Source: Candidatus Limnocylindrales bacterium (GTDB lineage: Bacteria > Chloroflexota > Limnocylindria > Limnocylindrales > CSP1-4). From it: 64,000 nucleotides of DNA. Position 1 is the first letter of the stretch. Each line of letters opens with the position of its first letter. Below the pieces are notes generated by a model that did no database searches, had not been told where the DNA came from, and saw only the letters and a program-made list of their open reading frames with translations. The position numbers were made by a program, and so were the translations under genes. Below, piece by piece: positions 1-64,000 of the stretch. The stretch covers positions 25,257-89,256 of the forward strand of contig DASXVG010000087.1 in assembly GCA_036504355.1 (NCBI GenBank), in the 5' to 3' direction.

Positions 1-1535
1 TCGCCCTCCTCGACGAGCGCGATCGGCCCGCCGACGGCGGCTTCGGGCGCCACGTGGCCGAGCATCAGCCCGTGCGTCCCGCCGGAGAACCGGCCGTCGG
101 TGAGCAGCGCCACGGACTCGCCGAGGCCCTCGCCCACGAGCGCGCCGGTGACGCTCAGCATCTCCTGCATCCCGGGGCCGCCGATCGGGCCCTCGTAGCG
201 GATCACGACGACGTCGCCCTCGTGGATCTGGCGGTCGCGGACGGCCTTGAAGCACGCGGTCTCGGAGTCGAACACCCGGGCCGGGCCGCGGTGGTGGCGA
301 CGCTCGTGGCCGGCGAGCTTCACGATCGAGCCCTCGGGCGCGAGGCTTCCCTTCAGGATCGCGTGGCCGCCGGTCTCCTTGATCGGGGTCTCGATCGGGT
401 GGACGACCTGCTGACCGGGTGTCTCCGTGACGGCGGCCGCGATCGCCGAGATCGTCCTGCCGTCGACGGTCTTCGCCTCTCCATGGAGGAGGTCGCGCTT
501 GAGCAGCTCGCGCATGACGAGGGCGACGCCGCCCGCCGTGTGCATGTCGGCGGCGGCATATCGCCCGCCCGGTCGCATGTCCGCGATGAGCGGGGTCCGA
601 TCCACGACCCTGGCGTAGTCGTCGAGGGTGAGCGTGAGCCCGAACTCCGACGCGATGGCCGGGAGGTGGAGCGCGGCGTTCGTCGACCCGCCGGTCGCCG
701 ACACCGACGCGATGGCGTTCTCGAACGCGTCGGACGTGGCGATCGTGCTGGGGCGGATGTCGTGGCGCACGAGGTGCATCACGAGTCGGCCGACCTCGCG
801 CGCGGCGTCGTCCTTCGCCGGGTCCTCGGCCGGGATGCCGTTGAGGCCGGCCGGCGAGAGCCCCAGGAACTCCAGCGCCGTGGACATCGTGTTGGCGGTG
901 AACTGGCCGCCACACGCCCCAGCGCCGGGGCAGGCTCCGTTTTCGGCGTCGTACAGCTCCTCGAGGCTGATCCTGCCTGCGCGATACGCGCCGATCGCCT
1001 CGAACACCGTGACGACATCAGCGGGCTTGCCCTTGTACGTGCCCGGGTAGATCGTGCCGTTGTAGAGCACGACGCCCGGGATATCGAGGCGGCCGAGGGC
1101 CATCGCGCCGGCGGGGATCGTCTTGTCGCAGCCCACCAGGCACACGATCCCGTCGAACAGGTGGCCGCGCGCGACGAGCTCGATGGAGTCGGCGATGACC
1201 TCGCGCGACACGAGCGAGGCCTTCATGCCTTCGGTGCCCATCGACACGCCGTCGCTGACCGCGATCGTGTTGAACTCCATCGGCGTGCCGCCCGCCGCCC
1301 GGATGCCCTCCTTGACGAACTCCGCCAGCCGCCGCTGGTTGTAGTTGCAGGGCATCGTCTCGATCCAGGTCGTCGCGACGCCGATGATCGGCTGGCTGAG
1401 GTCGTCGTCCGTGAACCCGATCGCCTTGAGCATCGCCCGCGCCGCGGCGCGGTCGGGCCCGTCGGTCAGCGCGTGGCTGATGCGCTTCGCCGGGTCGCTC
1501 GGGCGGTGGTAGGGGAGCTGCTGGTCCTCGGCCAT
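1..1535 (-). CDS. ilvD: Dihydroxy-acid dehydratase, partial (C-terminus lies beyond the window start)
   Basis: The reverse-complement translation from the ATG at 1535 reads MAEDQQLPYHRPSDPAKRISHALTDGPDRAAARAML...CNYNQRRLAEFVKEG...GACGGQFTANTM..., the classic IlvD/EDD family sequence. The gene is absent from the ORF track only because it runs off the window edge. The long plus-strand ORFs here are GC-rich antisense artefacts. Confidence 0.9.
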   Translation of the reverse strand, partial: MAEDQQLPYHRPSDPAKRISHALTDGPDRAAARAMLKAIGFTDDDLSQPIIGVATTWIETMPCNYNQRRLAEFVKEGIRAAGGTPMEFNTIAVSDGVSMGTEGMKASLVSREVIADSIELVARGHLFDGIVCLVGCDKTIPAGAMALGRLDIPGVVLYNGTIYPGTYKGKPADVVTVFEAIGAYRAGRISLEELYDAENGACPGAGACGGQFTANTMSTALEFLGLSPAGLNGIPAEDPAKDDAAREVGRLVMHLVRHDIRPSTIATSDAFENAIASVSATGGSTNAALHLPAIASEFGLTLTLDDYARVVDRTPLIADMRPGGRYAAADMHTAGGVALVMRELLKRDLLHGEAKTVDGRTISAIAAAVTETPGQQVVHPIETPIKETGGHAILKGSLAPEGSIVKLAGHERRHHRGPARVFDSETACFKAVRDRQIHEGDVVVIRYEGPIGGPGMQEMLSVTGALVGEGLGESVALLTDGRFSGGTHGLMLGHVAPEAAVGGPIALVEEG

Positions 1536-1659
1536 GGCGGGTGTGGTTCCTTCCGGTGCGGGCGCGGGTCGGGGGCGTGGCGCCGCCCGTCAAGGCGGCG
1601 CGGTGCGAACACCAAGTATGGCCCGGGTGGCGCCCGGTTCGCGATCCGCCGGCGGCCGG

Positions 1660-3387
1660 TCAGGCGGCTCCCTCGTCGGGACCGAGCCGCGCACGGACCA
1701 CCGCGCCCGCCGCCCGGCTGCTCGCCTCGTGCCCCGTGACCGCACCGAGGAATGTGTCGCAGCCCACCTCGAAGCCTTCGACGGGCTCGATCGCCGTGAC
1801 GGTCGCGGTGCGCGGCATGGAACGCAGGAGCGCGATCTCGCCGACCCCGTCGCCGGCGCCCTGCTCGTGGTCGGGCCGCCCGTCGATCGTCACGAGGACG
1901 CGACCGGACTCGACCATCACGTAGGTGTCGCCATCCTCGCCCTGGGTCATCAGCGCCTGGCCCGGCGCGAAGCGGACCTCGTGCATCCCCTCGGCGAGGC
2001 GCTCGAGCGCCGCGAGCGGGAGCGGCGCGAACAGCGGGATCGCCCGCAGGAGGCGGGCGTGGCGCTCGGGGAGCACCCCCTCGTGGTCGAGCCGGCGCAC
2101 CCACGGCCAGCCGGCAACGGCGGCGGCCGGGAGCGCGACGCCGATGACGACGAGCGCGGCCTCGATCCCGAGCACGGCGACGAGCGCCGACGCGACCACG
2201 GCGCCCAGCGCGCTTCCGAGGCTCGCGAGCGTCTCGAGCACCGCGAACACGCCGGACCGAGCCGCCATCGCCGTGCCGCGCTGGAGAAGCGTCAGGCCTG
2301 CAACGTCGAGCAGCGCGTTGCCGACGCCGACGACCGCGAGGGCGAGGATCGCGACGACGGGGCTGGGCGCCATCCCGATCACAATGAGCGGGGCGCCCCA
2401 CGCGATGAGCGCGACCCCGAACAGGCCGGCGAGCCGGCGACCGGTGCCCACCGCCAGCGCGAGCACGGCGCCCACGATCCCGCCGGCGCCGATCGCGGCG
2501 CCCAGGACGCCGACGCCCGGGTCGCCCATGCCGAGGACGTCGATCGCGAGCACGGCGAGGAAGGTCGTGAGCGCGCCGCGGACCACGACCTGGACGCCGA
2601 ACGAGGCCATCACGACCCCGGCCGGGACGCGTCGGACGAGCTCGCGGAGGCCGGTGATGAGGGGCATGCCTCGGACGCGCGCGGCGGGTGCGACCCGGGC
2701 GGCGGCCGAGACCGTGACCCCGAGCGCGACCACCGCGGCGACGACCCCCGCCGCCGCGGCCAGCGCGGCCGCGGGCGCCGCCCCGGAGCGCGCGACCGCG
2801 AGCCCGGCGACCAGCGGCCCGAGGAACGTCCCGACACTCTCGCCGAGCGCGGCCGCCGTGTTCGCGCTCACGAGGTCCTCGGGGCGCTCGGCGACCGCCG
2901 GCAGCAGCGTCAGCGTGATCGGTCGGACGAGCGCGCCCGCGGCGGACGCGACCGCGACGGCGACGAACGCGAGGGGCGGCAGGCCCGTCAGGACGGCGGC
3001 GGCGACCGTCGCCGCACCGGTGGCGCGGACCAGGTGGACGGCGACGAGCCCGCGTTCGGGACGGCGCCAGGCGCCGGTGTCGACGACGATGTTGACCAGG
3101 GTCGCGGGGAGCAGGCGGGTGAGCGTGACGAGGCCGACGAGCAGCGCCCCGCCCGCGGCGTACGCGACGACGAGCGCCACGACGAGGATCGCCCAGTCCA
3201 CGCCGACGCCGATCGTCCACGACAGCTCGAGCGAGCGGATGTCAGGGTTGCGCAGGACGCGGACGAGCGAGCGCGCCGCGGCGCGCAGGTGCGATTCCGG
3301 GCGCGCACGGTCCCCGCCGGACGTCGACGTGGACGTGGACGTGGCGCCGGACGCCGGCGACCTGGGCGGGACGGGCTCGTTCCCCAC
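1660..3387 (-). CDS. MFS transporter fused to a C-terminal cyclic-nucleotide-binding (cNMP/CAP-like) domain
   Basis: The 575-aa ORF has about 12 hydrophobic helices. Its C-terminus reads GEDGDTYVMVESGRVLVTIDGR...GEIALLRSMPRTATVTA, a typical cNMP-binding beta-roll. The exact start is uncertain. Confidence 0.7.
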   Translation of the reverse strand: MGNEPVPPRSPASGATSTSTSTSGGDRARPESHLRAAARSLVRVLRNPDIRSLELSWTIGVGVDWAILVVALVVAYAAGGALLVGLVTLTRLLPATLVNIVVDTGAWRRPERGLVAVHLVRATGAATVAAAVLTGLPPLAFVAVAVASAAGALVRPITLTLLPAVAERPEDLVSANTAAALGESVGTFLGPLVAGLAVARSGAAPAAALAAAAGVVAAVVALGVTVSAAARVAPAARVRGMPLITGLRELVRRVPAGVVMASFGVQVVVRGALTTFLAVLAIDVLGMGDPGVGVLGAAIGAGGIVGAVLALAVGTGRRLAGLFGVALIAWGAPLIVIGMAPSPVVAILALAVVGVGNALLDVAGLTLLQRGTAMAARSGVFAVLETLASLGSALGAVVASALVAVLGIEAALVVIGVALPAAAVAGWPWVRRLDHEGVLPERHARLLRAIPLFAPLPLAALERLAEGMHEVRFAPGQALMTQGEDGDTYVMVESGRVLVTIDGRPDHEQGAGDGVGEIALLRSMPRTATVTAIEPVEGFEVGCDTFLGAVTGHEASSRAAGAVVRARLGPDEGAA

Positions 3388-3441
3388 GGTTCGCCGAACG
3401 CTACCCGGTGCGAGCGCGCGGCGTCCCGTCCGCTGGACGGG

Positions 3442-5199
3442 TCAGGACAGCGCGGCGGGCACGGGCATCGGCCGCGCCTGGGTGGCGACGCCGGCGGCCC
3501 ACCTGTCGACGAGCCGGGCGAGCGTCGGCAGCGGGAGCGCGCCGTCGGACAGGATCGCGTCGTGGAACCCGCGGATGTCGAACGCCGAACCAAGCCGTCG
3601 CTGGGCGTCGTGACGCATGTGCATCAGCTCCAGCTGGCCGGTCTTGTACGCGAGCGCCTGGCCGGGGAGCGCGATGTAGCGGTCCACCTCGTCGGCGACG
3701 GCCCGCGGCGTGAGCGCGCTGTGCGCGAGCATGAAGTCGATAGCCTGCTGGCGCGACCAGCCCATTGCGTGGATGCCCGTGTCGACGACCAGGCGCGTTG
3801 CGCGCCACGAGTCGAACGAGACCATCCCGATCCGGTCCACGTCGCCGGTGTACAGCCCCATCTCGTCGGCGAGCCGCTCCGCGTACAGGCCCCAGCCCTC
3901 GAAGTACGCCGTCGGACCAAGGTGGCGACGGAACTCGGGCAGGCCGGCAACCTCCTGGCCGAGCGCGGCCTGGAGATGGTGACCGGGGACAGCCTCGTGG
4001 TACGCGAGCGCCTCCGCCTCGTAGCACGGGCGTTCGGCGGGGCGCGAGGTGTTGATGACGTAGACGCCCGGCCGCGAGCCGTCGGCCGCGGGTGCGCGGT
4101 AGTAGGCCGCTCCCGAGTGGTCCTCCTCGTGCGGGGGCATCTCGAGGATCGTGCACGCCGCCGCGGGGAGCCGTCCGAACCAGGCCGGGGCCACCTCGTT
4201 TGCCCGTCGCAGGCTCGACGCCGCCTTCTCGAACACCTCCTCGCGCGACCCGAAGTACAGGGATGGCTGTGCGCGGAGGGCGGCCAGCGCGTCGGCGAGC
4301 GTCGAGGTGCCGATCGTCCTCCCGGCAAGCTCCAGCATCTCCGCGTCGATCCGCGCGATCTCGGCGTGTCCGATGCGGTGGAGCGTCTCCGCGTCGATGT
4401 CGACCGAGGTGTGCATCCGGATCAGGTTCCGGTAGCCCTCGGCCCCGCCCGGGACGACGCACATGCCGGGCTCGTCGTCCGAGCGCGCGACCGGGAGCAC
4501 CTCCGCCACGAGCGCGTCGTGGAGCGCGACGAACGCCGGACGGATCTCGTCGCGGACGATCGCCGTGAGCGAGTCCGTGAACGCGGTGCGCTGCGCCTCG
4601 CTCCAGCCGTCGAGCGTCGGCAGCGTCGCGAGCGGCTCGAGCAGCGGCCACGCATCGACCGGCGAATCGAGCAGCTCCGACATCACTGCCACCGTCCGCC
4701 GGACGGGAGACGCGCTGGCGACCCGGCCGTCCGCGAGACTCCGGCGCAACGTGCTCAGCTGCTCGCGCGAGTACCGGGCCATCTCCCGCCAGCGTGACAG
4801 CATCCGCTCGCCGTCCTCGGGCGACTCGAGGCGCTGGTACGCGGGGAGCGACAGGAACTCGACCGGGGCGCCCTCCAGCGGGCTGACGCCCCACTCGAGC
4901 AGGCCCGTGCGGAGCTCGGCGAGGTCGGCCGCGATCGACCCCTGGAGCGCCGACAGGGTCACCTGGTCCTCGGTGTCGAGGCGCTCGGCGTCGATCGCGT
5001 TCGCCCGTGCCAGCAGTCCGTCGAACCGCGCCGACGTCGCCCTCGTCCCCTCGGGCGTGTGGGTGGCCAGCTGATCGTCGAAGCGCACGTCGCCGATGTA
5101 CGTCGCGTTGAGCGGGTTTGCCTCGAGGTAGGCCTGCCAGTACTCGGACGCGAGCGCGTCCAGGGCAGCCGAATCGGTCATCCGCTCCATGGCGGCCAT
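3442..5199 (-). CDS. DUF885-family protein (predicted metallopeptidase-like)
   Basis: The ORF track lists 3442..5253. The likely start is the internal MAAMERM. The HEAVPGHH motif and overall length are typical of DUF885 proteins. Confidence 0.65.
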   Translation of the reverse strand: MAAMERMTDSAALDALASEYWQAYLEANPLNATYIGDVRFDDQLATHTPEGTRATSARFDGLLARANAIDAERLDTEDQVTLSALQGSIAADLAELRTGLLEWGVSPLEGAPVEFLSLPAYQRLESPEDGERMLSRWREMARYSREQLSTLRRSLADGRVASASPVRRTVAVMSELLDSPVDAWPLLEPLATLPTLDGWSEAQRTAFTDSLTAIVRDEIRPAFVALHDALVAEVLPVARSDDEPGMCVVPGGAEGYRNLIRMHTSVDIDAETLHRIGHAEIARIDAEMLELAGRTIGTSTLADALAALRAQPSLYFGSREEVFEKAASSLRRANEVAPAWFGRLPAAACTILEMPPHEEDHSGAAYYRAPAADGSRPGVYVINTSRPAERPCYEAEALAYHEAVPGHHLQAALGQEVAGLPEFRRHLGPTAYFEGWGLYAERLADEMGLYTGDVDRIGMVSFDSWRATRLVVDTGIHAMGWSRQQAIDFMLAHSALTPRAVADEVDRYIALPGQALAYKTGQLELMHMRHDAQRRLGSAFDIRGFHDAILSDGALPLPTLARLVDRWAAGVATQARPMPVPAALS

Positions 5200-5270
5200 G
5201 CTATCGAGGCCATGCGTCCATGGGACCACCCCGCGGTGTCGGCTTCGCGACACCGGCGTGACACGGACGT

Positions 5271-6452
5271 TCAGCGAAGACAGGCGCCGGTGTCCACCTC
5301 GCCCGTCCGGCCGAGGCCGGGCTGGACGCGGACGGCGACGCTCGTCGGCGTGAGGGCGTACCCGACGTTGTCGTCGGTGCGCGACTCCGCGAACACGAGC
5401 CCGCCGATCGTCCCGTCCTCGAGGATGAGCGGCCCGCCCGAGTCGCCAGGCTCGACCGCGGCCCGGAGCTCCAGGATGTCCCGCGTGACGAGCGCCCGCC
5501 CGTAGATGTCGCGACCCTGCGCCGCGTAGCCACCCGTGACGGCGGCCGGCAGGACGACGAGCGGGCCGCCCCGGGCGAAGCCGAGCGCCGCGCCAAGCGC
5601 CCCGCGCCGGGGGTCCGAGCTCGCGAACCGAAGTGCGGGGGCGTCGATCCGCGGCGCGTACAGCAGGGCGACGTCGAGCGTCGGGTCGAACAGGACGACC
5701 GTCGCGTCCGCGGCGCCCGACGGCAGCTCGACGCGGATCGTGGACGAGCCGGCCACGACGTGCGCGTTGGTGACGAGGTAGCCGGGCGCGATCACGGCGG
5801 CCGTGCCCGTGACCTGGGTGTCACAGGCGCGGGCGGTCACGCGTGCCGTGCCGGGGGTCGCGGCGCGGGCGATCGCGGCGGCCCTGGGGTCGCTCGGCGT
5901 GTCGACCGGCGCCAGCGGGACGGGCTCGAGGCCGACGAACACGTCGGGCAGCCCGGACGCATCGATCACGCCGGCGATCTCGCCCACGACCTCGGTGGGC
6001 GCGGGCAGGAACCGGTCCGTGAGGCGGACCGCCGTGGAGCTGGCGGCCGCGCGGCCCAGGGTCGGCAGCCCGCTCACCGCGAGCAGCCCGCCGGCGAGCC
6101 AGATGATGAGGATCGCCTGGGCCGCCCCGACGATCCCGCCCGCCGCCCGGTCCAGCCCCGAGATCACGCCCGCGCCGAGGCTGTCCGCGAGCGCATGGCC
6201 GAGCGCAGACCCCAGGGCCTCGCCCGCGATGACGCCGCCGAGCAGGACTCCCAGGACGACGAGCGCGCGGGCGATGGGCTCGAGGTCCCTGGTGACGTCG
6301 AGCAGCCACGGCGCGACCTGGAACAGCAGGAGCAGGGCGGCGACCGCCCCGACGATCCCCCCAACCTGCGGCAGGGCGCCCGTCCGGATGCCGGCGACGA
6401 TCGCGAACACGAGGATCGCGAGCGCGAAGATGTCGAACGGGTTCAGGTCCAC
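5271..6452 (-). CDS. Membrane-anchored trypsin-like serine protease with an N-terminal CvpA domain (MarP/Rv3671c-like)
   Basis: N-terminal TM helices resemble the CvpA/colicin V production fold. The C-terminal S1 protease domain carries TNAHVV (His) and GDSGGP (Ser) motifs. Confidence 0.7.
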   Translation of the reverse strand: MDLNPFDIFALAILVFAIVAGIRTGALPQVGGIVGAVAALLLLFQVAPWLLDVTRDLEPIARALVVLGVLLGGVIAGEALGSALGHALADSLGAGVISGLDRAAGGIVGAAQAILIIWLAGGLLAVSGLPTLGRAAASSTAVRLTDRFLPAPTEVVGEIAGVIDASGLPDVFVGLEPVPLAPVDTPSDPRAAAIARAATPGTARVTARACDTQVTGTAAVIAPGYLVTNAHVVAGSSTIRVELPSGAADATVVLFDPTLDVALLYAPRIDAPALRFASSDPRRGALGAALGFARGGPLVVLPAAVTGGYAAQGRDIYGRALVTRDILELRAAVEPGDSGGPLILEDGTIGGLVFAESRTDDNVGYALTPTSVAVRVQPGLGRTGEVDTGACLR

Positions 6453-6516
6453 CGCTGGAGTATCGAGGAGGTGGCCGAACGGCGCCGTGGACGGCGGTCC
6501 CGGTGGCCGGATGGGG

Positions 6517-7149
6517 TCAGCCCGCGAGCGTCGTCCCCAGGCGGGTGTCCACGCGCGGCGGGTTCGCCGCCTCCCACGCGTCGATCGCCGCGTCCTTGGC
6601 CAGCACGTACCCGATCTCGTCCGTGCCCGCCATGAGCATCATCTTGCTGAACGGGTCCACGTCGAAGTCGATCGTGCTGCCGTCCGGGAGGAGGATCCCC
6701 TGCTCCGCGAGGTCCACGCGGATCTCGGCGTCCGGGTCGCCGGCGATGAGCTCGAACAGCCGCCGGTGCGTCGCCGGGTCCACGACGATCGGCAGGACGC
6801 CGTTCTTGAGCGAGTTGCTCTTGAAGATGTCCGCGAACGAGGTCGAGAGGATCGCCTGGATGCCCCAGCTGCGGAGCGCCCACGGGGCGTGCTCGCGGGA
6901 GCTGCCGGTACCGAAGTTGTCGCCCGCGAGGAGCACCCTGCGCCCAGCCATGCCCGGCTGGTCGAGGATGAACGGCGGATCCTTCTTCGTCCCGTCCTCC
7001 TCGAACCGCCAGTCGCGGAACAGCGCGTCCGCGAGGCCCTCCTTGTCGGTGACCTTGAGATAGCGCGCGGGGACGATCTGGTCCGTGTCGACGTTCTCGG
7101 CCGCCCACGGGACGATCCGGCTGCTGAACGCGCGGAAGCCCTCGGCCAT
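6517..7149 (-). CDS. leuD: 3-isopropylmalate dehydratase small subunit
   Basis: MAEGFRAFSSRIVPW..NVDTDQIVPARYLK..LLAGDNFGTGSSREHAPWAL is a clear LeuD sequence. The start codon CAT at 7147-7149 was confirmed on the forward strand. Confidence 0.9.
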   Translation of the reverse strand: MAEGFRAFSSRIVPWAAENVDTDQIVPARYLKVTDKEGLADALFRDWRFEEDGTKKDPPFILDQPGMAGRRVLLAGDNFGTGSSREHAPWALRSWGIQAILSTSFADIFKSNSLKNGVLPIVVDPATHRRLFELIAGDPDAEIRVDLAEQGILLPDGSTIDFDVDPFSKMMLMAGTDEIGYVLAKDAAIDAWEAANPPRVDTRLGTTLAG

Positions 7150-7150
7150 C

Positions 7151-8593
7151 TCAGTACCCCCCGCCGACGGTGACCAGCGACTCGACGCCGGGGAGCGTCC
7201 GCGGGTCGGTGACGCGACCGGTGATAGCGGAGGCTGCTGCGGTCAGCGGGCTTGCGAGGAACGTTCGCCCGCCCTTGCCCTGGCGGCCCTCGAAGTTGCG
7301 GTTGGAGGTGCTGATCGCGTACTGGCCGGGCGACAGCTGGTCGCCGTTCATCGCGATGCACATCGAGCAGCCGGACTCGCGCCACTCGGCCCCGGCGGCC
7401 CGGAAGATCTCGTCGAGGCCCTCGCGCTCGGCCTGCGCCTTCACCTGCTGGCTGCCCGGGACGATCATCAGCCGCACGCCGTCCGCGGCCTTGCGGTCCT
7501 TGAGCACCGACGCGGCGAGCCGCAGGTCGCTGATCCGGCTGTTGGTGCAGCTGCCGATGAACACGACGTCGACCGGCTGGCCGGCGATCGGGTCGCCGGG
7601 CGTCAGCCCCATGTACTCGAACGCGCGCTCGAGCCCGCGGCGCGTCTGGTCGTCGGCGGCGTCCTCGGGGCGGGGGAGGCGGGCGCTGATCGGGACGCCC
7701 ATGCCGGGGTTGTTGCCCCAGGTGACCATCGGCTCGAGCGCCGTCGCGTCGAGGATGATCGACCTGTCGAAGGTCGCGTCGTCGTCGGTCGGGAGGCTCC
7801 GCCAGCGCGCGAGGGCCGCGTCCCAGGCGGCGCTATGCGGGGCGTGGCGGCGGCCGTGGAGGTACTCGAACGTCGTGTCGTCAGGGGCGACGAGGCCGGC
7901 CCTCGCGCCGCCCTCGATGCTCATGTTGCAGATCGTCATCCGCTGCTCCATGTTGAGCGCGCGGATGCCCTCGCCGCGGAACTCGAACACGTGCCCCGTG
8001 CCGCCGCCGATGCCGATGCGGGCGATCAGGGCAAGGATGATGTCCTTCGCGCTGACGCCGGGGCTGAGTCGGCCGTCGACGCGGACCTCGTACGTCTTCG
8101 GCTGACGCTGGAGGAGCGTCTGGGTCGCGAGGACCATCTCCACCTCGCTCGTCCCGATCCCGAACGCGAGCGCGCCGAACGCGCCATGGGTCGCCGTGTG
8201 CGAGTCGCCGCACACGATGGTCATGCCCGGCTGGGTGAGCCCGAGCTCCGGACCGATGACGTGGACGATGCCCTGGGTGTCGCTGCCGAATGCGTGGAGG
8301 GGGATGCCGAACTCGGCGCAGTTCGTCTCGAGCTGCCGGATCTGGGCTGCCGCCTGGAGGTCGACCATCGGCAGGCCGCGGGGCGTCGTGGGCGTCCCGT
8401 GGTCCGCGGTCGCGACGGTCTTGTCCGGACGCCTGACGCCGATGCCCCTGGCGCGGAGCCCCGTGAACGCCTGCGGGCTCGTGACCTCGTGGACGAGGTG
8501 GAGGTCGATCGCGAGGACGGCGGGCGCCCCCTCGTCCTGCGTGACGACGTGGGCGTCCCAGATCTTCTCGACGAGTGTTCGCGGGTTGGTCAT
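7151..8593 (-). CDS. leuC: 3-isopropylmalate dehydratase large subunit
   Basis: The true start is the internal [17 protein letters not shown]... The region upstream of it in the 681-aa track ORF is non-coding. Aconitase-family motifs are present (GIVHVI, GDSHT, GSCTNSR). Its stop abuts the leuD start. Confidence 0.9.
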
Positions 8594-8974
8594 TGCGGCT
8601 GGTGCTCTGCTGCGGCTGCGAGGGACTAGGAAGGGTAGCAGCGCCGCGAGCAACGGCGGCCGGACGACGAGCGAGCGGCAGGCATGCGCGCGCCGGCGGC
8701 GGCGTGCCCGCGAGTGCAACAGGGATGCAATTCGCCACCCGGGCCGCGGACCGCGGACGTGCCCTCGCGACACATACGGTCGGGGAGCGCCGCACTCCCA
8801 GTCGGTCGGCAACCCATCAACCCGCGCCGCTTCTCCGGGAAGCCATGGCGCTGCCGCCCCTGGAGTGTCATGCCCCTCGCTGCTCCGCCGCGCCGTGCTG
8901 TCCGCCGCGCCGTCCCCGTCGTTCCTCCGGCGATCCCGGCTGTGCACCCCGCGACTGCCGTCGCGAGCATCAGG

Positions 8975-10435
8975 ATGCTGGTCGTCGTGTCCGAAGCACC
9001 CCCGATCGTGTCGGGGGTGAGCCGGACCGTCGATCGCCTGCGGCGCGATCTCGCCACGCAGGGCATCCTCGCCGACGTGATCTCGGCCAACGAGATGCGC
9101 CGGTGGTCGTTCGGCGAGGCGCGAATCAGCTCCTTCGCCTGGCACTGGCCGCGCCTCTCGCGCCGGTTCGGCGACTACGACGTCATCAACCTCCACGGTC
9201 CGGCGCCCACGATGAGCGACCTGTTCCTGGCCGCCTATCGGGCAACGCCGATGCGCTCACGACCCCCCCTCGTCTACACCCATCACTCGGCGGTTGACCT
9301 CGCCGGCCTCGGGCCGCTGTGCCGCCTGTACGACTCGGTGACCGCCCGCCTGGCAGCCTTCGCCGACCGCATCATCGTGACGTCCGAGTCGTATGCGATC
9401 GCCATCGCGACCCCGAACGGGCCAGCCGTGGACGTGATCCCCTGGGGAGTTGACGCGGCGCAGTTCGAGGCTCCGGGCCGATCGCCCCGTCGACCCGGCG
9501 ATCCGCTGCGGGTGCTGTTCCTCGGCCAGCTCCGGCCGTACAAGGGCGTCGAGGTCCTTCTCGAGTCGGTCCGCGACGTCGACGGGCTGGAGCTGACGAT
9601 CGCCGGCGGCGGACCGCTCGAAGGATCGCTGACGAGCGCCGCCAGCACGGCCGCCAACGTCATGATGCTCGGGTGCCAGGCCGAGGACGACCTGCCGGCC
9701 CTGTTCGCGCGCCATGACGTGATCGCCCTTCCCTCCACGACCCGGGCGGAGGCCTTCGGGCTGGTCCTGCTCGAGGGCATGGCGGCGGGGTGCGTGCCGG
9801 TCGCCTCCGATCTGCCGGGCGTGCGCGACGTGGCGGGGCCGACGGGCGTCGTCGTTCCGGTGGGTGACGTGGCCGCACTGCGGGTCGCGCTCGTTGCGCT
9901 GGCGAACGACCCGGACAGGCTGCATTCGCTGAGCACGGCATCCGTGGAACGAGCCCGCGTCCGGAGCTGGGAGCGGACCGCCAGCCGGTATGCCGAGACG
10001 ATCCGGGAGGCCGTCGTCGATGGTCACCGCCAGCGTACGCGCCACCTCCTGCCGAGGATGCTCCGGCAGCCGGAGCAGGCCATGGGCGCCATCGCCCGAC
10101 GGTTCGGCGCCACGTGGTGGTCGCTGATCGTGTTCCCGGGTGCGGATGCCGCCCAGCCCGTTGCGTGGGGGCGTGCCGCGGAGCCCGCGTCCGCCGGCCA
10201 GCCATCGCGGATCGCGGCGTACGTGGCCCGGGAGGGCCGGCCCATGCTCCTGGGCCCGGGCGGCGACGCCGGAGCCGGGGAGCTGATGACTCGGCGCGAC
10301 GTCGCGAGTGCGCTCGCGATCCCCGTCCGCATCAGCGGCTCGGGTATGGGGGTCCTCACCCTCTCGGTCGGCAGCGCCGACGCTCGGCGCTACACCCATG
10401 CGGACCGCGACCGGCTGGCCGAGCTGGTCGCCTGA
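8975..10435 (+). CDS. GT4 (GT-B) glycosyltransferase with a C-terminal GAF-like sensor domain
   Basis: The N-terminal roughly 370 aa match glycosyltransferase family 4 ([18 protein letters not shown]). The C-terminal roughly 110 aa ([18 protein letters not shown]...MGVLTLSV...[10 protein letters not shown]) look like a GAF fold. The ATG at 8975 ([10 protein letters not shown]) is the chosen start. Confidence 0.65.
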
Positions 10436-10438
10436 TCG

Positions 10439-11629
10439 TCAGGTCCGGGGGCGCGGCACGCCGTCGAGGCCGAGCACGTCGCGATAGAGGTCCACGGTCT
10501 GCCGGGCCGCCCGTGGCCAGGTGAATGCCCGCAGGCGCTCGGTGCCCGCGGCGCGCAGCCGGTCTCGCAGCGCGGCGTCGTCCCACGCCTGGGCCAGCTG
10601 GGACGCGAGCGCGGTGGCGTCCTCGGGATCGAACAGCAGAGCCGCGTCCCCCGCCACCTCGGCAACGGCGGACCGGTCGGACGCGATGACCGGCGTCCCG
10701 ACGGCGAACGCCTCGAGCAGCGGGAGGCCGAAGCCTTCGACGAGCGACGGGAACACGAACACCGTGGCGAGGCGATACACCGCGGGCATGTCCTCCTCTG
10801 CCACCTGCGGGATCCGGAGGATCCGCGCCCGGAGTGGGTCGTCCGCAGGGACGGATGCGAGCGGGTCCGGATGGCGTGGGTCCGGGGCGCTGACAAGCAC
10901 CAGTCGCGTCGCCGCGTCCGGGATCATCGCGAGGGCCTGGAGCAGCGCCCCATGGTTCTTGTGCGGGCGGGCCGCGCCCACTGCCAGCACGAACCGGTCG
11001 GGGAGCCCGTATCGCGCCCGCGCGCGCGTCATGGACGCCTCGTCCACGGGGACCGTGAAGGCCGGATCCACCGCGTTGTGGATCACGCGCGTCCGGTCCC
11101 GCGTCGCCGGGTACCAGCGCGCGAGCTCACGGGCGGTTGCCTCGGAGATGGCGATGACGGCCCTCGCCCGGCGCAGGCTCGCGCCCGCGAGCACGCGATA
11201 GCCGGCGCGGGCGACCCGGCCCGGTCCGGAGGCCGGGTACTCCTCCAGGATGAGGTCGTGGGCCGTCACCACGACCGGCGTGCTGCCGACGATCGGCCCG
11301 ATCACGAATGGCGAGTGGAACAGGTCGATGCGGTCACGCCGCAGGACCACCGGCCACGAGGCCTGCTCCTGGGGCGACAGGAGCGGCGCCCGGGTGCGGC
11401 GGATGGTGACCCGTCCGTTCGCGTTGGCGAGCGCCTCCAGGTCGAAGCGCGTGTCCCCGCCGTCGGGCGAGGCATACACCACGAGGTCCACTTCGTCGAG
11501 CTCGACAAGGGCTGCAAGGAGGTTGGCAGCCACACGGCCGATCCCGTGGTAGCGGTCCGTGACGTAGCGGGCGTCGAAGCCGATCCGCGGCCGCGAGACC
11601 CCGGGCAGGCCCGCTGGGCCGGCCGTCAC
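10439..11629 (-). CDS. GT4 glycosyltransferase
   Basis: The sequence reads RIGFDARYV...FVFPSLVEGFGLPLLEAFAVGTPVIASD. The likely GTG start overlaps the TGA stop of the upstream GT-C gene in a GTGA junction. Confidence 0.7.
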   Translation of the reverse strand: MTAGPAGLPGVSRPRIGFDARYVTDRYHGIGRVAANLLAALVELDEVDLVVYASPDGGDTRFDLEALANANGRVTIRRTRAPLLSPQEQASWPVVLRRDRIDLFHSPFVIGPIVGSTPVVVTAHDLILEEYPASGPGRVARAGYRVLAGASLRRARAVIAISEATARELARWYPATRDRTRVIHNAVDPAFTVPVDEASMTRARARYGLPDRFVLAVGAARPHKNHGALLQALAMIPDAATRLVLVSAPDPRHPDPLASVPADDPLRARILRIPQVAEEDMPAVYRLATVFVFPSLVEGFGLPLLEAFAVGTPVIASDRSAVAEVAGDAALLFDPEDATALASQLAQAWDDAALRDRLRAAGTERLRAFTWPRAARQTVDLYRDVLGLDGVPRPRT

Positions 11630-13245
11630 GGGGCGGCCGCCCGCGGTCCCGTCCAGCGATAGAGCCCGAGGGTGCGGAACGTGGGTCCGTCCACCTCTGC
11701 CACGGGCTCGGTGTTGTCCATGATCCAGGCGTAGAACGCGGGCGACATGTGGTTGTAGCCGAATGCCGCGTCCTTCGAGCTGAGCAGGAACCACTCGATG
11801 CCTTGGCGCTTGATGCTCGCCTGATCGCGCAGGAAGACGATCGCGTACCGCGGCCGCAGGAGGAAGTTCGGCACGTCGGAGCTGACGAGGATCGACGCGC
11901 CTGCGGGCACGGTCGCCACGACATCCGGGACGAGCCGCGCGTAGCCATCATCACGGCCGGCCACGTAGCGTGTCACCCAGATGCCCAGATTGGCCACGAG
12001 CACGAGGGCGACCAGCACGCTCGCGACCCGGAGTGCCCACGGACCGATTGCCCGCCGGCCCGATGGCCTCGCCCCCCAGGTGCCGCCCACGATGGCCCCG
12101 ACGACCACGATCGCCGGAATGATCACGTAGTAGTAGAACTGGTCCCCGAACCCGCCGATGATCCCGGCGCCGATGCAGAGGTAGCTCGTCGCGCTCCAGG
12201 CAGCAAGGTAGCGGGCCTGCGGGTGATGCCGATAGCGCACCACGAGCAGGGCCGTCCCCAGCGCCCCTGCCGCGAGCAGCAGGTAGCTCGGGCCATAGTC
12301 GGCGAGGGCCGCGGTGACCCGGGTGACCGCGTCGGCCGACGGTGACGGGGCGACGCGCGCCTCGGTCGGCACGATCGCCTCGCCGATGCGGAGCACGCGT
12401 GCGAGCGCGCCGAACCGGAACGCCAGGAACCGGTCCCCGTTGCCGATCGCGAACGCCCACAGCGGGAAGCAGGCGTAGATGGCGGCTGAGATCGCCGCGA
12501 CGGCCGCGGCAGCCTTCCGCGCCCGATGCTCGAACACGACCGCCCACACGGCGATCGAGATGAGCCCGATCGCCGCCACCTCCTTCGTGAGCAGCGCCAG
12601 CCCGAAGGCCGCCCCAGCCACGACGATTCGTCGGCGCGAGTGCACTCCGTCCGGCACCTGGAACGCGGCGATGCCCACCAGCACGAGGAGCATGGCGAGC
12701 GTCTCGAGCATGGCGCGGCGATTCACGCGCTCCACGAACGGATCCAGGATGAACAGGAGCGCCATGAGCAGGCCCGCCCGCAGGCCGGCCATGCGCCACC
12801 CGAACAGCACCAGCGCCCCGGCCGTCAGTGCTGAGAGCACCACGTTGACCTCGCGCGAGGCGAGCAGCCCCGGAACGACGCCGAGCCCGGCTGTGCCCGT
12901 CAGCGTGACGTACCCCGAGACCAGGATCGGGTACAGCGGCGGGTGCCAGAAGAACACGTGTCCGGTGTCGTCGAGCAGCCCCGCGCCCGTTGCGAGGTTG
13001 TGGGCAACGAGGTAGTAGAGACCCTCGTCGCCGAAGATGTCCGGCGCGCTGGCAAGCCGTATCCCGTGGATCAGCAGGGTCGCCAGCACCGCGCCCACCG
13101 CGGCAAGCGCGGCGACGGTCAGTTCGCTGCTGTCGATGCGGACCCGGCTGCGCGGCGCGGGCTGCGTTCGAGAGGCGTTCTCGGCGATCGTGAGCTCCGG
13201 ATGCGGCTCGTGGGCGTCGTCGGCGACGGCAGGCGACCGCCGCAA
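11626..13245 (-). CDS. Polytopic membrane glycosyltransferase, GT-C fold (ArnT/PMT-like, GT39/83-like)
   Basis: The 539-aa protein has 11 or more TM helices. Its topology and length are those of undecaprenyl/dolichyl-phosphate-sugar-dependent transferases. Confidence 0.6.
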   Translation of the reverse strand: MRRSPAVADDAHEPHPELTIAENASRTQPAPRSRVRIDSSELTVAALAAVGAVLATLLIHGIRLASAPDIFGDEGLYYLVAHNLATGAGLLDDTGHVFFWHPPLYPILVSGYVTLTGTAGLGVVPGLLASREVNVVLSALTAGALVLFGWRMAGLRAGLLMALLFILDPFVERVNRRAMLETLAMLLVLVGIAAFQVPDGVHSRRRIVVAGAAFGLALLTKEVAAIGLISIAVWAVVFEHRARKAAAAVAAISAAIYACFPLWAFAIGNGDRFLAFRFGALARVLRIGEAIVPTEARVAPSPSADAVTRVTAALADYGPSYLLLAAGALGTALLVVRYRHHPQARYLAAWSATSYLCIGAGIIGGFGDQFYYYVIIPAIVVVGAIVGGTWGARPSGRRAIGPWALRVASVLVALVLVANLGIWVTRYVAGRDDGYARLVPDVVATVPAGASILVSSDVPNFLLRPRYAIVFLRDQASIKRQGIEWFLLSSKDAAFGYNHMSPAFYAWIMDNTEPVAEVDGPTFRTLGLYRWTGPRAAAP

Positions 13246-13916
13246 CGGCGCAACCCTAGCCTGCGCGGGGGCTCAGGCAGTTCATCGCCGCCCCCGAACC
13301 TGTTACGCCGCCATCGCACCTTGGGCACCCGGACGCGAGCGGGTGCGATGGCGGCAGCGGTAGCGTGAGCCCCGATGCCCCCTTCGCCTGCACGCCCGCT
13401 ATGGACCCTCATGCTGCCCGCCGACCCCCTGCGACCGGGGAGGCTGGAGGCCGGGCGCAGCCCGGCGCCCGGTGGCGTGGGTGGCGCGGGTGCTGATGCC
13501 CAGGGAACGATAGTGATCGTTCGTTCGGCGGGGGGTGGCCCTGTACGGCGGATCGTTGCGCTGGTGCGTGCGTTCCGCGCCGTGACAGCCGGCGGGCATC
13601 GGCTGCCGCCCGGCTCGGCCGCATATGTCGAGGTCGATGTGCCCGCGATCCTCCTGCTCCCGTGCGTGGCACGGTGGGCGCTCTCGCGCGCCGGCGCACC
13701 GGATGCCCAGCTGATCTGGCCCCGAGGGGGCTTCGCGGCGCCGGACCTGCTGCTGCCCATCGACGATCGGCGGGCGACGCATCACTACCTGCACCGCGAG
13801 CTCTACGCAGTCGGCGGAGCGCGCCGCGCCGCGCGAGCCGTGCTGCTCGTCCTGCGCCATCTCCGCCTCCTGACGCTCGTGCTGCCGCGGTACGCGCTCG
13901 TGGCGCGGGCCGCGGC

Positions 13917-14903
13917 GTGACCGCGGCCATCGACGCGCTGCTGGCGGCGGCCACCGGGGCATGGCCCGCAGCCCTCGGCGCACCGCCGGAGTCGGATGGC
14001 GCGCGGTTGGCCGTCCACGCGGCGCCCGCCGGAGCGCGACAGCGGGTCGTGTGTTCCGTGTGGGCATCCCGCTCCGCGCGGCCGACGTTCGTGGCCAAGC
14101 TCGCGCGCGTCGGGGATGGCGGCATTCCTGCCGAGCACGACGCGCTCCGCCGCCTGCGGACGTGGGGCATCGAGCACACGCCGTTCCCGATCGGCCTCAC
14201 GACCGTCGACGGTGCGGTCGCCGGGATCGAGTCGGAGCTCGACGGCCGCGTGCTTCGAGCCTGGGTGCAGGAGCGCGCCCGATCGAGCAGCCGCTGGACG
14301 CCCCTCGGGACGATCTCCGAGTGGCTTGAACGGCTGCACCGGGCCTCTGCACGGCCGATGACGGACGAGGAGGCTGTCACGCTCATCGACGAGCCCCTCC
14401 GCGCAGCCGGGATCGGGGACCTCTCGGGCGAGGAGATCGTCGGCCTCCAGCGCCTCCGGCAGGCCGCGCGGTCGCTCCGGCAGGTGGCCCCGCTCCCTGT
14501 CGTGTTCGTCCATGGCGACCTCGGGACGACGAACGTCCTCGTTGACCAAGCCGGCCGGCTCTCGGGCGTCGTGGACTGGGAGACCGCGAGGTGGGGGCTG
14601 CCCCTCACCGATCTCCTGTACCTCGTGGACGCCGTGGTGGCGGACCTGCATCAGTCCGCCGCGACGGTGCACAGGTACGACCTGCAGGATGCCGTCGTCG
14701 GCGCGGCGATCGAGGGCTCCCGCGGCCGTAGCGGGATGGTGGCGGACTGGATCCCGATCGTTAGGGCGGCCATGCTCGCCGGACACGCCTCGCGGGAGGC
14801 CGCGTCGGCCGCTGCACGCGGCGTGGTCCGGTTGCCGTTCCGGTCACGGCTGCGAGCGGCGCTGCTCGACGCCCCGGGATCCGGGACTGCGTACGCCTCA
14901 TGA
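13917..14903 (+). CDS. Aminoglycoside-phosphotransferase-fold kinase (APH/choline-kinase family)
   Basis: The motifs VFVHGDLGTTNVLVD and VVDWETARWG are the catalytic-loop and DFG-equivalent sequences of the APH fold. The GTG at 13917 is preferred over the track's upstream ATG at 13662 because the upstream part of that frame is Arg/Ala/Pro junk. Its stop overlaps the next gene's start in an ATGA junction. Confidence 0.6.
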   Translation: MTAAIDALLAAATGAWPAALGAPPESDGARLAVHAAPAGARQRVVCSVWASRSARPTFVAKLARVGDGGIPAEHDALRRLRTWGIEHTPFPIGLTTVDGAVAGIESELDGRVLRAWVQERARSSSRWTPLGTISEWLERLHRASARPMTDEEAVTLIDEPLRAAGIGDLSGEEIVGLQRLRQAARSLRQVAPLPVVFVHGDLGTTNVLVDQAGRLSGVVDWETARWGLPLTDLLYLVDAVVADLHQSAATVHRYDLQDAVVGAAIEGSRGRSGMVADWIPIVRAAMLAGHASREAASAAARGVVRLPFRSRLRAALLDAPGSGTAYAS

Positions 14904-16126
14904 GGATCCTGGTGATCGCACCTGCGCAGCCGAGCCCCGACGCCCGCTCCGGCTTCCCGCGCGTGCTCGACGATCGAATTCGGCGGCTTCGTACGTTCGC
15001 GCTCGTGGACGTCGTCGCCCCGGCCGGGCGCGTCGAGCGGGGAGCTGGAGACCGCGCGGCGAGGAGGTCGGGAATGCGGCTCCTCGCGGACCGGGTGCGT
15101 CGAGTCTGGGCCCTCGTGCTCCGAGGCCGACCGCTCCTCATCCATGAGCTCGACTGGCCGCAGCGAGCGGACGACATCCGGCGCGCCGCCCGAAGCCACC
15201 CGGACCTCGTCCTGGTCGAGCACGTCCTGGTGGCCGGGTCGATCGACCTCGTCCGGTCAGTGCTCCCGGGCGTCCCGATCGTGCTCTCCGAGCACGATGT
15301 CGACCTCCACCGTACGGGGTCACCACTTCCCGGCTGGAGCTCGAGGCTCTCGGCCCCGCTCGCCCGCCTTGACCGCCGGGCGTGGCTGCGCCACGAACGG
15401 CGCGCCGTTCGATCGGCGGACGTCGCCTTCGTGCCCACCGCGGCCGATCGCGACGCATTGCTCGGGCTGGCGCCGGATGCGTCGGTGCAGGTCGTGCCGT
15501 TCGGCGTTGGCGTCTCCGGATGTGCGCCCTCGGCCGACCGCGACCCGGCGACGCTCCTCTACATCGGGGCCTTCGATCACGTGCCCAACGTCGACGCCGC
15601 CACTCGCCTGGCGCAGCGCGTCTTCCCGCGCGTCCGCGCGGCGATCCCGGACGCTCGGCTCCTCATCGTCGGGCGGGATCCGGGAATGCAGGTCGCGCAC
15701 CTCGCGGGGTCGGGGGTGACCGTGACCGGCGAGGTCGCCAGCGTGACGGACGCCCTGTGCTCGTCGACGCTGTTCGTGGCACCGATCAGCCGTGGTGCGG
15801 GAACCCGGGTCAAGATCCTCGAGGCGCTGGCGCACGGCATCCCCGTGGTGACAACGACAACCGGCGCGGCGGGGACGGGAGCGGTGCCCGGGCGGGACCT
15901 GCTCGTCGTTGACGAAGCCGACATGGCAGCGGAGGTGATCGACCTGTTGCGCGACCCCGAGCGGGCGGCCTCGCTCGGCGCATCGGGCCGCCAGCTCGCA
16001 ACAGACGCGGCGGCGGATGGCACGCGAACGAGCGTGCTGCGGAGCGCGATCGCGTCCGCGCTCGCACCACGGCCGGCGCGCACTGACGGCGCCCCGAAGG
16101 CCCGATCAGCCGGGGAGCGGCCATGA
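14900..16126 (+). CDS. GT4 glycosyltransferase
   Basis: A GT-B fold with FVAPISRGAGTRVKILEALAHGIPVVTT. It is coupled to the kinase upstream by an ATGA overlap. Confidence 0.8.
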   Translation: MRILVIAPAQPSPDARSGFPRVLDDRIRRLRTFALVDVVAPAGRVERGAGDRAARRSGMRLLADRVRRVWALVLRGRPLLIHELDWPQRADDIRRAARSHPDLVLVEHVLVAGSIDLVRSVLPGVPIVLSEHDVDLHRTGSPLPGWSSRLSAPLARLDRRAWLRHERRAVRSADVAFVPTAADRDALLGLAPDASVQVVPFGVGVSGCAPSADRDPATLLYIGAFDHVPNVDAATRLAQRVFPRVRAAIPDARLLIVGRDPGMQVAHLAGSGVTVTGEVASVTDALCSSTLFVAPISRGAGTRVKILEALAHGIPVVTTTTGAAGTGAVPGRDLLVVDEADMAAEVIDLLRDPERAASLGASGRQLATDAAADGTRTSVLRSAIASALAPRPARTDGAPKARSAGERP

Positions 16127-17661
16127 CCTCGGAGCCGCGCCGGATCGCGGCGCACGCCGCCGCGAACTACGGCGGCCAGCTGCTGCCGATCCTGATCGGG
16201 CTCGTGCTGACGCCGTTCATGCTGCGGTCGCTCGGCCCGGAGCTGTACGGCATCTGGGCGTTCGTGGTGGCGGTCCAGGGGCTGGGCGGCGTCCTCGACT
16301 TCGGGCTGACCAGCAGCGTCGTGAAGTTCGTCGCCGGGCATGGCCGCGACGGCGGAGACGATGAGCTGTCATCGATCGTCGCCTCGTCGTTCGCGATCCA
16401 CCTCGCGATCGGCACCGTCCTCCTCGTGGGCTTCGTCCTCGCGCTCCTCGTGCTTCCGCCCGGATCCGTGGACGAGCAGCACGATCCCGTCGTCCGCCTT
16501 GCGCTGGCGGTCGCGGCCGTGAGCGTGGCCTTCGGGCTGCCGCTGGGCACGCTCGGCAGCGTGCTTCTCGGATATCGCGGCTACGGGGCCGCGAATGTCG
16601 TCAACATCGTCGTGTCGCTGGCGTCTGCGGCCGCGACGGTGCTCGCGCTCCTCGTCGGCGCGGGGCCGGTGGTCCTCGTGGCGATCGGGGGCGGCAGCGC
16701 GCTCGTCGCCCATGCGGCGAAGGCCGCGTGGGCAGCGCGCCTCAGGCCTGGGCTCGTGCTGCGACCACGCCACGTGACCCCGTCGATGATCCGCCGGATC
16801 GGCGGGTTCAGCATCTGGCTGTTCGTCGTGGACACGGGCCGCAAGATCTTCTACAACCTGGATGCGGTGCTCATCGCCGCCCTGCTGCCGATCACATCGG
16901 TCGGCCTCTACAACGTCGCGTTCAAGGCAGCGAGCGGGATCGCGTATCTCGCGGGTCCCTTCGTCCAGGTCCTGTTCCCCGCGGCGGCCTCGTATGCGGC
17001 GCGCGACGAGCGAGCCCGCCTCCGCGACCTCGTCGTCGGCGGCACTCGCCTGTCGCTGGTCCTGACGCTCCCGGCCGTGGTGTGGCTCGTGGTGCTGGGC
17101 CCCCGCATCCTGGCCGCGTGGGTCGGCCCCGGCTACGACGACGCCGTGCCGGCCCTGCGCGTGCTCAGCCTGGTGTTCCTGCTTGGAGCGCTCCAGGCCC
17201 CGTCCGCCGTGCTGTTGCGAGGGATCGGCGAGGTCCGGGCAATTGCGGCGGTCGTCGCGGCCGAGTACGTGGTCAACATCATCCTCACCGTCACGCTGCT
17301 TCCGGTCGTGGGGATCGTCGGGGCGGCCATCGGAACGCTCGTGCCGCAGAGCATCAGCGGCCTGATCGTCGTGCCGTGGCTCGCGTGCCGTGCGGTCGGG
17401 GTCGGCTACCGGACCTTCCTCCGGCGCGCCGTCCTGCCCGCCGTCCTCGTCGCGGTGCCCACGCTCCTCGTCCTCGTCGCGTTCGACACGCTCGCGGTCG
17501 CCGATGCCTGGCCGGGCGTCATCGCGGCAGGGCTGCTCTCGGTCGCCGTGTTCGGCGGCCTCTATCTCCTCACCACCGCGAGCCACGCGGAGCGCGCGAT
17601 CGCGCGTGACACGGCATCGAGCGCCGCGCGTCGGCTCGTCGCCCGCACGCGTCCGTCATGA
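16123..17661 (+). CDS. Polysaccharide biosynthesis protein / Wzx-type flippase (MOP superfamily)
   Basis: The 512-aa protein has about 12-14 TM helices and a typical N-terminus (AANYGGQLLPILIGLVLTPFMLRSLGPELYG). It shares ATGA overlaps with both neighbours. Confidence 0.8.
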   Translation: MTSEPRRIAAHAAANYGGQLLPILIGLVLTPFMLRSLGPELYGIWAFVVAVQGLGGVLDFGLTSSVVKFVAGHGRDGGDDELSSIVASSFAIHLAIGTVLLVGFVLALLVLPPGSVDEQHDPVVRLALAVAAVSVAFGLPLGTLGSVLLGYRGYGAANVVNIVVSLASAAATVLALLVGAGPVVLVAIGGGSALVAHAAKAAWAARLRPGLVLRPRHVTPSMIRRIGGFSIWLFVVDTGRKIFYNLDAVLIAALLPITSVGLYNVAFKAASGIAYLAGPFVQVLFPAAASYAARDERARLRDLVVGGTRLSLVLTLPAVVWLVVLGPRILAAWVGPGYDDAVPALRVLSLVFLLGALQAPSAVLLRGIGEVRAIAAVVAAEYVVNIILTVTLLPVVGIVGAAIGTLVPQSISGLIVVPWLACRAVGVGYRTFLRRAVLPAVLVAVPTLLVLVAFDTLAVADAWPGVIAAGLLSVAVFGGLYLLTTASHAERAIARDTASSAARRLVARTRPS

Positions 17662-18653
17662 GCGCGAATGGTGGCAAGACGTCCGCGTCCGCGTCGAGCG
17701 GGCCGATCGGCGAACGGGTCGCCGTCGTCGTCGCGACGATCGGCCGGCCGACGGTGCTGGATCGCTGCCTCGGGCGGATACGCGACGGCAGCCTTCAACC
17801 CGACGAGCTGATCGTCGTGGACCAGAGTCCATCGCCGGAGACAGCGCGCGCCGTGGCCGCCGTGTGTGCGGCACACGACGCGCGAGTCGTCCATCTGGAC
17901 GAGGCGAACGCCTCCGCCGCGCGCAACACGGGCGCGGTCGTCTCACGCTGCGCGCTGGTCGCCTTCACGGACGACGACTGCCTCGCACGCCCGGGCTGGC
18001 TGGCGGCGCTCCGGGACGCCTACCGCCGTCACGCCGCCGTCGAGCCCGTGGCTGCGGTTGCCGGCAGCATCCTCACGGCCAGCTGGGAAGGCGGGTCGGT
18101 CCCGGTGTCGTCGCGCAGCGACCCCGTGGGCCGCGTGTTCCGACTGCCCGTCGCCGGCACGGCCGCGAGCTGGGCTCCCTGGGACGCCGGCAGTGGCGGA
18201 AACCTCCTCGTTCCCGTCACGACCCTGCTCGCGGCGGGTGGCTTCGATCCTCGTCTGGGGCCGGGCTCGGCGGCCCGTGCCGCCGAGGACATCGACCTGC
18301 TTCGCCGCGTCGCATGCCACGGCGCGATCGTCTACGAGCCGGCGGCCATCGTGGAGCACCTCGCGCGAACCCGGCAGTCACGGGTGCGGTCGCGGCACGC
18401 GTACGGGATCGGCATGGGGGCCATGTGCGCCGCCGCTCGGCGGCCCGGCGCGACGGGCAGCGACCTCCTGGAGCGCTACCTGCGTCATGTCGGACGCGAG
18501 GCGTTCAGGAAGGGACCCTGGGGTCCGCTCGAGACCTGGCTGACACTCGTCGGGATTGCCACGGGCCTGTGGGTCCGCCTGGGGCAGCGGAACCGTGATC
18601 GGGATGCCCCCGCGCAACCCGTTGCGGGCGCTGACACGGGCAGCCAGGGCTAG
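17658..18653 (+). CDS. GT2 (GT-A) glycosyltransferase
   Basis: The sequence VAVVVATIGRP...LIVVDQSP...DDD is a GT2 signature. Confidence 0.8.
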   Translation: MSANGGKTSASASSGPIGERVAVVVATIGRPTVLDRCLGRIRDGSLQPDELIVVDQSPSPETARAVAAVCAAHDARVVHLDEANASAARNTGAVVSRCALVAFTDDDCLARPGWLAALRDAYRRHAAVEPVAAVAGSILTASWEGGSVPVSSRSDPVGRVFRLPVAGTAASWAPWDAGSGGNLLVPVTTLLAAGGFDPRLGPGSAARAAEDIDLLRRVACHGAIVYEPAAIVEHLARTRQSRVRSRHAYGIGMGAMCAAARRPGATGSDLLERYLRHVGREAFRKGPWGPLETWLTLVGIATGLWVRLGQRNRDRDAPAQPVAGADTGSQG

Positions 18654-20146
18654 CGCTGCCGGAGCGCGTCCATCGTGGACGTGATGCGCGGCATCGCGAT
18701 CCGGCCGGGCGCGCCGATGGCTCCGGTGATCGTCCGCGCGTCGTCGCTCGTCAGGAGGCCGGCTACCGTGATCGCGACGGTGTAGGCAGCCAGTCCCGTG
18801 ATCGTCGAGCAGACCGTCGCGAGCGTGCCGTTTGTGGGAAGCACGAGCAGGGTCACGCCCAGCACCCCGAGTGACGCGAGGTACGCGGCCGCGTCGCCGA
18901 CCGACGGCTTCATCATGAATGCCCGGCGCGCGGCGGGCAGCAGGCCTACCACCACGATCAACCCGGCCGTCCCGAGCGCCGCTGCGGTGCCGACCATCCC
19001 CCACGCGGGGACGGTGACCGAGGCGAGGCCGAGCTGGACGACGACCGCCGCCACGAGCACGGCGGCGACGAGCCGCGGCCTGCCGGCTGCCTGCAACAGT
19101 GTCCCGAGCCCCAGGCCGATCGTCAGGATGCCGGTTGCGATGGCCGCCCCGCGAAGGCCCTCGGCGCTTGCATCGTACTTCGCGGAGAAGAACACCCGGA
19201 TGACCGGGTCGGGGATCGTCGCGAGCACGATGGTCGCGGGGATGAGGGCGAGGAACGCATACCGCAGCGCGGTCCGCGCATAGCCCCCGCCGAGCTCCGT
19301 GCCGGCGTGGCGGGCGACGTACGGGAACACCGCCCCGAACAGTGCGAGACCCGCGAAGTAGGGCAGCCGGGCAAGCGTCACCGCGACCTGGTACTGGCCC
19401 GTCAGGAACTCCGACACGGTCGGAGGCGTGAACCCCTTGAGGGCAAGGACGTCCGCCTGCGACAGGAGGGCGAACGCCGACACCCCCACGAACAGCGGCG
19501 CTGCGCGCCGCACCAGGGCGACGAGCCCGGCACCGGCGCCGGGGGCGAGCCGCAGCGAACGCAGCCGGGCGGCCGCGAGCGCGGTCGATGCCACGGCGCC
19601 GAGCAGGAACCCCGCTACCGCACCGGCCGCACCGAGGCCGAGCGCGACGAGGGCCAGCCCCGCGAGCACCTTGACGACGACCTCGACGGTGCGCGCGACC
19701 GCCATCGTTCCGAGCCGGAGGGTGCCCTGCAGCACGCCGAGCAGCGCGGCATTGAGCGCGAGGACGGCGATGGTCACGCCGACGGCCACGAAGGGGACGG
19801 CATACGCGCCCGCCGGCTGCACGAGGCCGGTGGCGCCCGCGGCGGCGACCGCCGCGCCAAGGACAATGCCGAAGGCAACGTTTCCGACCAGTCCGGCCCG
19901 CAGCACCGATCCGCGGAGCCCGTCGGCATCGACCGCAGCCTCGCGCGTGAGCGCCAGCGGGATGCCCGCACTGACCACGGTCGCCCCGACGAGCAGGATC
20001 GCCTGCGCGACCCCGAGCACGCCAAAGTCCACGACCGGCAGGAGCCAGCTCATTGCGATGGCGAATACGTAGTTCAGCACGGCGATCGCGGCGAACGACG
20101 CGAGGACGGCGACGCTCCCGGAGGCGGCGCTCGTTCGGCCGGTCAC
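18650..20146 (-). CDS. Second Wzx-like / MOP-family polysaccharide exporter
   Basis: The 498-aa protein is highly hydrophobic with about 14 TM helices. It lies convergent with the upstream GT2 and shares an ATGA overlap with the next GT2. Confidence 0.7.
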   Translation of the reverse strand: MTGRTSAASGSVAVLASFAAIAVLNYVFAIAMSWLLPVVDFGVLGVAQAILLVGATVVSAGIPLALTREAAVDADGLRGSVLRAGLVGNVAFGIVLGAAVAAAGATGLVQPAGAYAVPFVAVGVTIAVLALNAALLGVLQGTLRLGTMAVARTVEVVVKVLAGLALVALGLGAAGAVAGFLLGAVASTALAAARLRSLRLAPGAGAGLVALVRRAAPLFVGVSAFALLSQADVLALKGFTPPTVSEFLTGQYQVAVTLARLPYFAGLALFGAVFPYVARHAGTELGGGYARTALRYAFLALIPATIVLATIPDPVIRVFFSAKYDASAEGLRGAAIATGILTIGLGLGTLLQAAGRPRLVAAVLVAAVVVQLGLASVTVPAWGMVGTAAALGTAGLIVVVGLLPAARRAFMMKPSVGDAAAYLASLGVLGVTLLVLPTNGTLATVCSTITGLAAYTVAITVAGLLTSDDARTITGAIGAPGRIAMPRITSTMDALRQR

Positions 20147-21090
20147 GAGACCTTGCTCCGCGGCGTCCGCAGGCTGTCCACCGCCATCGCGCCGACCCTG
20201 GCGAACACCCGCGGGCCCGGCCGGCGCGCGTCGGGTGCTCGACCGTCAGGAGCAGGCGACGCACGCAGGGACCGGACCGTCGCCGCGAGGATCTTGACGC
20301 CGGAGATCCACGCGATGACCGCGGCCAGGGCCGCACGCCGCCACGGCCCCCGGTGGAGGCGGGAGAGACGCAGGGTGCCCGCGAAGAACAGCAGGGCCAT
20401 GCGATCGGGCGCATGGCGCGTGCTGGTGCCACCGAGGTGGGTGACCATCGCTGCGGGGCAGTACACCGAGCGGCCCCCCGACAGGGCGAGCCGCACGCCG
20501 AGGTCGACATCCTCTCCGAACATGAGGAAGCCGCGGTCAAACGGCCCGAGCCGCAGGAAGACCTCCGTGCGCGCCACAAGGCATGCGCCCTTGAGCCAGT
20601 CGACCGCACCGCACGAACCGTCGTCGGGGCCGGGATCGAGCCAGGCGAGCCGGCCCCCGAGCGCGAGCTGCTCGAGCAGGGTGACGACGGCGCCCGGGAA
20701 CCGGAAGGCGGAGCGCTGGACGGAGCCGTCCTCGTTCCGCAGCTGCGGTCCGACGACCACGTCGGTCGAGTCGCGCGCGACGGCTCGCACGAGCGTCTCG
20801 GCCGCCGCGCGAGTGAGGCGGGCATCCGGGTTGAGGAGGATGGTGATCGCCCCCCGCGCGACGGCGACGCCCCGGTTCATCGCCGACGCGAACCCCTCGT
20901 TGTGAGGCCTGGCGAGCAGCCGGACGTCAGGGTGCCGGGCGACGATCGCACGCGTCTCGTCCGGAGAGGCGTTGTCCACGACGACCACGTCCGCGTCCGG
21001 CAAGGCCGCGCGGAGCGTGTCGAGACAGGCGCCGATGACGTCCGCACTGCGGTACGTGACGATCACCACGGACACGGACGGATCAGCCAC
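20143..21090 (-). CDS. GT2 glycosyltransferase
   Basis: The sequence VSVVIVTYRSADVIGACLDTL...VVVDNASPD...GEDVDL gives a GT2 DxD pattern. Confidence 0.8.
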   Translation of the reverse strand: MADPSVSVVIVTYRSADVIGACLDTLRAALPDADVVVVDNASPDETRAIVARHPDVRLLARPHNEGFASAMNRGVAVARGAITILLNPDARLTRAAAETLVRAVARDSTDVVVGPQLRNEDGSVQRSAFRFPGAVVTLLEQLALGGRLAWLDPGPDDGSCGAVDWLKGACLVARTEVFLRLGPFDRGFLMFGEDVDLGVRLALSGGRSVYCPAAMVTHLGGTSTRHAPDRMALLFFAGTLRLSRLHRGPWRRAALAAVIAWISGVKILAATVRSLRASPAPDGRAPDARRPGPRVFARVGAMAVDSLRTPRSKVS

Positions 21091-21901
21091 GGCGGGTGAC
21101 GTGGGCCCACACGTAGCCGTAGCCGGTCGCGAGCATCGCGAAGGCGCGCAGGGCGCTGACGCTCGGGCGAGTGGCGCCTGCCCGCGGGGGAACAGCCCAT
21201 CGGTGGAGGATTCGTGATTGCCGCCACACGTCCCTGGCCCGCATCCGGCGTTCGGGGTGGAGATGCGCCTCGTGACAATGTCCCACGCCGTACCAGAAGC
21301 ACTTTCGGGCGAGGGCCCGGACCGTCGCGGGCGGCGAGTGCCACGCCCACGCGTCTGCCGGGATCACGAACCGGTACCCGGCACGGCGGATGCGGTAGAA
21401 CAGCTCCGTGTCCTCGCCGGTCGGGAGCGTCTCGTTGAACCCGCCCACGGCCTCCAGCACCTTGCGCTCGATGAGGCAGCACGTCGTGGTGACGGCCGTG
21501 AACCCGTAGCGGTCCACTGGCGGCTCCACGTCGACCTGCGTCCCGACGACGGGATGGACCCAGCCCGGGACCTCCCGCGCGACGCGCTGCTGGAATGGCG
21601 TCGCCGTGGCCGGCAGCAGCTTCGCCGTGCCGACGACCCCGATGCCCGGGGCCAGGGCGTCGACCATCCTGCCGAGCACGCTCGGGTCGCCGAACCGGGC
21701 GTCATCGTCGATGAACACGAGCAGGTCACCCGTTGCGCGCCCGATGCCCTCGTTTCGCGCACGCCCCGCCGGGCGGACCCCGGAGACGACGATCAGCTCC
21801 CAGTCGGTGACGGTCTGGGTGCGCAGGCTTGCGATGGTCCCCGCAGCGTCGCCGGAGAGGGTGGGAATGATGACCGAGATGCGTCGGGGCATGGTGGGCA
21901 C
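21083..21901 (-). CDS. GT2 glycosyltransferase
   Basis: The sequence ISVIIPTLSGD...LLVFIDDDARF...GEDTELFYRIRRAGY is a GT2 signature. It overlaps the preceding gene by 8 nt. Confidence 0.8.
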   Translation of the reverse strand: MPTMPRRISVIIPTLSGDAAGTIASLRTQTVTDWELIVVSGVRPAGRARNEGIGRATGDLLVFIDDDARFGDPSVLGRMVDALAPGIGVVGTAKLLPATATPFQQRVAREVPGWVHPVVGTQVDVEPPVDRYGFTAVTTTCCLIERKVLEAVGGFNETLPTGEDTELFYRIRRAGYRFVIPADAWAWHSPPATVRALARKCFWYGVGHCHEAHLHPERRMRARDVWRQSRILHRWAVPPRAGATRPSVSALRAFAMLATGYGYVWAHVTRRG

Positions 21902-22015
21902 GTCGAACTGGCTCCGGTTGGTAGGCCAATCGTGCCCGGGCCCGGGGTCCGGGCACGCCCGCCTGCCGGCCCTCGGCCTCGCGGCTGCGTATCAGCCGCG
22001 ACGTTCCCGGAGGCG

Positions 22016-23698
22016 TCAGTAGCGGCGGATGACCGACGACAGGTCGTCCAGGGTGACGCCGCTGGTGGGGTCATAGAGGTCCGCGTCGTGTGCCCACAGG
22101 AGTCCCTGGAACCGGCATGACGCCATCTGTGCCGCGGCTCGGTCGAGCATCCCGGCGCCGTAGCTGGTCGAGTCCGACCGGCCGGGGTTCTCGCCCATCT
22201 TCGGCATCCCCCGCCGGTCGGCGAGGTAGGCGATCCAGCGCGCGGCGGACCACGATGACACGACGGGCGAGGTCGGCGCGACGGTGCCGTCGGTGCCGGC
22301 GCACAGGTCGTCGCCGCCGGACCCGTCGGCCATGCTGCTCACGTATGCGACGACACCCGACCGATCGGGGAGCGCCGCCACGAGCCGGTCCCACGCGGCA
22401 CCGCGGCCCATCGTCCGATTGTCGTCACCGGGACCGCCCAGGAACCCAGCGATCGCGCGGGCGTAGTCCGCCGGACGGACGCCCTGGCCCGGCATCAGGA
22501 CCTGCGCCCAGCCGGTGAACCCCCGGCTCCGATACGCGTCGATCTGCCAGGCGACGCCCGATGCCAGGGATCCGACATACCAGTCGTACCAGGCAGCGAC
22601 CTCGGTCGTGCCGAACGGCCGCCCATTCCAGCTCGTCTGTCCGGGCGTCCAGCCCGGGAACGGCGTCGTCTGCTGGGCATTCGCGTCGTACGCCCAGTAG
22701 GCGTTCCCGGTCGTGCCGTCCCACTCTGCCGGGAAGAGCGTCTCGACGCTTCCGCCAGCGCCGACCCGAACCGCCCAGAAGCTGGTCAGGCCGAGATCGG
22801 CGGCGACCCTGTCGAAGTACTGCTCGGCCTTCGCTCGGAGGGTGGCGTTGAAGGTCAGGTTCACGGTGCCGCTGGTCCTGCCGTACTGGTTGCGGTACCG
22901 GCTGTCCGGATACGTGAACACCCAGGCCGGCGGGTACTGGAGCCCGATGCCCAGCACCACCCGGGCACCGGCAGCCCGCAGTGCATCGAGCCGCTGGCGG
23001 GCCTGCGCCGCGTAGGTGCTGCTGAACACGCCGTCCTGTGGTTCGTACAGGTCCCAGCCGAGCTCCAGGTGTGCCACTGCGACACCGCTGGCGGCCTCGC
23101 CTGCCGCACGGGCGGTGGACGTCAGCGTGGTGCCGAACAGGAAGGCGGCGGGGGTCGGGGTCGGGGTCGGCGTCGGGGTGGCGGAGGGAGCCGCCGTCGG
23201 TGCGTCGGTCGGGATCGGTGTGGCTGTTGGTGCTGGTGCCGTTGGTGCCTCGGTCGGTGACGCGGTCGCGCTCGATGACGGGGGCAGGATGTCGAACCAC
23301 GTGGATGCCGACGGATTGACGTCGCCGGAGCGTCGTGGCCGGGTGAGCTGCACCATCGAGACGAGGTGGGCGCCGGCCGACGCATCGGAGGGCAGCGTGA
23401 GGCGAACCATGAGCGTGCCGGTGGACGAGGTCTTGCCGCCGGGCATCCCGCTGGTCGATCCATCCCAGGTCAGCTGCACCCGCGCGTACGCCGCGAACCC
23501 CGAGCCGCCCACCTCGACCGTCGACCCCGCGGACGCCGACGTGGGCACGGTCCACACGGTCGCCGTCACGGCGGCCACCGGCGATGCGATGGACGCGCCG
23601 AGCATCACCGTCAGCAGCGTGAGCAGGGCAACGCCCGGCACGCTGCGCGCACGGTGATGCGCACGGTGACTGGTGACGGGGGGAAGCCCCAGCGACAT
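22016..23698 (-). CDS. Secreted glycoside-hydrolase-like protein with a Pro/Thr linker
   Basis: The start is the internal MSLGLPP (CAT at about 23696-23698). The N-terminus has a signal peptide (LLTLLTVMLGASIASPVAAVTA). A roughly 110-aa beta-rich domain and a PT linker (APTATPIPTDAPTAAPSATPTPTPTPTP) follow. The C-terminal roughly 350 aa look like a TIM-barrel GH domain (VVLGIGLQYPPAWVF...). Confidence 0.55.
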   Translation of the reverse strand: MSLGLPPVTSHRAHHRARSVPGVALLTLLTVMLGASIASPVAAVTATVWTVPTSASAGSTVEVGGSGFAAYARVQLTWDGSTSGMPGGKTSSTGTLMVRLTLPSDASAGAHLVSMVQLTRPRRSGDVNPSASTWFDILPPSSSATASPTEAPTAPAPTATPIPTDAPTAAPSATPTPTPTPTPAAFLFGTTLTSTARAAGEAASGVAVAHLELGWDLYEPQDGVFSSTYAAQARQRLDALRAAGARVVLGIGLQYPPAWVFTYPDSRYRNQYGRTSGTVNLTFNATLRAKAEQYFDRVAADLGLTSFWAVRVGAGGSVETLFPAEWDGTTGNAYWAYDANAQQTTPFPGWTPGQTSWNGRPFGTTEVAAWYDWYVGSLASGVAWQIDAYRSRGFTGWAQVLMPGQGVRPADYARAIAGFLGGPGDDNRTMGRGAAWDRLVAALPDRSGVVAYVSSMADGSGGDDLCAGTDGTVAPTSPVVSSWSAARWIAYLADRRGMPKMGENPGRSDSTSYGAGMLDRAAAQMASCRFQGLLWAHDADLYDPTSGVTLDDLSSVIRRY

Positions 23699-23950
23699 GT
23701 CGCGAAATCCTCTCGAGGAATCTGGGGTCACGGGACGCGAGCGCGATGGGTGCCGTCCGTGACAGATGGCGTGGCAGGCCGCTGGGTCGGCCCGACCAAC
23801 GTACGAGCCCGCCCGGCCCGGCGCGAGAGGCCTAGTCGTACTGCCGGAGGCAGGCGTCCGGACCGGTGACCGCCGGTACCGTCGGCGGTGCGATGGCGGT
23901 CGCGGTCTGGATGGCACCCGATCCCTGGTCGGAGGGTTGCGGTTGGGGTG

Positions 23951-23980
23951 GTTGCGCACCCGCGGGGACGAGGGTTACAC
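23951..23980 (+). promoter_or_regulatory. Candidate sigma-A-type promoter for the ilv-leu operon (TTGCGC-N18-TACACT)
   Basis: I located this by reading the sequence directly. It lies about 45 nt upstream of the leader-ORF ribosome-binding site. Confidence 0.3.
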
Positions 23981-24025
23981 TCCGCGGACCTCGCCACGGC
24001 GTGAGGTCTACAGGAGTCGGGTCGC

Positions 24026-24244
24026 TTGGACTTCTTCCAGGGTCGCAGCCGCAGCCGCGTCGCCGTCGTCGTGACGGCAGACGGTCGCCGCGTGACCGTG
24101 CCCCTGCGCGACCTCGATCACCCGGACGTATCCCCCCTCGATCTTCTTCGCTCGCTCCTTGCCGGCCTCGAGAGCCTTCTTGGGCTTCTCATTACCGGCT
24201 CCCGGCGGGAGAACGGAGGGACGCGGAGGAACGAGCGCCACTGA
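24026..24244 (+). CDS. Candidate ilv-leu attenuator leader peptide (72 codons, TTG start with an AGGAG ribosome-binding site 9 nt upstream)
   Basis: The peptide reads ...RVAVVVTADGRRVTV...LDLLRSLLAGLESLLGLLIT... It has 8 Leu codons in 18 positions, 6 of them the rare CTT codon, plus a rare ATT Ile, in an otherwise GC3-rich genome. The stop falls 20 nt before a terminator hairpin. Confidence 0.45.
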   Translation: MDFFQGRSRSRVAVVVTADGRRVTVPLRDLDHPDVSPLDLLRSLLAGLESLLGLLITGSRRENGGTRRNERH

Positions 24245-24262
24245 GGCGCCCGCCACCGAAGA

Positions 24263-24297
24263 CCGAAGGGACCCTCGCCGGGTGGCGAGGGTCTTTG
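24263..24297 (+). terminator. Attenuator/terminator hairpin upstream of ilvB
   Basis: GACCCTCGCC-GGGT-GGCGAGGGTC forms a 10-bp perfect stem with a 4-nt loop, followed by TTTGCATG. Overlapping alternative hairpins lie upstream (CTCCCG..CGGGAG and GCGCC..GGCGC). Confidence 0.45.
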
Positions 24298-24354
24298 CAT
24301 GTCCGGGAGGTCGCGGGGCCGATCGGGCGGAGGGACACAGCGCGATGACGATGA

Positions 24355-27894
<3,540 letters not shown>

Positions 27895-27895
27895 C

Positions 27896-29539
27896 ATGAC
27901 CTTCGGGGCCATCACCCCCCGCTTCGGCGAGGGAGTAGCCGCCGGCAGGATCCGGATCTTCGACACCACCCTGCGCGACGGGGAGCAGGCGCCGGGCGCC
28001 GGCCTCACCGCCGCCGAGAAGCTGGAGGTCGCGCGACAGCTGGCGCGGCTCAAGGTGGACGTGATCGAGGCCGGCTTCCCGGCCGCCTCGCCCGGCGACT
28101 TCGAGGCGGTCCGCCGGATCGCCCAGGAGACCAAGGGCGGCATCGCGGTCGCGGCGCTCGCCCGGTGCCGTGACGGCGACCCCCAGCGCGCGGTCGAGGC
28201 GATCACCGTCGCCGAGCGCCCCCATCTCCACCTGTTCATCGCCACCTCGGACATCCACCTCAAGCACAAGCTGCGGATCGACCGTGACGAGGCGCGCCGC
28301 GAGGCCGTCAAGTGGGTGAGGTGGGCCCGCGAGACGCTCGGCCGCGACGCCGAGATCGAGTTCTCCGCCGAGGACGCCTCGCGCACGGAGGACGAGTTCC
28401 TGCTCGACGTCTACGAGGCGGTGACCGAGGCCGGCGCCTCGACCCTCAACATCCCGGACACGGTGGGCTACGCGATCCCCGCGGAGTTCGGCGCGCTCGT
28501 GGGCCGGGTCCGGGACCGCATCGGCGACAGCGCCGTGATCTCCGTCCACTGCCACAACGACCTGGGGCTCGCGACGGCGAACACGCTCGCCGCGGTCCAG
28601 GCCGGCGCCCGCCAGGTCGAGGTCACGATCAACGGCCTCGGCGAGCGGGCCGGCAACGCCTCCCTCGAGGAGGTCGTGATGGCGCTCCGGACGCGACCCG
28701 GCCAGTTCCCGGACCTGGCGGCCGGCGTCCAGACCGAGCAGCTGACCCCGGCCTCGCGACTCGTCAGCTACCTCACCGGGTTCGCGGTCCAGCCCAACAA
28801 GGCGATCGTCGGCTCCAACGCGTTCGCGCACGAGTCCGGGATCCACCAGGACGGCTATCTCAAGAACCCGCTGACCTACGAGATCATGACCCCGCAATCG
28901 GTGGGGCTCTCGGGGTCCACGCTGTCCATCGGCAAGCTGTCCGGCCGGCGCGGCCTCCAGGGCAAGCTCAAGGAGCTGGGCGTGGACACGGACGGCGAGC
29001 AGCTGGACGCGATCTATCGCGCCGCGATCGCCCTCGCCGATACGAAGAAGGAGGTCACGGACGCTGACCTGCTGGCGCTCGTCAACGAGCGCAAGAGCGA
29101 CGTCCCGCGGTCCGTGGAGCTCCTCGGCTGGAGCGTCAGCTCGGCGTCCGGCGGCCACTCGGTGGGCTCCGTCTCGCTCGTGGTCGCGGGCGAGGCGAAG
29201 GCCGCCAACCAGACCGGCAACGGCCCGGTCAACGCGCTGTTCAAGGCCGTGGACGAGGCCGTCCGCCCGGTGCTCCACTGGGCGCCCGTGCTGACCGAGT
29301 ACGAGATCAAGGCGGTGTCGGCGGGGGAGGACGCGCAGGGCCAGGTGCTCGTTCGGTGCCGTCGTTCGTCGGACGAAGGCCCGGGCGCGCTCGTCGTGAC
29401 CGGCCACGGCTTGAGCACCAACATCATCGAGGCCTCGATCGAGGCCTACCTCACGGCAACCAACAAGCTCCACGGCGCCGAGATCAACGGCATCGAGGTG
29501 GCGTTCGTGGGCCGGCGCACCGCCGAGGAGCTCCCGTGA
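27896..29539 (+). CDS. leuA: 2-isopropylmalate synthase (short bacterial form with a C-terminal LeuA_dimer domain)
   Basis: The sequence has [30 protein letters not shown] and a C-terminal [13 protein letters not shown]. Confidence 0.85.
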
Positions 29540-29558
29540 CGGGCCCCGGGAGCACCAC

Positions 29559-30755
29559 GTGAGCGCGGGAGATGCAAGCGGAGTTCGGTGGTCCGGGGCC
29601 GCGACTGGCCTCGCGGACCAGGTCTCGAGCGCCGGCGCCATCCCGACGACGTACCGGATCGCGCTGATCCCGGGCGACGGCGTGGGGCCGGAGGTCGTCG
29701 AGGCCACGGTGTCGGTCCTGGAGGCCGTGGGCCGGCGATTCGGCTTCGCCTTCGCGTGGGACCGCCTGGTCGTCGGCGGCGCCGGCATCGACGCGTACGG
29801 CGTCGCCTGCCGGCCCGAGGACGTTGAGGCGTGCCGCGACGCGGATGCCGTCCTCCTGGGCGCGGTCGGCGGCCCGAAGTGGGACAACCCGGACGCCGCC
29901 GTCCGGCCGGAGCAGGCCCTGTTCGCGCTGCGCGGCGGCCTCGGGCTGTTCGCCAACCTGCGCCCGATCACGGTCCGGCCCCAGCTCACCGGGGCGTCGC
30001 CGCTGCGGCCGGAGCTGCTCGTGGGCGTCGACTGCCTCATCCTGCGCGAGCTCACGAGCGGCCTCTACTTCGGCCGGCCGTCCGAGCAGCGCGACACGCC
30101 CGACGGGCGGGCCGCGATCGACACCCTGTGGTACACCGAGGGCGAGATCCGGCGGATCGTCACGCTTGCGTTCGAGCTCGCCCGCACCCGCCGGCGCAAG
30201 GTGACCCAGGTCGACAAGGCCAACGTCCTCGCGACGAGCCGCCTGTGGCGCAAGGTGACCGACGAGGTCCACGCCGGCTTCCCCGACGTGGAGCTCGAGC
30301 ACCGGCTCGTGGACTCCGCGGCGATGATGCTGGCGAAGTGGCCGGCGGGCTTCGACGTCCTCGTCACCGAGAACCTGTTCGGCGACATCCTGTCGGACGA
30401 GGCGGCGGTCATCGCCGGCTCCCTGGGCATGCTGCCGTCGGCGTCGATCGGGACGCGCCAGACGGCGCACGGCCGGCACGGCCTGTACGAGCCGATCCAC
30501 GGGTCGGCCCCGGACATCGCGGGTGCCGACCTCGCGAACCCGCTGGGGACCATCCTGTCGGCCGCGATGATGCTCCGCTGGAGCCTCGGCCGGCCCGACG
30601 CCGCGGAGGCCATCGAGGCCGCCGTGGACACCGCCCTCGACGAGGGCTACCGCACCAGGGACCTCATGCCGACGGACGCCACGGAGGCGGCCGCGTGCAC
30701 GCAGGTCGGCACGTCGGAGATGGCCCGCGTCATCGGGGACCGGATCGCGATTTGA
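29559..30755 (+). CDS. leuB: 3-isopropylmalate dehydrogenase
   Basis: The sequence has YRIALIPGDGVGPEVV...NLFGDILSDEAAVIAGSLGMLPSASIG. The N-terminal roughly 30 aa of the track ORF may not be translated, so the start is uncertain. Confidence 0.8.
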   Translation: MSAGDASGVRWSGAATGLADQVSSAGAIPTTYRIALIPGDGVGPEVVEATVSVLEAVGRRFGFAFAWDRLVVGGAGIDAYGVACRPEDVEACRDADAVLLGAVGGPKWDNPDAAVRPEQALFALRGGLGLFANLRPITVRPQLTGASPLRPELLVGVDCLILRELTSGLYFGRPSEQRDTPDGRAAIDTLWYTEGEIRRIVTLAFELARTRRRKVTQVDKANVLATSRLWRKVTDEVHAGFPDVELEHRLVDSAAMMLAKWPAGFDVLVTENLFGDILSDEAAVIAGSLGMLPSASIGTRQTAHGRHGLYEPIHGSAPDIAGADLANPLGTILSAAMMLRWSLGRPDAAEAIEAAVDTALDEGYRTRDLMPTDATEAAACTQVGTSEMARVIGDRIAI

Positions 30756-30831
30756 CGGCCGGTGCCCGCCTCCGTGCGGGTGACCGGCCCGAGCCACGTC
30801 GTCGATCCCCCTCCGACCGCAAGGACACCCC

Positions 30832-32498
<1,667 letters not shown>

Positions 32499-32502
<4 letters not shown>

Positions 32503-33038
32503 CCGACGTCCCGCGCACCGCCTCCGAGTCGATCCGGCTCGACCGCTGGACGGTGACGTCCGGGTCGAACGTCAACAGCCGGGCCGCGGTGGTGATCCGC
32601 GCCGCGGACCACGACTGGAAGGCGTCTGCCGAGGGCAACGGCGCGGTCGACGCGCTGTTCAAGGCGGTGGACACGGCGCTCGCGCCGATCGTCGGCGGCC
32701 GGCCACTCCTGCTCGGGTACGACGTCCACGCCCTCGCCGAGGGCCCCGACGCCGAGGGCCGCGTGACCGTCCGGATCGCGCCCCCGGTCGCCGCAGCGGG
32801 CGGACGGGCGGACGGCCGGTACACGGGCGAGGTCACGTCCCCGAACACGGTGGCGGCCTCGATCGAGGCGTACGTCCAGGCGCTGACGGCCATGCTCGCC
32901 GACGAGTCGTGGGCCGGCGCCGCCGAGGATGCCGGCGCGCAGCGGGTGCGTCGGGCGACCGGCGATCCCGCCGACGGCACGACCGAGTACGACCGCACGG
33001 CGGACCACTTCGACACCACCGAGTGGTTCAACCGCTAG
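32499..33038 (+). CDS. Standalone LeuA_dimer (IPMS allosteric/regulatory) domain protein
   Basis: The 179-aa protein carries EGNGAVDALFKAVDTAL...ASIEAYVQAL, which matches the C-terminal regulatory domain of LeuA/CimA and has no catalytic barrel. It is coupled to cimA by an ATGA overlap. Confidence 0.55.
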
Positions 33039-33880
33039 GCGGCGAGGGCCCCCAGGGCCCCGCCATCCAGATCGACGCGGACGCGTTCAACCGGTTCGAG
33101 GCGGCCGGGTGGGAGGCTCGCGCCGCGTCGTACGCGTTCCTGTCGCCGATCACCGGGCGCGTCATCGGGGCGCTCCTCGGGGCGGTCGGGGCGGTCGAGG
33201 ACACCCAGCTCCTCGACGTCGGGTCGGGCCCGGGCGACCTCGCCGCCGCGGCCGCCGAGCGGGGAGCAGACCCGGTGGGCATCGACGTCGCCCCATCGAT
33301 GGTCCGGAGGGCCGCGATGGCCCACCCGGGCATCCCGTTCAGGGTCGGGTCGTTCGAGGCGATCCCCGGCGGTGCGGGCTCGTTCGACGCGGTCGTCGGC
33401 AACTTCGTGTTCAACCACGTCGGGCGTCCCGGCGTCGCCCTCGCGGAGGCGTACCGGGTCCTGCGTGCCGGCGGCCGCGTTGCGATGTCGACGTGGGACG
33501 CTGCGCGCCACAACCGGATCCTCGGGCTCGTGCTCGACGCCATCGAGGCCGCCGAGGCGCCGCCGCCCCCTGGCCTGCCGCCCGGGCCCACGAACTTCCG
33601 CACCGACGCCGAGCTGCGGTCGCTGTTCGAGGCCGCCGGGTTCGCCGACGTCGGCGTGTCGCACCTCCACTACGAGGCGCGCATCCCCGACACCGACACC
33701 CTGTGGCACGGCGTCCTCGACTCGGCCGTGCGGATCCCGCCGCTCGTCACGGGCCAGGCGCCCGACGTCCAGGCACGGATCCGTGCCGAGTTCGACCGGT
33801 TGTGCGCGCCGCACGCCCGCGAGGACGGGATGCTCGCGATCCCCGTTGCGGTCCAGGTCACCCAGGGCCGCCGGCCATGA
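33023..33880 (+). CDS. Class I SAM-dependent methyltransferase
   Basis: The sequence LLDVGSGPGDLAAAAAERGADPVGIDVAPSMV...VVGNFVFNHV...GGRVAMSTW is a methyltransferase signature. The probable GTG start overlaps the stop of the preceding gene. This frame is the downstream part of track ORF 32240..33880. Confidence 0.6.
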   Translation: MVQPLGGEGPQGPAIQIDADAFNRFEAAGWEARAASYAFLSPITGRVIGALLGAVGAVEDTQLLDVGSGPGDLAAAAAERGADPVGIDVAPSMVRRAAMAHPGIPFRVGSFEAIPGGAGSFDAVVGNFVFNHVGRPGVALAEAYRVLRAGGRVAMSTWDAARHNRILGLVLDAIEAAEAPPPPGLPPGPTNFRTDAELRSLFEAAGFADVGVSHLHYEARIPDTDTLWHGVLDSAVRIPPLVTGQAPDVQARIRAEFDRLCAPHAREDGMLAIPVAVQVTQGRRP

Positions 33881-34746
33881 GCGACACGCCGATGCCGGTC
33901 GCCTACACGGGCGAGCCCGGTGCCTTCGCCGAGGAGGCGGCGCTGCGGTTCTTCGGGGCGCCGGAGACGCTGCCCCTGTCTTCGTTCCGGGAGGTGTTCG
34001 AAGCCGTGCGCGACGGGCGTGCTGCCGCGGGCGTCGTGCCGGTCGAGAGCAGCCTCCTGGGCACCATCCGGGAGAACGTGGACCTCCTGTGGGCCTTCGA
34101 CCTCCCGATCGTCGGCGAGGTCAGCGTCCCGGTCCGGCTCGCGCTGCTCGGGCTCCCCGGGGAGCGGCTGCATACCGTGGAGCGGGTCTACTCGATCACG
34201 GCGGCGCTGGCCCAGGCGGACGCGTTCCTGCGCTCGCGGCCGTGGACGATCCAGACGACGTACAACACGGCAGGCGCGGCCCGGATGGTCGCCGAGCGCG
34301 GAGAGCGTGGCTCGGCCGCGGTTGCGAGCGCGCGGGTCGCGCCGATCTACGGCCTCGAGGTCCTCGCCGACGACATCCAGACAGGATCGGACAACCGGAC
34401 CAGGTTCGCGGTCATCGCACGCCGCGACGACACGGCCCGGGTGCTGGAGCGGGCGCTGCCGGCGGCGATTGCGGGCGATCCCCGCACGACGCTCGTGTTC
34501 GCCGTCCGGAACGTGCCCGGGTCGCTGCACCGGTCGCTCGGCGCGTTCGCAAGCCGCGGCCTCAACCTCGTCCGGCTGGAGTCCCGGCCGTGGACCGAGC
34601 GAGGCGCGCGCTGGGAGTACCTGTTCTGGGTCGACCTCGACGCGGACCCGTCCGAGCCCGTGTGCGCCGAGGCGCTTGCCGCCCTCGCCCGCGAGACGGA
34701 GCTCGTCCGGATCCTCGGCACGTACCCCCGGGCCGCCGAGGACTGA
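33877..34746 (+). CDS. pheA: Prephenate dehydratase (PDT plus ACT domain)
   Basis: The sequence MSDTPMPVAYTGEPGAFAEEAA...TRF...ESRP with a C-terminal ACT domain identifies it. It overlaps the methyltransferase stop in an ATGA junction. Confidence 0.85.
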   Translation: MSDTPMPVAYTGEPGAFAEEAALRFFGAPETLPLSSFREVFEAVRDGRAAAGVVPVESSLLGTIRENVDLLWAFDLPIVGEVSVPVRLALLGLPGERLHTVERVYSITAALAQADAFLRSRPWTIQTTYNTAGAARMVAERGERGSAAVASARVAPIYGLEVLADDIQTGSDNRTRFAVIARRDDTARVLERALPAAIAGDPRTTLVFAVRNVPGSLHRSLGAFASRGLNLVRLESRPWTERGARWEYLFWVDLDADPSEPVCAEALAALARETELVRILGTYPRAAED

Positions 34747-34810
34747 ACGCCCGGCAACCGGGACGGCGGCGCCGGCGAGATGCCGGACGCCGCCGTCGTG
34801 GTGCCGGCGA

Positions 34811-36394
34811 TCAGAGGCGCGCGAACGCGTCCAGGATCACCTCGGGCCGGGTGCCGTTCGCCGACACGACGCGGATCGTGTGCGACCCGACGCTGGCGAA
34901 CCTGCGCTGGTAGACGACGACCCTGTCGCCCGGCGTGAACGTCGCGACGTCGACCGTCGCCCGGAGCGTCCCGTCGACGTAGACCTTGACGACGCCGAGC
35001 GACGGGTCCGCGGACATGATGACCGCGATCGCGCGCCCGGTGAACACGTAGCGGGCCCACTGCCCGTTGTCGTCCGACTGCTTCGCCGAGCCGCCGGAGA
35101 AGGCCGCCGACACGAGCGTCGTCCAGCCGCTGCTGAACGTCACGTTGGAGCTCGTCTGCTGCACGAGCCGCGGCGTCTGCAGCGGCCCCTTGACCCAGGC
35201 GCCGCGGTTGCCCGCCCAGTCGATCGCGCGGAGCCGGAACTGGAGCGTGCCGCTGGGCGACGCATACGCGTCGAGGGATCGCTTCTGGGTCGTCCCCAGC
35301 GACGTCCAGTGCAGGCCGCCGTCCGTGGTCTTCGCGACCTCGTACTTCCAGACACCCGCACCGCCGCCGTCCGTCCCCGTGGACCACGAGGTGCGGACCG
35401 GGAGCTTCGAGCCCAGGAGCGTCGACTTCGTGGCCAGGCCCGCGGCCGGCTTCCCATTGGCGGGCTTCGTCCGATCGATCGTCAGCGTGGCTGCCGCGGG
35501 AACGGGCGCGGCAGGGCCGCTCACCGGGCTCGTGTCGTCCGAGAGGACGCTGTGCGCCCTGAGCGTCAGCCCCAGCGTCCCATGCGAGCAGCCGCTCAGC
35601 GGCACGGTCCACGTGGTCCGCGAGCCGTCCGCGACCGGGGCGCCGATCGTGCAGCCCGTCGCGCTGCCGCTCTTGGCGAAGTCGCTCGCGGTCAGGCCGC
35701 TGACCGGCTTGTCGAACCGGACCTTGTAGCCGAAGGCGCTCGCGCGGGTCGGCGAGCTCGGCGCGACGACGCTCGCCCGCGGCGTTGAGCCCATGAGCGC
35801 GCCATCACCCTCGTAGCTGAGCATGAAGTCGACCGGCCCGAGGCTCGTCGCGTTCGTCCAGCAGGCGCCGACGACGCAGAAGAAGCCCGTCCCGTCCGGG
35901 TACTGGTCCGGGCCTGTCGGGCTGCTCGCGTGCCACGCGATGCCACTGTTCGTGCCGCGCAGCAGCACCACAGCGACGGTCTGGGAGGTGGTGAGCACGG
36001 CGGGCCGGTCGAAGGCGACGTCGACTGTCGTGGGTGTGCTCGGATCGGTCGACAGCGTGGTGGCGCTGAGCGTCTGGGCGGCGATCACGATGCCGGTGCT
36101 CGCCACCTGGTGGCCGGTGGGCGCGCCGCTCGAGGTGGACCGCACCTCGACCCGGTAGGTCCCGGTGTCGGTGCTCGCCCGGTTGAGCGTGAGGCCGACG
36201 TGGGTCAGCGCGCCGCCGGGCGCGACGAAGGTCTGGGCCATCCCGGGCCACGACCAGCGCGACTGGTCCTTGTCGTTGACGATCCCGGCGAATGCGGCCG
36301 CGCTGACGCTGCCCGGCAGCATCGCGAGCATCGTGGTGCCGGCGATCAGGCCCGCCAGCGCCCGGCGCCGGTGAAGACCGGTGGAAGTGGTCAC
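34811..36394 (-). CDS. Tat-signal secreted hypothetical protein (Ig/Fn3-like beta-rich)
   Basis: A twin-arginine motif RRRALAGLIAGTTMLAMLPGSVSAAA is followed by about 500 aa rich in Ser/Thr/Gly. I found no recognisable catalytic motif. Confidence 0.55.
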   Translation of the reverse strand: MTTSTGLHRRRALAGLIAGTTMLAMLPGSVSAAAFAGIVNDKDQSRWSWPGMAQTFVAPGGALTHVGLTLNRASTDTGTYRVEVRSTSSGAPTGHQVASTGIVIAAQTLSATTLSTDPSTPTTVDVAFDRPAVLTTSQTVAVVLLRGTNSGIAWHASSPTGPDQYPDGTGFFCVVGACWTNATSLGPVDFMLSYEGDGALMGSTPRASVVAPSSPTRASAFGYKVRFDKPVSGLTASDFAKSGSATGCTIGAPVADGSRTTWTVPLSGCSHGTLGLTLRAHSVLSDDTSPVSGPAAPVPAAATLTIDRTKPANGKPAAGLATKSTLLGSKLPVRTSWSTGTDGGGAGVWKYEVAKTTDGGLHWTSLGTTQKRSLDAYASPSGTLQFRLRAIDWAGNRGAWVKGPLQTPRLVQQTSSNVTFSSGWTTLVSAAFSGGSAKQSDDNGQWARYVFTGRAIAVIMSADPSLGVVKVYVDGTLRATVDVATFTPGDRVVVYQRRFASVGSHTIRVVSANGTRPEVILDAFARL

Positions 36395-36542
36395 GATGCT
36401 CCTCCGTTGGGGTCCCCGATGACGCGAAGCCTAATCGCGGTCAGCGGCGGCCGTCCGTCCCTGGACGCCAAACGACGGCGCGGGCACCCGCCGCACGCCG
36501 TCGTGGCCGTGTGTGGACCGGGCCATCGGACCCGGGCTCGGC

Positions 36543-36947
36543 TCAGTGCGAGACGACCTTGGCGAGCGTCTTCGCCTGGGCGATCCATCCCGACACCGTG
36601 GTCTCGGACGGGATCCGCCGGACGATGCTGGGTCGTGCCGCGACGAGCTCCTGGAACGTCGTCGCGAGATTGGCGGCGTTGCGCCGCGCCAGCTCCGGGG
36701 GGGAGTCCACGCCGGCGGCCTCGAGCAGGTCCGCGTACTCGGAGCCGACGCCATCGAGACGCATCAGGTCGGCATGGTTGACCCACTCGAGGAGCTGGGC
36801 CGCGCTGATGCCCGTCGCGCCGGCAAGCGATTCCCGCCCGGCGGCGGACGCGCCCCGCTCTAGGAGATCGTCGGTGGTGTTGACGCCGGCGACGTTGAGC
36901 TTGGCGGCGAACGCCGGCCCGATGCCCTCGATTTCGTCGATCTTCAT
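36543..36947 (-). CDS. DUF4332-domain protein
   Basis: The internal start is MKIDEIEGIGPAFAAKLNVAGVNTTDDLL (helix-hairpin-helix-like). The upstream part of the track ORF is probably not translated. Confidence 0.55.
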   Translation of the reverse strand: MKIDEIEGIGPAFAAKLNVAGVNTTDDLLERGASAAGRESLAGATGISAAQLLEWVNHADLMRLDGVGSEYADLLEAAGVDSPPELARRNAANLATTFQELVAARPSIVRRIPSETTVSGWIAQAKTLAKVVSH

Positions 36948-37093
36948 GGTGCTCCCGTGGCCGCGGGAAGCCCGGTCGTGGCGGGGCCGGTGATCCACTC
37001 CCGCAGACGATGCGATCATACGGGCCAGACCCCAATGCACAAGGGTCCGGAGGCACACGGGAGACAGCAGTGAACGACGCGTTCCGGAGCGAG

Positions 37094-38746
37094 ATGGCGG
37101 CCGGCTACGGCTTCGACGAGCCGGTGGTCGTGCTCGGCTCGCCGATCCTCGGAGACGAGGTCCTGCCGGAGGTCCGCGTCCAGGTGCCGCTCTCGCGGAT
37201 CAACCGCCACGGGCTCATCGCGGGCGCCACCGGCACCGGCAAGACGAAGACCCTCCAGCTGCTGGCCGGCCAGTTGAGCGCGCTCGGGGTGCCGGTGTTC
37301 GCCGTGGACGTCAAGGGCGACCTGTCGGGGGTCGGCGCACCCGGCGACCCAGCCAACCCGCCGGTCGCGGCACGCATCGAGTCCCTCAAGCTGACCTTCC
37401 AGGCCCAGGGCCACCCGGTCGAGGTCCTGTCCCTGTCGGGGACGCAGGGGGCGCACGTCCGCGCGTCGGTCTCGTCGTTCGGGCCGCTGCTGCTGGGCAA
37501 GGTGCTCGACCTCAACGACACCCAGACCTCGATCCTGTCGCTCGTGTTCCGGTACTGCGACGACGAGCACCTGCCGCTGCTCGATCTCGCGGACCTCCGG
37601 ACGACGCTCAAGTTCCTCGCGTCCGATGACGGCAAGGCGGCGCTCGACGAGCTCGGCGGGATCAGCTCCGCCAGCCTGGGCGTGATCCTGCGCGCGATCG
37701 TGACGATCGAGCAGGAAGGCGCCGGCGACTTCTTCGGCGAGCCGGAGTTCGATCCCGACGACCTCGTGCGCACGACCGCTGACGGCAAGGGCATCGTCAC
37801 CCTGCTCGAGGTCGCGGACGTCATGGACCGCCCGCGGCTGTACTCCACGTTCGTGCTGTGGATGCTCGCCCAGCTGTACGAGACGCTGCCCGAGGTGGGC
37901 GACATCCCGAAGCCCAAGCTGGCGTTCTTCTTCGACGAGGCGCACCTGCTGTTCCGGGATGCGTCGAAGGCACTGCTGGAGCAGATCGAGCGCACCGCGC
38001 GCCTCATCCGATCCAAGGGCGTGGGGGTCTACTTCGTGACCCAGGCGCCGACCGACGTCCCGTCGTCGGTGCTGTCGCAGCTCGGCAACCGCGTCCAGCA
38101 CGCGCTGCGTGCCTTCACGCCCGACGACGCAGACGCGCTGCGCAAGACCGCGCGAACGTTCCCGGTGACCGAGTTCTACGACGTGGAGCGCACGATCACC
38201 TCGCTCGGCATCGGCGAGGCGCTCGTGACGGTGCTCTCGCCCAAGGGCATCCCCACGCCGCTGGCGGCGACCCGCCTCGTGCCGCCCGACTCCAGGATGG
38301 CGCCGCTCACGCCGCAGGAGATCAGCGCGATCGTCGCCCAGTCCACGCTCGCCGCGCGCTACAACACGGCCGTCGACCCCGAGAGCGCGCACGAGATCAT
38401 CACCGCACGCCTCGCCAACGCGAAGGCCGCGGCGGCGACGGCGGCGAGCGACGCCGCGATCCGCGCGGGCGTGGATCCGACGACGGCCGATGGCCTGGAC
38501 ACGATGACGCCCGCCCAGCAGCAGCGGGAGATCGAGCGACGTGCGCGGGAGCTGGATGTCGCCCGCCGCGCTGCCGAGCGCGACCGCAAGGCCCAGGAGA
38601 AGGCCGCCCGTGACGCTGCGAAGCAGCGCGAGAAGACGCTCGAGACCGGGATCCGCACCGCGGGCAGGGTCGTCACGTCGCGTGCGGGGCAGTCGCTCCT
38701 GCGCGGGGTGTTCGACGTGTTCTTCGGCGGCGGCAAGCGCCGCTAG
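37094..38746 (+). CDS. HerA-like helicase/ATPase (DUF853 family, Rv2510c-like)
   Basis: Walker A reads GATGTGKTK and Walker B reads FFFDEAH. The C-terminal coiled-coil region is rich in Lys/Arg. The start (ATG 37094, GTG about 37067, or the track's 37010) is unresolved. Confidence 0.65.
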   Translation: MAAGYGFDEPVVVLGSPILGDEVLPEVRVQVPLSRINRHGLIAGATGTGKTKTLQLLAGQLSALGVPVFAVDVKGDLSGVGAPGDPANPPVAARIESLKLTFQAQGHPVEVLSLSGTQGAHVRASVSSFGPLLLGKVLDLNDTQTSILSLVFRYCDDEHLPLLDLADLRTTLKFLASDDGKAALDELGGISSASLGVILRAIVTIEQEGAGDFFGEPEFDPDDLVRTTADGKGIVTLLEVADVMDRPRLYSTFVLWMLAQLYETLPEVGDIPKPKLAFFFDEAHLLFRDASKALLEQIERTARLIRSKGVGVYFVTQAPTDVPSSVLSQLGNRVQHALRAFTPDDADALRKTARTFPVTEFYDVERTITSLGIGEALVTVLSPKGIPTPLAATRLVPPDSRMAPLTPQEISAIVAQSTLAARYNTAVDPESAHEIITARLANAKAAAATAASDAAIRAGVDPTTADGLDTMTPAQQQREIERRARELDVARRAAERDRKAQEKAARDAAKQREKTLETGIRTAGRVVTSRAGQSLLRGVFDVFFGGGKRR

Positions 38747-38772
38747 CGACGGACGGTGCGGAGGGTCCGAGC

Positions 38773-39714
38773 GTGAGGACAGCGGGCTGGCCCTCGGGCG
38801 GCAAGCGGCCGGTCGTCGGGTTCATCGGGCTCGGCCGGATGGGGTCACCGATGGCGGCCAACGTCGCGCGGGCAGGCTTCGAGCTCGTGGTGTTCGACGT
38901 CCGCGGTGAGGCGACCGAGCCGCTCGTGGCGCTCGGCGCACGGGTCGCAGAGAGCGCGCCCGGCCTGGCGGCGGCCGTCGACGTCCTCGTGACGATGCTC
39001 CCGGGCCCGCCGCAGGTCGAGGCGGTGATGCTGGGCATGAACGGCGCGTTCCAGGCGCTCCGCGAGCGGTCCGTCTGGGTGGACATGTCGACGTCCACGC
39101 CGGCGGCCGGCCGGATCGCGGCGGAGGATGGCGCCCCGCGCGGGGTCGGGATCGTCGACGCCCCGGTCGCGGGCATGGTCAAGGGCGCCACCGCGGGCAC
39201 GCTCCAGGTGTTCGCGGGCGGGGACGCCGGGGATGTGAAGCGCGTCCTGCCGGTCCTCCACGCGATGGGCGACCCCGAGCGCGTCGTGCACGTGGGTCCG
39301 CGCGGCGCGGGGTACGCGGTCAAGCTGTGTCTCAACCTGCTGTGGTTCATCCACGCCCACGCGTCCGCGGAGGTGCTCGTGCTGGGCGCCAAGGCCGGCG
39401 TGGAGGTCGGGACGCTGCGGCGAGCGCTCAGCGGCGGGCCGGCATCGTCCACCGTCCTCGAACGCGACATCGACGGGGTGTTCGAGGGCGACTACGACGA
39501 AAGCCTGACGCTCGACCTCGTGACCAAGGACCTCGGCCTGGCGGTGGACCTCGGCCGGGAGCTCGGGGTCCCGCTCGAGCTGTCCGCCCTCGTGGAGCAG
39601 CTCTACCGCCGGGCGCGGGCGCTCTACGGCGACCGGGCGGGCGCGCTGAGCACGGTGCGCATGGTCGAGGACGCCGCCGGGATCAAGCTGCGGCCGGGAA
39701 CCCCATCGCGCTGA
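38773..39714 (+). CDS. 3-hydroxyisobutyrate dehydrogenase family NAD-binding oxidoreductase
   Basis: A Rossmann motif VVGFIGLGRMGSPMAANV is followed by the 6-PGDH-like C-terminal domain. Confidence 0.7.
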   Translation: MRTAGWPSGGKRPVVGFIGLGRMGSPMAANVARAGFELVVFDVRGEATEPLVALGARVAESAPGLAAAVDVLVTMLPGPPQVEAVMLGMNGAFQALRERSVWVDMSTSTPAAGRIAAEDGAPRGVGIVDAPVAGMVKGATAGTLQVFAGGDAGDVKRVLPVLHAMGDPERVVHVGPRGAGYAVKLCLNLLWFIHAHASAEVLVLGAKAGVEVGTLRRALSGGPASSTVLERDIDGVFEGDYDESLTLDLVTKDLGLAVDLGRELGVPLELSALVEQLYRRARALYGDRAGALSTVRMVEDAAGIKLRPGTPSR

Positions 39715-39833
39715 CCGTTCGGCCCGGCGCGCCGTGCCGTCGAACCGGCACCCGAACCGGGTTCGGACGCTGACCTAGAATTGCTGCCGTGGCCATGCCA
39801 CCACCGAGTCGCAGTCGCACCCAGGAGCCACCG

Positions 39834-41279
39834 ATGGCGACCATCGCCGGCGTCAAGCCGCACCCGATCTACCTCGCCGGCACGTGGGTCGACTCGCCCG
39901 ACGTCCTCGAGGTCGAGAACCCCGCGCGCCCGGGCGAGCTCGCGGGGACCACGTACCTCGCGACCGAGGCCCAGTACGAGGAAGCGGTCGAGGCCGCGGT
40001 CCGGGCGTTCGACGTCACGCGCAAGCTGCCCGCCTACGAGCGCGGCCGGATCCTGCGCGAGGTCAGCGCCGGCATCAAGGCCCGCCGCGAGGAGCTGGGG
40101 GCGCTCATTGCGGCCGAAGCCGGCAAGCCGATCCGCGACGCCCTGACCGAGGTCGATCGCGCGGTCCTCACGTTCCGGCTCGGGGCGGAGGAGGCGGAGC
40201 GCGCCTACGGCGAGGTCATCCCGCTGGACCTCCTGCCGAGCTCGAAGGACCGGGTCGGGATCACCCGCCGCTTCCCGATCGGGCCCATCGCGGGCATCAG
40301 CCCGTTCAACTTTCCGTTGAACCTCGCCGCGCACAAGGTCGCTCCAGCCATCGCCTCGGGCAACCCGATCGTGCTCAAGCCACCGTCCAAGGATCCGCTG
40401 GTGATGCTCGCCGTCGCGGAGATCATCGACGCGGCGGGCGTCCCCGAGGGGATGGTCTCGATCCTGCCGATGAGCCGCGAGCTCGGCGACCGGATGGTCA
40501 GCGACGAGCGGTTCAAGCTGCTCACGTTCACGGGCTCGCCGTCCGTGGGCTGGCGGATGAAGGAACGCGCCGGCAAGAAGAAGGTCGTGCTCGAGCTGGG
40601 CGGGAACGCCGGCGTCATCGTGGACAGGTCCGCGGACCTCGACTGGGCGGTCAAGCGCGTGCTCGTCGGCGCCTTCGCCTACAGCGGCCAGGTGTGCATC
40701 AGCGTCCAGCGGATGTTCATCCACGAGGACGTGTGGGACGCGTTCATGGAGCGCTTCCTCGCCGGCGTGTCGGCCCTCAGGCTCGGCGACCCGGCAGACC
40801 CCACCACGGACATCGGGCCGATGGTCGACGCGAAGGCTGCCGCCCGGACCCAGGCCTGGGTCGACGAGGCTCGGGCGCTCGGCGGCACGGTGCTCGCGGG
40901 CGGCACCGCCGACGGCACGTTCTTTCCCCCCACCGTCATCACCGGCGTGCCCTTCAGCGCGCAGGTGTGCTCCAACGAGGCGTTCGCGCCGCTCGTCGTC
41001 GCGTTCCCGTTCCACGACCTCCCGGAGGCCATCGCCGCGGTCAACGACAGCTTCTTCGGGCTCCAGACCGGCGTGTTCACCGGCGATCTCGCGGCGGCTT
41101 GGCAGGCCTTCTCGGAGCTCGAGGTCGGTGGGGTCATCGTCAACGACGTCCCGACCTATCGGATCGACAACATGCCCTACGGCGGGGTCAAGGACTCGGG
41201 GCTCGGCCGGGAGGGCATCCGCTGGGCCATCGAGGACATGACCGAGATCCGGATCATGGTCCTCGCCTGGCCCCAGTGA
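39834..41279 (+). CDS. NAD(P)-dependent aldehyde dehydrogenase
   Basis: The sequence has FTGSPSVG, ELGGNAG and catalytic Cys in FAYSGQVCISVQR. The start is taken at MATIAGVKPH. Confidence 0.8.
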   Translation: MATIAGVKPHPIYLAGTWVDSPDVLEVENPARPGELAGTTYLATEAQYEEAVEAAVRAFDVTRKLPAYERGRILREVSAGIKARREELGALIAAEAGKPIRDALTEVDRAVLTFRLGAEEAERAYGEVIPLDLLPSSKDRVGITRRFPIGPIAGISPFNFPLNLAAHKVAPAIASGNPIVLKPPSKDPLVMLAVAEIIDAAGVPEGMVSILPMSRELGDRMVSDERFKLLTFTGSPSVGWRMKERAGKKKVVLELGGNAGVIVDRSADLDWAVKRVLVGAFAYSGQVCISVQRMFIHEDVWDAFMERFLAGVSALRLGDPADPTTDIGPMVDAKAAARTQAWVDEARALGGTVLAGGTADGTFFPPTVITGVPFSAQVCSNEAFAPLVVAFPFHDLPEAIAAVNDSFFGLQTGVFTGDLAAAWQAFSELEVGGVIVNDVPTYRIDNMPYGGVKDSGLGREGIRWAIEDMTEIRIMVLAWPQ

Positions 41280-42316
41280 GCCTCGCCACCGAGATCCAGG
41301 AGCAGCCCAGGGTCCTCGGCCGGATGCTGGAGCGCGCCCCCGAGATCGGCCGGATCGCCGCGGCCATCGCCACCCGCCAGATCGAGCACGTGGTGGTGGC
41401 GGCCCGAGGCACCTCCGACCACGCCGCGATCTACGCGCAGTACGCGTTCGGCATCCGGCTGGGGCTGCCCGTCGGGCTCACGACGCCGTCGGTCGTCTCC
41501 GTGTACGGCGCGGAGCCGAGATTCGGGCGGGCCCTCGTCATCGGCATCAGCCAGTCCGGCGCGTCTCCGGACATCATCGCCGTCCTTGGGGCGGCACGCC
41601 GCCAGGGGGCGCCGACGCTCGCGATCACGAACGATCCCCGCTCGCCGCTCGCGGATGCCGCGGAGATGGTCCTCGACCTCGGGGCGGGGCCCGAGCTCGC
41701 GGTCGCGGCGACCAAGACGTACACGGCCGAGCTGCTGGGCCTCGCGCTCCTGGCGGCCGCCATCCGGCGGCCGGACGATCCACTCGCCGACGACCCGGAC
41801 CTCGCGCTCGTGCCGGCGGCGGTCGGGACGACACTCCTCGCGAGTGCGCACGTCGCCGGCATCGCGCGCGAGGTCGCGGTGCACGACGCGTGTGTCGTGG
41901 TCGGCCGCGGCTACGAGTACGCGACCGCCCGCGAGTGGGCGCTCAAGCTCAAGGAGCTTGCCCACGTCCACGCCGATCCCTATTCCGCGGCCGACTTCCG
42001 CCACGGCCCGATCGCGCTCGTCGACGTCGACCTCCCGGTCCTGGCCGTCGCGCCGTCCGGCCGGGTCGCGCCCGACATGGAGGCGCTCCTGCGCAGGCTC
42101 CGCGACGACCTCGGCGCGCGCGTCGTTGTCGCCTCCGACCGCGCCGAACTGCGCGCGCTCGGGAGCTGGTCGATCGATCTGCCGGTGCTCCCGGAGCACC
42201 TGATGCCGATCGCGTCGATCGTCCTCGGCCAGCTGTACGCGATGCACGCGGCGGTGGCGCGGGGCCTCGATCCCGACCGGCCACGGACGATCGCCAAGGT
42301 GACCCGCACGACCTGA
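41276..42316 (+). CDS. Tandem-SIS-domain sugar-phosphate isomerase/aminotransferase-like protein (GlmS C-terminal/AgaS-like)
   Basis: The GTG start overlaps the ALDH stop. Motifs include IGISQSGASPD and VAATKTYTAEL. Confidence 0.65.
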   Translation: MSLATEIQEQPRVLGRMLERAPEIGRIAAAIATRQIEHVVVAARGTSDHAAIYAQYAFGIRLGLPVGLTTPSVVSVYGAEPRFGRALVIGISQSGASPDIIAVLGAARRQGAPTLAITNDPRSPLADAAEMVLDLGAGPELAVAATKTYTAELLGLALLAAAIRRPDDPLADDPDLALVPAAVGTTLLASAHVAGIAREVAVHDACVVVGRGYEYATAREWALKLKELAHVHADPYSAADFRHGPIALVDVDLPVLAVAPSGRVAPDMEALLRRLRDDLGARVVVASDRAELRALGSWSIDLPVLPEHLMPIASIVLGQLYAMHAAVARGLDPDRPRTIAKVTRTT

Positions 42317-42325
42317 GGCGGCGGC

Positions 42326-42898
42326 CTACCCGCCGGCGACGATCGCCTTCGCCAGCGTCAGCGCCGCCGCCTTCCCGTCGACGCCTGCGGCGAGCACCTG
42401 GAGCTTGTACATCTGCTCGTTGACGACGAACAGCAGGACGTCCCCGGGCCCGAACGAGGCCGGCACGCCGAGGGATGTCTCCTCCGTGAGCGCGGCGCCC
42501 TGGAACTGCAGCAGCTCGTCATAGGCCGCCTGGCCGTTCGTCTCCGCCTCCAGGTCGACCGTGCCCGCGACCGGGAGCGCGTCGCTCACCACGGTCGTCC
42601 ACAGGCAGCCGCCCAGGGACGCGGTGTCGGGCGTCCCGTACAGCTGCTCGGCGGTCGCGACCTTCGCGCCCGCGACGGCCTCGATGGCGGCGCTCGAGAT
42701 GCGGTCACAGCCAACCACCGCGACGCCCGCGCCATCCGTGGCGGCGTCACCGGCGGCGGTGGACGATTCGGCAGTGGCGGTGGCACCCGCGGCATCGGTG
42801 GCGGCGGCGGGGGCCGTCGTGGCGGCCGATCCGCCGCATCCCGTTGCGGCGAGGGCGAGGACGGCGAGCAACGCGAACAGACTGGGACGACTGGTCAA
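42326..42898 (-). CDS. Lipoprotein (hypothetical)
   Basis: A signal peptide with lipobox LALAATGC is followed by an Ala/Thr-rich linker and then a small domain. Confidence 0.5.
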   Translation of the reverse strand: MTSRPSLFALLAVLALAATGCGGSAATTAPAAATDAAGATATAESSTAAGDAATDGAGVAVVGCDRISSAAIEAVAGAKVATAEQLYGTPDTASLGGCLWTTVVSDALPVAGTVDLEAETNGQAAYDELLQFQGAALTEETSLGVPASFGPGDVLLFVVNEQMYKLQVLAAGVDGKAAALTLAKAIVAGG

Positions 42899-43038
42899 GA
42901 GGACTCCCTTGGGGTGACGGTGGTGGAAGTCCTTCGGGACTGCCGGCTGCCTACGGTACGTGGTCGGCGCGGCGACCGTTCGTTCCCCCCGTCGCGACCG
43001 GGCACGCCGCCCTCGGCACGAGGCCCCACACTGCCGCG

Positions 43039-44211
43039 ATGGATCTCACGCTGACCCCCGGGCAGGCCGAGCTCCGCGGCAGGGCTCGCGCCTACGTCGT
43101 CGACGTCCTCCAGCCCCTCGAGGGCGTGTTCGAGCAGCACCATGCGCTGCCCCAGGACACGATCCGCGAGCTCAAGCGAGCGGCGATCGAGGCGCGCCTC
43201 CACGGCGGCAGCCTCCCCATCGCGGCGGGCGGGCAGGGCTGGTCGATGCTGGAGCAGGTCCTCGTCCACGAGCAGCTGGGCCAGGTCACGGGCGGCCTGT
43301 GGTCGTTCATCCCGGGCGCGTACAACGCGCTCGTCCACTGCACGCCGGAGCAGCGCCGCCGCTACCTGGCTCCGAGCCTGCGCGGGGAGCGGACCGGGAG
43401 CTACGCGATCACCGAGGCGGGCCAGGGCTCGGACGCGCGGACGCTCACGGCGACGGCGGTCCGCGACGCCGCTACGGGCGAGTACGTCCTCAACGGCGAG
43501 AAGTGGTTCGTCACCGGGCCCTCGGACACGGACTTCATGATCTTCCACTGCCACCTGCTCGAAGGCGACGAGCGGCTGCCCACGCTGTTCCTCGTCGACT
43601 ACGACGCCCCCGGCGTCGCGCAGACTGCGGACCCCGACTACACCCACACGTTCGCGGACCGCCACCCGCAGTTCGTGCTCAGCGACGTCCGCGTCCCGGC
43701 GGACGCGATGCTCGGCGCGAAGGGCGAGGCCGACGCCATGACCAACGAGTGGTTCGTCGAGGAGCGGCTCCACATCGGTGCGCGGTGCTCGGGCGCGATG
43801 GAGCGGCTGCTCACGCTGGCGGTCGCGTGGGCGACGGAGCGGGTCCAGTTCGACGAGCGGATCTACGACTTCCAGGGCGTGAGCTTCCCGCTCGCGGACT
43901 CGGCCGCGGATGCCTCCGCGGCACGCCTGCTCACCCGCGAGGCCGCCGTGCTCATGGACGCGGGCGCGAACCCCAAGGTCGTCCACGCCAAGGCCAGCGT
44001 CGCGAAGCTGTTCGCGTCCGAGGCCGCGTGGCGCTGCGCGGACCGCGTCGTCCAGGTGTTCGGCGGCCGCGGCTACATGCGCGAGTTTCCCGCCGAGCGA
44101 TACCTGCGCGAGCTCCGCGTCGACCGGATCTGGGAGGGGACCTCGGAGATCCAGCGGCTCGTCATCGCGCGGGCGCTCGAGAAGCGCGGCGTCGACGCGG
44201 TCGTCGGCTAG
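43039..44211 (+). CDS. Acyl-CoA dehydrogenase
   Basis: The start is MDLTLTPGQAELRG. ACAD motifs include YAITEAGQGSDA and QVFGGRGYMREFPAERYLRE. Confidence 0.8.
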   Translation: MDLTLTPGQAELRGRARAYVVDVLQPLEGVFEQHHALPQDTIRELKRAAIEARLHGGSLPIAAGGQGWSMLEQVLVHEQLGQVTGGLWSFIPGAYNALVHCTPEQRRRYLAPSLRGERTGSYAITEAGQGSDARTLTATAVRDAATGEYVLNGEKWFVTGPSDTDFMIFHCHLLEGDERLPTLFLVDYDAPGVAQTADPDYTHTFADRHPQFVLSDVRVPADAMLGAKGEADAMTNEWFVEERLHIGARCSGAMERLLTLAVAWATERVQFDERIYDFQGVSFPLADSAADASAARLLTREAAVLMDAGANPKVVHAKASVAKLFASEAAWRCADRVVQVFGGRGYMREFPAERYLRELRVDRIWEGTSEIQRLVIARALEKRGVDAVVG

Positions 44212-44231
44212 GCGCCACGGCGCCGCGTCCG

Positions 44232-46457
44232 ATGCCCGGCAGCGAGCTCGTGCCCAGGATCGACCTGCGGCCGCTGTTCGCGCCGCGCTCGATCGCGGTC
44301 GTCGGCGCCAGCCCGCGCTCGGCCCTCGCCCTCACGGTCCGGGACAACCTCCGGCGGATGGGCAGCGAGACGCGCTGCTGGTTCGTCAACCCGCGCTACG
44401 AGGAGATCCACGGCGAGCCGGCGTACCCCACGCTCGGCGACCTGCCCGAGCGCCCGGACACGGTGATCCTCGCCGTGAACCCGCTGCGCGCGACCCGCTT
44501 CGCCCTGGAGGCGGCCGAGGCCGGCGTCCCGAGCCTTGTCATCCCGGGCGGCGGCGTCGTCGAGGGCGGCGAGGCGGCTGCGACGATGCAGCGCGAGGTC
44601 CGCGACATCGCGATCCGCCACGGGATCGCCCTCCTGGGCCCGAACTGCATGGGCATGGTCGACTGGACGACGAACGCCACGAACTACATCGGGGACGTGA
44701 ACCCGTGGCTCAGGCGGGGACACATCGCGGGGATCGCGCAGTCGGGGAGCGTCACCGACGCGTTCATCCACGCGCCCGGGACGCGGATCGGCTACAGCCG
44801 GATCGTGAGCGTCGGCGCGGAGGTGGTCCTCGATCTGTGCGACTACCTCGCGTACTGCCTCGACGACCCTGAGACACACGCCGTGATGCTGTTCGTCGAG
44901 GGCTTCAAGCGGCCTGAGCGCTTCCTCGCGCTCGCGGACCACGCGCTCGAGCTGGGCAAGCCGATCCTGGCCGTCAAGGTCGGCCGCTCGCACCAGGCGC
45001 GGGCCGCCGCGATCGCGCACAGCGGCAGCCTCGCGGGCGAGGACCGGGTGACGGACGCCGCGCTCGACGCCGTCGGCGTGATCCGGTGCGACGACCTCGA
45101 CGAGCTCCTGGAGGCGGCCGAGCTCGTTGCCGGGATGGGCAGGCTGGGGCGGGGAATCGGGCGCGGGCGCACCGGCGTCGTGACGGTGTCGACGGGCGAG
45201 GCGTCCCTCGTTGCCGACCTCGCGGCGCGCACCGGGCTGGACCTGCCCCCGGTCCCGGACGCGGCGCGTGACGCCATCCTGCGCGACCTGCCCACGATGG
45301 GGTACGTCGCCAACCCGCTGGATCCGTGGGGAGCCGACGAGGCACCCGCGGCCTATGCGGCAGCCTTCGAGGCGCTCGCTGCCTCGGCTGCCTACGACGT
45401 CCTCGCGATCGTCCACGACTCGCCCTTCCGCGACCTGCCGTCCGAGGTCGACGTGGCCCGGGACGTCTCGCAGGCCCTCATCGATGCGACGGCAGGTCGA
45501 CCCGGGATCCTCCCCGTCTACGTCTCGCTGACCTCGGGCGACATGAGCGGGGAGACGAAGGCGACCCTCGACGCGGCGGGCGGCATGCCCATGCTGCGGG
45601 GCGCGCTCGAGGCCTTCGGCGCGATCGGGCGGCTCGCGTGGTGGGAGCGGCGCCGGGGGGCGCGAGCGGGCGACCTGCCGCGCCGCCCCGGCTGGGCGGC
45701 CCTCGCAGCGAGCCGGCTGCCGTGGGGCATGGACGACACGCTGGATCCGCTCTCGCGGGCGGCCGCCGCACCGACGAGCGTCGCGCTGCCCGAACGCGAG
45801 AGCCTTGCGCGGCTCGCGGCGGCCGGCGTGCCCGTGACACCCGTGCGCGCCGTCCCCGGGGACGATGGTGGCGACGGCGCCGTTGCCGCCTGGCGTGAGC
45901 TCCGGGCGCAAGGGGTCGTCCTCAAGCTCGATGCCGTTGGCCTGGCGCACAAGACCGAGGCTGGCGGGGTGCGGCTCGGGCTCTCGGACGAGGCCGCGAT
46001 CCGCGCGGCGGCGAGCGAGCTGCGGGACGTGGCGGCAGCAGCGGGCATCGAGATGCGCGGGCTGCTCGTCGAGCCGATGGCGGCGCCCGGCGTCGAGCTC
46101 ATCGTCGGCGGCCGGCGGGACGCCGTGTTCGGACCCGCGGTCCTCGTCGGGCTCGGCGGGATCCTGGCCGAGGTGCTCGACGACGTCGCCGTGCTCCTCG
46201 CGCCGGTCTCGGCGGCCGAGGTCCGCGAGCGCCTGGGAACGCTCCGCGCGGCGCCGATCCTCCACGGCGTCCGTGCCCAGCCGGGCGTCGATCTCGACGC
46301 GCTCGCCGCGTTCGTCGTCGCGATCGGAGACCTGCTGGTCGCCGACCCGTCCGTCGTGGAGATCGACTGCAACCCGGTGATCGCCGGCCCGCGCGGTGCC
46401 GTGGCGGTCGATGCCCTGGTCGTCGAGGACGTCGACGGGTCGTCGCCGACGGCATAA
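44232..46457 (+). CDS. Acyl-CoA synthetase (NDP-forming), fused CoA-binding plus ATP-grasp
   Basis: The start is MPGSELVPRIDLRPLFAPRSIAVVGAS. A ligase-CoA domain (GPNCMGMV) and a C-terminal ATP-grasp domain (VVLKLDAVGLAHKTEAGGVRLGL) are present. Confidence 0.75.
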   Translation: MPGSELVPRIDLRPLFAPRSIAVVGASPRSALALTVRDNLRRMGSETRCWFVNPRYEEIHGEPAYPTLGDLPERPDTVILAVNPLRATRFALEAAEAGVPSLVIPGGGVVEGGEAAATMQREVRDIAIRHGIALLGPNCMGMVDWTTNATNYIGDVNPWLRRGHIAGIAQSGSVTDAFIHAPGTRIGYSRIVSVGAEVVLDLCDYLAYCLDDPETHAVMLFVEGFKRPERFLALADHALELGKPILAVKVGRSHQARAAAIAHSGSLAGEDRVTDAALDAVGVIRCDDLDELLEAAELVAGMGRLGRGIGRGRTGVVTVSTGEASLVADLAARTGLDLPPVPDAARDAILRDLPTMGYVANPLDPWGADEAPAAYAAAFEALAASAAYDVLAIVHDSPFRDLPSEVDVARDVSQALIDATAGRPGILPVYVSLTSGDMSGETKATLDAAGGMPMLRGALEAFGAIGRLAWWERRRGARAGDLPRRPGWAALAASRLPWGMDDTLDPLSRAAAAPTSVALPERESLARLAAAGVPVTPVRAVPGDDGGDGAVAAWRELRAQGVVLKLDAVGLAHKTEAGGVRLGLSDEAAIRAAASELRDVAAAAGIEMRGLLVEPMAAPGVELIVGGRRDAVFGPAVLVGLGGILAEVLDDVAVLLAPVSAAEVRERLGTLRAAPILHGVRAQPGVDLDALAAFVVAIGDLLVADPSVVEIDCNPVIAGPRGAVAVDALVVEDVDGSSPTA

Positions 46458-47400
46458 GGGGTTGCGCCGGCGCCTCGCCAGGTCGTGGCGCTCCCTGGGG
46501 CGACGCGAACCCGTTGAAGCCGTCCGTCGGCAAGATTTTGACGATCGTGGGCGAGTAGGCGACCGGATCCACCGACATCGACCTCACGACCGTCGACGGC
46601 ACCGCGATCCGCAGCGAGGGCAAACCCGCGTGGGCGGGTAGTTGGAAGGTCGTCGGCAAGGCGCACCCGGGCTGGGGACAGTGGAAGGTCGACAAGCAGG
46701 CCGCGAGGGCCGCCGCCGGGCATGGAGGCCGCCCTGGGCAGGCCCCGGGTCCCCCGAGCGGTCGCCCGACGACTGATCGGCAAGCGTCCAGGCCGCAACC
46801 GCGGTGTCACTTTGCCGACACTTGCGCCCAACCGACCACGAGCGTGCATTAAGGATATTGACCTATTCGATCTGCGGAGCCACACTCCGGCTCCGCACGA
46901 CGTGACGACGGGGGTCCGGCGTCTGTGGAGGCGCTGGTCGGACCAATCGGGGAACCAGGTTCCGACACGAGCGACAGGTGCGAATTCAGGGCCGTCGCAT
47001 GCGGGTGGGAACAACGTTTGGACGCCATACGCCAATGGTCGGCGCGTGGCCCGCTGTCCCCGCGTGCTGCCCACGTTCCCATCCCATGGCGGTCCCAGCG
47101 ACCGGACGTGGGTCCTCCGTGCCCTGAACACGGGGGACCTGCGCCTACTCCTTACGTAGGCGTGCTGCCAGCACGCTCGCCGGCGCGGCATTCGCGCCCC
47201 GGACTCATGGCGGCACCACCCGCCGCCACCGTCAACGCAGTTCGGACGTAGGAACCACAGGAGGGATCGATAGATCAGAGCGCTGCAGCCCAACCGGTCG
47301 TGAACGGGGAAGCACACCGGTTCGCCAGGGACCTGTGTGAACAGGCCGAGTCCTTCTTCCGGGAACAAGGATCGACAGAACAGGATCCAAACGAGAGGGA

Positions 47401-50373
47401 GTGCGCATGAACAGGCGCAAGCTACTGACGGCGGGCGCGACTGCGATGCTCGTCGCCGGGACACTGGTGTGGGGCGGCATCGCCCTGGCATCAACCACGA
47501 CGAGCCTCTTCGAGCTCGAGGGCAACGCGGTCGTTGACCACGCCGGGACCGCCAAGCCGGACGACTGGGCAACCGTCTACGGCGGCACCGCGAACACGGA
47601 CGTCACTTCGTTCGTGGACGACCGTGCCATCAGCGTCGACTGTGCGACCGGCGGCAACAACTGCTCCATCTTCACCGGCGGCGGGTCCAAGGACCCACAG
47701 AAGATCAGCCAGTGGGCGTGGAAGACCGACACCGGCGGCCTGCCCGACAAAGACAATCTCCAGCACGGCTTCGCCGCCCGGTATTCGCTGCCGTCCAGCA
47801 CCGAGTGCCCGGGGCCGGTGGGTGACATCAGCGGTACGACCAAGTGCGAGATGCTCTTCTTCGGCAACGACCGCTTCGACAACAGCGGCGACGCCCAGCA
47901 GGGCTTCTGGTTCTTCCAGGACGCCGTCGCGCCGAACGCGGATGGCAGCTTCGCGGGCGTCCACATCAACGGCGACCTGCTGCTGATCAGCGACTTCAGC
48001 ATCGGCGGCACGGTCTCGACGATCACCGTTTACACGTGGGACGACACCTGCCTCAAGGCGTCGGGCAACACTCCCGCGGTCGGGACGTGCGGCGACGCGA
48101 ACCTGCGTGTGGCTGCCACCTCGACCAGCGCCAAGTGCAGCAGTGCAGTTGATCCGGCGCTCACGGGCTTCTGCGGCATCGTCAACCCCGCCAACGGCAC
48201 CGTCTCGCCGTGGCCGTTCGTCGACAAGACGACCATCAACGCCACGACCCATCCGGCGAACACGTTCCTCCAGGGCGAGTTCTACGAGGGCGGCGTCAAC
48301 CTCAGCTACCTGAACCTCCAGAACGAGTGCTTCGCCTCGGTTGCCTCGGAGACCCGTTCCTCGCAGTCGACCACGGCGACCCTCAAGGACTTCGTCCTCG
48401 GCTCGTTCGGCCACTGCGACTCCGGGATCGTCACGACCCCGCAGACCGGTGCTGGCGGCACGATGACCGATCACAGCAACCCCGCGAACGGCGTCATCGA
48501 CGTCTCGATCGGGACCGGCACAACCTCCGTCCGTGACCACGCGGTTGTCACCGTCCCGAACGCGGCCACCTGGGTCGGCAGCGTCCAGTTCAGCCTGTGC
48601 GGCCCGCTGGCCCTCGGCTCGACCTCCAACTGCCAGGCCGGCGGCGTCGCGATCGGCTCGCCCGTCGCGGTGAGCAACACGACCCCGACCGCCGATTCGG
48701 CCGCGACGACCCTATCCAAGGTCGGCCGCTACTGCTGGCGCGGCGACTTCACGTCGACCACGACCGGGGTCTCCTCGAGCCACGACCCGAACAACGCCAC
48801 CAGCGTCACCGAGTGCTTCGAGGTCCTGCCGGTCAAGCCGACGCTCGCCACCCAGGCGAGCGGCGCCGTCGCCGTTGGCGGCACCGTGAGCGATACCGCG
48901 ACGATCAGCGGCACGGCCAATGGGCCGGGCTCAGGCGGCCTCGGTGTCGGCGGGACGATCAACCCGACGACCCCCGGCGCTCCCGCCGGCGGGAACATCA
49001 CCTGGAAGGCATACGGCCCGAACGACTGCTCGACCGTTGCGCTGGATTCCACGTCGCGGCTGATCAGCGGCGACGGAACCTACCCGACAAATGCGCAGTC
49101 AACGGTCAGCTTCACGGCGACCGCAGCGGGCACCTACACGTTCGTGGCGTCCTACGCCGGCGACAGCCCCAACACGCTTGGCGTCGCCGAGTCGGCGTGC
49201 CCTGACAAGACCGGGACCGAGACGGTCACGGTCGGCAGCTCCGGCATCGTCACGACCCCGCAGAAGGGCAACGGCGATGCGATGACGGACAACAGCGACC
49301 CGGCGAACGGCGTCATCGACGTCTCGATCGGGACCGGCACGGTCTCCGTCCGTGACCACGCCGTTGTCTCGGTGTCCGGGTTCACCACCTGGGCCGGCAG
49401 CGTCCAGTTCAGCCTGTGCGGCCCGCTGGCCCTCGGCTCCACGTCCAACTGCCAGACCGGCGGCGTCGCGATCGGCTCGCCCGTCGCGGTGAGCAACGCG
49501 AGCACCGCGGCGAATTCGCCGGCCACGACCCTGTCCAAGGTCGGCCGCTACTGCTGGCGGGGCGACTTCACGGCTACCACTACCGGTGTCCCGAACAGCC
49601 ACGACCCCAACGACGCCACCAGCGTCAGCGAGTGCTTCGAGGTCCTGCCGGTTCAGCCGACGCTCACCACCCAGGCGAGCGCGGACGTGATCCTCGGCAA
49701 CCCGATCAGCGACACCGCGACAATCAGCGGCACGGCCACCGGGCCTGGCTCTGGCGGCCTGGGCACCGGCGGCACGATCAACCCGACGACCCCCGGCGCT
49801 CCCGCCGGCGGCACCATCACCTGGACCGCCTACGGACCCGGTGACTGCAGCACGGTGGCGATGGCCGCGACCTCGCGGACCGTCAGCGGCAACGGGACGT
49901 ACCCGACCGTGAGCCAGACGGGCGTCAGCTTCACCCCGCTGTCCCTGGGCACTTACACCTTCGTGGCCTCGTACAGCGGCGACAGCCCGAACACCCTGAG
50001 CATCGGCAACTCCGCCTGCCCGGATGCATCGAGCAAGGAATCCGTCGACGTGACCGGCACCTCCAGCCTGTCGACGGCCCAGGACTGGCTTCCCAATGAC
50101 ACGGCCACCCTCACCGGTGACGCGAACCTCAACGGCTCGCTCACGTTCACCCTCTACAACGACAACACGTGCGGCACCACGGGCGGCACGGACCAGTACC
50201 ACGTGACCCAGACGATCGCCAACGCGACGTCGGGCAGCACCTTCAGCACAAACAACACCACTGTCAAGGCCACCGCCACCGGCGACTGGTCCTGGAAGGT
50301 CAGCTACACCGACAACAACCTGACCTCGCCTTCCGACTCTTGCGAGAAGACCTCGATCACCATCAACAACTGA
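47401..50373 (+). CDS. Large secreted Cys-rich tandem-repeat protein with a TasA/SipW-type signal peptide
   Basis: The 990-aa protein begins MRMNRRKLLTAGATAMLVAGTLVWGGIALA. A roughly 330-aa N-terminal domain is followed by 2.5 tandem copies of a roughly 276-aa module (SGIVTTPQ..GVIDVSIGTGT..SVQFSLCGPLALGSTSNCQ..YCWRGDF..ECFEVLPV..DCSTVA..GTYTFVASY.GDSPNT). There is no LPXTG sortase signal. GC content is lower than in flanking DNA. Confidence 0.75.
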   Translation: MRMNRRKLLTAGATAMLVAGTLVWGGIALASTTTSLFELEGNAVVDHAGTAKPDDWATVYGGTANTDVTSFVDDRAISVDCATGGNNCSIFTGGGSKDPQKISQWAWKTDTGGLPDKDNLQHGFAARYSLPSSTECPGPVGDISGTTKCEMLFFGNDRFDNSGDAQQGFWFFQDAVAPNADGSFAGVHINGDLLLISDFSIGGTVSTITVYTWDDTCLKASGNTPAVGTCGDANLRVAATSTSAKCSSAVDPALTGFCGIVNPANGTVSPWPFVDKTTINATTHPANTFLQGEFYEGGVNLSYLNLQNECFASVASETRSSQSTTATLKDFVLGSFGHCDSGIVTTPQTGAGGTMTDHSNPANGVIDVSIGTGTTSVRDHAVVTVPNAATWVGSVQFSLCGPLALGSTSNCQAGGVAIGSPVAVSNTTPTADSAATTLSKVGRYCWRGDFTSTTTGVSSSHDPNNATSVTECFEVLPVKPTLATQASGAVAVGGTVSDTATISGTANGPGSGGLGVGGTINPTTPGAPAGGNITWKAYGPNDCSTVALDSTSRLISGDGTYPTNAQSTVSFTATAAGTYTFVASYAGDSPNTLGVAESACPDKTGTETVTVGSSGIVTTPQKGNGDAMTDNSDPANGVIDVSIGTGTVSVRDHAVVSVSGFTTWAGSVQFSLCGPLALGSTSNCQTGGVAIGSPVAVSNASTAANSPATTLSKVGRYCWRGDFTATTTGVPNSHDPNDATSVSECFEVLPVQPTLTTQASADVILGNPISDTATISGTATGPGSGGLGTGGTINPTTPGAPAGGTITWTAYGPGDCSTVAMAATSRTVSGNGTYPTVSQTGVSFTPLSLGTYTFVASYSGDSPNTLSIGNSACPDASSKESVDVTGTSSLSTAQDWLPNDTATLTGDANLNGSLTFTLYNDNTCGTTGGTDQYHVTQTIANATSGSTFSTNNTTVKATATGDWSWKVSYTDNNLTSPSDSCEKTSITINN
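48421..50040 (+). repeat. Tandem direct repeats of 828 bp (two full copies plus a partial) inside the 47401 gene
   Basis: The copy starting about 48421 and the copy starting about 49249 share long identical runs, for example GCGAACGGCGTCATCGACGTCTCGATCGGGACCGGCAC and TGGGCCGGCAGCGTCCAGTTCAGCCTGTGCGGCCCGCTGGCCCTCGGCTC. Confidence 0.7.
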
Positions 50374-50427
50374 TGTAGCGAGCAGCCCTGCCGGGCTGAC
50401 GAAGCCGGCATCGCTCCGACACGAGAA

Positions 50428-50453
50428 GAGGCCCCGGCATCCGCCGGGGCCTC
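50428..50453. terminator. Bidirectional intrinsic terminator between convergent genes
   Basis: GAGGCCCCGG-CATCCG-CCGGGGCCTC forms a 10-bp perfect stem. It is flanked by an A-rich 5' side (ACGAGAAGAG) and a T-rich 3' side (TCTCTGCTTGTCT). Confidence 0.55.
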
Positions 50454-50495
50454 TCTGCTTGTCTCAGTTGCCCTTCCGGGCAATGGCTCTCGCGC

Positions 50496-50939
50496 CTAGC
50501 CGCCGACTGCATAGGTCAACGTCGTCGCGGTCCCGGAGAGCACTGCGGTGCAGGTCGCCGCGCCGCCGGTCCACGCGTCCGACGAGAGCTTGATGTTCCG
50601 CGCGGCCGGCCAAAGATAGCCGCTGTACCAACCCGCCCACGTCGTCAGGACGGTGGTTCCGTTCTGGACACAGTTCGTGGTGATGTACGGGTTGGCGACC
50701 GTCACCTTGGACACATCGTAGGTGATCGTGTCCGCCCAGTTGGCGCTCCCGTTCCCGTTGGCGTCGATCACCATGGCAACAGTGAAGGATCCTCCGCTGA
50801 CCGTGTTTCCTTTCTTGCCGCCGCCGCCCCTCGCGGCGAGCGTCGTGCCCGCGACGAGCACGACGAGCATGCTCGCGATCAGCAGGCCCTCGAGGAGCGC
50901 GAGGAGTGAGTGGGCGGTTGCGCGTCTGACGTGGTTCAT
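50496..50939 (-). CDS. Small exported protein with a TasA/SipW-cognate-like signal peptide (roughly 147 aa)
   Basis: The internal start reads MNHVRRATAHSLLALLEGLLIASMLVVLVAGTTLAARG. A beta-rich domain follows (TITYDVSKVTVANPYITTNCVQNGTTVLTTWAGWY). It lies convergent with the large repeat protein. Confidence 0.55.
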   Translation of the reverse strand: MNHVRRATAHSLLALLEGLLIASMLVVLVAGTTLAARGGGGKKGNTVSGGSFTVAMVIDANGNGSANWADTITYDVSKVTVANPYITTNCVQNGTTVLTTWAGWYSGYLWPAARNIKLSSDAWTGGAATCTAVLSGTATTLTYAVGG

Positions 50940-51549
50940 CGTTCGAGACCTCCGTGTCCCAACACTTGTCCGCCCTGAACGGCGCTCTGCGTCGGCCCGG
51001 CTCTTGCGGGCGACGCTCATGCGTGCCCCGCCGGGGTGATTCGGCCGCGTCTGTCGCGGCCTGCTGAAGCTGGTAGATGGCGTACCCGCACCCTACGCGC
51101 GGGCACGCATTGGTCAAATGGCCGCTTCGTTCGCCGGTTGCGGGTACCTCTCGGGTCCCGCAACCACCTGAACCCACCATCACCCGACCGCACCCATTTC
51201 ACACGGTGCCGATCGGCACCATGAACGTGGGTCGCGATGCCCAACGATCCGGGACGTGGCGGCGCGAAGCTGTCACGGGCGGCGCGGAGCCCTCCGATTG
51301 CGGCGGGTCTTGGCGCGCGGCCCCTCGCGAGGAGGAGGCCAGGCGTACGGCTCGGGTCGCGGCAGTAGCCGCGCCTCGTGGTCGTCGTCGGCCGCCCCTG
51401 AAGCGCCCGAGAGGTCGCGGCAGGCCGATCGAGGACCAGCGAGCGCGCCGAGTGCAACCGTACCCTAGAGCGCGTTTTGACGCGACCCGGGGCGATCCCG
51501 CGATGTCAGGAATCCCTTGCAATCTCGCGACTCGGGCGTGATTGCTCCT

Positions 51550-52278
51550 TCAGTCCACCGTGTCGCCCGGCCTCCAGTCGTGGACCTGCGCGGTCCCGCC
51601 GCGGGCCGCGATCGCGTCCGCGAGCTGCTGCGGGGTGCCCGCGAGCAGCGGGAAGGTGCCCCAGTGGATCGGCAGGACGTGGGTCACGCCGAGCAGCTCG
51701 GTCGCGAGGGCGGCGCCGGTGGGGTCCATCGTGAAGTGCCCGCCGATCGGGAGGATCGCGAGGTCGGGGCGGAACAGCTCCCGGATGAGCGCCATGTCGC
51801 CGAATGCCTGGGTGTCGCCCGCGTGGTAGATCCGGAAGCCGTTCTCGAGCTCCACGACGAAGCCCGCGGGCTCGCCGAGGTAGACCGTCGTCTCGAGGCC
51901 CGGGTTCCAGTCACCCGCGGAGTGGTCGGCGCCCGTCATCGTGACCCGCAGGCCCGCGACCTCTGCGGTGCCGCCCTTGTTCATGCCCGTGACCTGGTCC
52001 ATTCCGCCGGGGAGGCGCCGGGCGAGCCACAGGCTCATCTCGTGGATGCACGGCCAGGCGGGCCGCAGGCGCGCGGCGAGCGAGACGGCCTCGCCCATGT
52101 GGTCGCCGTGCCCGTGGGTGACGAGGAGGAGGTCCAGCCGCTGCTGGGTGTCCGGCGTGCGCGGGCTGTTCGGGTTGGTGAGCCAGGGGTCGAACAGGAT
52201 CGTCTTGCCGCCCGGGGTCACCACCTCGACCGCGGCGTGGCCGAGCCAGGTGAACGTCGTGTCTCGCCCGATGGCCAT
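51550..52278 (-). CDS. UPF0173-family metal-dependent hydrolase (MBL fold)
   Basis: The sequence reads FTWLGHAAVEVVTPGGKTILFDPWLTNPNSP...LLLVTHGHGDHMG. Confidence 0.75.
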   Translation of the reverse strand: MAIGRDTTFTWLGHAAVEVVTPGGKTILFDPWLTNPNSPRTPDTQQRLDLLLVTHGHGDHMGEAVSLAARLRPAWPCIHEMSLWLARRLPGGMDQVTGMNKGGTAEVAGLRVTMTGADHSAGDWNPGLETTVYLGEPAGFVVELENGFRIYHAGDTQAFGDMALIRELFRPDLAILPIGGHFTMDPTGAALATELLGVTHVLPIHWGTFPLLAGTPQQLADAIAARGGTAQVHDWRPGDTVD

Positions 52279-52379
52279 CGCTGCCTCCTGCTCGTGTGGG
52301 GTACGGTCCGTGCGGCCATTATCGGCGCCCAGGACGATGCCCGGCTGGTCCGGACGCCCGTGACGGCTACACTCCGGCC

Positions 52380-53219
52380 GTGCCCGCGCAGCAGATCGCC
52401 TCGACCCTGCCCCTCATCAACTGGACCGTCCTCACCGGTCTCGCCGTCGGGTCGTTCGTGGTCGTGGTCCTGGCGCGGCTAGCCACGCCGGCGACCAAGG
52501 GATTCCTGGCGTTCACCGCCGCGTGCGCCGCCGGGTTCGGCATCCTCGCGTACCTCTCGGACACGAGCCTGCCGGTCATCGGCGCGGACGCGGTCGTGAC
52601 CGGCGATCCCACGTACGACGTCCCGCGGCGCGCGGCCCTCGTGGCGTTCGTGGTCCTCGCCGCGCTCTCGATGCTGCTCATCGCTCGTGGCCGGCAGGCG
52701 CGCCTCGTGCTCCTTGCGGGGCTCGCTGCTGGTCTCCTCACGCTCGTGCTGGGCGCGCTGACCTGGGGTGGCGGCCCGCTCGGCGCGATCCCGCTCGCCG
52801 TCCAGCTGCTGATCCTCGCGGCCGCCACCGGCGGCGTGTTCGCGGCGATGATCCTCGGCCACTGGTATCTCGTGACGCCCAAGCTGCCCGAAGGGCCGCT
52901 CGTGATGGTGTCGCGACGGCTGATGTGGATCGTCGCGATCCAGCTCGCGCTGTTCGTGGGCTGGGTGGGCTTCGGGATCGGGCCGGGCGCCACCGGCGGG
53001 CCGTTCGCGGCGCTCGTCGGACCGTACGCGCTGTTCGTGTGGCTGCGGCTCATCGTGGGCCTCGTGTTCCCGCTCGTCGTCTCGTGGGCGGCGCTCCAGA
53101 CGGCGAAGACGCGCTCGATGGAGAGCGCGACGGGGCTGCTGTACATCAACGTCGGCACGATCACGTCGGGCACGATCCTCGCCGCGGGGCTGTACTTCGG
53201 CGCCGGCCTGCTGGTGTAG
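52380..53219 (+). CDS. Polytopic membrane protein (hypothetical)
   Basis: The protein has about 8 TM helices. The GTG at about 52380 is preferred over the track start at 52296 because the intervening sequence looks non-coding. Confidence 0.45.
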   Translation: MPAQQIASTLPLINWTVLTGLAVGSFVVVVLARLATPATKGFLAFTAACAAGFGILAYLSDTSLPVIGADAVVTGDPTYDVPRRAALVAFVVLAALSMLLIARGRQARLVLLAGLAAGLLTLVLGALTWGGGPLGAIPLAVQLLILAAATGGVFAAMILGHWYLVTPKLPEGPLVMVSRRLMWIVAIQLALFVGWVGFGIGPGATGGPFAALVGPYALFVWLRLIVGLVFPLVVSWAALQTAKTRSMESATGLLYINVGTITSGTILAAGLYFGAGLLV

Positions 53220-53228
53220 GGTGCCCCG

Positions 53229-53993
53229 ATGACCGCCCTCATCCCGCCGCTCCGCATCCGCGTCCGCCTGTTCGCCATGCAGCGCGAGACCGCGGGGCTG
53301 CGCGAGCTCCGCCTCGAGGTGCCGCTCGGGTCCACGGTCGACGACGCGTGGAACGCGGTGGTGCGCGAGATCCCGGCACTCGCGCCGGGCCGTCCCTCGC
53401 TCCGGTTCGCCGTCAACGGCGAGTACGCGGACGAGGACCAGCCGCTGGCCGACGGCGACGAGATCGCGTGCATCCCGCCCGTCTCGGGCGGGGCGGACGC
53501 GAAGCGGATCCTGCGGATCGAGCCCGATCCGCTGCCGCCCGATCTCGCGACAACCCTGGCAGGCGAGCTCGCCACGGACGAGGACGGGGGCGTCGTGGCG
53601 TTCGTGGGCCGGACGCGCGTCACGCCCGGGACGCCCGCGCCGGGCCAGGAGGCGGAGGCCGCCCGCCACGCCGGCCGGGTCGTGGACGAGCTCGAGTACG
53701 AGGCGTTCGAGCCGATGGCGCTCACGGTCCTGGGGCAGATCGCGGACGAGATCGAGGCGCGCTTCGGTGTCGCTCGCGTGGCGATCGTCCACCGCTCCGG
53801 ACGGGTGCCGCTCGGCGACGCGTCGATCGTGGTGGTGGCGGTGGCGCCGCACCGGGATGCGGCGTTCGCCGCGGCGCGCTACGCGATCGACGAGACGAAG
53901 GCGCGGGCGCCGATCTGGAAGGCCGAGCGCTTCGAGGACGGCGTCGTGTGGATCGGCGACGTCGCGCGGACGGGGCCCGACTCCGCGGGCTGA
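53229..53993 (+). CDS. Molybdopterin synthase MoaD-MoaE fusion (MoaX-like)
   Basis: The N-terminal half is a ThiS/MoaD fold ending PPVSGG (IRVRLFAMQRETAG...VNGEYADEDQPLADGDEIACIPPVSGG). The C-terminal half is MoaE (VAIVHRSGRVPLGDASIVVVAVAPHRDAAFAAARYAIDETKARAPIWK). Confidence 0.7.
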   Translation: MTALIPPLRIRVRLFAMQRETAGLRELRLEVPLGSTVDDAWNAVVREIPALAPGRPSLRFAVNGEYADEDQPLADGDEIACIPPVSGGADAKRILRIEPDPLPPDLATTLAGELATDEDGGVVAFVGRTRVTPGTPAPGQEAEAARHAGRVVDELEYEAFEPMALTVLGQIADEIEARFGVARVAIVHRSGRVPLGDASIVVVAVAPHRDAAFAAARYAIDETKARAPIWKAERFEDGVVWIGDVARTGPDSAG

Positions 53994-54115
53994 CGCGGTT
54001 CGGGTGAGCGGCGGGGTCGCCTGGTCCCTTGGCGCCGCCCCGGATCGATCGGGTACCCGGCCGATCCCCCGTTCGTCGCCCTTCCGAGCCTGTCGCCGCC
54101 CGCCATACTGCGGGC

Positions 54116-55699
54116 ATGCAGCCGATCGGGGACCCGCAGCAGCTCGAGGCGCTCGTCGCGCGGGCGACGACGCTCGCCGCGGCCTGGGGCGGGGCGGCCG
54201 CCGCCTCCACGTCCGTGGGCCAGGAGCGGGCGATCCTGCGCCTGTTCGGCGTCGCGGGGCTCGACCGCGCGGGTCGCCCGCTTGCCGCGGAGGTCGTGGA
54301 CCGGTACATCGGCCCGGATCCGAACCGGCTTGCCGGCGGCATCGCGCTCCCGTTCGCGATGGCGATGGCCGAGTACGACCTGTCGCCCCACGAGCTCGCG
54401 CTCGAGGTCGCGGCCGGGAACGTTGACCTGGGCCTGGAGGCCGCGCTCCTCGCCGAGTCGGACCGCCGCGCCATCGCCGTCGCGGACGCCACGGCCCTCT
54501 CCCGCGCCGCCCTCGAGCGCATCGACGCGAACCGGACGGCACGCCGCGAGCTGCTCGCGGTCCTGGGCGACCCTGCCCGGCCGTGGCTCGGGGTCGCGCT
54601 CGTCGCGCCCGCGATCGTGGATGCCCTCGACGAGGCGCGGGCCGCGATCGACGCGGGCGCAGAGCTCGTCCGCATCGACGTGCCGGCGAGCCGGGAGCTC
54701 TCGGAGCGGATGGCCCGGATCGGGGCGCCGCTCCAGGCGTGGCATGCCTCGGCCTCGTCGCGCGGCGGGCTGGACGCGTTCGACCCGGCGGGTACGCCGA
54801 TCCCGACGGGCTCGCAACGGGCCCTCGCGGTCCTCCGCCGGTTCGTCGACGAGGCGGGCGCGCGTCGTCGCGGCTACGTGCGGATCGTGACCGACGCCCC
54901 GGCGCTCGCGGCGCCCGACCAGGCGGTCGTGGCTGCGTTCGAGCGCATCGACCTCGTGATCGCGGACCCGATGCGCGAGATCGTGTCCGGCCGCGTCGAT
55001 CCCGACCGCGCGATCACCGACCACGTGTTCGCGCACCGGCTGCTCGGGCGCGCCGGCACCAACGTGCTCGTCCCCGCGGGGCCGCTGCTCGTCACGCCCG
55101 ACCTCGCGACCGGGATCCCGTCCGACACCGCAACCCGCGCGGGGCGGGCGTTGGCGCTCCAGCTGCTCGCGGTGGCGCTCGCGCGCCGCGACGGCCTGCC
55201 GGTCGACGCCATCGCCGTCGGCGCCGTCCCGGACTGGCTGGTGGACGAGCCCGACTTCCCGGCACGGGCCGCGGCGGAGGTGGCCCTTCGGCGGGCGCTG
55301 CTCCCCGGGCACGCGCTCGTGTTCATCGAGCCCGCGCTCGACGACGACGGCTGCGCGCGCTGGCAGGCCGTCGCCAGCGCGCTGCTCCCGGACGCCGGCC
55401 GGGCCGAGGCGGTCGTACGCCGGTCGCACGAGAGTGTCCGCGCCACCCGGGGCATGCTCCAGGTCGCCGCGAGCCTCCGGGCGTCGCGCGTCCCGCCCGA
55501 GCTCACCGGAGTCGCCGCCGCGCACGCGGCGGCTGCCGTGACCGCCGCCCTGCGGACGCTCGAGGCGCTCGACGAACGCGGGTGGGGCGCGCTCGTGGAC
55601 CAGCCGCTGGGGATCCGGGCCAACCTGGGCGCGGACAGCGTCGCCCAGCGCACCGAGGGGTTCGACCCGCTCGCGATCGACGTCGCCGCCAGGGCCTGA
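54116..55699 (+). CDS. Lysine 5,6-aminomutase alpha-subunit-like TIM-barrel protein (KamD-like)
   Basis: Blocks ERAILRLFGVAGLD, HELALEVAAGNVDLG and RPWLGVALVAPAIVDALDEARAAIDAGAELVRIDVP align with the KamD alpha subunit as I recall it from memory. No search was run. The start is taken at MQPIGDP. Confidence 0.45.
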   Translation: MQPIGDPQQLEALVARATTLAAAWGGAAAASTSVGQERAILRLFGVAGLDRAGRPLAAEVVDRYIGPDPNRLAGGIALPFAMAMAEYDLSPHELALEVAAGNVDLGLEAALLAESDRRAIAVADATALSRAALERIDANRTARRELLAVLGDPARPWLGVALVAPAIVDALDEARAAIDAGAELVRIDVPASRELSERMARIGAPLQAWHASASSRGGLDAFDPAGTPIPTGSQRALAVLRRFVDEAGARRRGYVRIVTDAPALAAPDQAVVAAFERIDLVIADPMREIVSGRVDPDRAITDHVFAHRLLGRAGTNVLVPAGPLLVTPDLATGIPSDTATRAGRALALQLLAVALARRDGLPVDAIAVGAVPDWLVDEPDFPARAAAEVALRRALLPGHALVFIEPALDDDGCARWQAVASALLPDAGRAEAVVRRSHESVRATRGMLQVAASLRASRVPPELTGVAAAHAAAAVTAALRTLEALDERGWGALVDQPLGIRANLGADSVAQRTEGFDPLAIDVAARA

Positions 55700-55710
55700 C
55701 GTCCGGCGCC

Positions 55711-56148
55711 TCAGAGGCGCGTGAGCTCGTCCGTGTCCGGCTCGTTCACGGAGCGGTCGCAGGTCGGGCAGTGCCAGCGGGCCTCGAGCGGGGTCCCGCA
55801 CGCGGCATGGCGCAGCGGATCGCCGACGCCACCCCGGCTCGCGCCCCAGTCGGCGAGCAGGCGGAGCGCGCCGGCCAGCTCGCGGCCGTCGGCCGTGAGC
55901 GCGTATTCCATGCGGACGGGCTTCCGGGAGTAGGGCGTCGCGACGACGATCCCGGACCGTTCGAGGCGTCGCAGCCGGTCCGAGAGGATGTTCGGCGCGA
56001 TGCCGGGCACGGCCTCGCCCAGCTCGTTGAACCGTCGCTGGCCGCCGAGCAGCGACGCGACGAGGAGCAGGCTCCAGCGGTCGCCGACCCGGTCGAGGGC
56101 GGCCGCCAGGGCTGTGGGCGGCAGGACGGCGGGCTCGGGCTCGGTCAT
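55711..56148 (-). CDS. HxlR-family transcriptional regulator with a C-terminal Cys4 zinc-ribbon extension
   Basis: The HxlR winged helix-turn-helix reads DRWSLLLVASLLGGQRRFNELGEAVPGIAPNILSDRLRRLERSGIV. The C-terminus reads HAACGTPLEARWHCPTCD. The start is taken at MTEPEP. Confidence 0.65.
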   Translation of the reverse strand: MTEPEPAVLPPTALAAALDRVGDRWSLLLVASLLGGQRRFNELGEAVPGIAPNILSDRLRRLERSGIVVATPYSRKPVRMEYALTADGRELAGALRLLADWGASRGGVGDPLRHAACGTPLEARWHCPTCDRSVNEPDTDELTRL

Positions 56149-56267
56149 CGGGACCCATGGTAGGGGAGGGGTTGCATCGTGGGTGTCAGCGTAGTAGATT
56201 GCAGATCGCAAGTTACTAGTGACACCGGACGATCCGGTGCCCGAACCAGCGAGGAACCCCGCACCCC

Positions 56268-57200
56268 ATGTCCCTGCTCGCAGAGCTCCAGGAGGCCGTC
56301 GCCGCCGTCGCGACCGCCGCCGCCCCGTCCGTCGTCGGCATCGGCGCCCGTACCCGTGGCTCCGGCGTCGTCATCGCCGATGGCGCGGTCCTCACCAACG
56401 CCCACAACCTCCGCGGCGGCGAGGTCACGGTCCGCTTCGCCGACGGGCGGGCGACCCGCGGCACCGTCGCCGGCGTCGACTGGGACGGCGACCTTGCCGT
56501 CATCAGCGTCGACACGAGCGGCGCGACGCCGATCGCCTGGTCGACCGCCTCGGCCACCATCGGCTCCGCCGTGTTCGCCGCCGCCGCCACGCCGTCGGGC
56601 GCCGCGCGCGTCTCGTTCGGCTTCGTCTCGTCCGTCGAGCGGGCGTTCCGCGGCCCCGGCGGCCGCCGGATCTCGGGCTCGCTCGAGCACACGGCTCCGC
56701 TCGCGCCCGGCTCATCGGGCTCCGCCCTGCTCGATGCCGATGGCGCGCTCGTCGGCCTCAACACCAATCGCGTCGGCGAGGGCTTCTACCTCGCGCTGCC
56801 GGCCGATGGGACCCTCAAGGCACGCGTGGACGCCCTGTCCAGGGGCGAGACGCGCGAGCGACCGCGGCTCGGCATCGCGGTGGCCCCGGCCCATGTTGCA
56901 CGGCGGCTCCGCCGGTCGGTGGGGCTCCCGGATCGCGACGGCGTCCTGGTTCGCGGCGTCGAGGAGGGCTCGCCCGCCGAGGCCGCCGGGATCGCCGAGG
57001 GCGACCTGCTCGTGACGGCGGCCGGCAAGCCCGTGACCGACGTGGACGCGCTGCACGAGCTGCTGCGCGACGCCGGCTTCCCGCTCGAGCTCGTGCTCGT
57101 GCGTGGCGCCGAGGAGCGGTCCGTGACCGTCACGGCCCCTGCCGGGGTCACCGACGGCGGCACCGGCGAGAGCGCCTCCCCGGACCAGCCGGTCCACTGA
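56268..57200 (+). CDS. HtrA/DegP-like trypsin-family serine protease with a PDZ domain
   Basis: The sequence has GSGVVIADGAVLTNAHNL, GSSGSALLD and a C-terminal PDZ domain (GVLVRGVEEGSPAEAAGIAEGDLLV). Confidence 0.75.
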   Translation: MSLLAELQEAVAAVATAAAPSVVGIGARTRGSGVVIADGAVLTNAHNLRGGEVTVRFADGRATRGTVAGVDWDGDLAVISVDTSGATPIAWSTASATIGSAVFAAAATPSGAARVSFGFVSSVERAFRGPGGRRISGSLEHTAPLAPGSSGSALLDADGALVGLNTNRVGEGFYLALPADGTLKARVDALSRGETRERPRLGIAVAPAHVARRLRRSVGLPDRDGVLVRGVEEGSPAEAAGIAEGDLLVTAAGKPVTDVDALHELLRDAGFPLELVLVRGAEERSVTVTAPAGVTDGGTGESASPDQPVH

Positions 57201-57271
57201 CCTTCACGCGCCACGATGCCCCGGCCGGGTCCGCCCAGCCCGGGGCGTCTCCGTGTGCGGTGGCAGGGCGA

Positions 57272-58342
57272 TCAGCCCGCGGGGGCTCCCTGGATCTCCA
57301 TCGTGACCGTCATGTTCCAGCGCAGTCCCGCGGGCACGTCGCGTGTCGGCACGACGACGACGCGGAACGTGATGTCGCCCTGGACGGATGCCCCGTAGGC
57401 GCCCACGGACTCGACCGCGCCGGCGATCTCCTCGCCCGGGAGGCCGTCTACGGTGATCGTCGCGGCCGCACCAGCGCGGACGCGCGCGATCGACGTCTCG
57501 GACAGGTCGCTCGTCTCGAACCGCCATGCGGACAGGTCCGCGAGCCGTACGACGACGACCCCGGGCGCAACCCGATCCCCGACGACGGGCCCGATCGAGA
57601 CCACGGTTCCGGCGAATGGCGCCCGCACCTCGGTGTCGGCGAGCGCCGCGTTCGCAGCGTCGAGCGTCGCCGTCGCGCGCGCGACGTCCGCCTCGGCGGC
57701 CGTGACCGCCGCGCGCGCCCCGGTCACTTGCGCCCGCGCCTGCGATCGTGCTGCCCGCGCCCGGTCGAGGCCCGACCGCCCCTGGTCGACCTGGGCGTTC
57801 GCCTGTCGCTCCTGCGCGTTCGACGCGGCGCCCGGGAGCGCGTCCCTGGCGGCATCCGCGACGCGGACGCCCGCGGCCGCCTCTTCGGCCGCAGCCTGCG
57901 CGACGTCCACGCCCGCCTCGGCCTGCGCCAGCGACGCCTTTGCCTGGGCAACGCCTGCCGTCGACGCGTCCACCCCCGCCTGCGCCTGGGCCACCTGGGC
58001 AGCCGCCGCCCGCGAGTCGAGCGCGAGGAGGATCTCGCCCCTGGTGACCGTCGCGCCCGCGGCGACCGGGAGCCCGACGACCGTGCCCGGCGCCGCCACC
58101 TGGAGCTCGATCGTGGCGACCGGCACCGCCCGTCCCTCCGCCACGACCCCCTGGTCGGCCGGGATCACGCCCGGCACCGATGCGCCCGCAGACGCCGACG
58201 GCGACGCCGCGCCACCGCGGAACCACCCCAGCCCTGCCCCGATCGCGGCGACGACCAGGACGGCGAGCACGACGACGATGGCGGCGGTCAGGCCGCGGCG
58301 GCGGCGAGGCGGCGGAACGGGATCGGGAGCGGCGGTGGTCAT
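57272..58342 (-). CDS. HlyD-family membrane-fusion (periplasmic adaptor) protein
   Basis: An N-terminal TM helix is followed by a long Ala/Gln coiled coil and a beta-barrel (EVRAPFAGTVVSIGPVVGDRVAPG). Confidence 0.7.
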   Translation of the reverse strand: MTTAAPDPVPPPRRRRGLTAAIVVVLAVLVVAAIGAGLGWFRGGAASPSASAGASVPGVIPADQGVVAEGRAVPVATIELQVAAPGTVVGLPVAAGATVTRGEILLALDSRAAAAQVAQAQAGVDASTAGVAQAKASLAQAEAGVDVAQAAAEEAAAGVRVADAARDALPGAASNAQERQANAQVDQGRSGLDRARAARSQARAQVTGARAAVTAAEADVARATATLDAANAALADTEVRAPFAGTVVSIGPVVGDRVAPGVVVVRLADLSAWRFETSDLSETSIARVRAGAAATITVDGLPGEEIAGAVESVGAYGASVQGDITFRVVVVPTRDVPAGLRWNMTVTMEIQGAPAG

Positions 58343-58389
58343 CGACAGGGCCTCGTGACGGTCTCAGGAGATGATGCCGGGAACGGCGG

Positions 58390-60879
58390 TCATTCGTAGG
58401 CGAGGACCTCGCGCACGGCGAGGCGGGTGGCCCGGAACGCGGGCAGGAAGCTCGCGACGACGGCGAGGATCGCCACCGCGAGCAGCCAGAAGCCGATCCC
58501 GTCGAGCGCGGGCGTGAACGCGAGCGGGCGCTGGACGAACGACTCGCCCAGGGCGTCGGAGAGGACCTTGGAGATCGGCAGGCTGATGACCACGCCAATG
58601 AGCCAGGCGAGGAACCCGATGAGCAGGCCCTCGGTGAGGAACACGAGCAGGACGGCCCGGTCCCGCGCGCCGATGGCGCGCATCACGCCGATCTCCCTCG
58701 ACCGCTCGACGACGTTCATCGTCATCGTGCCGGCGAGCCCCAGCGCACCGACGACGCCCAGCAGCAGCGCCATGACGGACACGAACAGCAGCATGGCGTT
58801 GAACAGGCTGTCGATCGACGCTTTGATCTCGGACCGCGTCTGGGTCGCGGAGACCTGGAACCCGGCCCGCTCCAGCGTGTCCCGCAGGGCGGTCGCGGTC
58901 TGGCGCTCGAAGTCGGCATCCGACCGCTCCGTGATCGTCATCAGGATCCCGGCCTTGCCGGCGCTCCTGGTGAGCGAATCGAGCGCGCTCGACGGTGCGT
59001 ACAGGAACGGCCGCTGGGTGGGCGACTGGACGATCCCAACGAGCGTGAACGTCGCGTCGCGGCCCTTCGAGCGCAGCGTCACCCGGTCACCGAGGTGGAC
59101 GTCCGGCTCGTCGTCTTGGAAGTTGCGGGTGACGACGAGCGCGTTGCCGTCGCCCGGCACCAGGAACCGGCCCTCCTCGACCCGCGGCCGGACGGTCTTC
59201 GCGCCGTCCGGGAGCCCGAACACGATCAGGGTGGACCCGGTCGAGTCGTCGGGCCGGACCCGCTGCGCGTTCGCGAACGTCCAGGGCTCGGCGGCGACGA
59301 CCCCCGGGACCTGCTCTGCGGTGCGGACCAGGATCGACGTTCGGGCCGGCGTCACGAGGCCCACCTGGACGTCGTAGTTGAAGTAGTCCAGCGTCTCGTT
59401 GATCGTCCCGACGAGGCTCGCCCGGAGCGTGAACACGCTCATGAACACCGCGCCGCCGAGCGTCAGCGCCGCCAGCGTGAGGATGAGCCGTGCCTTGCGC
59501 CGGAACGTGTTGCGGATCGACAGCAGCGTCGGTCGGGACGGCCCGCGGATCGACTGGATGAAGCGGTCGAAGCGGCTGCGTCCGAAGGTGTCGGCGAGGC
59601 CGCCGTTGGCGATTGCCTCGCGGACGGTGACCCGGACGCCGCGCCAGACCGGCCACGCGGCCGCCGCCATTGGCACGACGAGCCCGATCGCGATCTCGAG
59701 CGCGAGGACGTTGAGCGGGAGGAAGAACTCGGTCGCCTCGAAGTTGACGAGGCCCGCCGTGAACCGGGTCAGCGCCCAGGCGCCGAGGGCGCCGGCTGGA
59801 AGGGCAACGAGGAGCGCGAGGAGCGCATACCCCAGCACGATGCCGAAGTAGACGCCCGCGACCTGGCCGTCCCGCGCCCCGACCGCCTTCATCATCCCGA
59901 TCTGGCGGGTCTGCTGGGACAGGATCGCGCTGATCGTGTTGATCACGAGGAACCCGGACACGGCGAGGCTGAGCCCGCCGATGGCGCCCAGGATGAGGAA
60001 CAGCGCGTTGAGCACGTCGTGTGCGGGGTGCTCGCCGGGCGTCGGGACCTGGACGAAGGCGACCGGCGCACCTGCCCGCTCCAGCCGGTCCTTGACCTCG
60101 GTCGCCACGGCCCGGTTGTCGGATCGGGTCGGGTCCACGAAGTCGGTCCGGATCCGCAGCTCGTCGAACGAGTCGCCGAAGCCGAGGTCGGACAGCGTGT
60201 CGAAGGTCACGTAGGCGAGGACCTGGCCGAAGAAGAATGCGGGCGCCGCCCCCGGCTCGTGCGCGATGCCGCCGGTCACGAGCGTCTTGGTCGTGTCGGG
60301 CCCGAGCTGGATCGTGACGACCCTGCCGATCTCGATATCGGTGAGCGTCCGGCTCGACCGCTCGAACCAGATCTCCCCGCGCTTGGGTGGCCACGCGCCC
60401 TGCTCGGGCGACACGAGGTCCATCGGCTGGGCCGTGAAGTCGGGGATCGCCGTGAGCTGGATCTCGAGCGACTGGTCGGGACCGGTCACGATCCTCGCCG
60501 AGGCGCTCCGGCGACCCTCCGCCTGCGCGACGTGGGGCATCCGGCGCACGGTCTCCACGAGGGCCGTGTCGAAGGGGACGGTCGTGAACAGGCTGGCCGA
60601 GCTCGGCCGGGTCGCCGCGTACCCCTCGCGCAGGTTGCGCTCGAGCAGGGCGTTCGCGCCCGCGATCGTCCCGACCGCGGCCACGCCGACCGCGATCGAC
60701 AGCACGACGAGGAGGCTGCGGACCCGGTGCTCCAGCAGGTCGCGCCAGACCTTCCGCCACCGGACCGAGCCGAGGGCGAGCAACAGGGTCGTGAGCCTCC
60801 GGGATCGGGAGGCGCGGGGATCGCCGGCCTCGACGGCGAGTGTAGCCGCGCACCGACATGTGGGCTGTCGGCGGGCCAT
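58390..60879 (-). CDS. ABC-transporter permease of the FtsX/MacB type (two FtsX domains, no ATPase domain)
   Basis: The 829-aa protein has two 4-TM FtsX modules separated by large extracytoplasmic domains. Its true start probably lies downstream of the track start, near RRLTTLLLALGSVRWRKVWRDL. Confidence 0.65.
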   Translation of the reverse strand: MARRQPTCRCAATLAVEAGDPRASRSRRLTTLLLALGSVRWRKVWRDLLEHRVRSLLVVLSIAVGVAAVGTIAGANALLERNLREGYAATRPSSASLFTTVPFDTALVETVRRMPHVAQAEGRRSASARIVTGPDQSLEIQLTAIPDFTAQPMDLVSPEQGAWPPKRGEIWFERSSRTLTDIEIGRVVTIQLGPDTTKTLVTGGIAHEPGAAPAFFFGQVLAYVTFDTLSDLGFGDSFDELRIRTDFVDPTRSDNRAVATEVKDRLERAGAPVAFVQVPTPGEHPAHDVLNALFLILGAIGGLSLAVSGFLVINTISAILSQQTRQIGMMKAVGARDGQVAGVYFGIVLGYALLALLVALPAGALGAWALTRFTAGLVNFEATEFFLPLNVLALEIAIGLVVPMAAAAWPVWRGVRVTVREAIANGGLADTFGRSRFDRFIQSIRGPSRPTLLSIRNTFRRKARLILTLAALTLGGAVFMSVFTLRASLVGTINETLDYFNYDVQVGLVTPARTSILVRTAEQVPGVVAAEPWTFANAQRVRPDDSTGSTLIVFGLPDGAKTVRPRVEEGRFLVPGDGNALVVTRNFQDDEPDVHLGDRVTLRSKGRDATFTLVGIVQSPTQRPFLYAPSSALDSLTRSAGKAGILMTITERSDADFERQTATALRDTLERAGFQVSATQTRSEIKASIDSLFNAMLLFVSVMALLLGVVGALGLAGTMTMNVVERSREIGVMRAIGARDRAVLLVFLTEGLLIGFLAWLIGVVISLPISKVLSDALGESFVQRPLAFTPALDGIGFWLLAVAILAVVASFLPAFRATRLAVREVLAYE

Positions 60880-60965
60880 TCCCGCCCCGGATGGCCCGCT
60901 GGCTCACGCGATGCTCCGGCGCGCCGCCTCCGTCGTTGCAGACTCGCTACGCTGTCGGGAACGTG

Positions 60966-63900
60966 ATGCCTGAACGCGCCACCTGTCTCGCCTGTGGGGC
61001 CGACAATCGCTCCGATCGACGATTCTGTCGGTCGTGCGGGGTCGCGATGGGCATCCCATGCCCGTCCTGCGGCGCGGTCAACGAGCCCGACGACCAGTTC
61101 TGCGGCGGCTGCGGCGAACCACTCGGGGGAGACCGACGTGCCACCGTGCGGGCGCAGCTCCCTGCGCCGGCTTCGAGCGGCGCGACCACCGGGTCCGTCG
61201 GCCCATCCGCGGGAGGCGTGGAGCGTCGGCTCGTGTCGGTCCTGTTCGCGGACCTGGTCGGATCGACATCCATGGCCGAAGGCGCGGACATGGAGGTCGT
61301 GCGCGAGATGCTCGGCGGCTACTACGACCTCTGCCGCGAGGTCGTCGGCCGCTACGGCGGGGTGGTGGAGAAGTTCATCGGGGACGCCGTCATGGCGGTC
61401 TGGGGCGCGCCCGTGGCCCACGAGGACGATGCCGAGCGCGCCGTCCGCGCCGCCCTCGATCTCGTCGAGGGCGCGCGCTTCCTGCGAACTCCCGCGGGCG
61501 ACGCGCTGGTCGTCCGAGCCGGCGTGCTCACCGGGGAGGCGGCCGCGACCCTCGGCGCGGAGGGGCAGGCGCTCGTCGCCGGGGACCTGGTCAACACGGC
61601 TGCGCGGATGCAGTCGGCAGCGGCGCCGGGCTCCGTCCTCGTGGGCGAGGCAACGATGCGCGCCAGCGACGCCGCCATCGACTACGAGCCGGCCGGTGAC
61701 CAGGCGTTCAAGGGCAAGTCCGCCCCCGTCCCGGCCTGGCGGGCGGTTCGCGTTGCGGCGGGCCACGGAGGGTTCGGCCGGGTGACCCGCCTCGAGCCCC
61801 CGTTCGTGGGTCGGGACGACGAGCTGCACATGGTCAAGGAGGTCTTCCTCAGGTCCGTGCGGGAGCGCCGGCCTCGCCTGGTCTCGGTCACCGGGACGGC
61901 GGGCATCGGCAAGAGCCGCCTCGCCTGGGAGCTCGAGAAGTACATCGACGGCATGGTGGAGACCGTCTACTGGCACCAGGGCCGGTCGCCGGCCTACGGC
62001 GACGGCCTCGCCTTCTGGGCGCTGGGCGAGATGGTCCGCCAGCGCGCACGCATCGCGGAGACCGACGACCCGACGGCGGCTCGCGAGAAGCTGGCGGCGA
62101 TGGCCGAGCTGTACCTGCTCGACGTCGACGAGCGGGCGCGCGTGGAGCCTCGGCTGGCGGCGCTCCTGGGCCTCGATCCCGCCCCACCCGGCGGGGCCGA
62201 GGAGCTCGCGGCGGCCTGGCGGACCCTGTTCGAGCGGATCGCGGACCACGGACCGACCGTGCTGGTGTTCGAGGATCTCCACTGGGCGGAGAGCGGCCTG
62301 CTCGACTTCATCGAGGGGCTGCTGGCGGCGGGCCGCTCGCGCCCGATCCTCGTGCTCGCGCTGGCCCGCCCAGAGCTCATGGAGGCACGACCGACGTGGG
62401 GGGCAACCGTCCGCAACCACCTGCGCCTCGACCTCGCACCCCTCGACGATGCGGCGATGGAGATGCTGCTCCTGGGCATGGCACCGGGCATCCCGCCCGA
62501 GGCGATCACGCGCATTCGTGACCGCGCCGAGGGCATCCCCCTGTACGCCGTCGAGACCGTGCGGATGCTGCTCGATGGCGGCATGCTGACCGAGGTCGAG
62601 GGCCGGTTCCGGCTCGTCGGCGACCTGGGTGACCTGGCCGTTCCCGACACCCTCACGGCCTTGCTCGGCGCGCGTCTCGACGCCCTGGACCCGGACACGC
62701 GGGATGTCGTCGGCACGTGTGCCGTCATGGGGATCAGCTTCACGGCGGCCGCGGTCGCCGCCGTCGCCGGTCGGACGGAGGACACGGTCAGGGCCTTCCT
62801 CGACGACCTCGTACGCCGAGAGCTCTTCACCTACGACGACGATCCGAGGTCCCCTGAGCGCGGCCAGCACCGGTTCCTGCAGGGCGTCCTGCGGGAGGTG
62901 GCGTACAGCCGGCTGTCGCGCAAGGAGCGGCAGGCCCGTCATCTCGCCGCCGCGGGGATCCTTGGCGCCGATGGTGGCGACGAGCTGGCCGGCGTCGTGG
63001 CGACCCACTATCTCGAGGCCGTGCGGTTCGCCACCGACGAGGATCGCGACGGGCTGCGGGCGCAGGCATCGGCCGCCCTCGAGGGTGCGGCCGTGCGCTC
63101 GCGCGACATCGGGGCCCATGCGAGCGCGGCGACCTACCTTCGCCAGGCGGCCGAGCTCGCGGCCGCCGAGGGCGAACGACTCCGGCTGCGGGACCTGCGC
63201 ATGACCGAGCTGCTGCTGACCATCGACACGGCAGCCCTCATCGCAGAGGCCACCGAGCTGCTCGCCATCGGACGCCGTGACGGTGATCGTGGCCTCCAGG
63301 CGCGCGCCGCATCCCACTTGTCCTACGCGCTCATCAACGAGGGTCGTTCGCTCGAGGCGCTCACGCTCCTCACCGAGGTCAGGAGCGCGCTCGGCGCATT
63401 CGTCACGGAGGATCCGGACGGCGTCCGGCTCCTCGCGGAGCTGGGACGCTGCCACCTGTTTGTGACCCAGGCGGCCGAGGCCGCCGTCATCCTCGACGAA
63501 GCGCTTGGCGTTGCCGAGCGGATGAACCTGCGCGAGGTGATCGCGGAGCTGCTGGCCAGCAAGGGCTGGGCCCTGGGAGCTGCCGGCCGCCTCCTCGAGG
63601 CGGCTGCGCTGCTGCGTGGCGCCGTCGCGTTCGCCCAGCGGGACGGGCTCTTGCGTGCCGAGTTCCGCGCCCGCATGAACTTCTCGGTATTCGTGGCGTT
63701 CGAGGACCTGACCGAGGCCTTCGAGTGTGGTCGTACCGGGCTGGACCGGGCGCGCCGGCATGGGTACGACGTGTGGGCGTACCCACTGCTGGGCAACGCC
63801 GCCGACGGTGCCCTCGAGAGCGGCGACTGGGCCTGGCTCCACCGCGCCATGGAGGAGGCCCGGATCGAGGAACAGGCGGGCCCCTGGCGGGCCCAGGCGC

Positions 63901-64000
63901 TTGCCCAGCTGGCCGTCGCGCTGGCCATGGAGGGCGATGAGGCTGGGGCCGCTCGACTCGAGGCGGAGGTCGTGGAGGCTCTTGGCGGCCTCGACGACGT
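60966..64000 (+). CDS. Multidomain signalling protein: N-terminal double zinc ribbon, class III adenylyl/guanylyl cyclase, AAA/NB-ARC-like ATPase and TPR-like repeats (3' end lies beyond the window)
   Basis: The sequence has MPERATCLACGADNRSDRRFCRSCGVAMGIPCPSCGAVNEPDDQFCGGCGEP (double zinc ribbon), LVSVLFADLVGST...FIGDAVMAVWGAP (cyclase), a Walker A GTAGIGKSRLA, and helical repeats after it. Confidence 0.75.
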   Translation, partial: MPERATCLACGADNRSDRRFCRSCGVAMGIPCPSCGAVNEPDDQFCGGCGEPLGGDRRATVRAQLPAPASSGATTGSVGPSAGGVERRLVSVLFADLVGSTSMAEGADMEVVREMLGGYYDLCREVVGRYGGVVEKFIGDAVMAVWGAPVAHEDDAERAVRAALDLVEGARFLRTPAGDALVVRAGVLTGEAAATLGAEGQALVAGDLVNTAARMQSAAAPGSVLVGEATMRASDAAIDYEPAGDQAFKGKSAPVPAWRAVRVAAGHGGFGRVTRLEPPFVGRDDELHMVKEVFLRSVRERRPRLVSVTGTAGIGKSRLAWELEKYIDGMVETVYWHQGRSPAYGDGLAFWALGEMVRQRARIAETDDPTAAREKLAAMAELYLLDVDERARVEPRLAALLGLDPAPPGGAEELAAAWRTLFERIADHGPTVLVFEDLHWAESGLLDFIEGLLAAGRSRPILVLALARPELMEARPTWGATVRNHLRLDLAPLDDAAMEMLLLGMAPGIPPEAITRIRDRAEGIPLYAVETVRMLLDGGMLTEVEGRFRLVGDLGDLAVPDTLTALLGARLDALDPDTRDVVGTCAVMGISFTAAAVAAVAGRTEDTVRAFLDDLVRRELFTYDDDPRSPERGQHRFLQGVLREVAYSRLSRKERQARHLAAAGILGADGGDELAGVVATHYLEAVRFATDEDRDGLRAQASAALEGAAVRSRDIGAHASAATYLRQAAELAAAEGERLRLRDLRMTELLLTIDTAALIAEATELLAIGRRDGDRGLQARAASHLSYALINEGRSLEALTLLTEVRSALGAFVTEDPDGVRLLAELGRCHLFVTQAAEAAVILDEALGVAERMNLREVIAELLASKGWALGAAGRLLEAAALLRGAVAFAQRDGLLRAEFRARMNFSVFVAFEDLTEAFECGRTGLDRARRHGYDVWAYPLLGNAADGALESGDWAWLHRAMEEARIEEQAGPWRAQALAQLAVALAMEGDEAGAARLEAEVVEALGGLDD

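Follow-up and report, generated by a model that had tools for sequence, protein, structure and literature searches.

The sequence upstream of ilvB in the 64,000-nt stretch of DNA analyzed here (the window) raises the question of whether the operon behind it is switched by a ribosome translating a leader peptide. A preceding interpretation made from the letters alone (the sequence-only reading) had proposed such an attenuator from the succession of a promoter, a leader ORF with rare Leu codons, and a GC-rich hairpin. Codon rarity, an exclusive antiterminator, and a conserved leader all support this architecture, and we consider it likely that the element controls the ilvBNC-leuAB-cimA operon by ribosome-mediated (leader-peptide) transcription attenuation and senses mainly Leu.

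Organization of the region upstream of ilvB

The six genes named in the sequence-only reading as ilvB, ilvN, ilvC, leuA, leuB, and cimA were matched by the corresponding NCBIfam equivalogs (Table 1), and their products serve Leu, Val, and Ile biosynthesis. The promoter suggested in front of them, TTGCGC-N18-TACACT, is present in the sequence and its hexamers are kept among relatives; the pattern TTGCGC/TTGACG-N17-19-TAGACT/TACACT, followed by GCGCGGAC, was seen in nearly all of ~50 related loci. A generic promoter scan gave no call at 23952-23981. Transcription would start at approximately 23987-23988, and the stem-loop predicted at this end is probably a stabilizing 5' hairpin; relatives have a hairpin at the equivalent 5' position with a different sequence. 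Downstream, the gap between the terminator and the ilvB ATG consists of only ~47 nt of unconserved spacer plus the RBS, and this short, unconserved stretch could not accommodate a promoter for ilvB alone. The AGGAG site and the TTG-initiated 72-codon ORF described earlier are both in the sequence, and the ORF includes the two motifs that had drawn attention, VAVVVT and the Leu run LDLLRSLLAGLESLLGLLIT. A translatable ORF with its own start signal thus sits between the promoter and ilvB, and an intrinsic terminator separates this ORF from ilvB.

Table 1. Features of the ilvB leader region and the operon downstream (positions in the window)
Feature	Position	Strand	Description
Sigma-70-type promoter	23952..23981	+	-35 TTGCGC 23952-57, 18-nt spacer, -10 TACACT 23976-81
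5' stem-loop	23986..24008	+	GGACCUCGC...GUGAGGUCU; predicted in fold
Shine-Dalgarno	24012..24016	+	AGGAG, 9 nt 5' of leader start codon
Leader ORF	24026..24244	+	TTG start, 72 codons, TGA stop 24242-24244; peptide MDFFQGRSRSRVAVVVTADGRRVTVPLRDLDHPDVSPLDLLRSLLAGLESLLGLLITGSRRENGGTRRNERH
N-terminal conserved block	24059..24100	+	VAVVVTADGRRVTVP; amino-acid-level selection, Val codons in local hairpin
Region 1, pyrimidine-rich strand	24125..24155	+	GAC GUA UCC CCC CUC GAU CUU CUU CGC UCG C; predicted anti-antiterminator, RNAalifold consensus
Sensing window	24137..24193	+	10 Leu codons (6 CUU, 4 CUC) and one Ile AUU in 19 codons
Region 2, putative antiterminator 5' strand	24202..24211	+	CCGGCGGGAG; pairs with terminator 5' arm 24272-24281
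Purine-rich ORF tail	24212..24238	+	AAC GGA GGG ACG CGG AGG AAC GAG CGC; 3' strand of 1:2 helix
Stop-codon stem-loop	24224..24258	+	GCGCC 24235-39, ACUGA apical loop, GGCGC 24245-49; outer helix CGG.GG with CC.CCG
Intrinsic terminator, regions 3 and 4	24268..24297	+	GGGACCCUCGCC, loop GGGU, GGCGAGGGUC, then UUUG
ilvB-cimA operon, predicted regulated unit	24345..32502	+	NCBIfam equivalog matches exceeding curated cut-offs
ilvB	24345-26249	+	NCBIfam equivalog
ilvN	26246-26845	+	NCBIfam equivalog
ilvC	26842-27894	+	NCBIfam equivalog
leuA	27896-29539	+	NCBIfam equivalog
leuB	29559-30755	+	NCBIfam equivalog
cimA	30832-32502	+	NCBIfam equivalog

Conservation of the leader ORF

Of 80 related Limnocylindria (Chloroflexota) loci, at least 70 have the promoter-RBS-ORF-terminator unit 5' of ilvB, and a block of ~250 nt (24049-24296) shows 70-86% identity upstream of ilvB in ~70 loci. 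This conservation is far beyond chance; the leader, for which the sequence-only reading had proposed a comparison of related genomes, is kept upstream of ilvB together with its start codon, RBS, promoter, and terminator. The reading frame is conserved as well. Among 57 aligned loci, the ORF is intact in every one at 62-72 codons, begins with TTG (40 loci), GTG (12), or ATG (5), and has indels only in multiples of three, and related loci place a GGAG 7-9 nt ahead of the aligned start codon. The length is indeed unusual, as the sequence-only reading had noted, and size and peptide are both conserved, although a classical leader needs neither. Classical amino-acid leader peptides are typically ~14-32 aa and unconserved outside their regulatory codons, a pattern from which the 62-72-aa leaders of the 57 loci depart.

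The same alignment bears on whether the CTT-rich ORF is the antisense shadow of a minus-strand gene (ORF 24008-24580(-)), in which case each plus-strand CTT would be the preferred Lys codon AAG on the minus strand. The second codon position coincides in both frames, the minus strand gives a plausible ...EKPKKALEAGKERAKKIEGGYV... with mostly G/C-ending codons, and the frames score equally for codon usage (0.034 vs 0.033 bits per codon). However, the antisense frame is broken by stops in 12 of the 57 loci, whereas the plus frame is open in 57/57, and the minus-strand gene is therefore ruled out with next to no residual doubt. Moreover, it is the plus frame that has the aligned start codon and RBS and that the substitutions follow, and the minus-strand ORF would cross the ilvB start.

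Rare codons for branched-chain amino acids

Leu, Ile, and Val account for 31% of the leader peptide, and the whole ORF has 12 non-start Leu codons. Most of these lie in the sensing window, just 3' of a rare Val codon, GUA, at 24128-30. The sequence-only reading had counted eight Leu codons in this run, six of them CTT; the six CTT codons stand, but the run has 10 Leu codons, the others being four CTC. Its view that CTT and ATT are disfavored holds both in the window ORFs and in ilvB of the 57 related genomes. CTT makes up 2.9% of Leu, ATT 1.8% of Ile, and GTA 0.9% of Val codons in 20 long window ORFs. Across the 57 loci, by contrast, the leaders use CTT at 40.3% (adjacent ilvB, 2.6%), ATT at 50.3% (ilvB, 2.5%), and GTA at 13.7% (ilvB, 0.6%), and CTT is enriched in the leader relative to ilvB at 56 of the 57. 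CTG is scarcer in the leaders (15% vs 48% in ilvB), so that 83% of their Leu codons are CUY. The bias also holds column by column, with CTT in 31-41 of 57 loci at the Leu columns, ATT in 55/57, and GTA in 41/57. The codon bias is thus real, and with 0.03 bits per codon the leader has the codon usage of a poorly adapted gene. No tRNA genes were found within the 64,000-nt window.

Terminator and competing RNA pairings

A perfect 10-bp GC hairpin followed by TTT had been described 20 nt beyond the ORF. Its stem (GACCCTCGCC/GGCGAGGGTC) was confirmed and extends to 13 bp, while the spacing from stop codon to stem needs correction to 22-25 nt. The terminator has a dG of -24.5 kcal/mol (z = -4.2), and 0 of 200 shuffles folded as well. 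Every locus retains it; compensatory changes occur at 3 of its pairs, the U-tracts range from 3 to 6, and the median dG is -23.9 kcal/mol. The U-tract of this locus is only UUU, which counts against an attenuator.

A mutually exclusive antiterminator, on which the sequence-only reading depended, was found, and the leader's most highly conserved block supplies it. Region 2 is a conserved copy of the terminator 3' arm inside the ORF, and when the 3' arm is absent, the MFE structure pairs region 2 with the terminator 5' arm. The predicted duplex has 9 bp and is pairable in 96.8% of cells (56 sequences), compared with 34-70% when slid, and its median dG is -19.2 kcal/mol vs -23.9 for the terminator. 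The 21-nt region 2 core is unique in the window, with no second copy. Third-position entropy over ACC GGC TCC CGG CGG (24194-24208) is 0-0.23 bits vs an ilvB mean of 1.07, and values below 0.3 are seen in just 0.9% of comparable ilvB columns. Region 2 is thus under synonymous-site constraint, that is, RNA-level selection.

Two further pairings compete for region 2. One is a local hairpin, CUCCC-GGC-GGGAG (24199-24211); the other is a helix predicted by RNAalifold between region 1, which carries Leu codons, and 24205-24238. This 1:2 helix is pairable in 82.8% of cells vs 50-57% when the partner was slid, has no real covariation, and is not more stable than shuffles in the single-sequence fold (z = -0.54); the whole-leader fold gave z = -1.53. 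When run on all 340 columns of the alignment, RNAalifold returned no more than the terminator and two small hairpins; the alternative pairings emerged only from truncated 'co-transcriptional' alignments. Among the related loci, no covariation was found for the antiterminator or the 1:2 helix, because the strands are nearly invariant; shuffle controls were not significant. What speaks for the putative antiterminator is conserved complementarity, not covariation. Two mutually exclusive pairings nevertheless exist. Toward the end of the ORF, the purine-rich tail shows a lowered pS (0.18 vs 0.42 in ilvB), so the C-terminal third of the leader is constrained at the nucleotide rather than the protein level. 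The stop codon lies inside a local hairpin in 56/56 sequences (54 distinct hairpin sequences; mean z = -1.26 vs shuffles).

A simpler version of the element occurs in six Ca. Limnocylindrus loci, whose 39-codon leader is rich in branched-chain amino acids (BCAA) and poorly conserved, fitting the typical pattern of short, variable leader peptides. It ends in CUU AUU CAG CCC CGG CGG GGC UGA, in which GGCGGGG is an exact copy of the terminator 3' arm and the stop codon lies within the antiterminator strand. The N-terminal block of the longer leaders is missing, yet the switch is retained. This leader is an independent, simpler relative with the textbook arrangement, and its mRNA is probably leaderless.

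For several invariant nucleotide blocks, such as AUUACC and the GGAGG repeats, the predicted helices offer no explanation. Together with structural models that lack covariation, and with the control of ilvB by ppGpp riboswitches in some bacteria (PMC10272879), they would suit a conserved RNA acting as a ligand-, tRNA-, or protein-binding switch (T-box, ppGpp/ykkC-type riboswitch, or regulatory-protein site), with the ORF incidental or serving only to load ribosomes. However, a search of 23600-24500 against all 4227 Rfam families, including T-box and ykkC/ppGpp riboswitches, gave at E <= 10 a sole match, an 11-bit chance hit of the terminator stem to a Burkholderia sRNA, and four related loci (L070, L075, L024, and L066) gave no Rfam matches at gathering score. 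Such a switch would also leave the conserved frame, start codon, RBS, and indel pattern without a role, and the BCAA-richness of the variable Ca. Limnocylindrus leaders is explained only by translation. We thus regard a binding switch as very unlikely and favor attenuation by a translating ribosome.

Proposed mechanism of attenuation

In the attenuation model, transcription would begin at the conserved promoter, near 23988, and a ribosome would load at AGGAG/TTG and translate the leader while RNA polymerase nears the terminator. With ample charged tRNA-Leu (and tRNA-Ile and tRNA-Val), the ribosome would pass the Leu-rich stretch and reach the stop codon, which lies at 24242 within a hairpin of its own. 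Region 2, now behind the ribosome, would be recaptured by region 1 or by the local CUCCC-GGC-GGGAG hairpin, the terminator would form, and transcription would halt before ilvB. When charged tRNA is scarce, the ribosome would stall at the slowly decoded wobble codons CUU, CUC, and AUU and mask region 1 and CUCCC, leaving region 2 free. Free region 2 could then pair with the terminator 5' arm once this is made, so that no terminator would form and the operon would be transcribed. We infer the order of events, the ribosome footprints (including their geometry for ribosomes stalled in 24137-24193), the codons that count, and the amino-acid response.

One step differs from classical attenuators. 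The stop codon of this locus is 31 nt downstream of region 2, and a ribosome located there leaves region 2 uncovered; termination must therefore rely on refolding behind the ribosome. In addition, mutation of candidate regulatory codons in an ilvB leader of Streptomyces coelicolor is reported to have had no effect (PMC1262725), and architecture alone can therefore mislead.

The N-terminal peptide block

The leader is also conserved toward its N terminus, upstream of the Leu run. In the block VAVVVTxDGRRVxVP, D, G, and R are present in 57/57 loci and the second R in 56/57, while synonymous variation is normal (pN/pS 0.39 and pS 0.40, against a pS of 0.42 in ilvB). The Val codons lie in a hairpin in which GCCGUC (24062-67) pairs with GACGGU (24080-85). 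A His-type alternating hairpin chain that would make the VAVVV codons regulatory was considered and rejected, as the search for an alternative pairing tying a VAVVV stall to antitermination found none, only this local hairpin with no B:C alternative.

This protein-like purifying selection raises the question of whether the ORF instead encodes a genuine small protein, a beta-hairpin plus a Leu-rich helix, with the hairpin after it acting as a leaky gene terminator that lets ilvB be expressed, or with the peptide serving as both leader and functional product. The preserved length of 62-72 aa and a family of 836 clusters of homologues would agree with this. AF2 indeed predicted a beta-hairpin, formed by the N-terminal block, and a long helix, but at low confidence (pLDDT 66.9, pTM 0.32), and a fold search was therefore not justified. 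The homologue clusters are all unnamed or 'hypothetical' and have no precomputed Pfam domains. The 72-aa product had no match in Pfam-A at E <= 10 and only noise in NCBIfam (E 0.055 and 0.14), far under the family cut-offs, so that no Pfam or NCBIfam family covers it. A profile search of 1.84 billion representatives returned only 79 matches, mostly short ORFs of the leader family. The others were weak, repeated alignments of residues 4-27 with WD40 blades, read as generic beta-hairpin resemblance, not homology. A small protein would further have to accommodate badly adapted codon usage in which rare codons are kept by selection, a C-terminal third constrained as nucleotides, and the Ca. Limnocylindrus relatives that keep the switch without the N-terminal block, and a plain terminator leaves the conserved copy of its 3' arm within the ORF unexplained. 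Taking these points together, we judge the small-protein explanation unlikely.

Attenuation remains the preferred reading of the element, although the N-terminal amino-acid conservation is neither needed nor explained by its classical form. The leader may be dual-function, an attenuator whose peptide sequence matters, which we hold as a tentative and rather doubtful extension. In one variant, the beta-hairpin block could act as a nascent chain in or near the exit tunnel and, while the Leu run is being decoded, adjust how fast the ribosome elongates or how it couples to the polymerase. In another, a released micro-protein could have its own role in BCAA control.

Comparison with known attenuation systems

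A full-text literature search found no description of Chloroflexota ilvB leaders, and neither the literature searched nor Rfam contains such control in Limnocylindria. The present element extends leader-peptide attenuation of ilv-leu operons to this class, a lineage abundant in soil and freshwater and mostly uncultured. The 836 peptide clusters and at least 70 loci supply an alignment from which a new RNA and uORF family can be built, and the 'hypothetical proteins' of the family should be annotated as ilvB leader peptides. Its two natural versions, 39-codon minimal and 62-72-codon extended, amount to a natural experiment on the extra 30 codons and the peptide block. Retention of U- or A-ending wobble codons for all three BCAAs at ~95% GC3 makes the sensor a clean case of slow-codon selection.

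The closest textbook parallels are the enterobacterial attenuators of leu, ilvGMEDA (ilvL), and ilvBN (ivbL). They likewise have a translated Leu/Ile/Val-rich leader, an intrinsic terminator immediately ahead of the first biosynthetic gene, and an antiterminator that excludes the terminator; their regulatory codons overlap the strand that sequesters the antiterminator, a part predicted for region 1 in the Limnocylindria leader. Poorly decoded codons are used in both cases, CUA in leuL and CUU, AUU, and GUA in the Limnocylindria leader. However, the two share no similarity in sequence or Rfam model. Enterobacterial leu/ilv leaders are 28-32 codons long, whereas the Limnocylindria leader has 62-72 codons, a stop in its own hairpin well past the antiterminator strand, and an N-terminal block conserved as amino acids, and its host belongs to Chloroflexota rather than Proteobacteria. 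Selection on the amino acid sequence of a uORF is known from sequence-specific regulatory nascent peptides such as TnaC and SecM. This resemblance is only a lead for the N-terminal conservation, as no arrest motif was identified in the Limnocylindria leader and 20-40 residues separate its conserved block from the sensing codons downstream.

Attenuation has also been proposed for the Corynebacterium ilvB-II motif/ilvBNC attenuator and actinobacterial ilvB leaders (PMC10272879, PMC11857589, PMC1262725), which similarly combine a high-G+C host, a uORF with BCAA codons upstream of ilvBNC, and a terminator hairpin with a U-run. Their uORFs are short and encode peptides that are variable outside the BCAA run (PMC10272879, PMC11857589, PMC1262725), whereas the Limnocylindria ORF runs to ~70 codons, with both its peptide and its rare codons conserved, and the RNA core, CUCCCGGCGGGAG, is a different one. 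The ilvB-OMG and Leptospira ilvB motifs are also conserved RNAs upstream of ilvB found by comparative genomics, and have been reinterpreted as uORF attenuators with in-frame start and stop codons and BCAA/Thr-rich peptides; the published peptides are short and highly variable, and these descriptions set the Limnocylindria leader apart (PMC10272879). In Staphylococcus aureus, according to the abstract of the report, a Leu-rich leader peptide attenuates the ilv-leu operon, so that there, too, Leu would be the main amino acid sensed for a multi-pathway operon; this system belongs to another phylum, differs in sequence, and acts together with CodY, and the abstract reports no conserved long peptide (PMC5794164). 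The Limnocylindria ilvB leader is thus of a known mechanism type, absent from Rfam, Pfam, and NCBIfam, and what makes it unusual among these systems is its 62-72-codon length and the conservation of its N-terminal peptide.

The ilvB leader region and its operon

In the window, ilvB, ilvN, ilvC, leuA, leuB and cimA form one close-packed string according to NCBIfam matches, and the region upstream of ilvB is likely, judging from its sequence, to be a leader-peptide transcription attenuator. This interpretation had been proposed in a sequence-only reading and is supported here by the presence of rare codons, a conserved leader, a terminator and an exclusive antiterminator. The elements, in a window of 72.6% G+C, follow in the order divergent upstream ORF, promoter, hairpin, AGGAG, leader ORF, terminator and ilvB, and the leader ORF encodes MDFFQGRSRSRVAVVVTADGRRVTVPLRDLDHPDVSPLDLLRSLLAGLESLLGLLITGSRRENGGTRRNERH. 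The observations of the sequence-only reading stand except for two counts: the Leu run has 10 Leu codons rather than 8, and the stem begins 22-25 nt rather than 20 nt after the leader stop. The terminator and ilvB are separated by a short stretch that is not conserved among relatives; this leaves no room for a separate promoter, and ilvB expression must cross the terminator.

Features of the ilvB leader region and of the 39-codon leaders in related loci (handles L070 and L072-L076)
Feature	Position	Strand	Remark
Promoter hexamers	TTGCGC 23952-57, 18-nt spacer, TACACT 23976-81	+	from sequence
5' hairpin	23986-24008	+	from sequence
Ribosome-binding site AGGAG	24012-16	+	from sequence
Leader ORF	24026-24244	+	TTG start, 72 codons; from sequence
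Terminator stem	24268-24297	+	10 bp perfect, 13 bp extended, then UUU; from sequence
ilvB ATG	24345	+	47 bases past terminator
39-codon leader, L070	2776-2895		
39-codon leader, L072	2775-2894		
39-codon leader, L073	2802-2921		
39-codon leader, L074	2771-2890		
39-codon leader, L075	2774-2893		
39-codon leader, L076	2775-2894		

The promoter hexamers were missed by a generic consensus promoter scan of the window; among related loci they are kept as TTGCGC/TTGACG-N17-19-TAGACT/TACACT, followed by GCGCGGAC. The hairpin with which the transcript is predicted to begin varies in sequence by lineage, while the hairpin itself is kept in the equivalents of related loci L001-L069 (GGACCUCGC/GUGAGGUCU, CCCGUCG/UGACGGG and CCCGCC/GGCGGG, for example), and this stem-loop may stabilize the mRNA. 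The divergent ORF (22016-23959, minus strand, up to 647 aa) gave no NCBIfam match at E <= 1e-10; it has a hydrophobic N-terminal segment followed by a long Pro/Thr/Ala-rich linker (…PSATPTPTPTPTPAA…), and looks like a secreted or cell-surface protein of unassigned family.

At the other end of the string, a 179-aa ORF (32499-33038, plus strand) overlaps the cimA stop by 4 nt. Its match to 2-isopropylmalate synthase (E 4e-17) is confined to the regulatory or dimerisation portion at the C-terminus (profile positions about 385-505 of 516), and the operon appears to close with a LeuA C-terminal domain encoded as a separate protein. In the next ORF downstream (32929-34746, plus strand), residues 322-602 form a prephenate dehydratase domain (E 9e-65), so that an aromatic amino-acid gene may lie directly past the ilv-leu-cimA string in the same direction of transcription.

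Conservation, coding strand and codon usage

An ilvB protein scan gave 80 loci, almost all labelled Chloroflexota and most labelled Chloroflexia or Ca. Limnocylindria/Limnocylindrales MAGs. BLASTN of 23900-24345 against these loci found 24049-24296 immediately before ilvB in about 70 of them, with identities of 70-86%, and a peptide-profile search found the leader ORF in 70 of the 80 (upstream DNA is absent in 4 of the other 10); the sequence-only reading had proposed conservation of the leader as a check. In the 57 loci alignable end to end, the aligned start codon after GGAG is TTG in 40, GTG in 12 and ATG in 5, which suggests that this leader favors a weak start.

The claim that the leader is rich in rare codons also holds, since CTT accounts for 6 of the 10 Leu codons of the run and Ile is encoded by ATT, codons that make up 2.9% of Leu and 1.8% of Ile codons in 20 long window ORFs, where GTA is 0.9% of Val codons. 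Across the 57 loci, leaders exceed the adjacent ilvB in their shares of CTT (40.3% vs 2.6%, enriched in 56), ATT (50.3% vs 2.5%) and GTA (13.7% vs 0.6%), and CTG is depleted (15% vs 48%), so that CUY makes up 83% of leader Leu codons. Such a bias might also arise if the leader were the antisense shadow of a minus-strand gene: CTT is the reverse complement of AAG, which is the codon preferred for Lys, and the plus ORF overlaps a minus-strand ORF (24008-24580) with codon position 2 in common; the two frames also have equal codon-usage scores (0.03 bits per codon). However, 12 of the 57 loci have stop codons in the antisense frame, whereas the plus frame is open for 62-72 codons in all 57; this rules out the shadow gene and marks the plus strand as coding.

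Third-position entropy was computed at amino-acid-conserved four-fold sites with ilvB as the baseline (mean 1.07 bits, 0.9% of columns below 0.3 bits). The value of 0-0.23 bits across ACC GGC TCC CGG CGG (24194-24208) indicates nucleotide-level constraint, whereas G19, R20, R21, V22 and P25, invariant or nearly so as residues, retain 1.0-1.5 bits, which indicates constraint at the amino-acid level. Segment pN/pS values agree with this pattern: 0.39 (pS 0.40) for the N-terminal block VAVVVTxDGRRVxVP, 1.13 (0.48) for the variable linker, 0.48 (0.43) for the Leu run, 0.65 (0.18) for the tail TGSRRENGGTRR, and 0.24 (0.42) for ilvB.

Predicted RNA structures

The terminator (-24.5 kcal/mol, z = -4.2) is present in all loci; three of its pairs show compensatory changes, and the U-tract is 3-6 long. 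When single sequences and the alignment were folded after being cut before the terminator 3' arm, the 5' arm (24272-24281) paired over nine base pairs with CCGGCGGGAG (24202-24211, region 2). Across 56 sequences, 96.8% of cells in this antiterminator are pairable, compared with 34-70% after a shift of the partner by 1-3 columns, and no covariation was found because both strands are essentially invariant. The duplex has a median energy of -19.2 kcal/mol; that of the terminator is -23.9. The mutually exclusive structure on which the earlier proposal hinged thus exists, in the block with the strongest synonymous constraint.

In the RNA made before the terminator region, the RNAalifold structure joins region 1, a pyrimidine-rich stretch (24125-24155) that includes GUA ... 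CUU CUU CGC UCG C, to region 2 together with the purine-rich tail (24205-24238). This predicted 1:2 helix is 82.8% pairable (50-57% when slid), shows no covariation and has a single-sequence fold that does not exceed shuffles in stability (z = -0.54); region 2 could instead be trapped in a predicted local hairpin, CUCCC-GGC-GGGAG. A small hairpin encloses the leader stop codon in its loop in all 56 sequences (54 different hairpin sequences, mean z = -1.26). The Val run sits in its own local hairpin (24062-67 with 24080-85), and a search for an alternative pairing linking a stall there to antitermination found none. Within the leader ORF, just 3' of the antiterminator strand, two nearly invariant tandem CGGAGG(R)AC repeats (24214-24229; aligned columns 229-244) carry Shine-Dalgarno-like GGAGG; the predicted helices account only partially for their near-invariance, and they could pause ribosomes or add to the 1:2 helix.

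A simpler version in Ca. Limnocylindrus

Six Ca. Limnocylindrus loci (63-69% G+C) have, instead of the 70-codon peptide, a leader of exactly 39 codons. Its ATG lies about 7 nt past a conserved extended -10-like element, TGGTAGGCT, so translation probably begins on a leaderless mRNA. Peptide sequences vary and have a high content of Leu, Ile and Val (for example MTSTATLLTPVLGGLFALLVALIGGISNLLGLLIQPRRG), and the ORFs end in common with CUU AUU CAG CCC CGG CGG GGC UGA, in which GGCGGGG is an exact copy of the terminator 3' arm (CCCCGCC-N5-GGCGGGG-U3-6) and the stop codon UGA falls inside the antiterminator strand GGCGGGGCUGAG. The alternative folds are a hairpin plus the terminator, or an extended antiterminator. 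As read from these sequences, this is textbook attenuator geometry with a core in common with the window element, which is strong support for the longer form having this function too.

Proposed mechanism

When charged tRNA is plentiful, the ribosome would reach the leader stop codon, and behind it region 1 or the local hairpin would recapture region 2, allowing the terminator to form. When tRNA-Leu, tRNA-Ile or tRNA-Val is limiting, the ribosome would stall in the stretch 24137-24193, at codons that are read by G:U wobble or are otherwise rare. For a ribosome of typical footprint, the strand sequestering region 2 would be covered with the A-site at 24143-24164, and with the A-site at 24176-24191 the ribosome would cover CUCCC or sit between regions 1 and 2. 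In both cases region 2 would remain available to the 5' arm of the terminator as that arm emerges, and transcription would go on. The weak point of this model is that termination in the window type hinges on refolding kinetics; there, 31 nt separate region 2 from the stop codon downstream, and a ribosome terminating at that codon leaves region 2 unmasked.

Comparison with known systems

No Rfam family matched the window leader region even at E <= 10, nor did any reach gathering score in four relatives, and the leader peptide has no Pfam or NCBIfam family. Its 836 homologous clusters, from Chloroflexota MAGs and metagenomes, are unnamed or "hypothetical protein", one stray JGI label aside. The 79 weak-to-strong peptide-profile matches among 1.84 billion representatives comprise the leader family itself and WD40 repeats resembling the beta-hairpin block; the N-terminal block (24059-24100) repeatedly gave weak matches to blades of bacterial WD40-repeat STAND proteins (P0134, P0154 and P0168). 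This resemblance consists of a strand-DG turn-strand motif, and homology was set aside in favor of a convergent beta-hairpin. AF2 modeled the peptide as a beta-hairpin plus helix with low confidence (pLDDT 66.9, pTM 0.32). The role of the conserved block is not explained by the attenuator model and is the most interesting residue of the analysis.

Nothing was found in the literature searched on Chloroflexota ilvB leaders. Published ilvB uORF attenuators, among them the Corynebacterium ilvB-II, ilvB-OMG and Leptospira ilvB motifs (PMC10272879), are short and variable, as are actinobacterial ilvB leaders (PMC1262725). In contrast, the window element belongs to a new sequence family of a known kind of system, leader-peptide attenuation, whose new features are its length of 62-72 codons, its amino-acid-conserved peptide block and a hairpin around the stop codon, 3' of the antiterminator strand.

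Follow-up and report, generated by a model that had tools for sequence, protein, structure and literature searches.

A free-standing LeuA-type regulatory-domain protein, a candidate detachable sensor subunit, encoded in the ilv-leu-cimA-pheA operon of Limnocylindria-like Chloroflexota

Introduction

The regulatory (R) domain of 2-isopropylmalate synthase (LeuA; PF08502; M. tuberculosis structures 1SR9 and 3FIG) is covalently joined to the catalytic TIM barrel via two accessory subdomains. The leucine route to which LeuA belongs and the citramalate-isoleucine route initiated by citramalate synthase (CimA) have LeuCD and LeuB in common. How enzymes of the LeuA/CimA family pass the signal to their distant catalytic barrel is debated, and the evidence comes from covalently linked domains (PMC9860122). 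The regulatory domain of Leptospira CimA (3F6G, 3F6H) and the CimA 'LA domain' isoleucine biosensor show that an excised domain of this kind can remain stable and bind its amino acid; the LA domain, which is of LeuA type, binds isoleucine specifically after its removal from the enzyme (PMC13381585). These excised domains are laboratory truncations.

Small regulatory proteins encoded by genes of their own are known from other families. IlvN/IlvH is a separate, translationally coupled amino-acid-binding subunit that exerts feedback in trans on acetolactate synthase, a partner without a built-in regulatory domain. Stand-alone RAM- and ACT-domain proteins and the plant 'microproteins' each consist of a single sensor or dimerisation domain that was freed from a multidomain ancestor and binds relatives or partners. 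A dissociable sensor subunit is not known for the LeuA/CimA enzyme family, and a full-text literature search found stand-alone LeuA_dimer proteins described in no paper, neither as such nor under their NCBI name.

Here we describe a gene, referred to as X in the rest of the paper, whose product is a candidate for such a sensor. The product of X shares its fold and signature motifs with the LeuA R domain, its closest sequence relative, but it lacks the two accessory subdomains and carries instead a linker and a conserved C-terminal tail, both absent from LeuA. Unlike the CimA truncations, X is a natural gene, of LeuA type, and has an extra tail. IlvN/IlvH serves as our working model, although its fold (ACT plus ALS_ss_C) is unrelated to that of X and, whereas its partner has no regulatory domain, both CimA and LeuA have one. 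The likeness of X to the RAM- and ACT-domain proteins and to the microproteins is conceptual only, as their folds and partners differ from those of X.

Results

Gene X is translationally linked to cimA and encodes a LeuA_dimer domain only

Gene X lies in the 64-kb window (the window being the whole stretch of DNA that was analysed), directly downstream of cimA in an operon of branched-chain amino acid genes. The genes of the operon and the signals at the cimA/X junction are:

24159-26249, + strand: ilvB, ORF from 24159 with a likely start at 24501 (Pfam, NCBIfam)
26246-26845, + strand: ilvN, small acetolactate synthase subunit (Pfam, NCBIfam; ACT plus ALS_ss_C)
26842-27894, + strand: ilvC (Pfam, NCBIfam)
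27896-29539, + strand: leuA, 2-isopropylmalate synthase with its own LeuA_dimer domain (NF002086, 647 bits versus 532)
29559-30755, + strand: leuB (Pfam, NCBIfam)
30832-32502, + strand: cimA, citramalate synthase composed of HMGL-like, HCS_D2 and LeuA_dimer (TIGR00977, 629 bits versus 450)
32488-32492, + strand: Shine-Dalgarno sequence GGAGG, 6 nt before the ATG of X and within the last cimA codons (sequence reading)
32499-32502, + strand: ATGA overlap between the ATG of X (32499-32501) and the TGA of cimA (32500-32502), predicted to couple their translation
32499-33038, + strand: gene X, free-standing LeuA-type regulatory-domain protein of 179 aa (ORF, GC3 of 0.96, PF08502, homologues)
33023-33880, + strand: class I SAM-dependent methyltransferase, whose GTG start overlaps the 3' end of X by 16 nt (Methyltransf_11/25)
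33877-34746, + strand: pheA, prephenate dehydratase, with an ATGA overlap with the methyltransferase gene (PDT plus ACT)

An earlier note on this DNA had described a 179-aa ORF at 32499-33038 that overlaps the cimA stop codon through ATGA. Our reading of the sequence bore this out, and both peptides quoted there, EGNGAVDALFKAVD and ASIEAYVQAL, were recovered in the translation of X. At about 72% GC, the window is rich in long chance ORFs on all six frames. The codon-position GC of X (0.72/0.57/0.96) follows the pattern of the flanking genes, with a clean switch of the frame plot at each end of the gene; X is therefore not a chance ORF of a 72% GC genome. The CimA C-termini PGG and TGR, which are conserved across loci, would fit a ribosome-binding site embedded in the end of cimA. 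The operon is tightly packed, with further overlaps between ilvB and ilvN, ilvN and ilvC, and the methyltransferase gene and pheA. The opposite strand carries leuC and leuD, some 23 kb upstream of X. Scanned for Rfam families and for tRNAs, the 64-kb window gave no match to either, and the Rfam scan found no riboswitch, T-box or leader RNA for the operon.

Against Pfam, X matched PF08502 (LeuA_dimer) and no other family (E 1.8e-21, 76.8 bits for a cutoff of 24.9), the match spanning residues 7-131 and model positions 17-129 of 131; neither HMGL-like (PF00682) nor HCS_D2 (PF22617) gave a match in X. Matches to synthase models were limited to the C-terminal 120 model positions and all remained under the respective cutoffs (58.9 of 532 bits for NF002086, 61.9 of 729 for NF002087 and 15.5 of 450 for TIGR00977). 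X is thus a member of the PF08502 domain family and is neither an isopropylmalate synthase nor a citramalate synthase. The domain-only nature of the protein, without a TIM barrel, had been proposed in the earlier note along with a search against the PF08502 HMM, which turned out clearly significant; that leuA and cimA each keep a copy of the domain likewise holds, both being full-length synthases by HMM.

Some assignments within the operon call for comment. In the ilvB ORF, about 115 codons (24159-24500) precede the first TPP-domain residue. Translation probably begins at the ATG at 24501, leaving a leader of about 0.5 kb without any Rfam match. The methyltransferase is not assigned to a particular family, its best NCBIfam match being far under the cutoff, and pheA scored 217 bits with NF008865, slightly under the cutoff of 219.

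X combines an effector-type domain with a conserved C-terminal tail

Three segments were delimited in the X protein:

32517-32891, + strand: LeuA_dimer domain, residues 7-131, doubled beta-beta-beta-alpha (Pfam, AF2 model, Foldseek)
32904-32981, + strand: variable linker, residues 136-161, a helix followed by a segment modelled as disordered (alignment, pLDDT, dN/dS of 0.61)
32982-33035, + strand: conserved C-terminal tail, residues 162-179, TEYDRTADHFDTTEWFNR, a proposed docking peptide (alignment)

The alignment of the family resolves a variable N-terminus (residues 1-11), the domain (12-135), a variable and often basic linker, and a near-invariant tail. The AF2 model of X has a mean pLDDT of 82, exceeding 90 in the core, and forms a doubled beta-beta-beta-alpha sandwich (strands 13-21/26-35/38-47, helix 49-65, strands 70-78/87-94/108-114, helix 117-134) followed by an extra helix at 141-153, while residues 155-174 are unstructured with a pLDDT below 50. 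When this model was compared with the PDB by Foldseek, all matches at E≤0.001 were regulatory domains, either of M. tuberculosis LeuA (3FIG, 1SR9, 3HPS, 3HPZ) or of Leptospira CimA (3F6G, 3F6H), with E values from 4e-8 to 8e-7; the remaining matches had query-normalised TM-scores of about 0.3 or lower. By sequence, no solved structure was found with either the X profile (E≤0.01) or the single sequence (E≤10).

We compared X with the three loop signatures of the family, GxGP[VI]xA, GxDAxGxV and S/T-x-[ND]..AS, which we take to be the lining of the effector site. X keeps effector-type loops in the form of GNGAVDAL (with Pro replaced by Ala), Y74, GPDAEGRV and SPNTVAAS, and across the X family the first loop reads GNG[A/P]V[D/N]AL. 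Residues G46, G48, V50, A52, Y74 and S121 of X are common to LeuA and CimA of the operon and to E. coli LeuA. In addition, G87 of X aligns with G462 of E. coli LeuA, presumably the site of a leucine-insensitive mutation.

The tail follows the near-invariant consensus [AT]E[FYL]D[DE].A..[IH]DTT[EDAS]WF[NE][RHQL]-COOH, in which E163, D165, D172, T174, W176, F177 and N178 are invariant or almost so in the alignment. Conservation of the tail is just as high in the 53 loci that have no overlapping methyltransferase gene, so the overlap does not explain its conservation. The motif was absent from the C-termini of other proteins in the window and in about 1 Mb of related DNA. Its disorder in the model of the X monomer is what would be expected of a docking peptide.

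X derives from the regulatory domain of LeuA

BLASTP aligned X with residues 401-525 of the LeuA encoded in the operon at 38% identity (E 8e-20) and with the CimA of the operon over 41 residues only (E 0.004). The best NCBIfam matches of X were also LeuA models (E 4e-17, compared to 0.004 for TIGR00977). Averaged over 44 genomes, identity to the LeuA regulatory domain was 37.4% within the same genome and 37.5% between genomes, compared to 27.7% for the CimA regulatory domain; identity to the LeuA proteins of E. coli, Paracoccus and Methylobacterium was 30-35%. By these comparisons the domain of X is of LeuA type and not of CimA type. Its equal identity to LeuA within and between genomes indicates that X separated from the LeuA regulatory domain as a paralogue long ago, before these lineages diversified. 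Gene conversion between X and leuA, considered as a cause of the co-evolution signal reported below, was ruled out by the same figures (37.4% within genomes versus 37.5% between them).

X is conserved in sequence and position across a lineage of Chloroflexota

A search of 5.8 billion proteins for homologues of X yielded 1773 matches, the best 120 of which were all proteins of 148-196 aa with PF08502 only and 64-95% identity. The family as a whole consists of domain-only proteins of 170-195 aa. In their sources, these homologues are named 'hypothetical protein', '2-isopropylmalate synthase' or, at NCBI, 'alpha-isopropylmalate synthase regulatory domain-containing protein'; the JGI label '2-isopropylmalate synthase' is an over-annotation. 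A profile search of 1.84 billion cluster representatives gave 36 matches at E≤1e-30, many of the listed ones being short fragments. When one genome per species was scanned, relatives of X were found in up to 276 genomes; nearly all of the best 80 were MAGs of Chloroflexota, Chloroflexia or Candidatus Limnocylindrales, and the six labelled otherwise are probably binning noise. On this distribution, the arrangement is a trait of the Limnocylindria-like Chloroflexota as a whole lineage.

The survey of synteny in related genomes advocated by the earlier note gave a clear answer: X occupies a fixed position in 80/80 fetched loci, in the order ilvC-leuA-leuB-cimA-X-(methyltransferase)-pheA, with pheA downstream in nearly all of them and a methyltransferase gene between X and pheA in 27/80. 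The cimA/X junction is a 4-nt overlap in 51 of 79 loci and a gap of 2-6 nt in 23, the other 5 being frameshifted assemblies. The ORF of X was intact in 76 of 81 sequences, the remainder being assembly artefacts. Nei-Gojobori estimates from 76 sequences put dN/dS at 0.29 in the domain, 0.61 in the linker and 0.41 in the tail, values that are rough because the extreme GC3 has probably compressed dS. The ratio obtained for the domain shows it to be under purifying selection.

In many of the long-read MAG contigs (L020, L026, L034, L040, L066, L069, L088 and L089), frameshifts break leuA, leuB and cimA into pieces, and the split genes give rise to spurious stand-alone LeuA_dimer proteins and to false fusions in the protein databases. 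Apparent X-PheA, CimA-X and X-methyltransferase fusions (P0121, P0128, P0142, P0153, P0225, P0237 and P0238) were rejected as out-of-frame translations from noisy assemblies, and the P0253/P0184 group, which we considered as another stand-alone LeuA_dimer family, consists of fragments of frameshift-broken leuA genes. Two further proteins from the profile search, P0189 and P0223 (153 and 179 aa), join an X-family N-terminal half to a C-terminal half from the CimA regulatory domain, including RRRDERHFTT, at GNGPVxAL; they are probably chimeras of metagenome assembly but could be real recombinants.

A smaller sister subfamily (P0182 and P0271-P0283) consists of domain-only proteins of 172-178 aa that are 32-38% identical to X and have lost the G of the GxDAxG loop. 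These proteins end in ...[ML]x[AIML][YF]N[SHQRG]-COOH; the aromatic-Asn C-terminus is thus common to X and its sister subfamily and is therefore the oldest part of the tail. Their genes were found in the contexts leuB-cimA-X-pheA (L081), cimA-ilvE-X (L088), cimA-ilvE-X-pheA (L090) and ilvE-X-dehydrogenase (L092), indicating that X keeps to the branched-chain operon and that adjacency to cimA and adjacency to pheA are each non-absolute. Tails of the sister subfamily (..HDERFTEMFNH) bear a faint resemblance to a C-terminal extension of CimA, ELRRRDERHFTT.

Position and co-evolution point to different candidate partners

The CimA extension is located as follows:

32422-32457, + strand: CimA C-terminal extension ELRRRDERHFTT, residues 531-542, past the end of the TIGR00977 model (conservation in loci)

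This extension is near-invariant in 73 loci and present in the sister-subfamily locus L081, and it is missing from four outgroups (Streptomyces, Nonomuraea, Azospirillum and Monoglobus). The extension is basic, whereas the tail of X is acidic. Its synonymous codons vary freely, for which reason an RNA-level cause of its conservation was rejected. Gene order, the coupled start and this lineage-specific basic tail favour CimA as the putative partner of X. However, overlaps run through the whole operon, so that the cimA/X overlap is not specific evidence for a complex with CimA. The sister subfamily also counts against CimA, as ilvE can lie there between cimA and X together with a CimA that lacks the tail, L090 being a locus that has X and a CimA without the extension.

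We carried out mirror-tree and partial Mantel analyses of six operon proteins in 44 genomes, with 15 pairs and the other four proteins controlled for in each. The distances of X correlated best with those of LeuA (r 0.87), and the X-LeuA pair came top of the 15 pairs (partial r 0.66, z 7.9), compared to −0.08 for CimA-X and −0.18 for PheA-X. The X-LeuA signal was the strongest pairing for both the catalytic and the regulatory part of LeuA, and it held on rank transformation and on subsampling (5-95% range 0.50-0.77). Physical linkage does not account for it, as leuA is separated from X by leuB and cimA. The signal nevertheless falls to 0.28 within the closest clade, and an unrelated pair, leuB-pheA, reached a partial r of 0.58, so that the co-evolution of distance matrices is only a hint that LeuA may be the partner. 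Position and co-evolution thus single out different candidates, CimA and LeuA, respectively. PheA is a third candidate, with synteny as its sole support. In some bacteria, leucine or methionine activates prephenate dehydratase, so that a cross-pathway link between X and PheA is conceivable.

Discussion

Of the readings considered here, the best supported is that X is a functional protein that serves as a dissociable, amino-acid-sensing regulatory subunit by docking on an enzyme of its own operon; we put it forward as quite possible while stopping short of calling it probable. X was built from an ancient copy of LeuA's leucine-binding regulatory domain, to which a flexible linker and a conserved C-terminal peptide, the proposed anchor, were added. 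The protein would form dimers through its doubled beta-beta-beta-alpha fold, in the way seen in crystals of the isolated CimA regulatory domain, and the pockets at the dimer interface may bind leucine or another branched-chain amino acid. A free regulatory domain would need a tether, which the tail of X could provide: its aromatic WF(N/E)x-COOH end would dock on a dimeric enzyme of the same operon. Docked in this manner, X would constitute an additional, detachable feedback input for the enzyme, comparable to IlvN on acetolactate synthase. That X acts in trans, an idea already raised in the earlier note, fits all of the findings. A consideration against our proposal is that LeuA and CimA have intact regulatory domains of their own, so that the site of action for a third domain is not obvious. 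In a more specific form, X would be a leucine-type sensor and the first case, in the LeuA/CimA (DRE-TIM Claisen-condensing) family, of an allosteric subunit that can dissociate; its WF anchor would dock on CimA, LeuA or PheA and link feedback on the leucine, isoleucine and possibly phenylalanine branches in a protein-level 'metabolic interlock' throughout a class of abundant, uncultured soil Chloroflexota. We consider this extended version doubtful.

The earlier note had offered as an alternative that X is a decaying duplicate or pseudogene fragment of leuA or cimA, without function. X is indeed a partial copy of the 3' domain of a neighbouring gene, and it evolves faster than leuA and cimA (mean distance 0.43 versus 0.17-0.18). 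Yet an intact ORF of similar length is found in hundreds of genomes down to 57% identity, with a sister subfamily at about 35%, and its position is fixed, its coupled start is preceded by a Shine-Dalgarno sequence, the dN/dS of its domain is 0.29 and its tail motif is invariant. No remnant of a catalytic domain precedes X, cimA being intact to its stop, and no overlapping gene in another frame covers the domain of X. Family-wide conservation, fixed synteny and purifying selection refute decay, which we regard as hardly tenable. Nor can X be the 3' remnant of a frameshifted third leuA paralogue, as the note had also envisaged: intact cimA fills all of the 1671 nt upstream of X, leaving no room for one. 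What stands of that interpretation is the domain-only protein, the ATGA coupling and the separate copies of the domain in leuA and cimA; the decaying duplicate falls away, and the LeuA-type origin, the roughly 45 residues past the domain with the conserved motif at their end, the conserved tail of the adjacent CimA and the lineage-wide occurrence had been overlooked. A programmed -1 frameshift at ATGA, by which X would be made only as part of a CimA-X fusion with two regulatory domains, is very improbable. The frame of X is indeed -1 with respect to that of cimA, and their overlap is a conserved one, but X has its own GGAGG and ATG, the canonical slippery heptamer X_XXY_YYZ was not seen in the bases ahead of the cimA stop, the two genes are 2-6 nt apart in 23 loci, and the long 'fusions' in databases are frameshift-ridden ORFs from noisy assemblies.

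The alternatives that grant X a function differ in the partner. X could be a 'microprotein'-type competitor, a dimerisation domain that takes the regulatory domain of LeuA as its partner and so changes or blocks the feedback control of that enzyme. Its derivation from LeuA and the fact that its co-evolution signal is strongest with LeuA would agree with such a role; however, the regulatory domains of the LeuA homodimer are already paired in one complex (PMC9860122), a free copy with 37% identity would have to compete against their very high local concentration, and the conserved tail would be left unexplained, which together make it unlikely. It is rather unlikely that X senses amino acids for a non-enzyme partner, either an Lrp-type regulator, in the manner of stand-alone RAM-domain proteins, or a nucleic acid contacted by its basic linker, and thereby controls expression of the operon. 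Many X members carry a basic RKRxR linker, the operon showed neither a riboswitch nor a T-box or leader RNA, and the tail of X resembles a generic docking peptide, all of which would suit this explanation; against it, none of the loci has a regulator gene linked to X, and the weak Foldseek matches to dsRNA-binding domains are noise (TM-scores 0.2-0.3, rmsd >14 A). As a split-off regulatory subunit, X might also serve an enzyme of the LeuA family that has no regulatory domain itself and whose gene lies at another place in the genome, such as a homocitrate-synthase-like protein or a short IPMS/CimA paralogue. X would then not act on the enzymes of the operon at all, and we consider this reading distinctly unlikely. 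A tail-anchored domain would best suit a catalytic partner without a regulatory domain, and both synthases of the operon have one. Nevertheless, no further HMGL-like gene was found within the 64-kb window or the 12-kb loci, and X remains in the ilv-leu-cimA-pheA operon in both subfamilies.

Should X be the docking subunit that we propose, it would represent a new route by which feedback can be added to, or cross-wired between, the leucine and citramalate-isoleucine routes, in the Limnocylindria, which are common yet uncultured soil Chloroflexota. A separate, tethered sensor would allow binding, docking and signal transmission to be dissected individually. As a natural amino-acid-binding module of 130 residues, X would also be a candidate for biosensor design, like the CimA domain (PMC13381585). 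If X has no partner, the finding reduces to an uncharacterised family of small ligand-binding proteins.

Other features of the window

A gene convergent with pheA (34811-36394, − strand) encodes a protein of 527 aa that has no Pfam domain and whose N-terminus resembles a signal peptide. At 36543-38746, a gene for a DUF4332/HHH protein is divergent from one for a HerA-like ATPase, a pair that also adjoins the ilv-leu-cimA-X-pheA operon in a second genome (L082, 10356-12577). A valine-catabolism-like cluster with genes for 3-hydroxyisobutyrate dehydrogenase, aldehyde dehydrogenase and acyl-CoA dehydrogenase is located just downstream of the operon (38773-44211). An ORF of 1010 aa (47341-50373, + strand) has no Pfam match and an unusual codon-position GC of 0.53/0.59/0.91; it contains several antisense ORFs with high GC3, and its coding strand is ambiguous. 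Finally, MoaD(ThiS) and MoaE of molybdopterin synthase are fused in a single ORF at 53229-53993.
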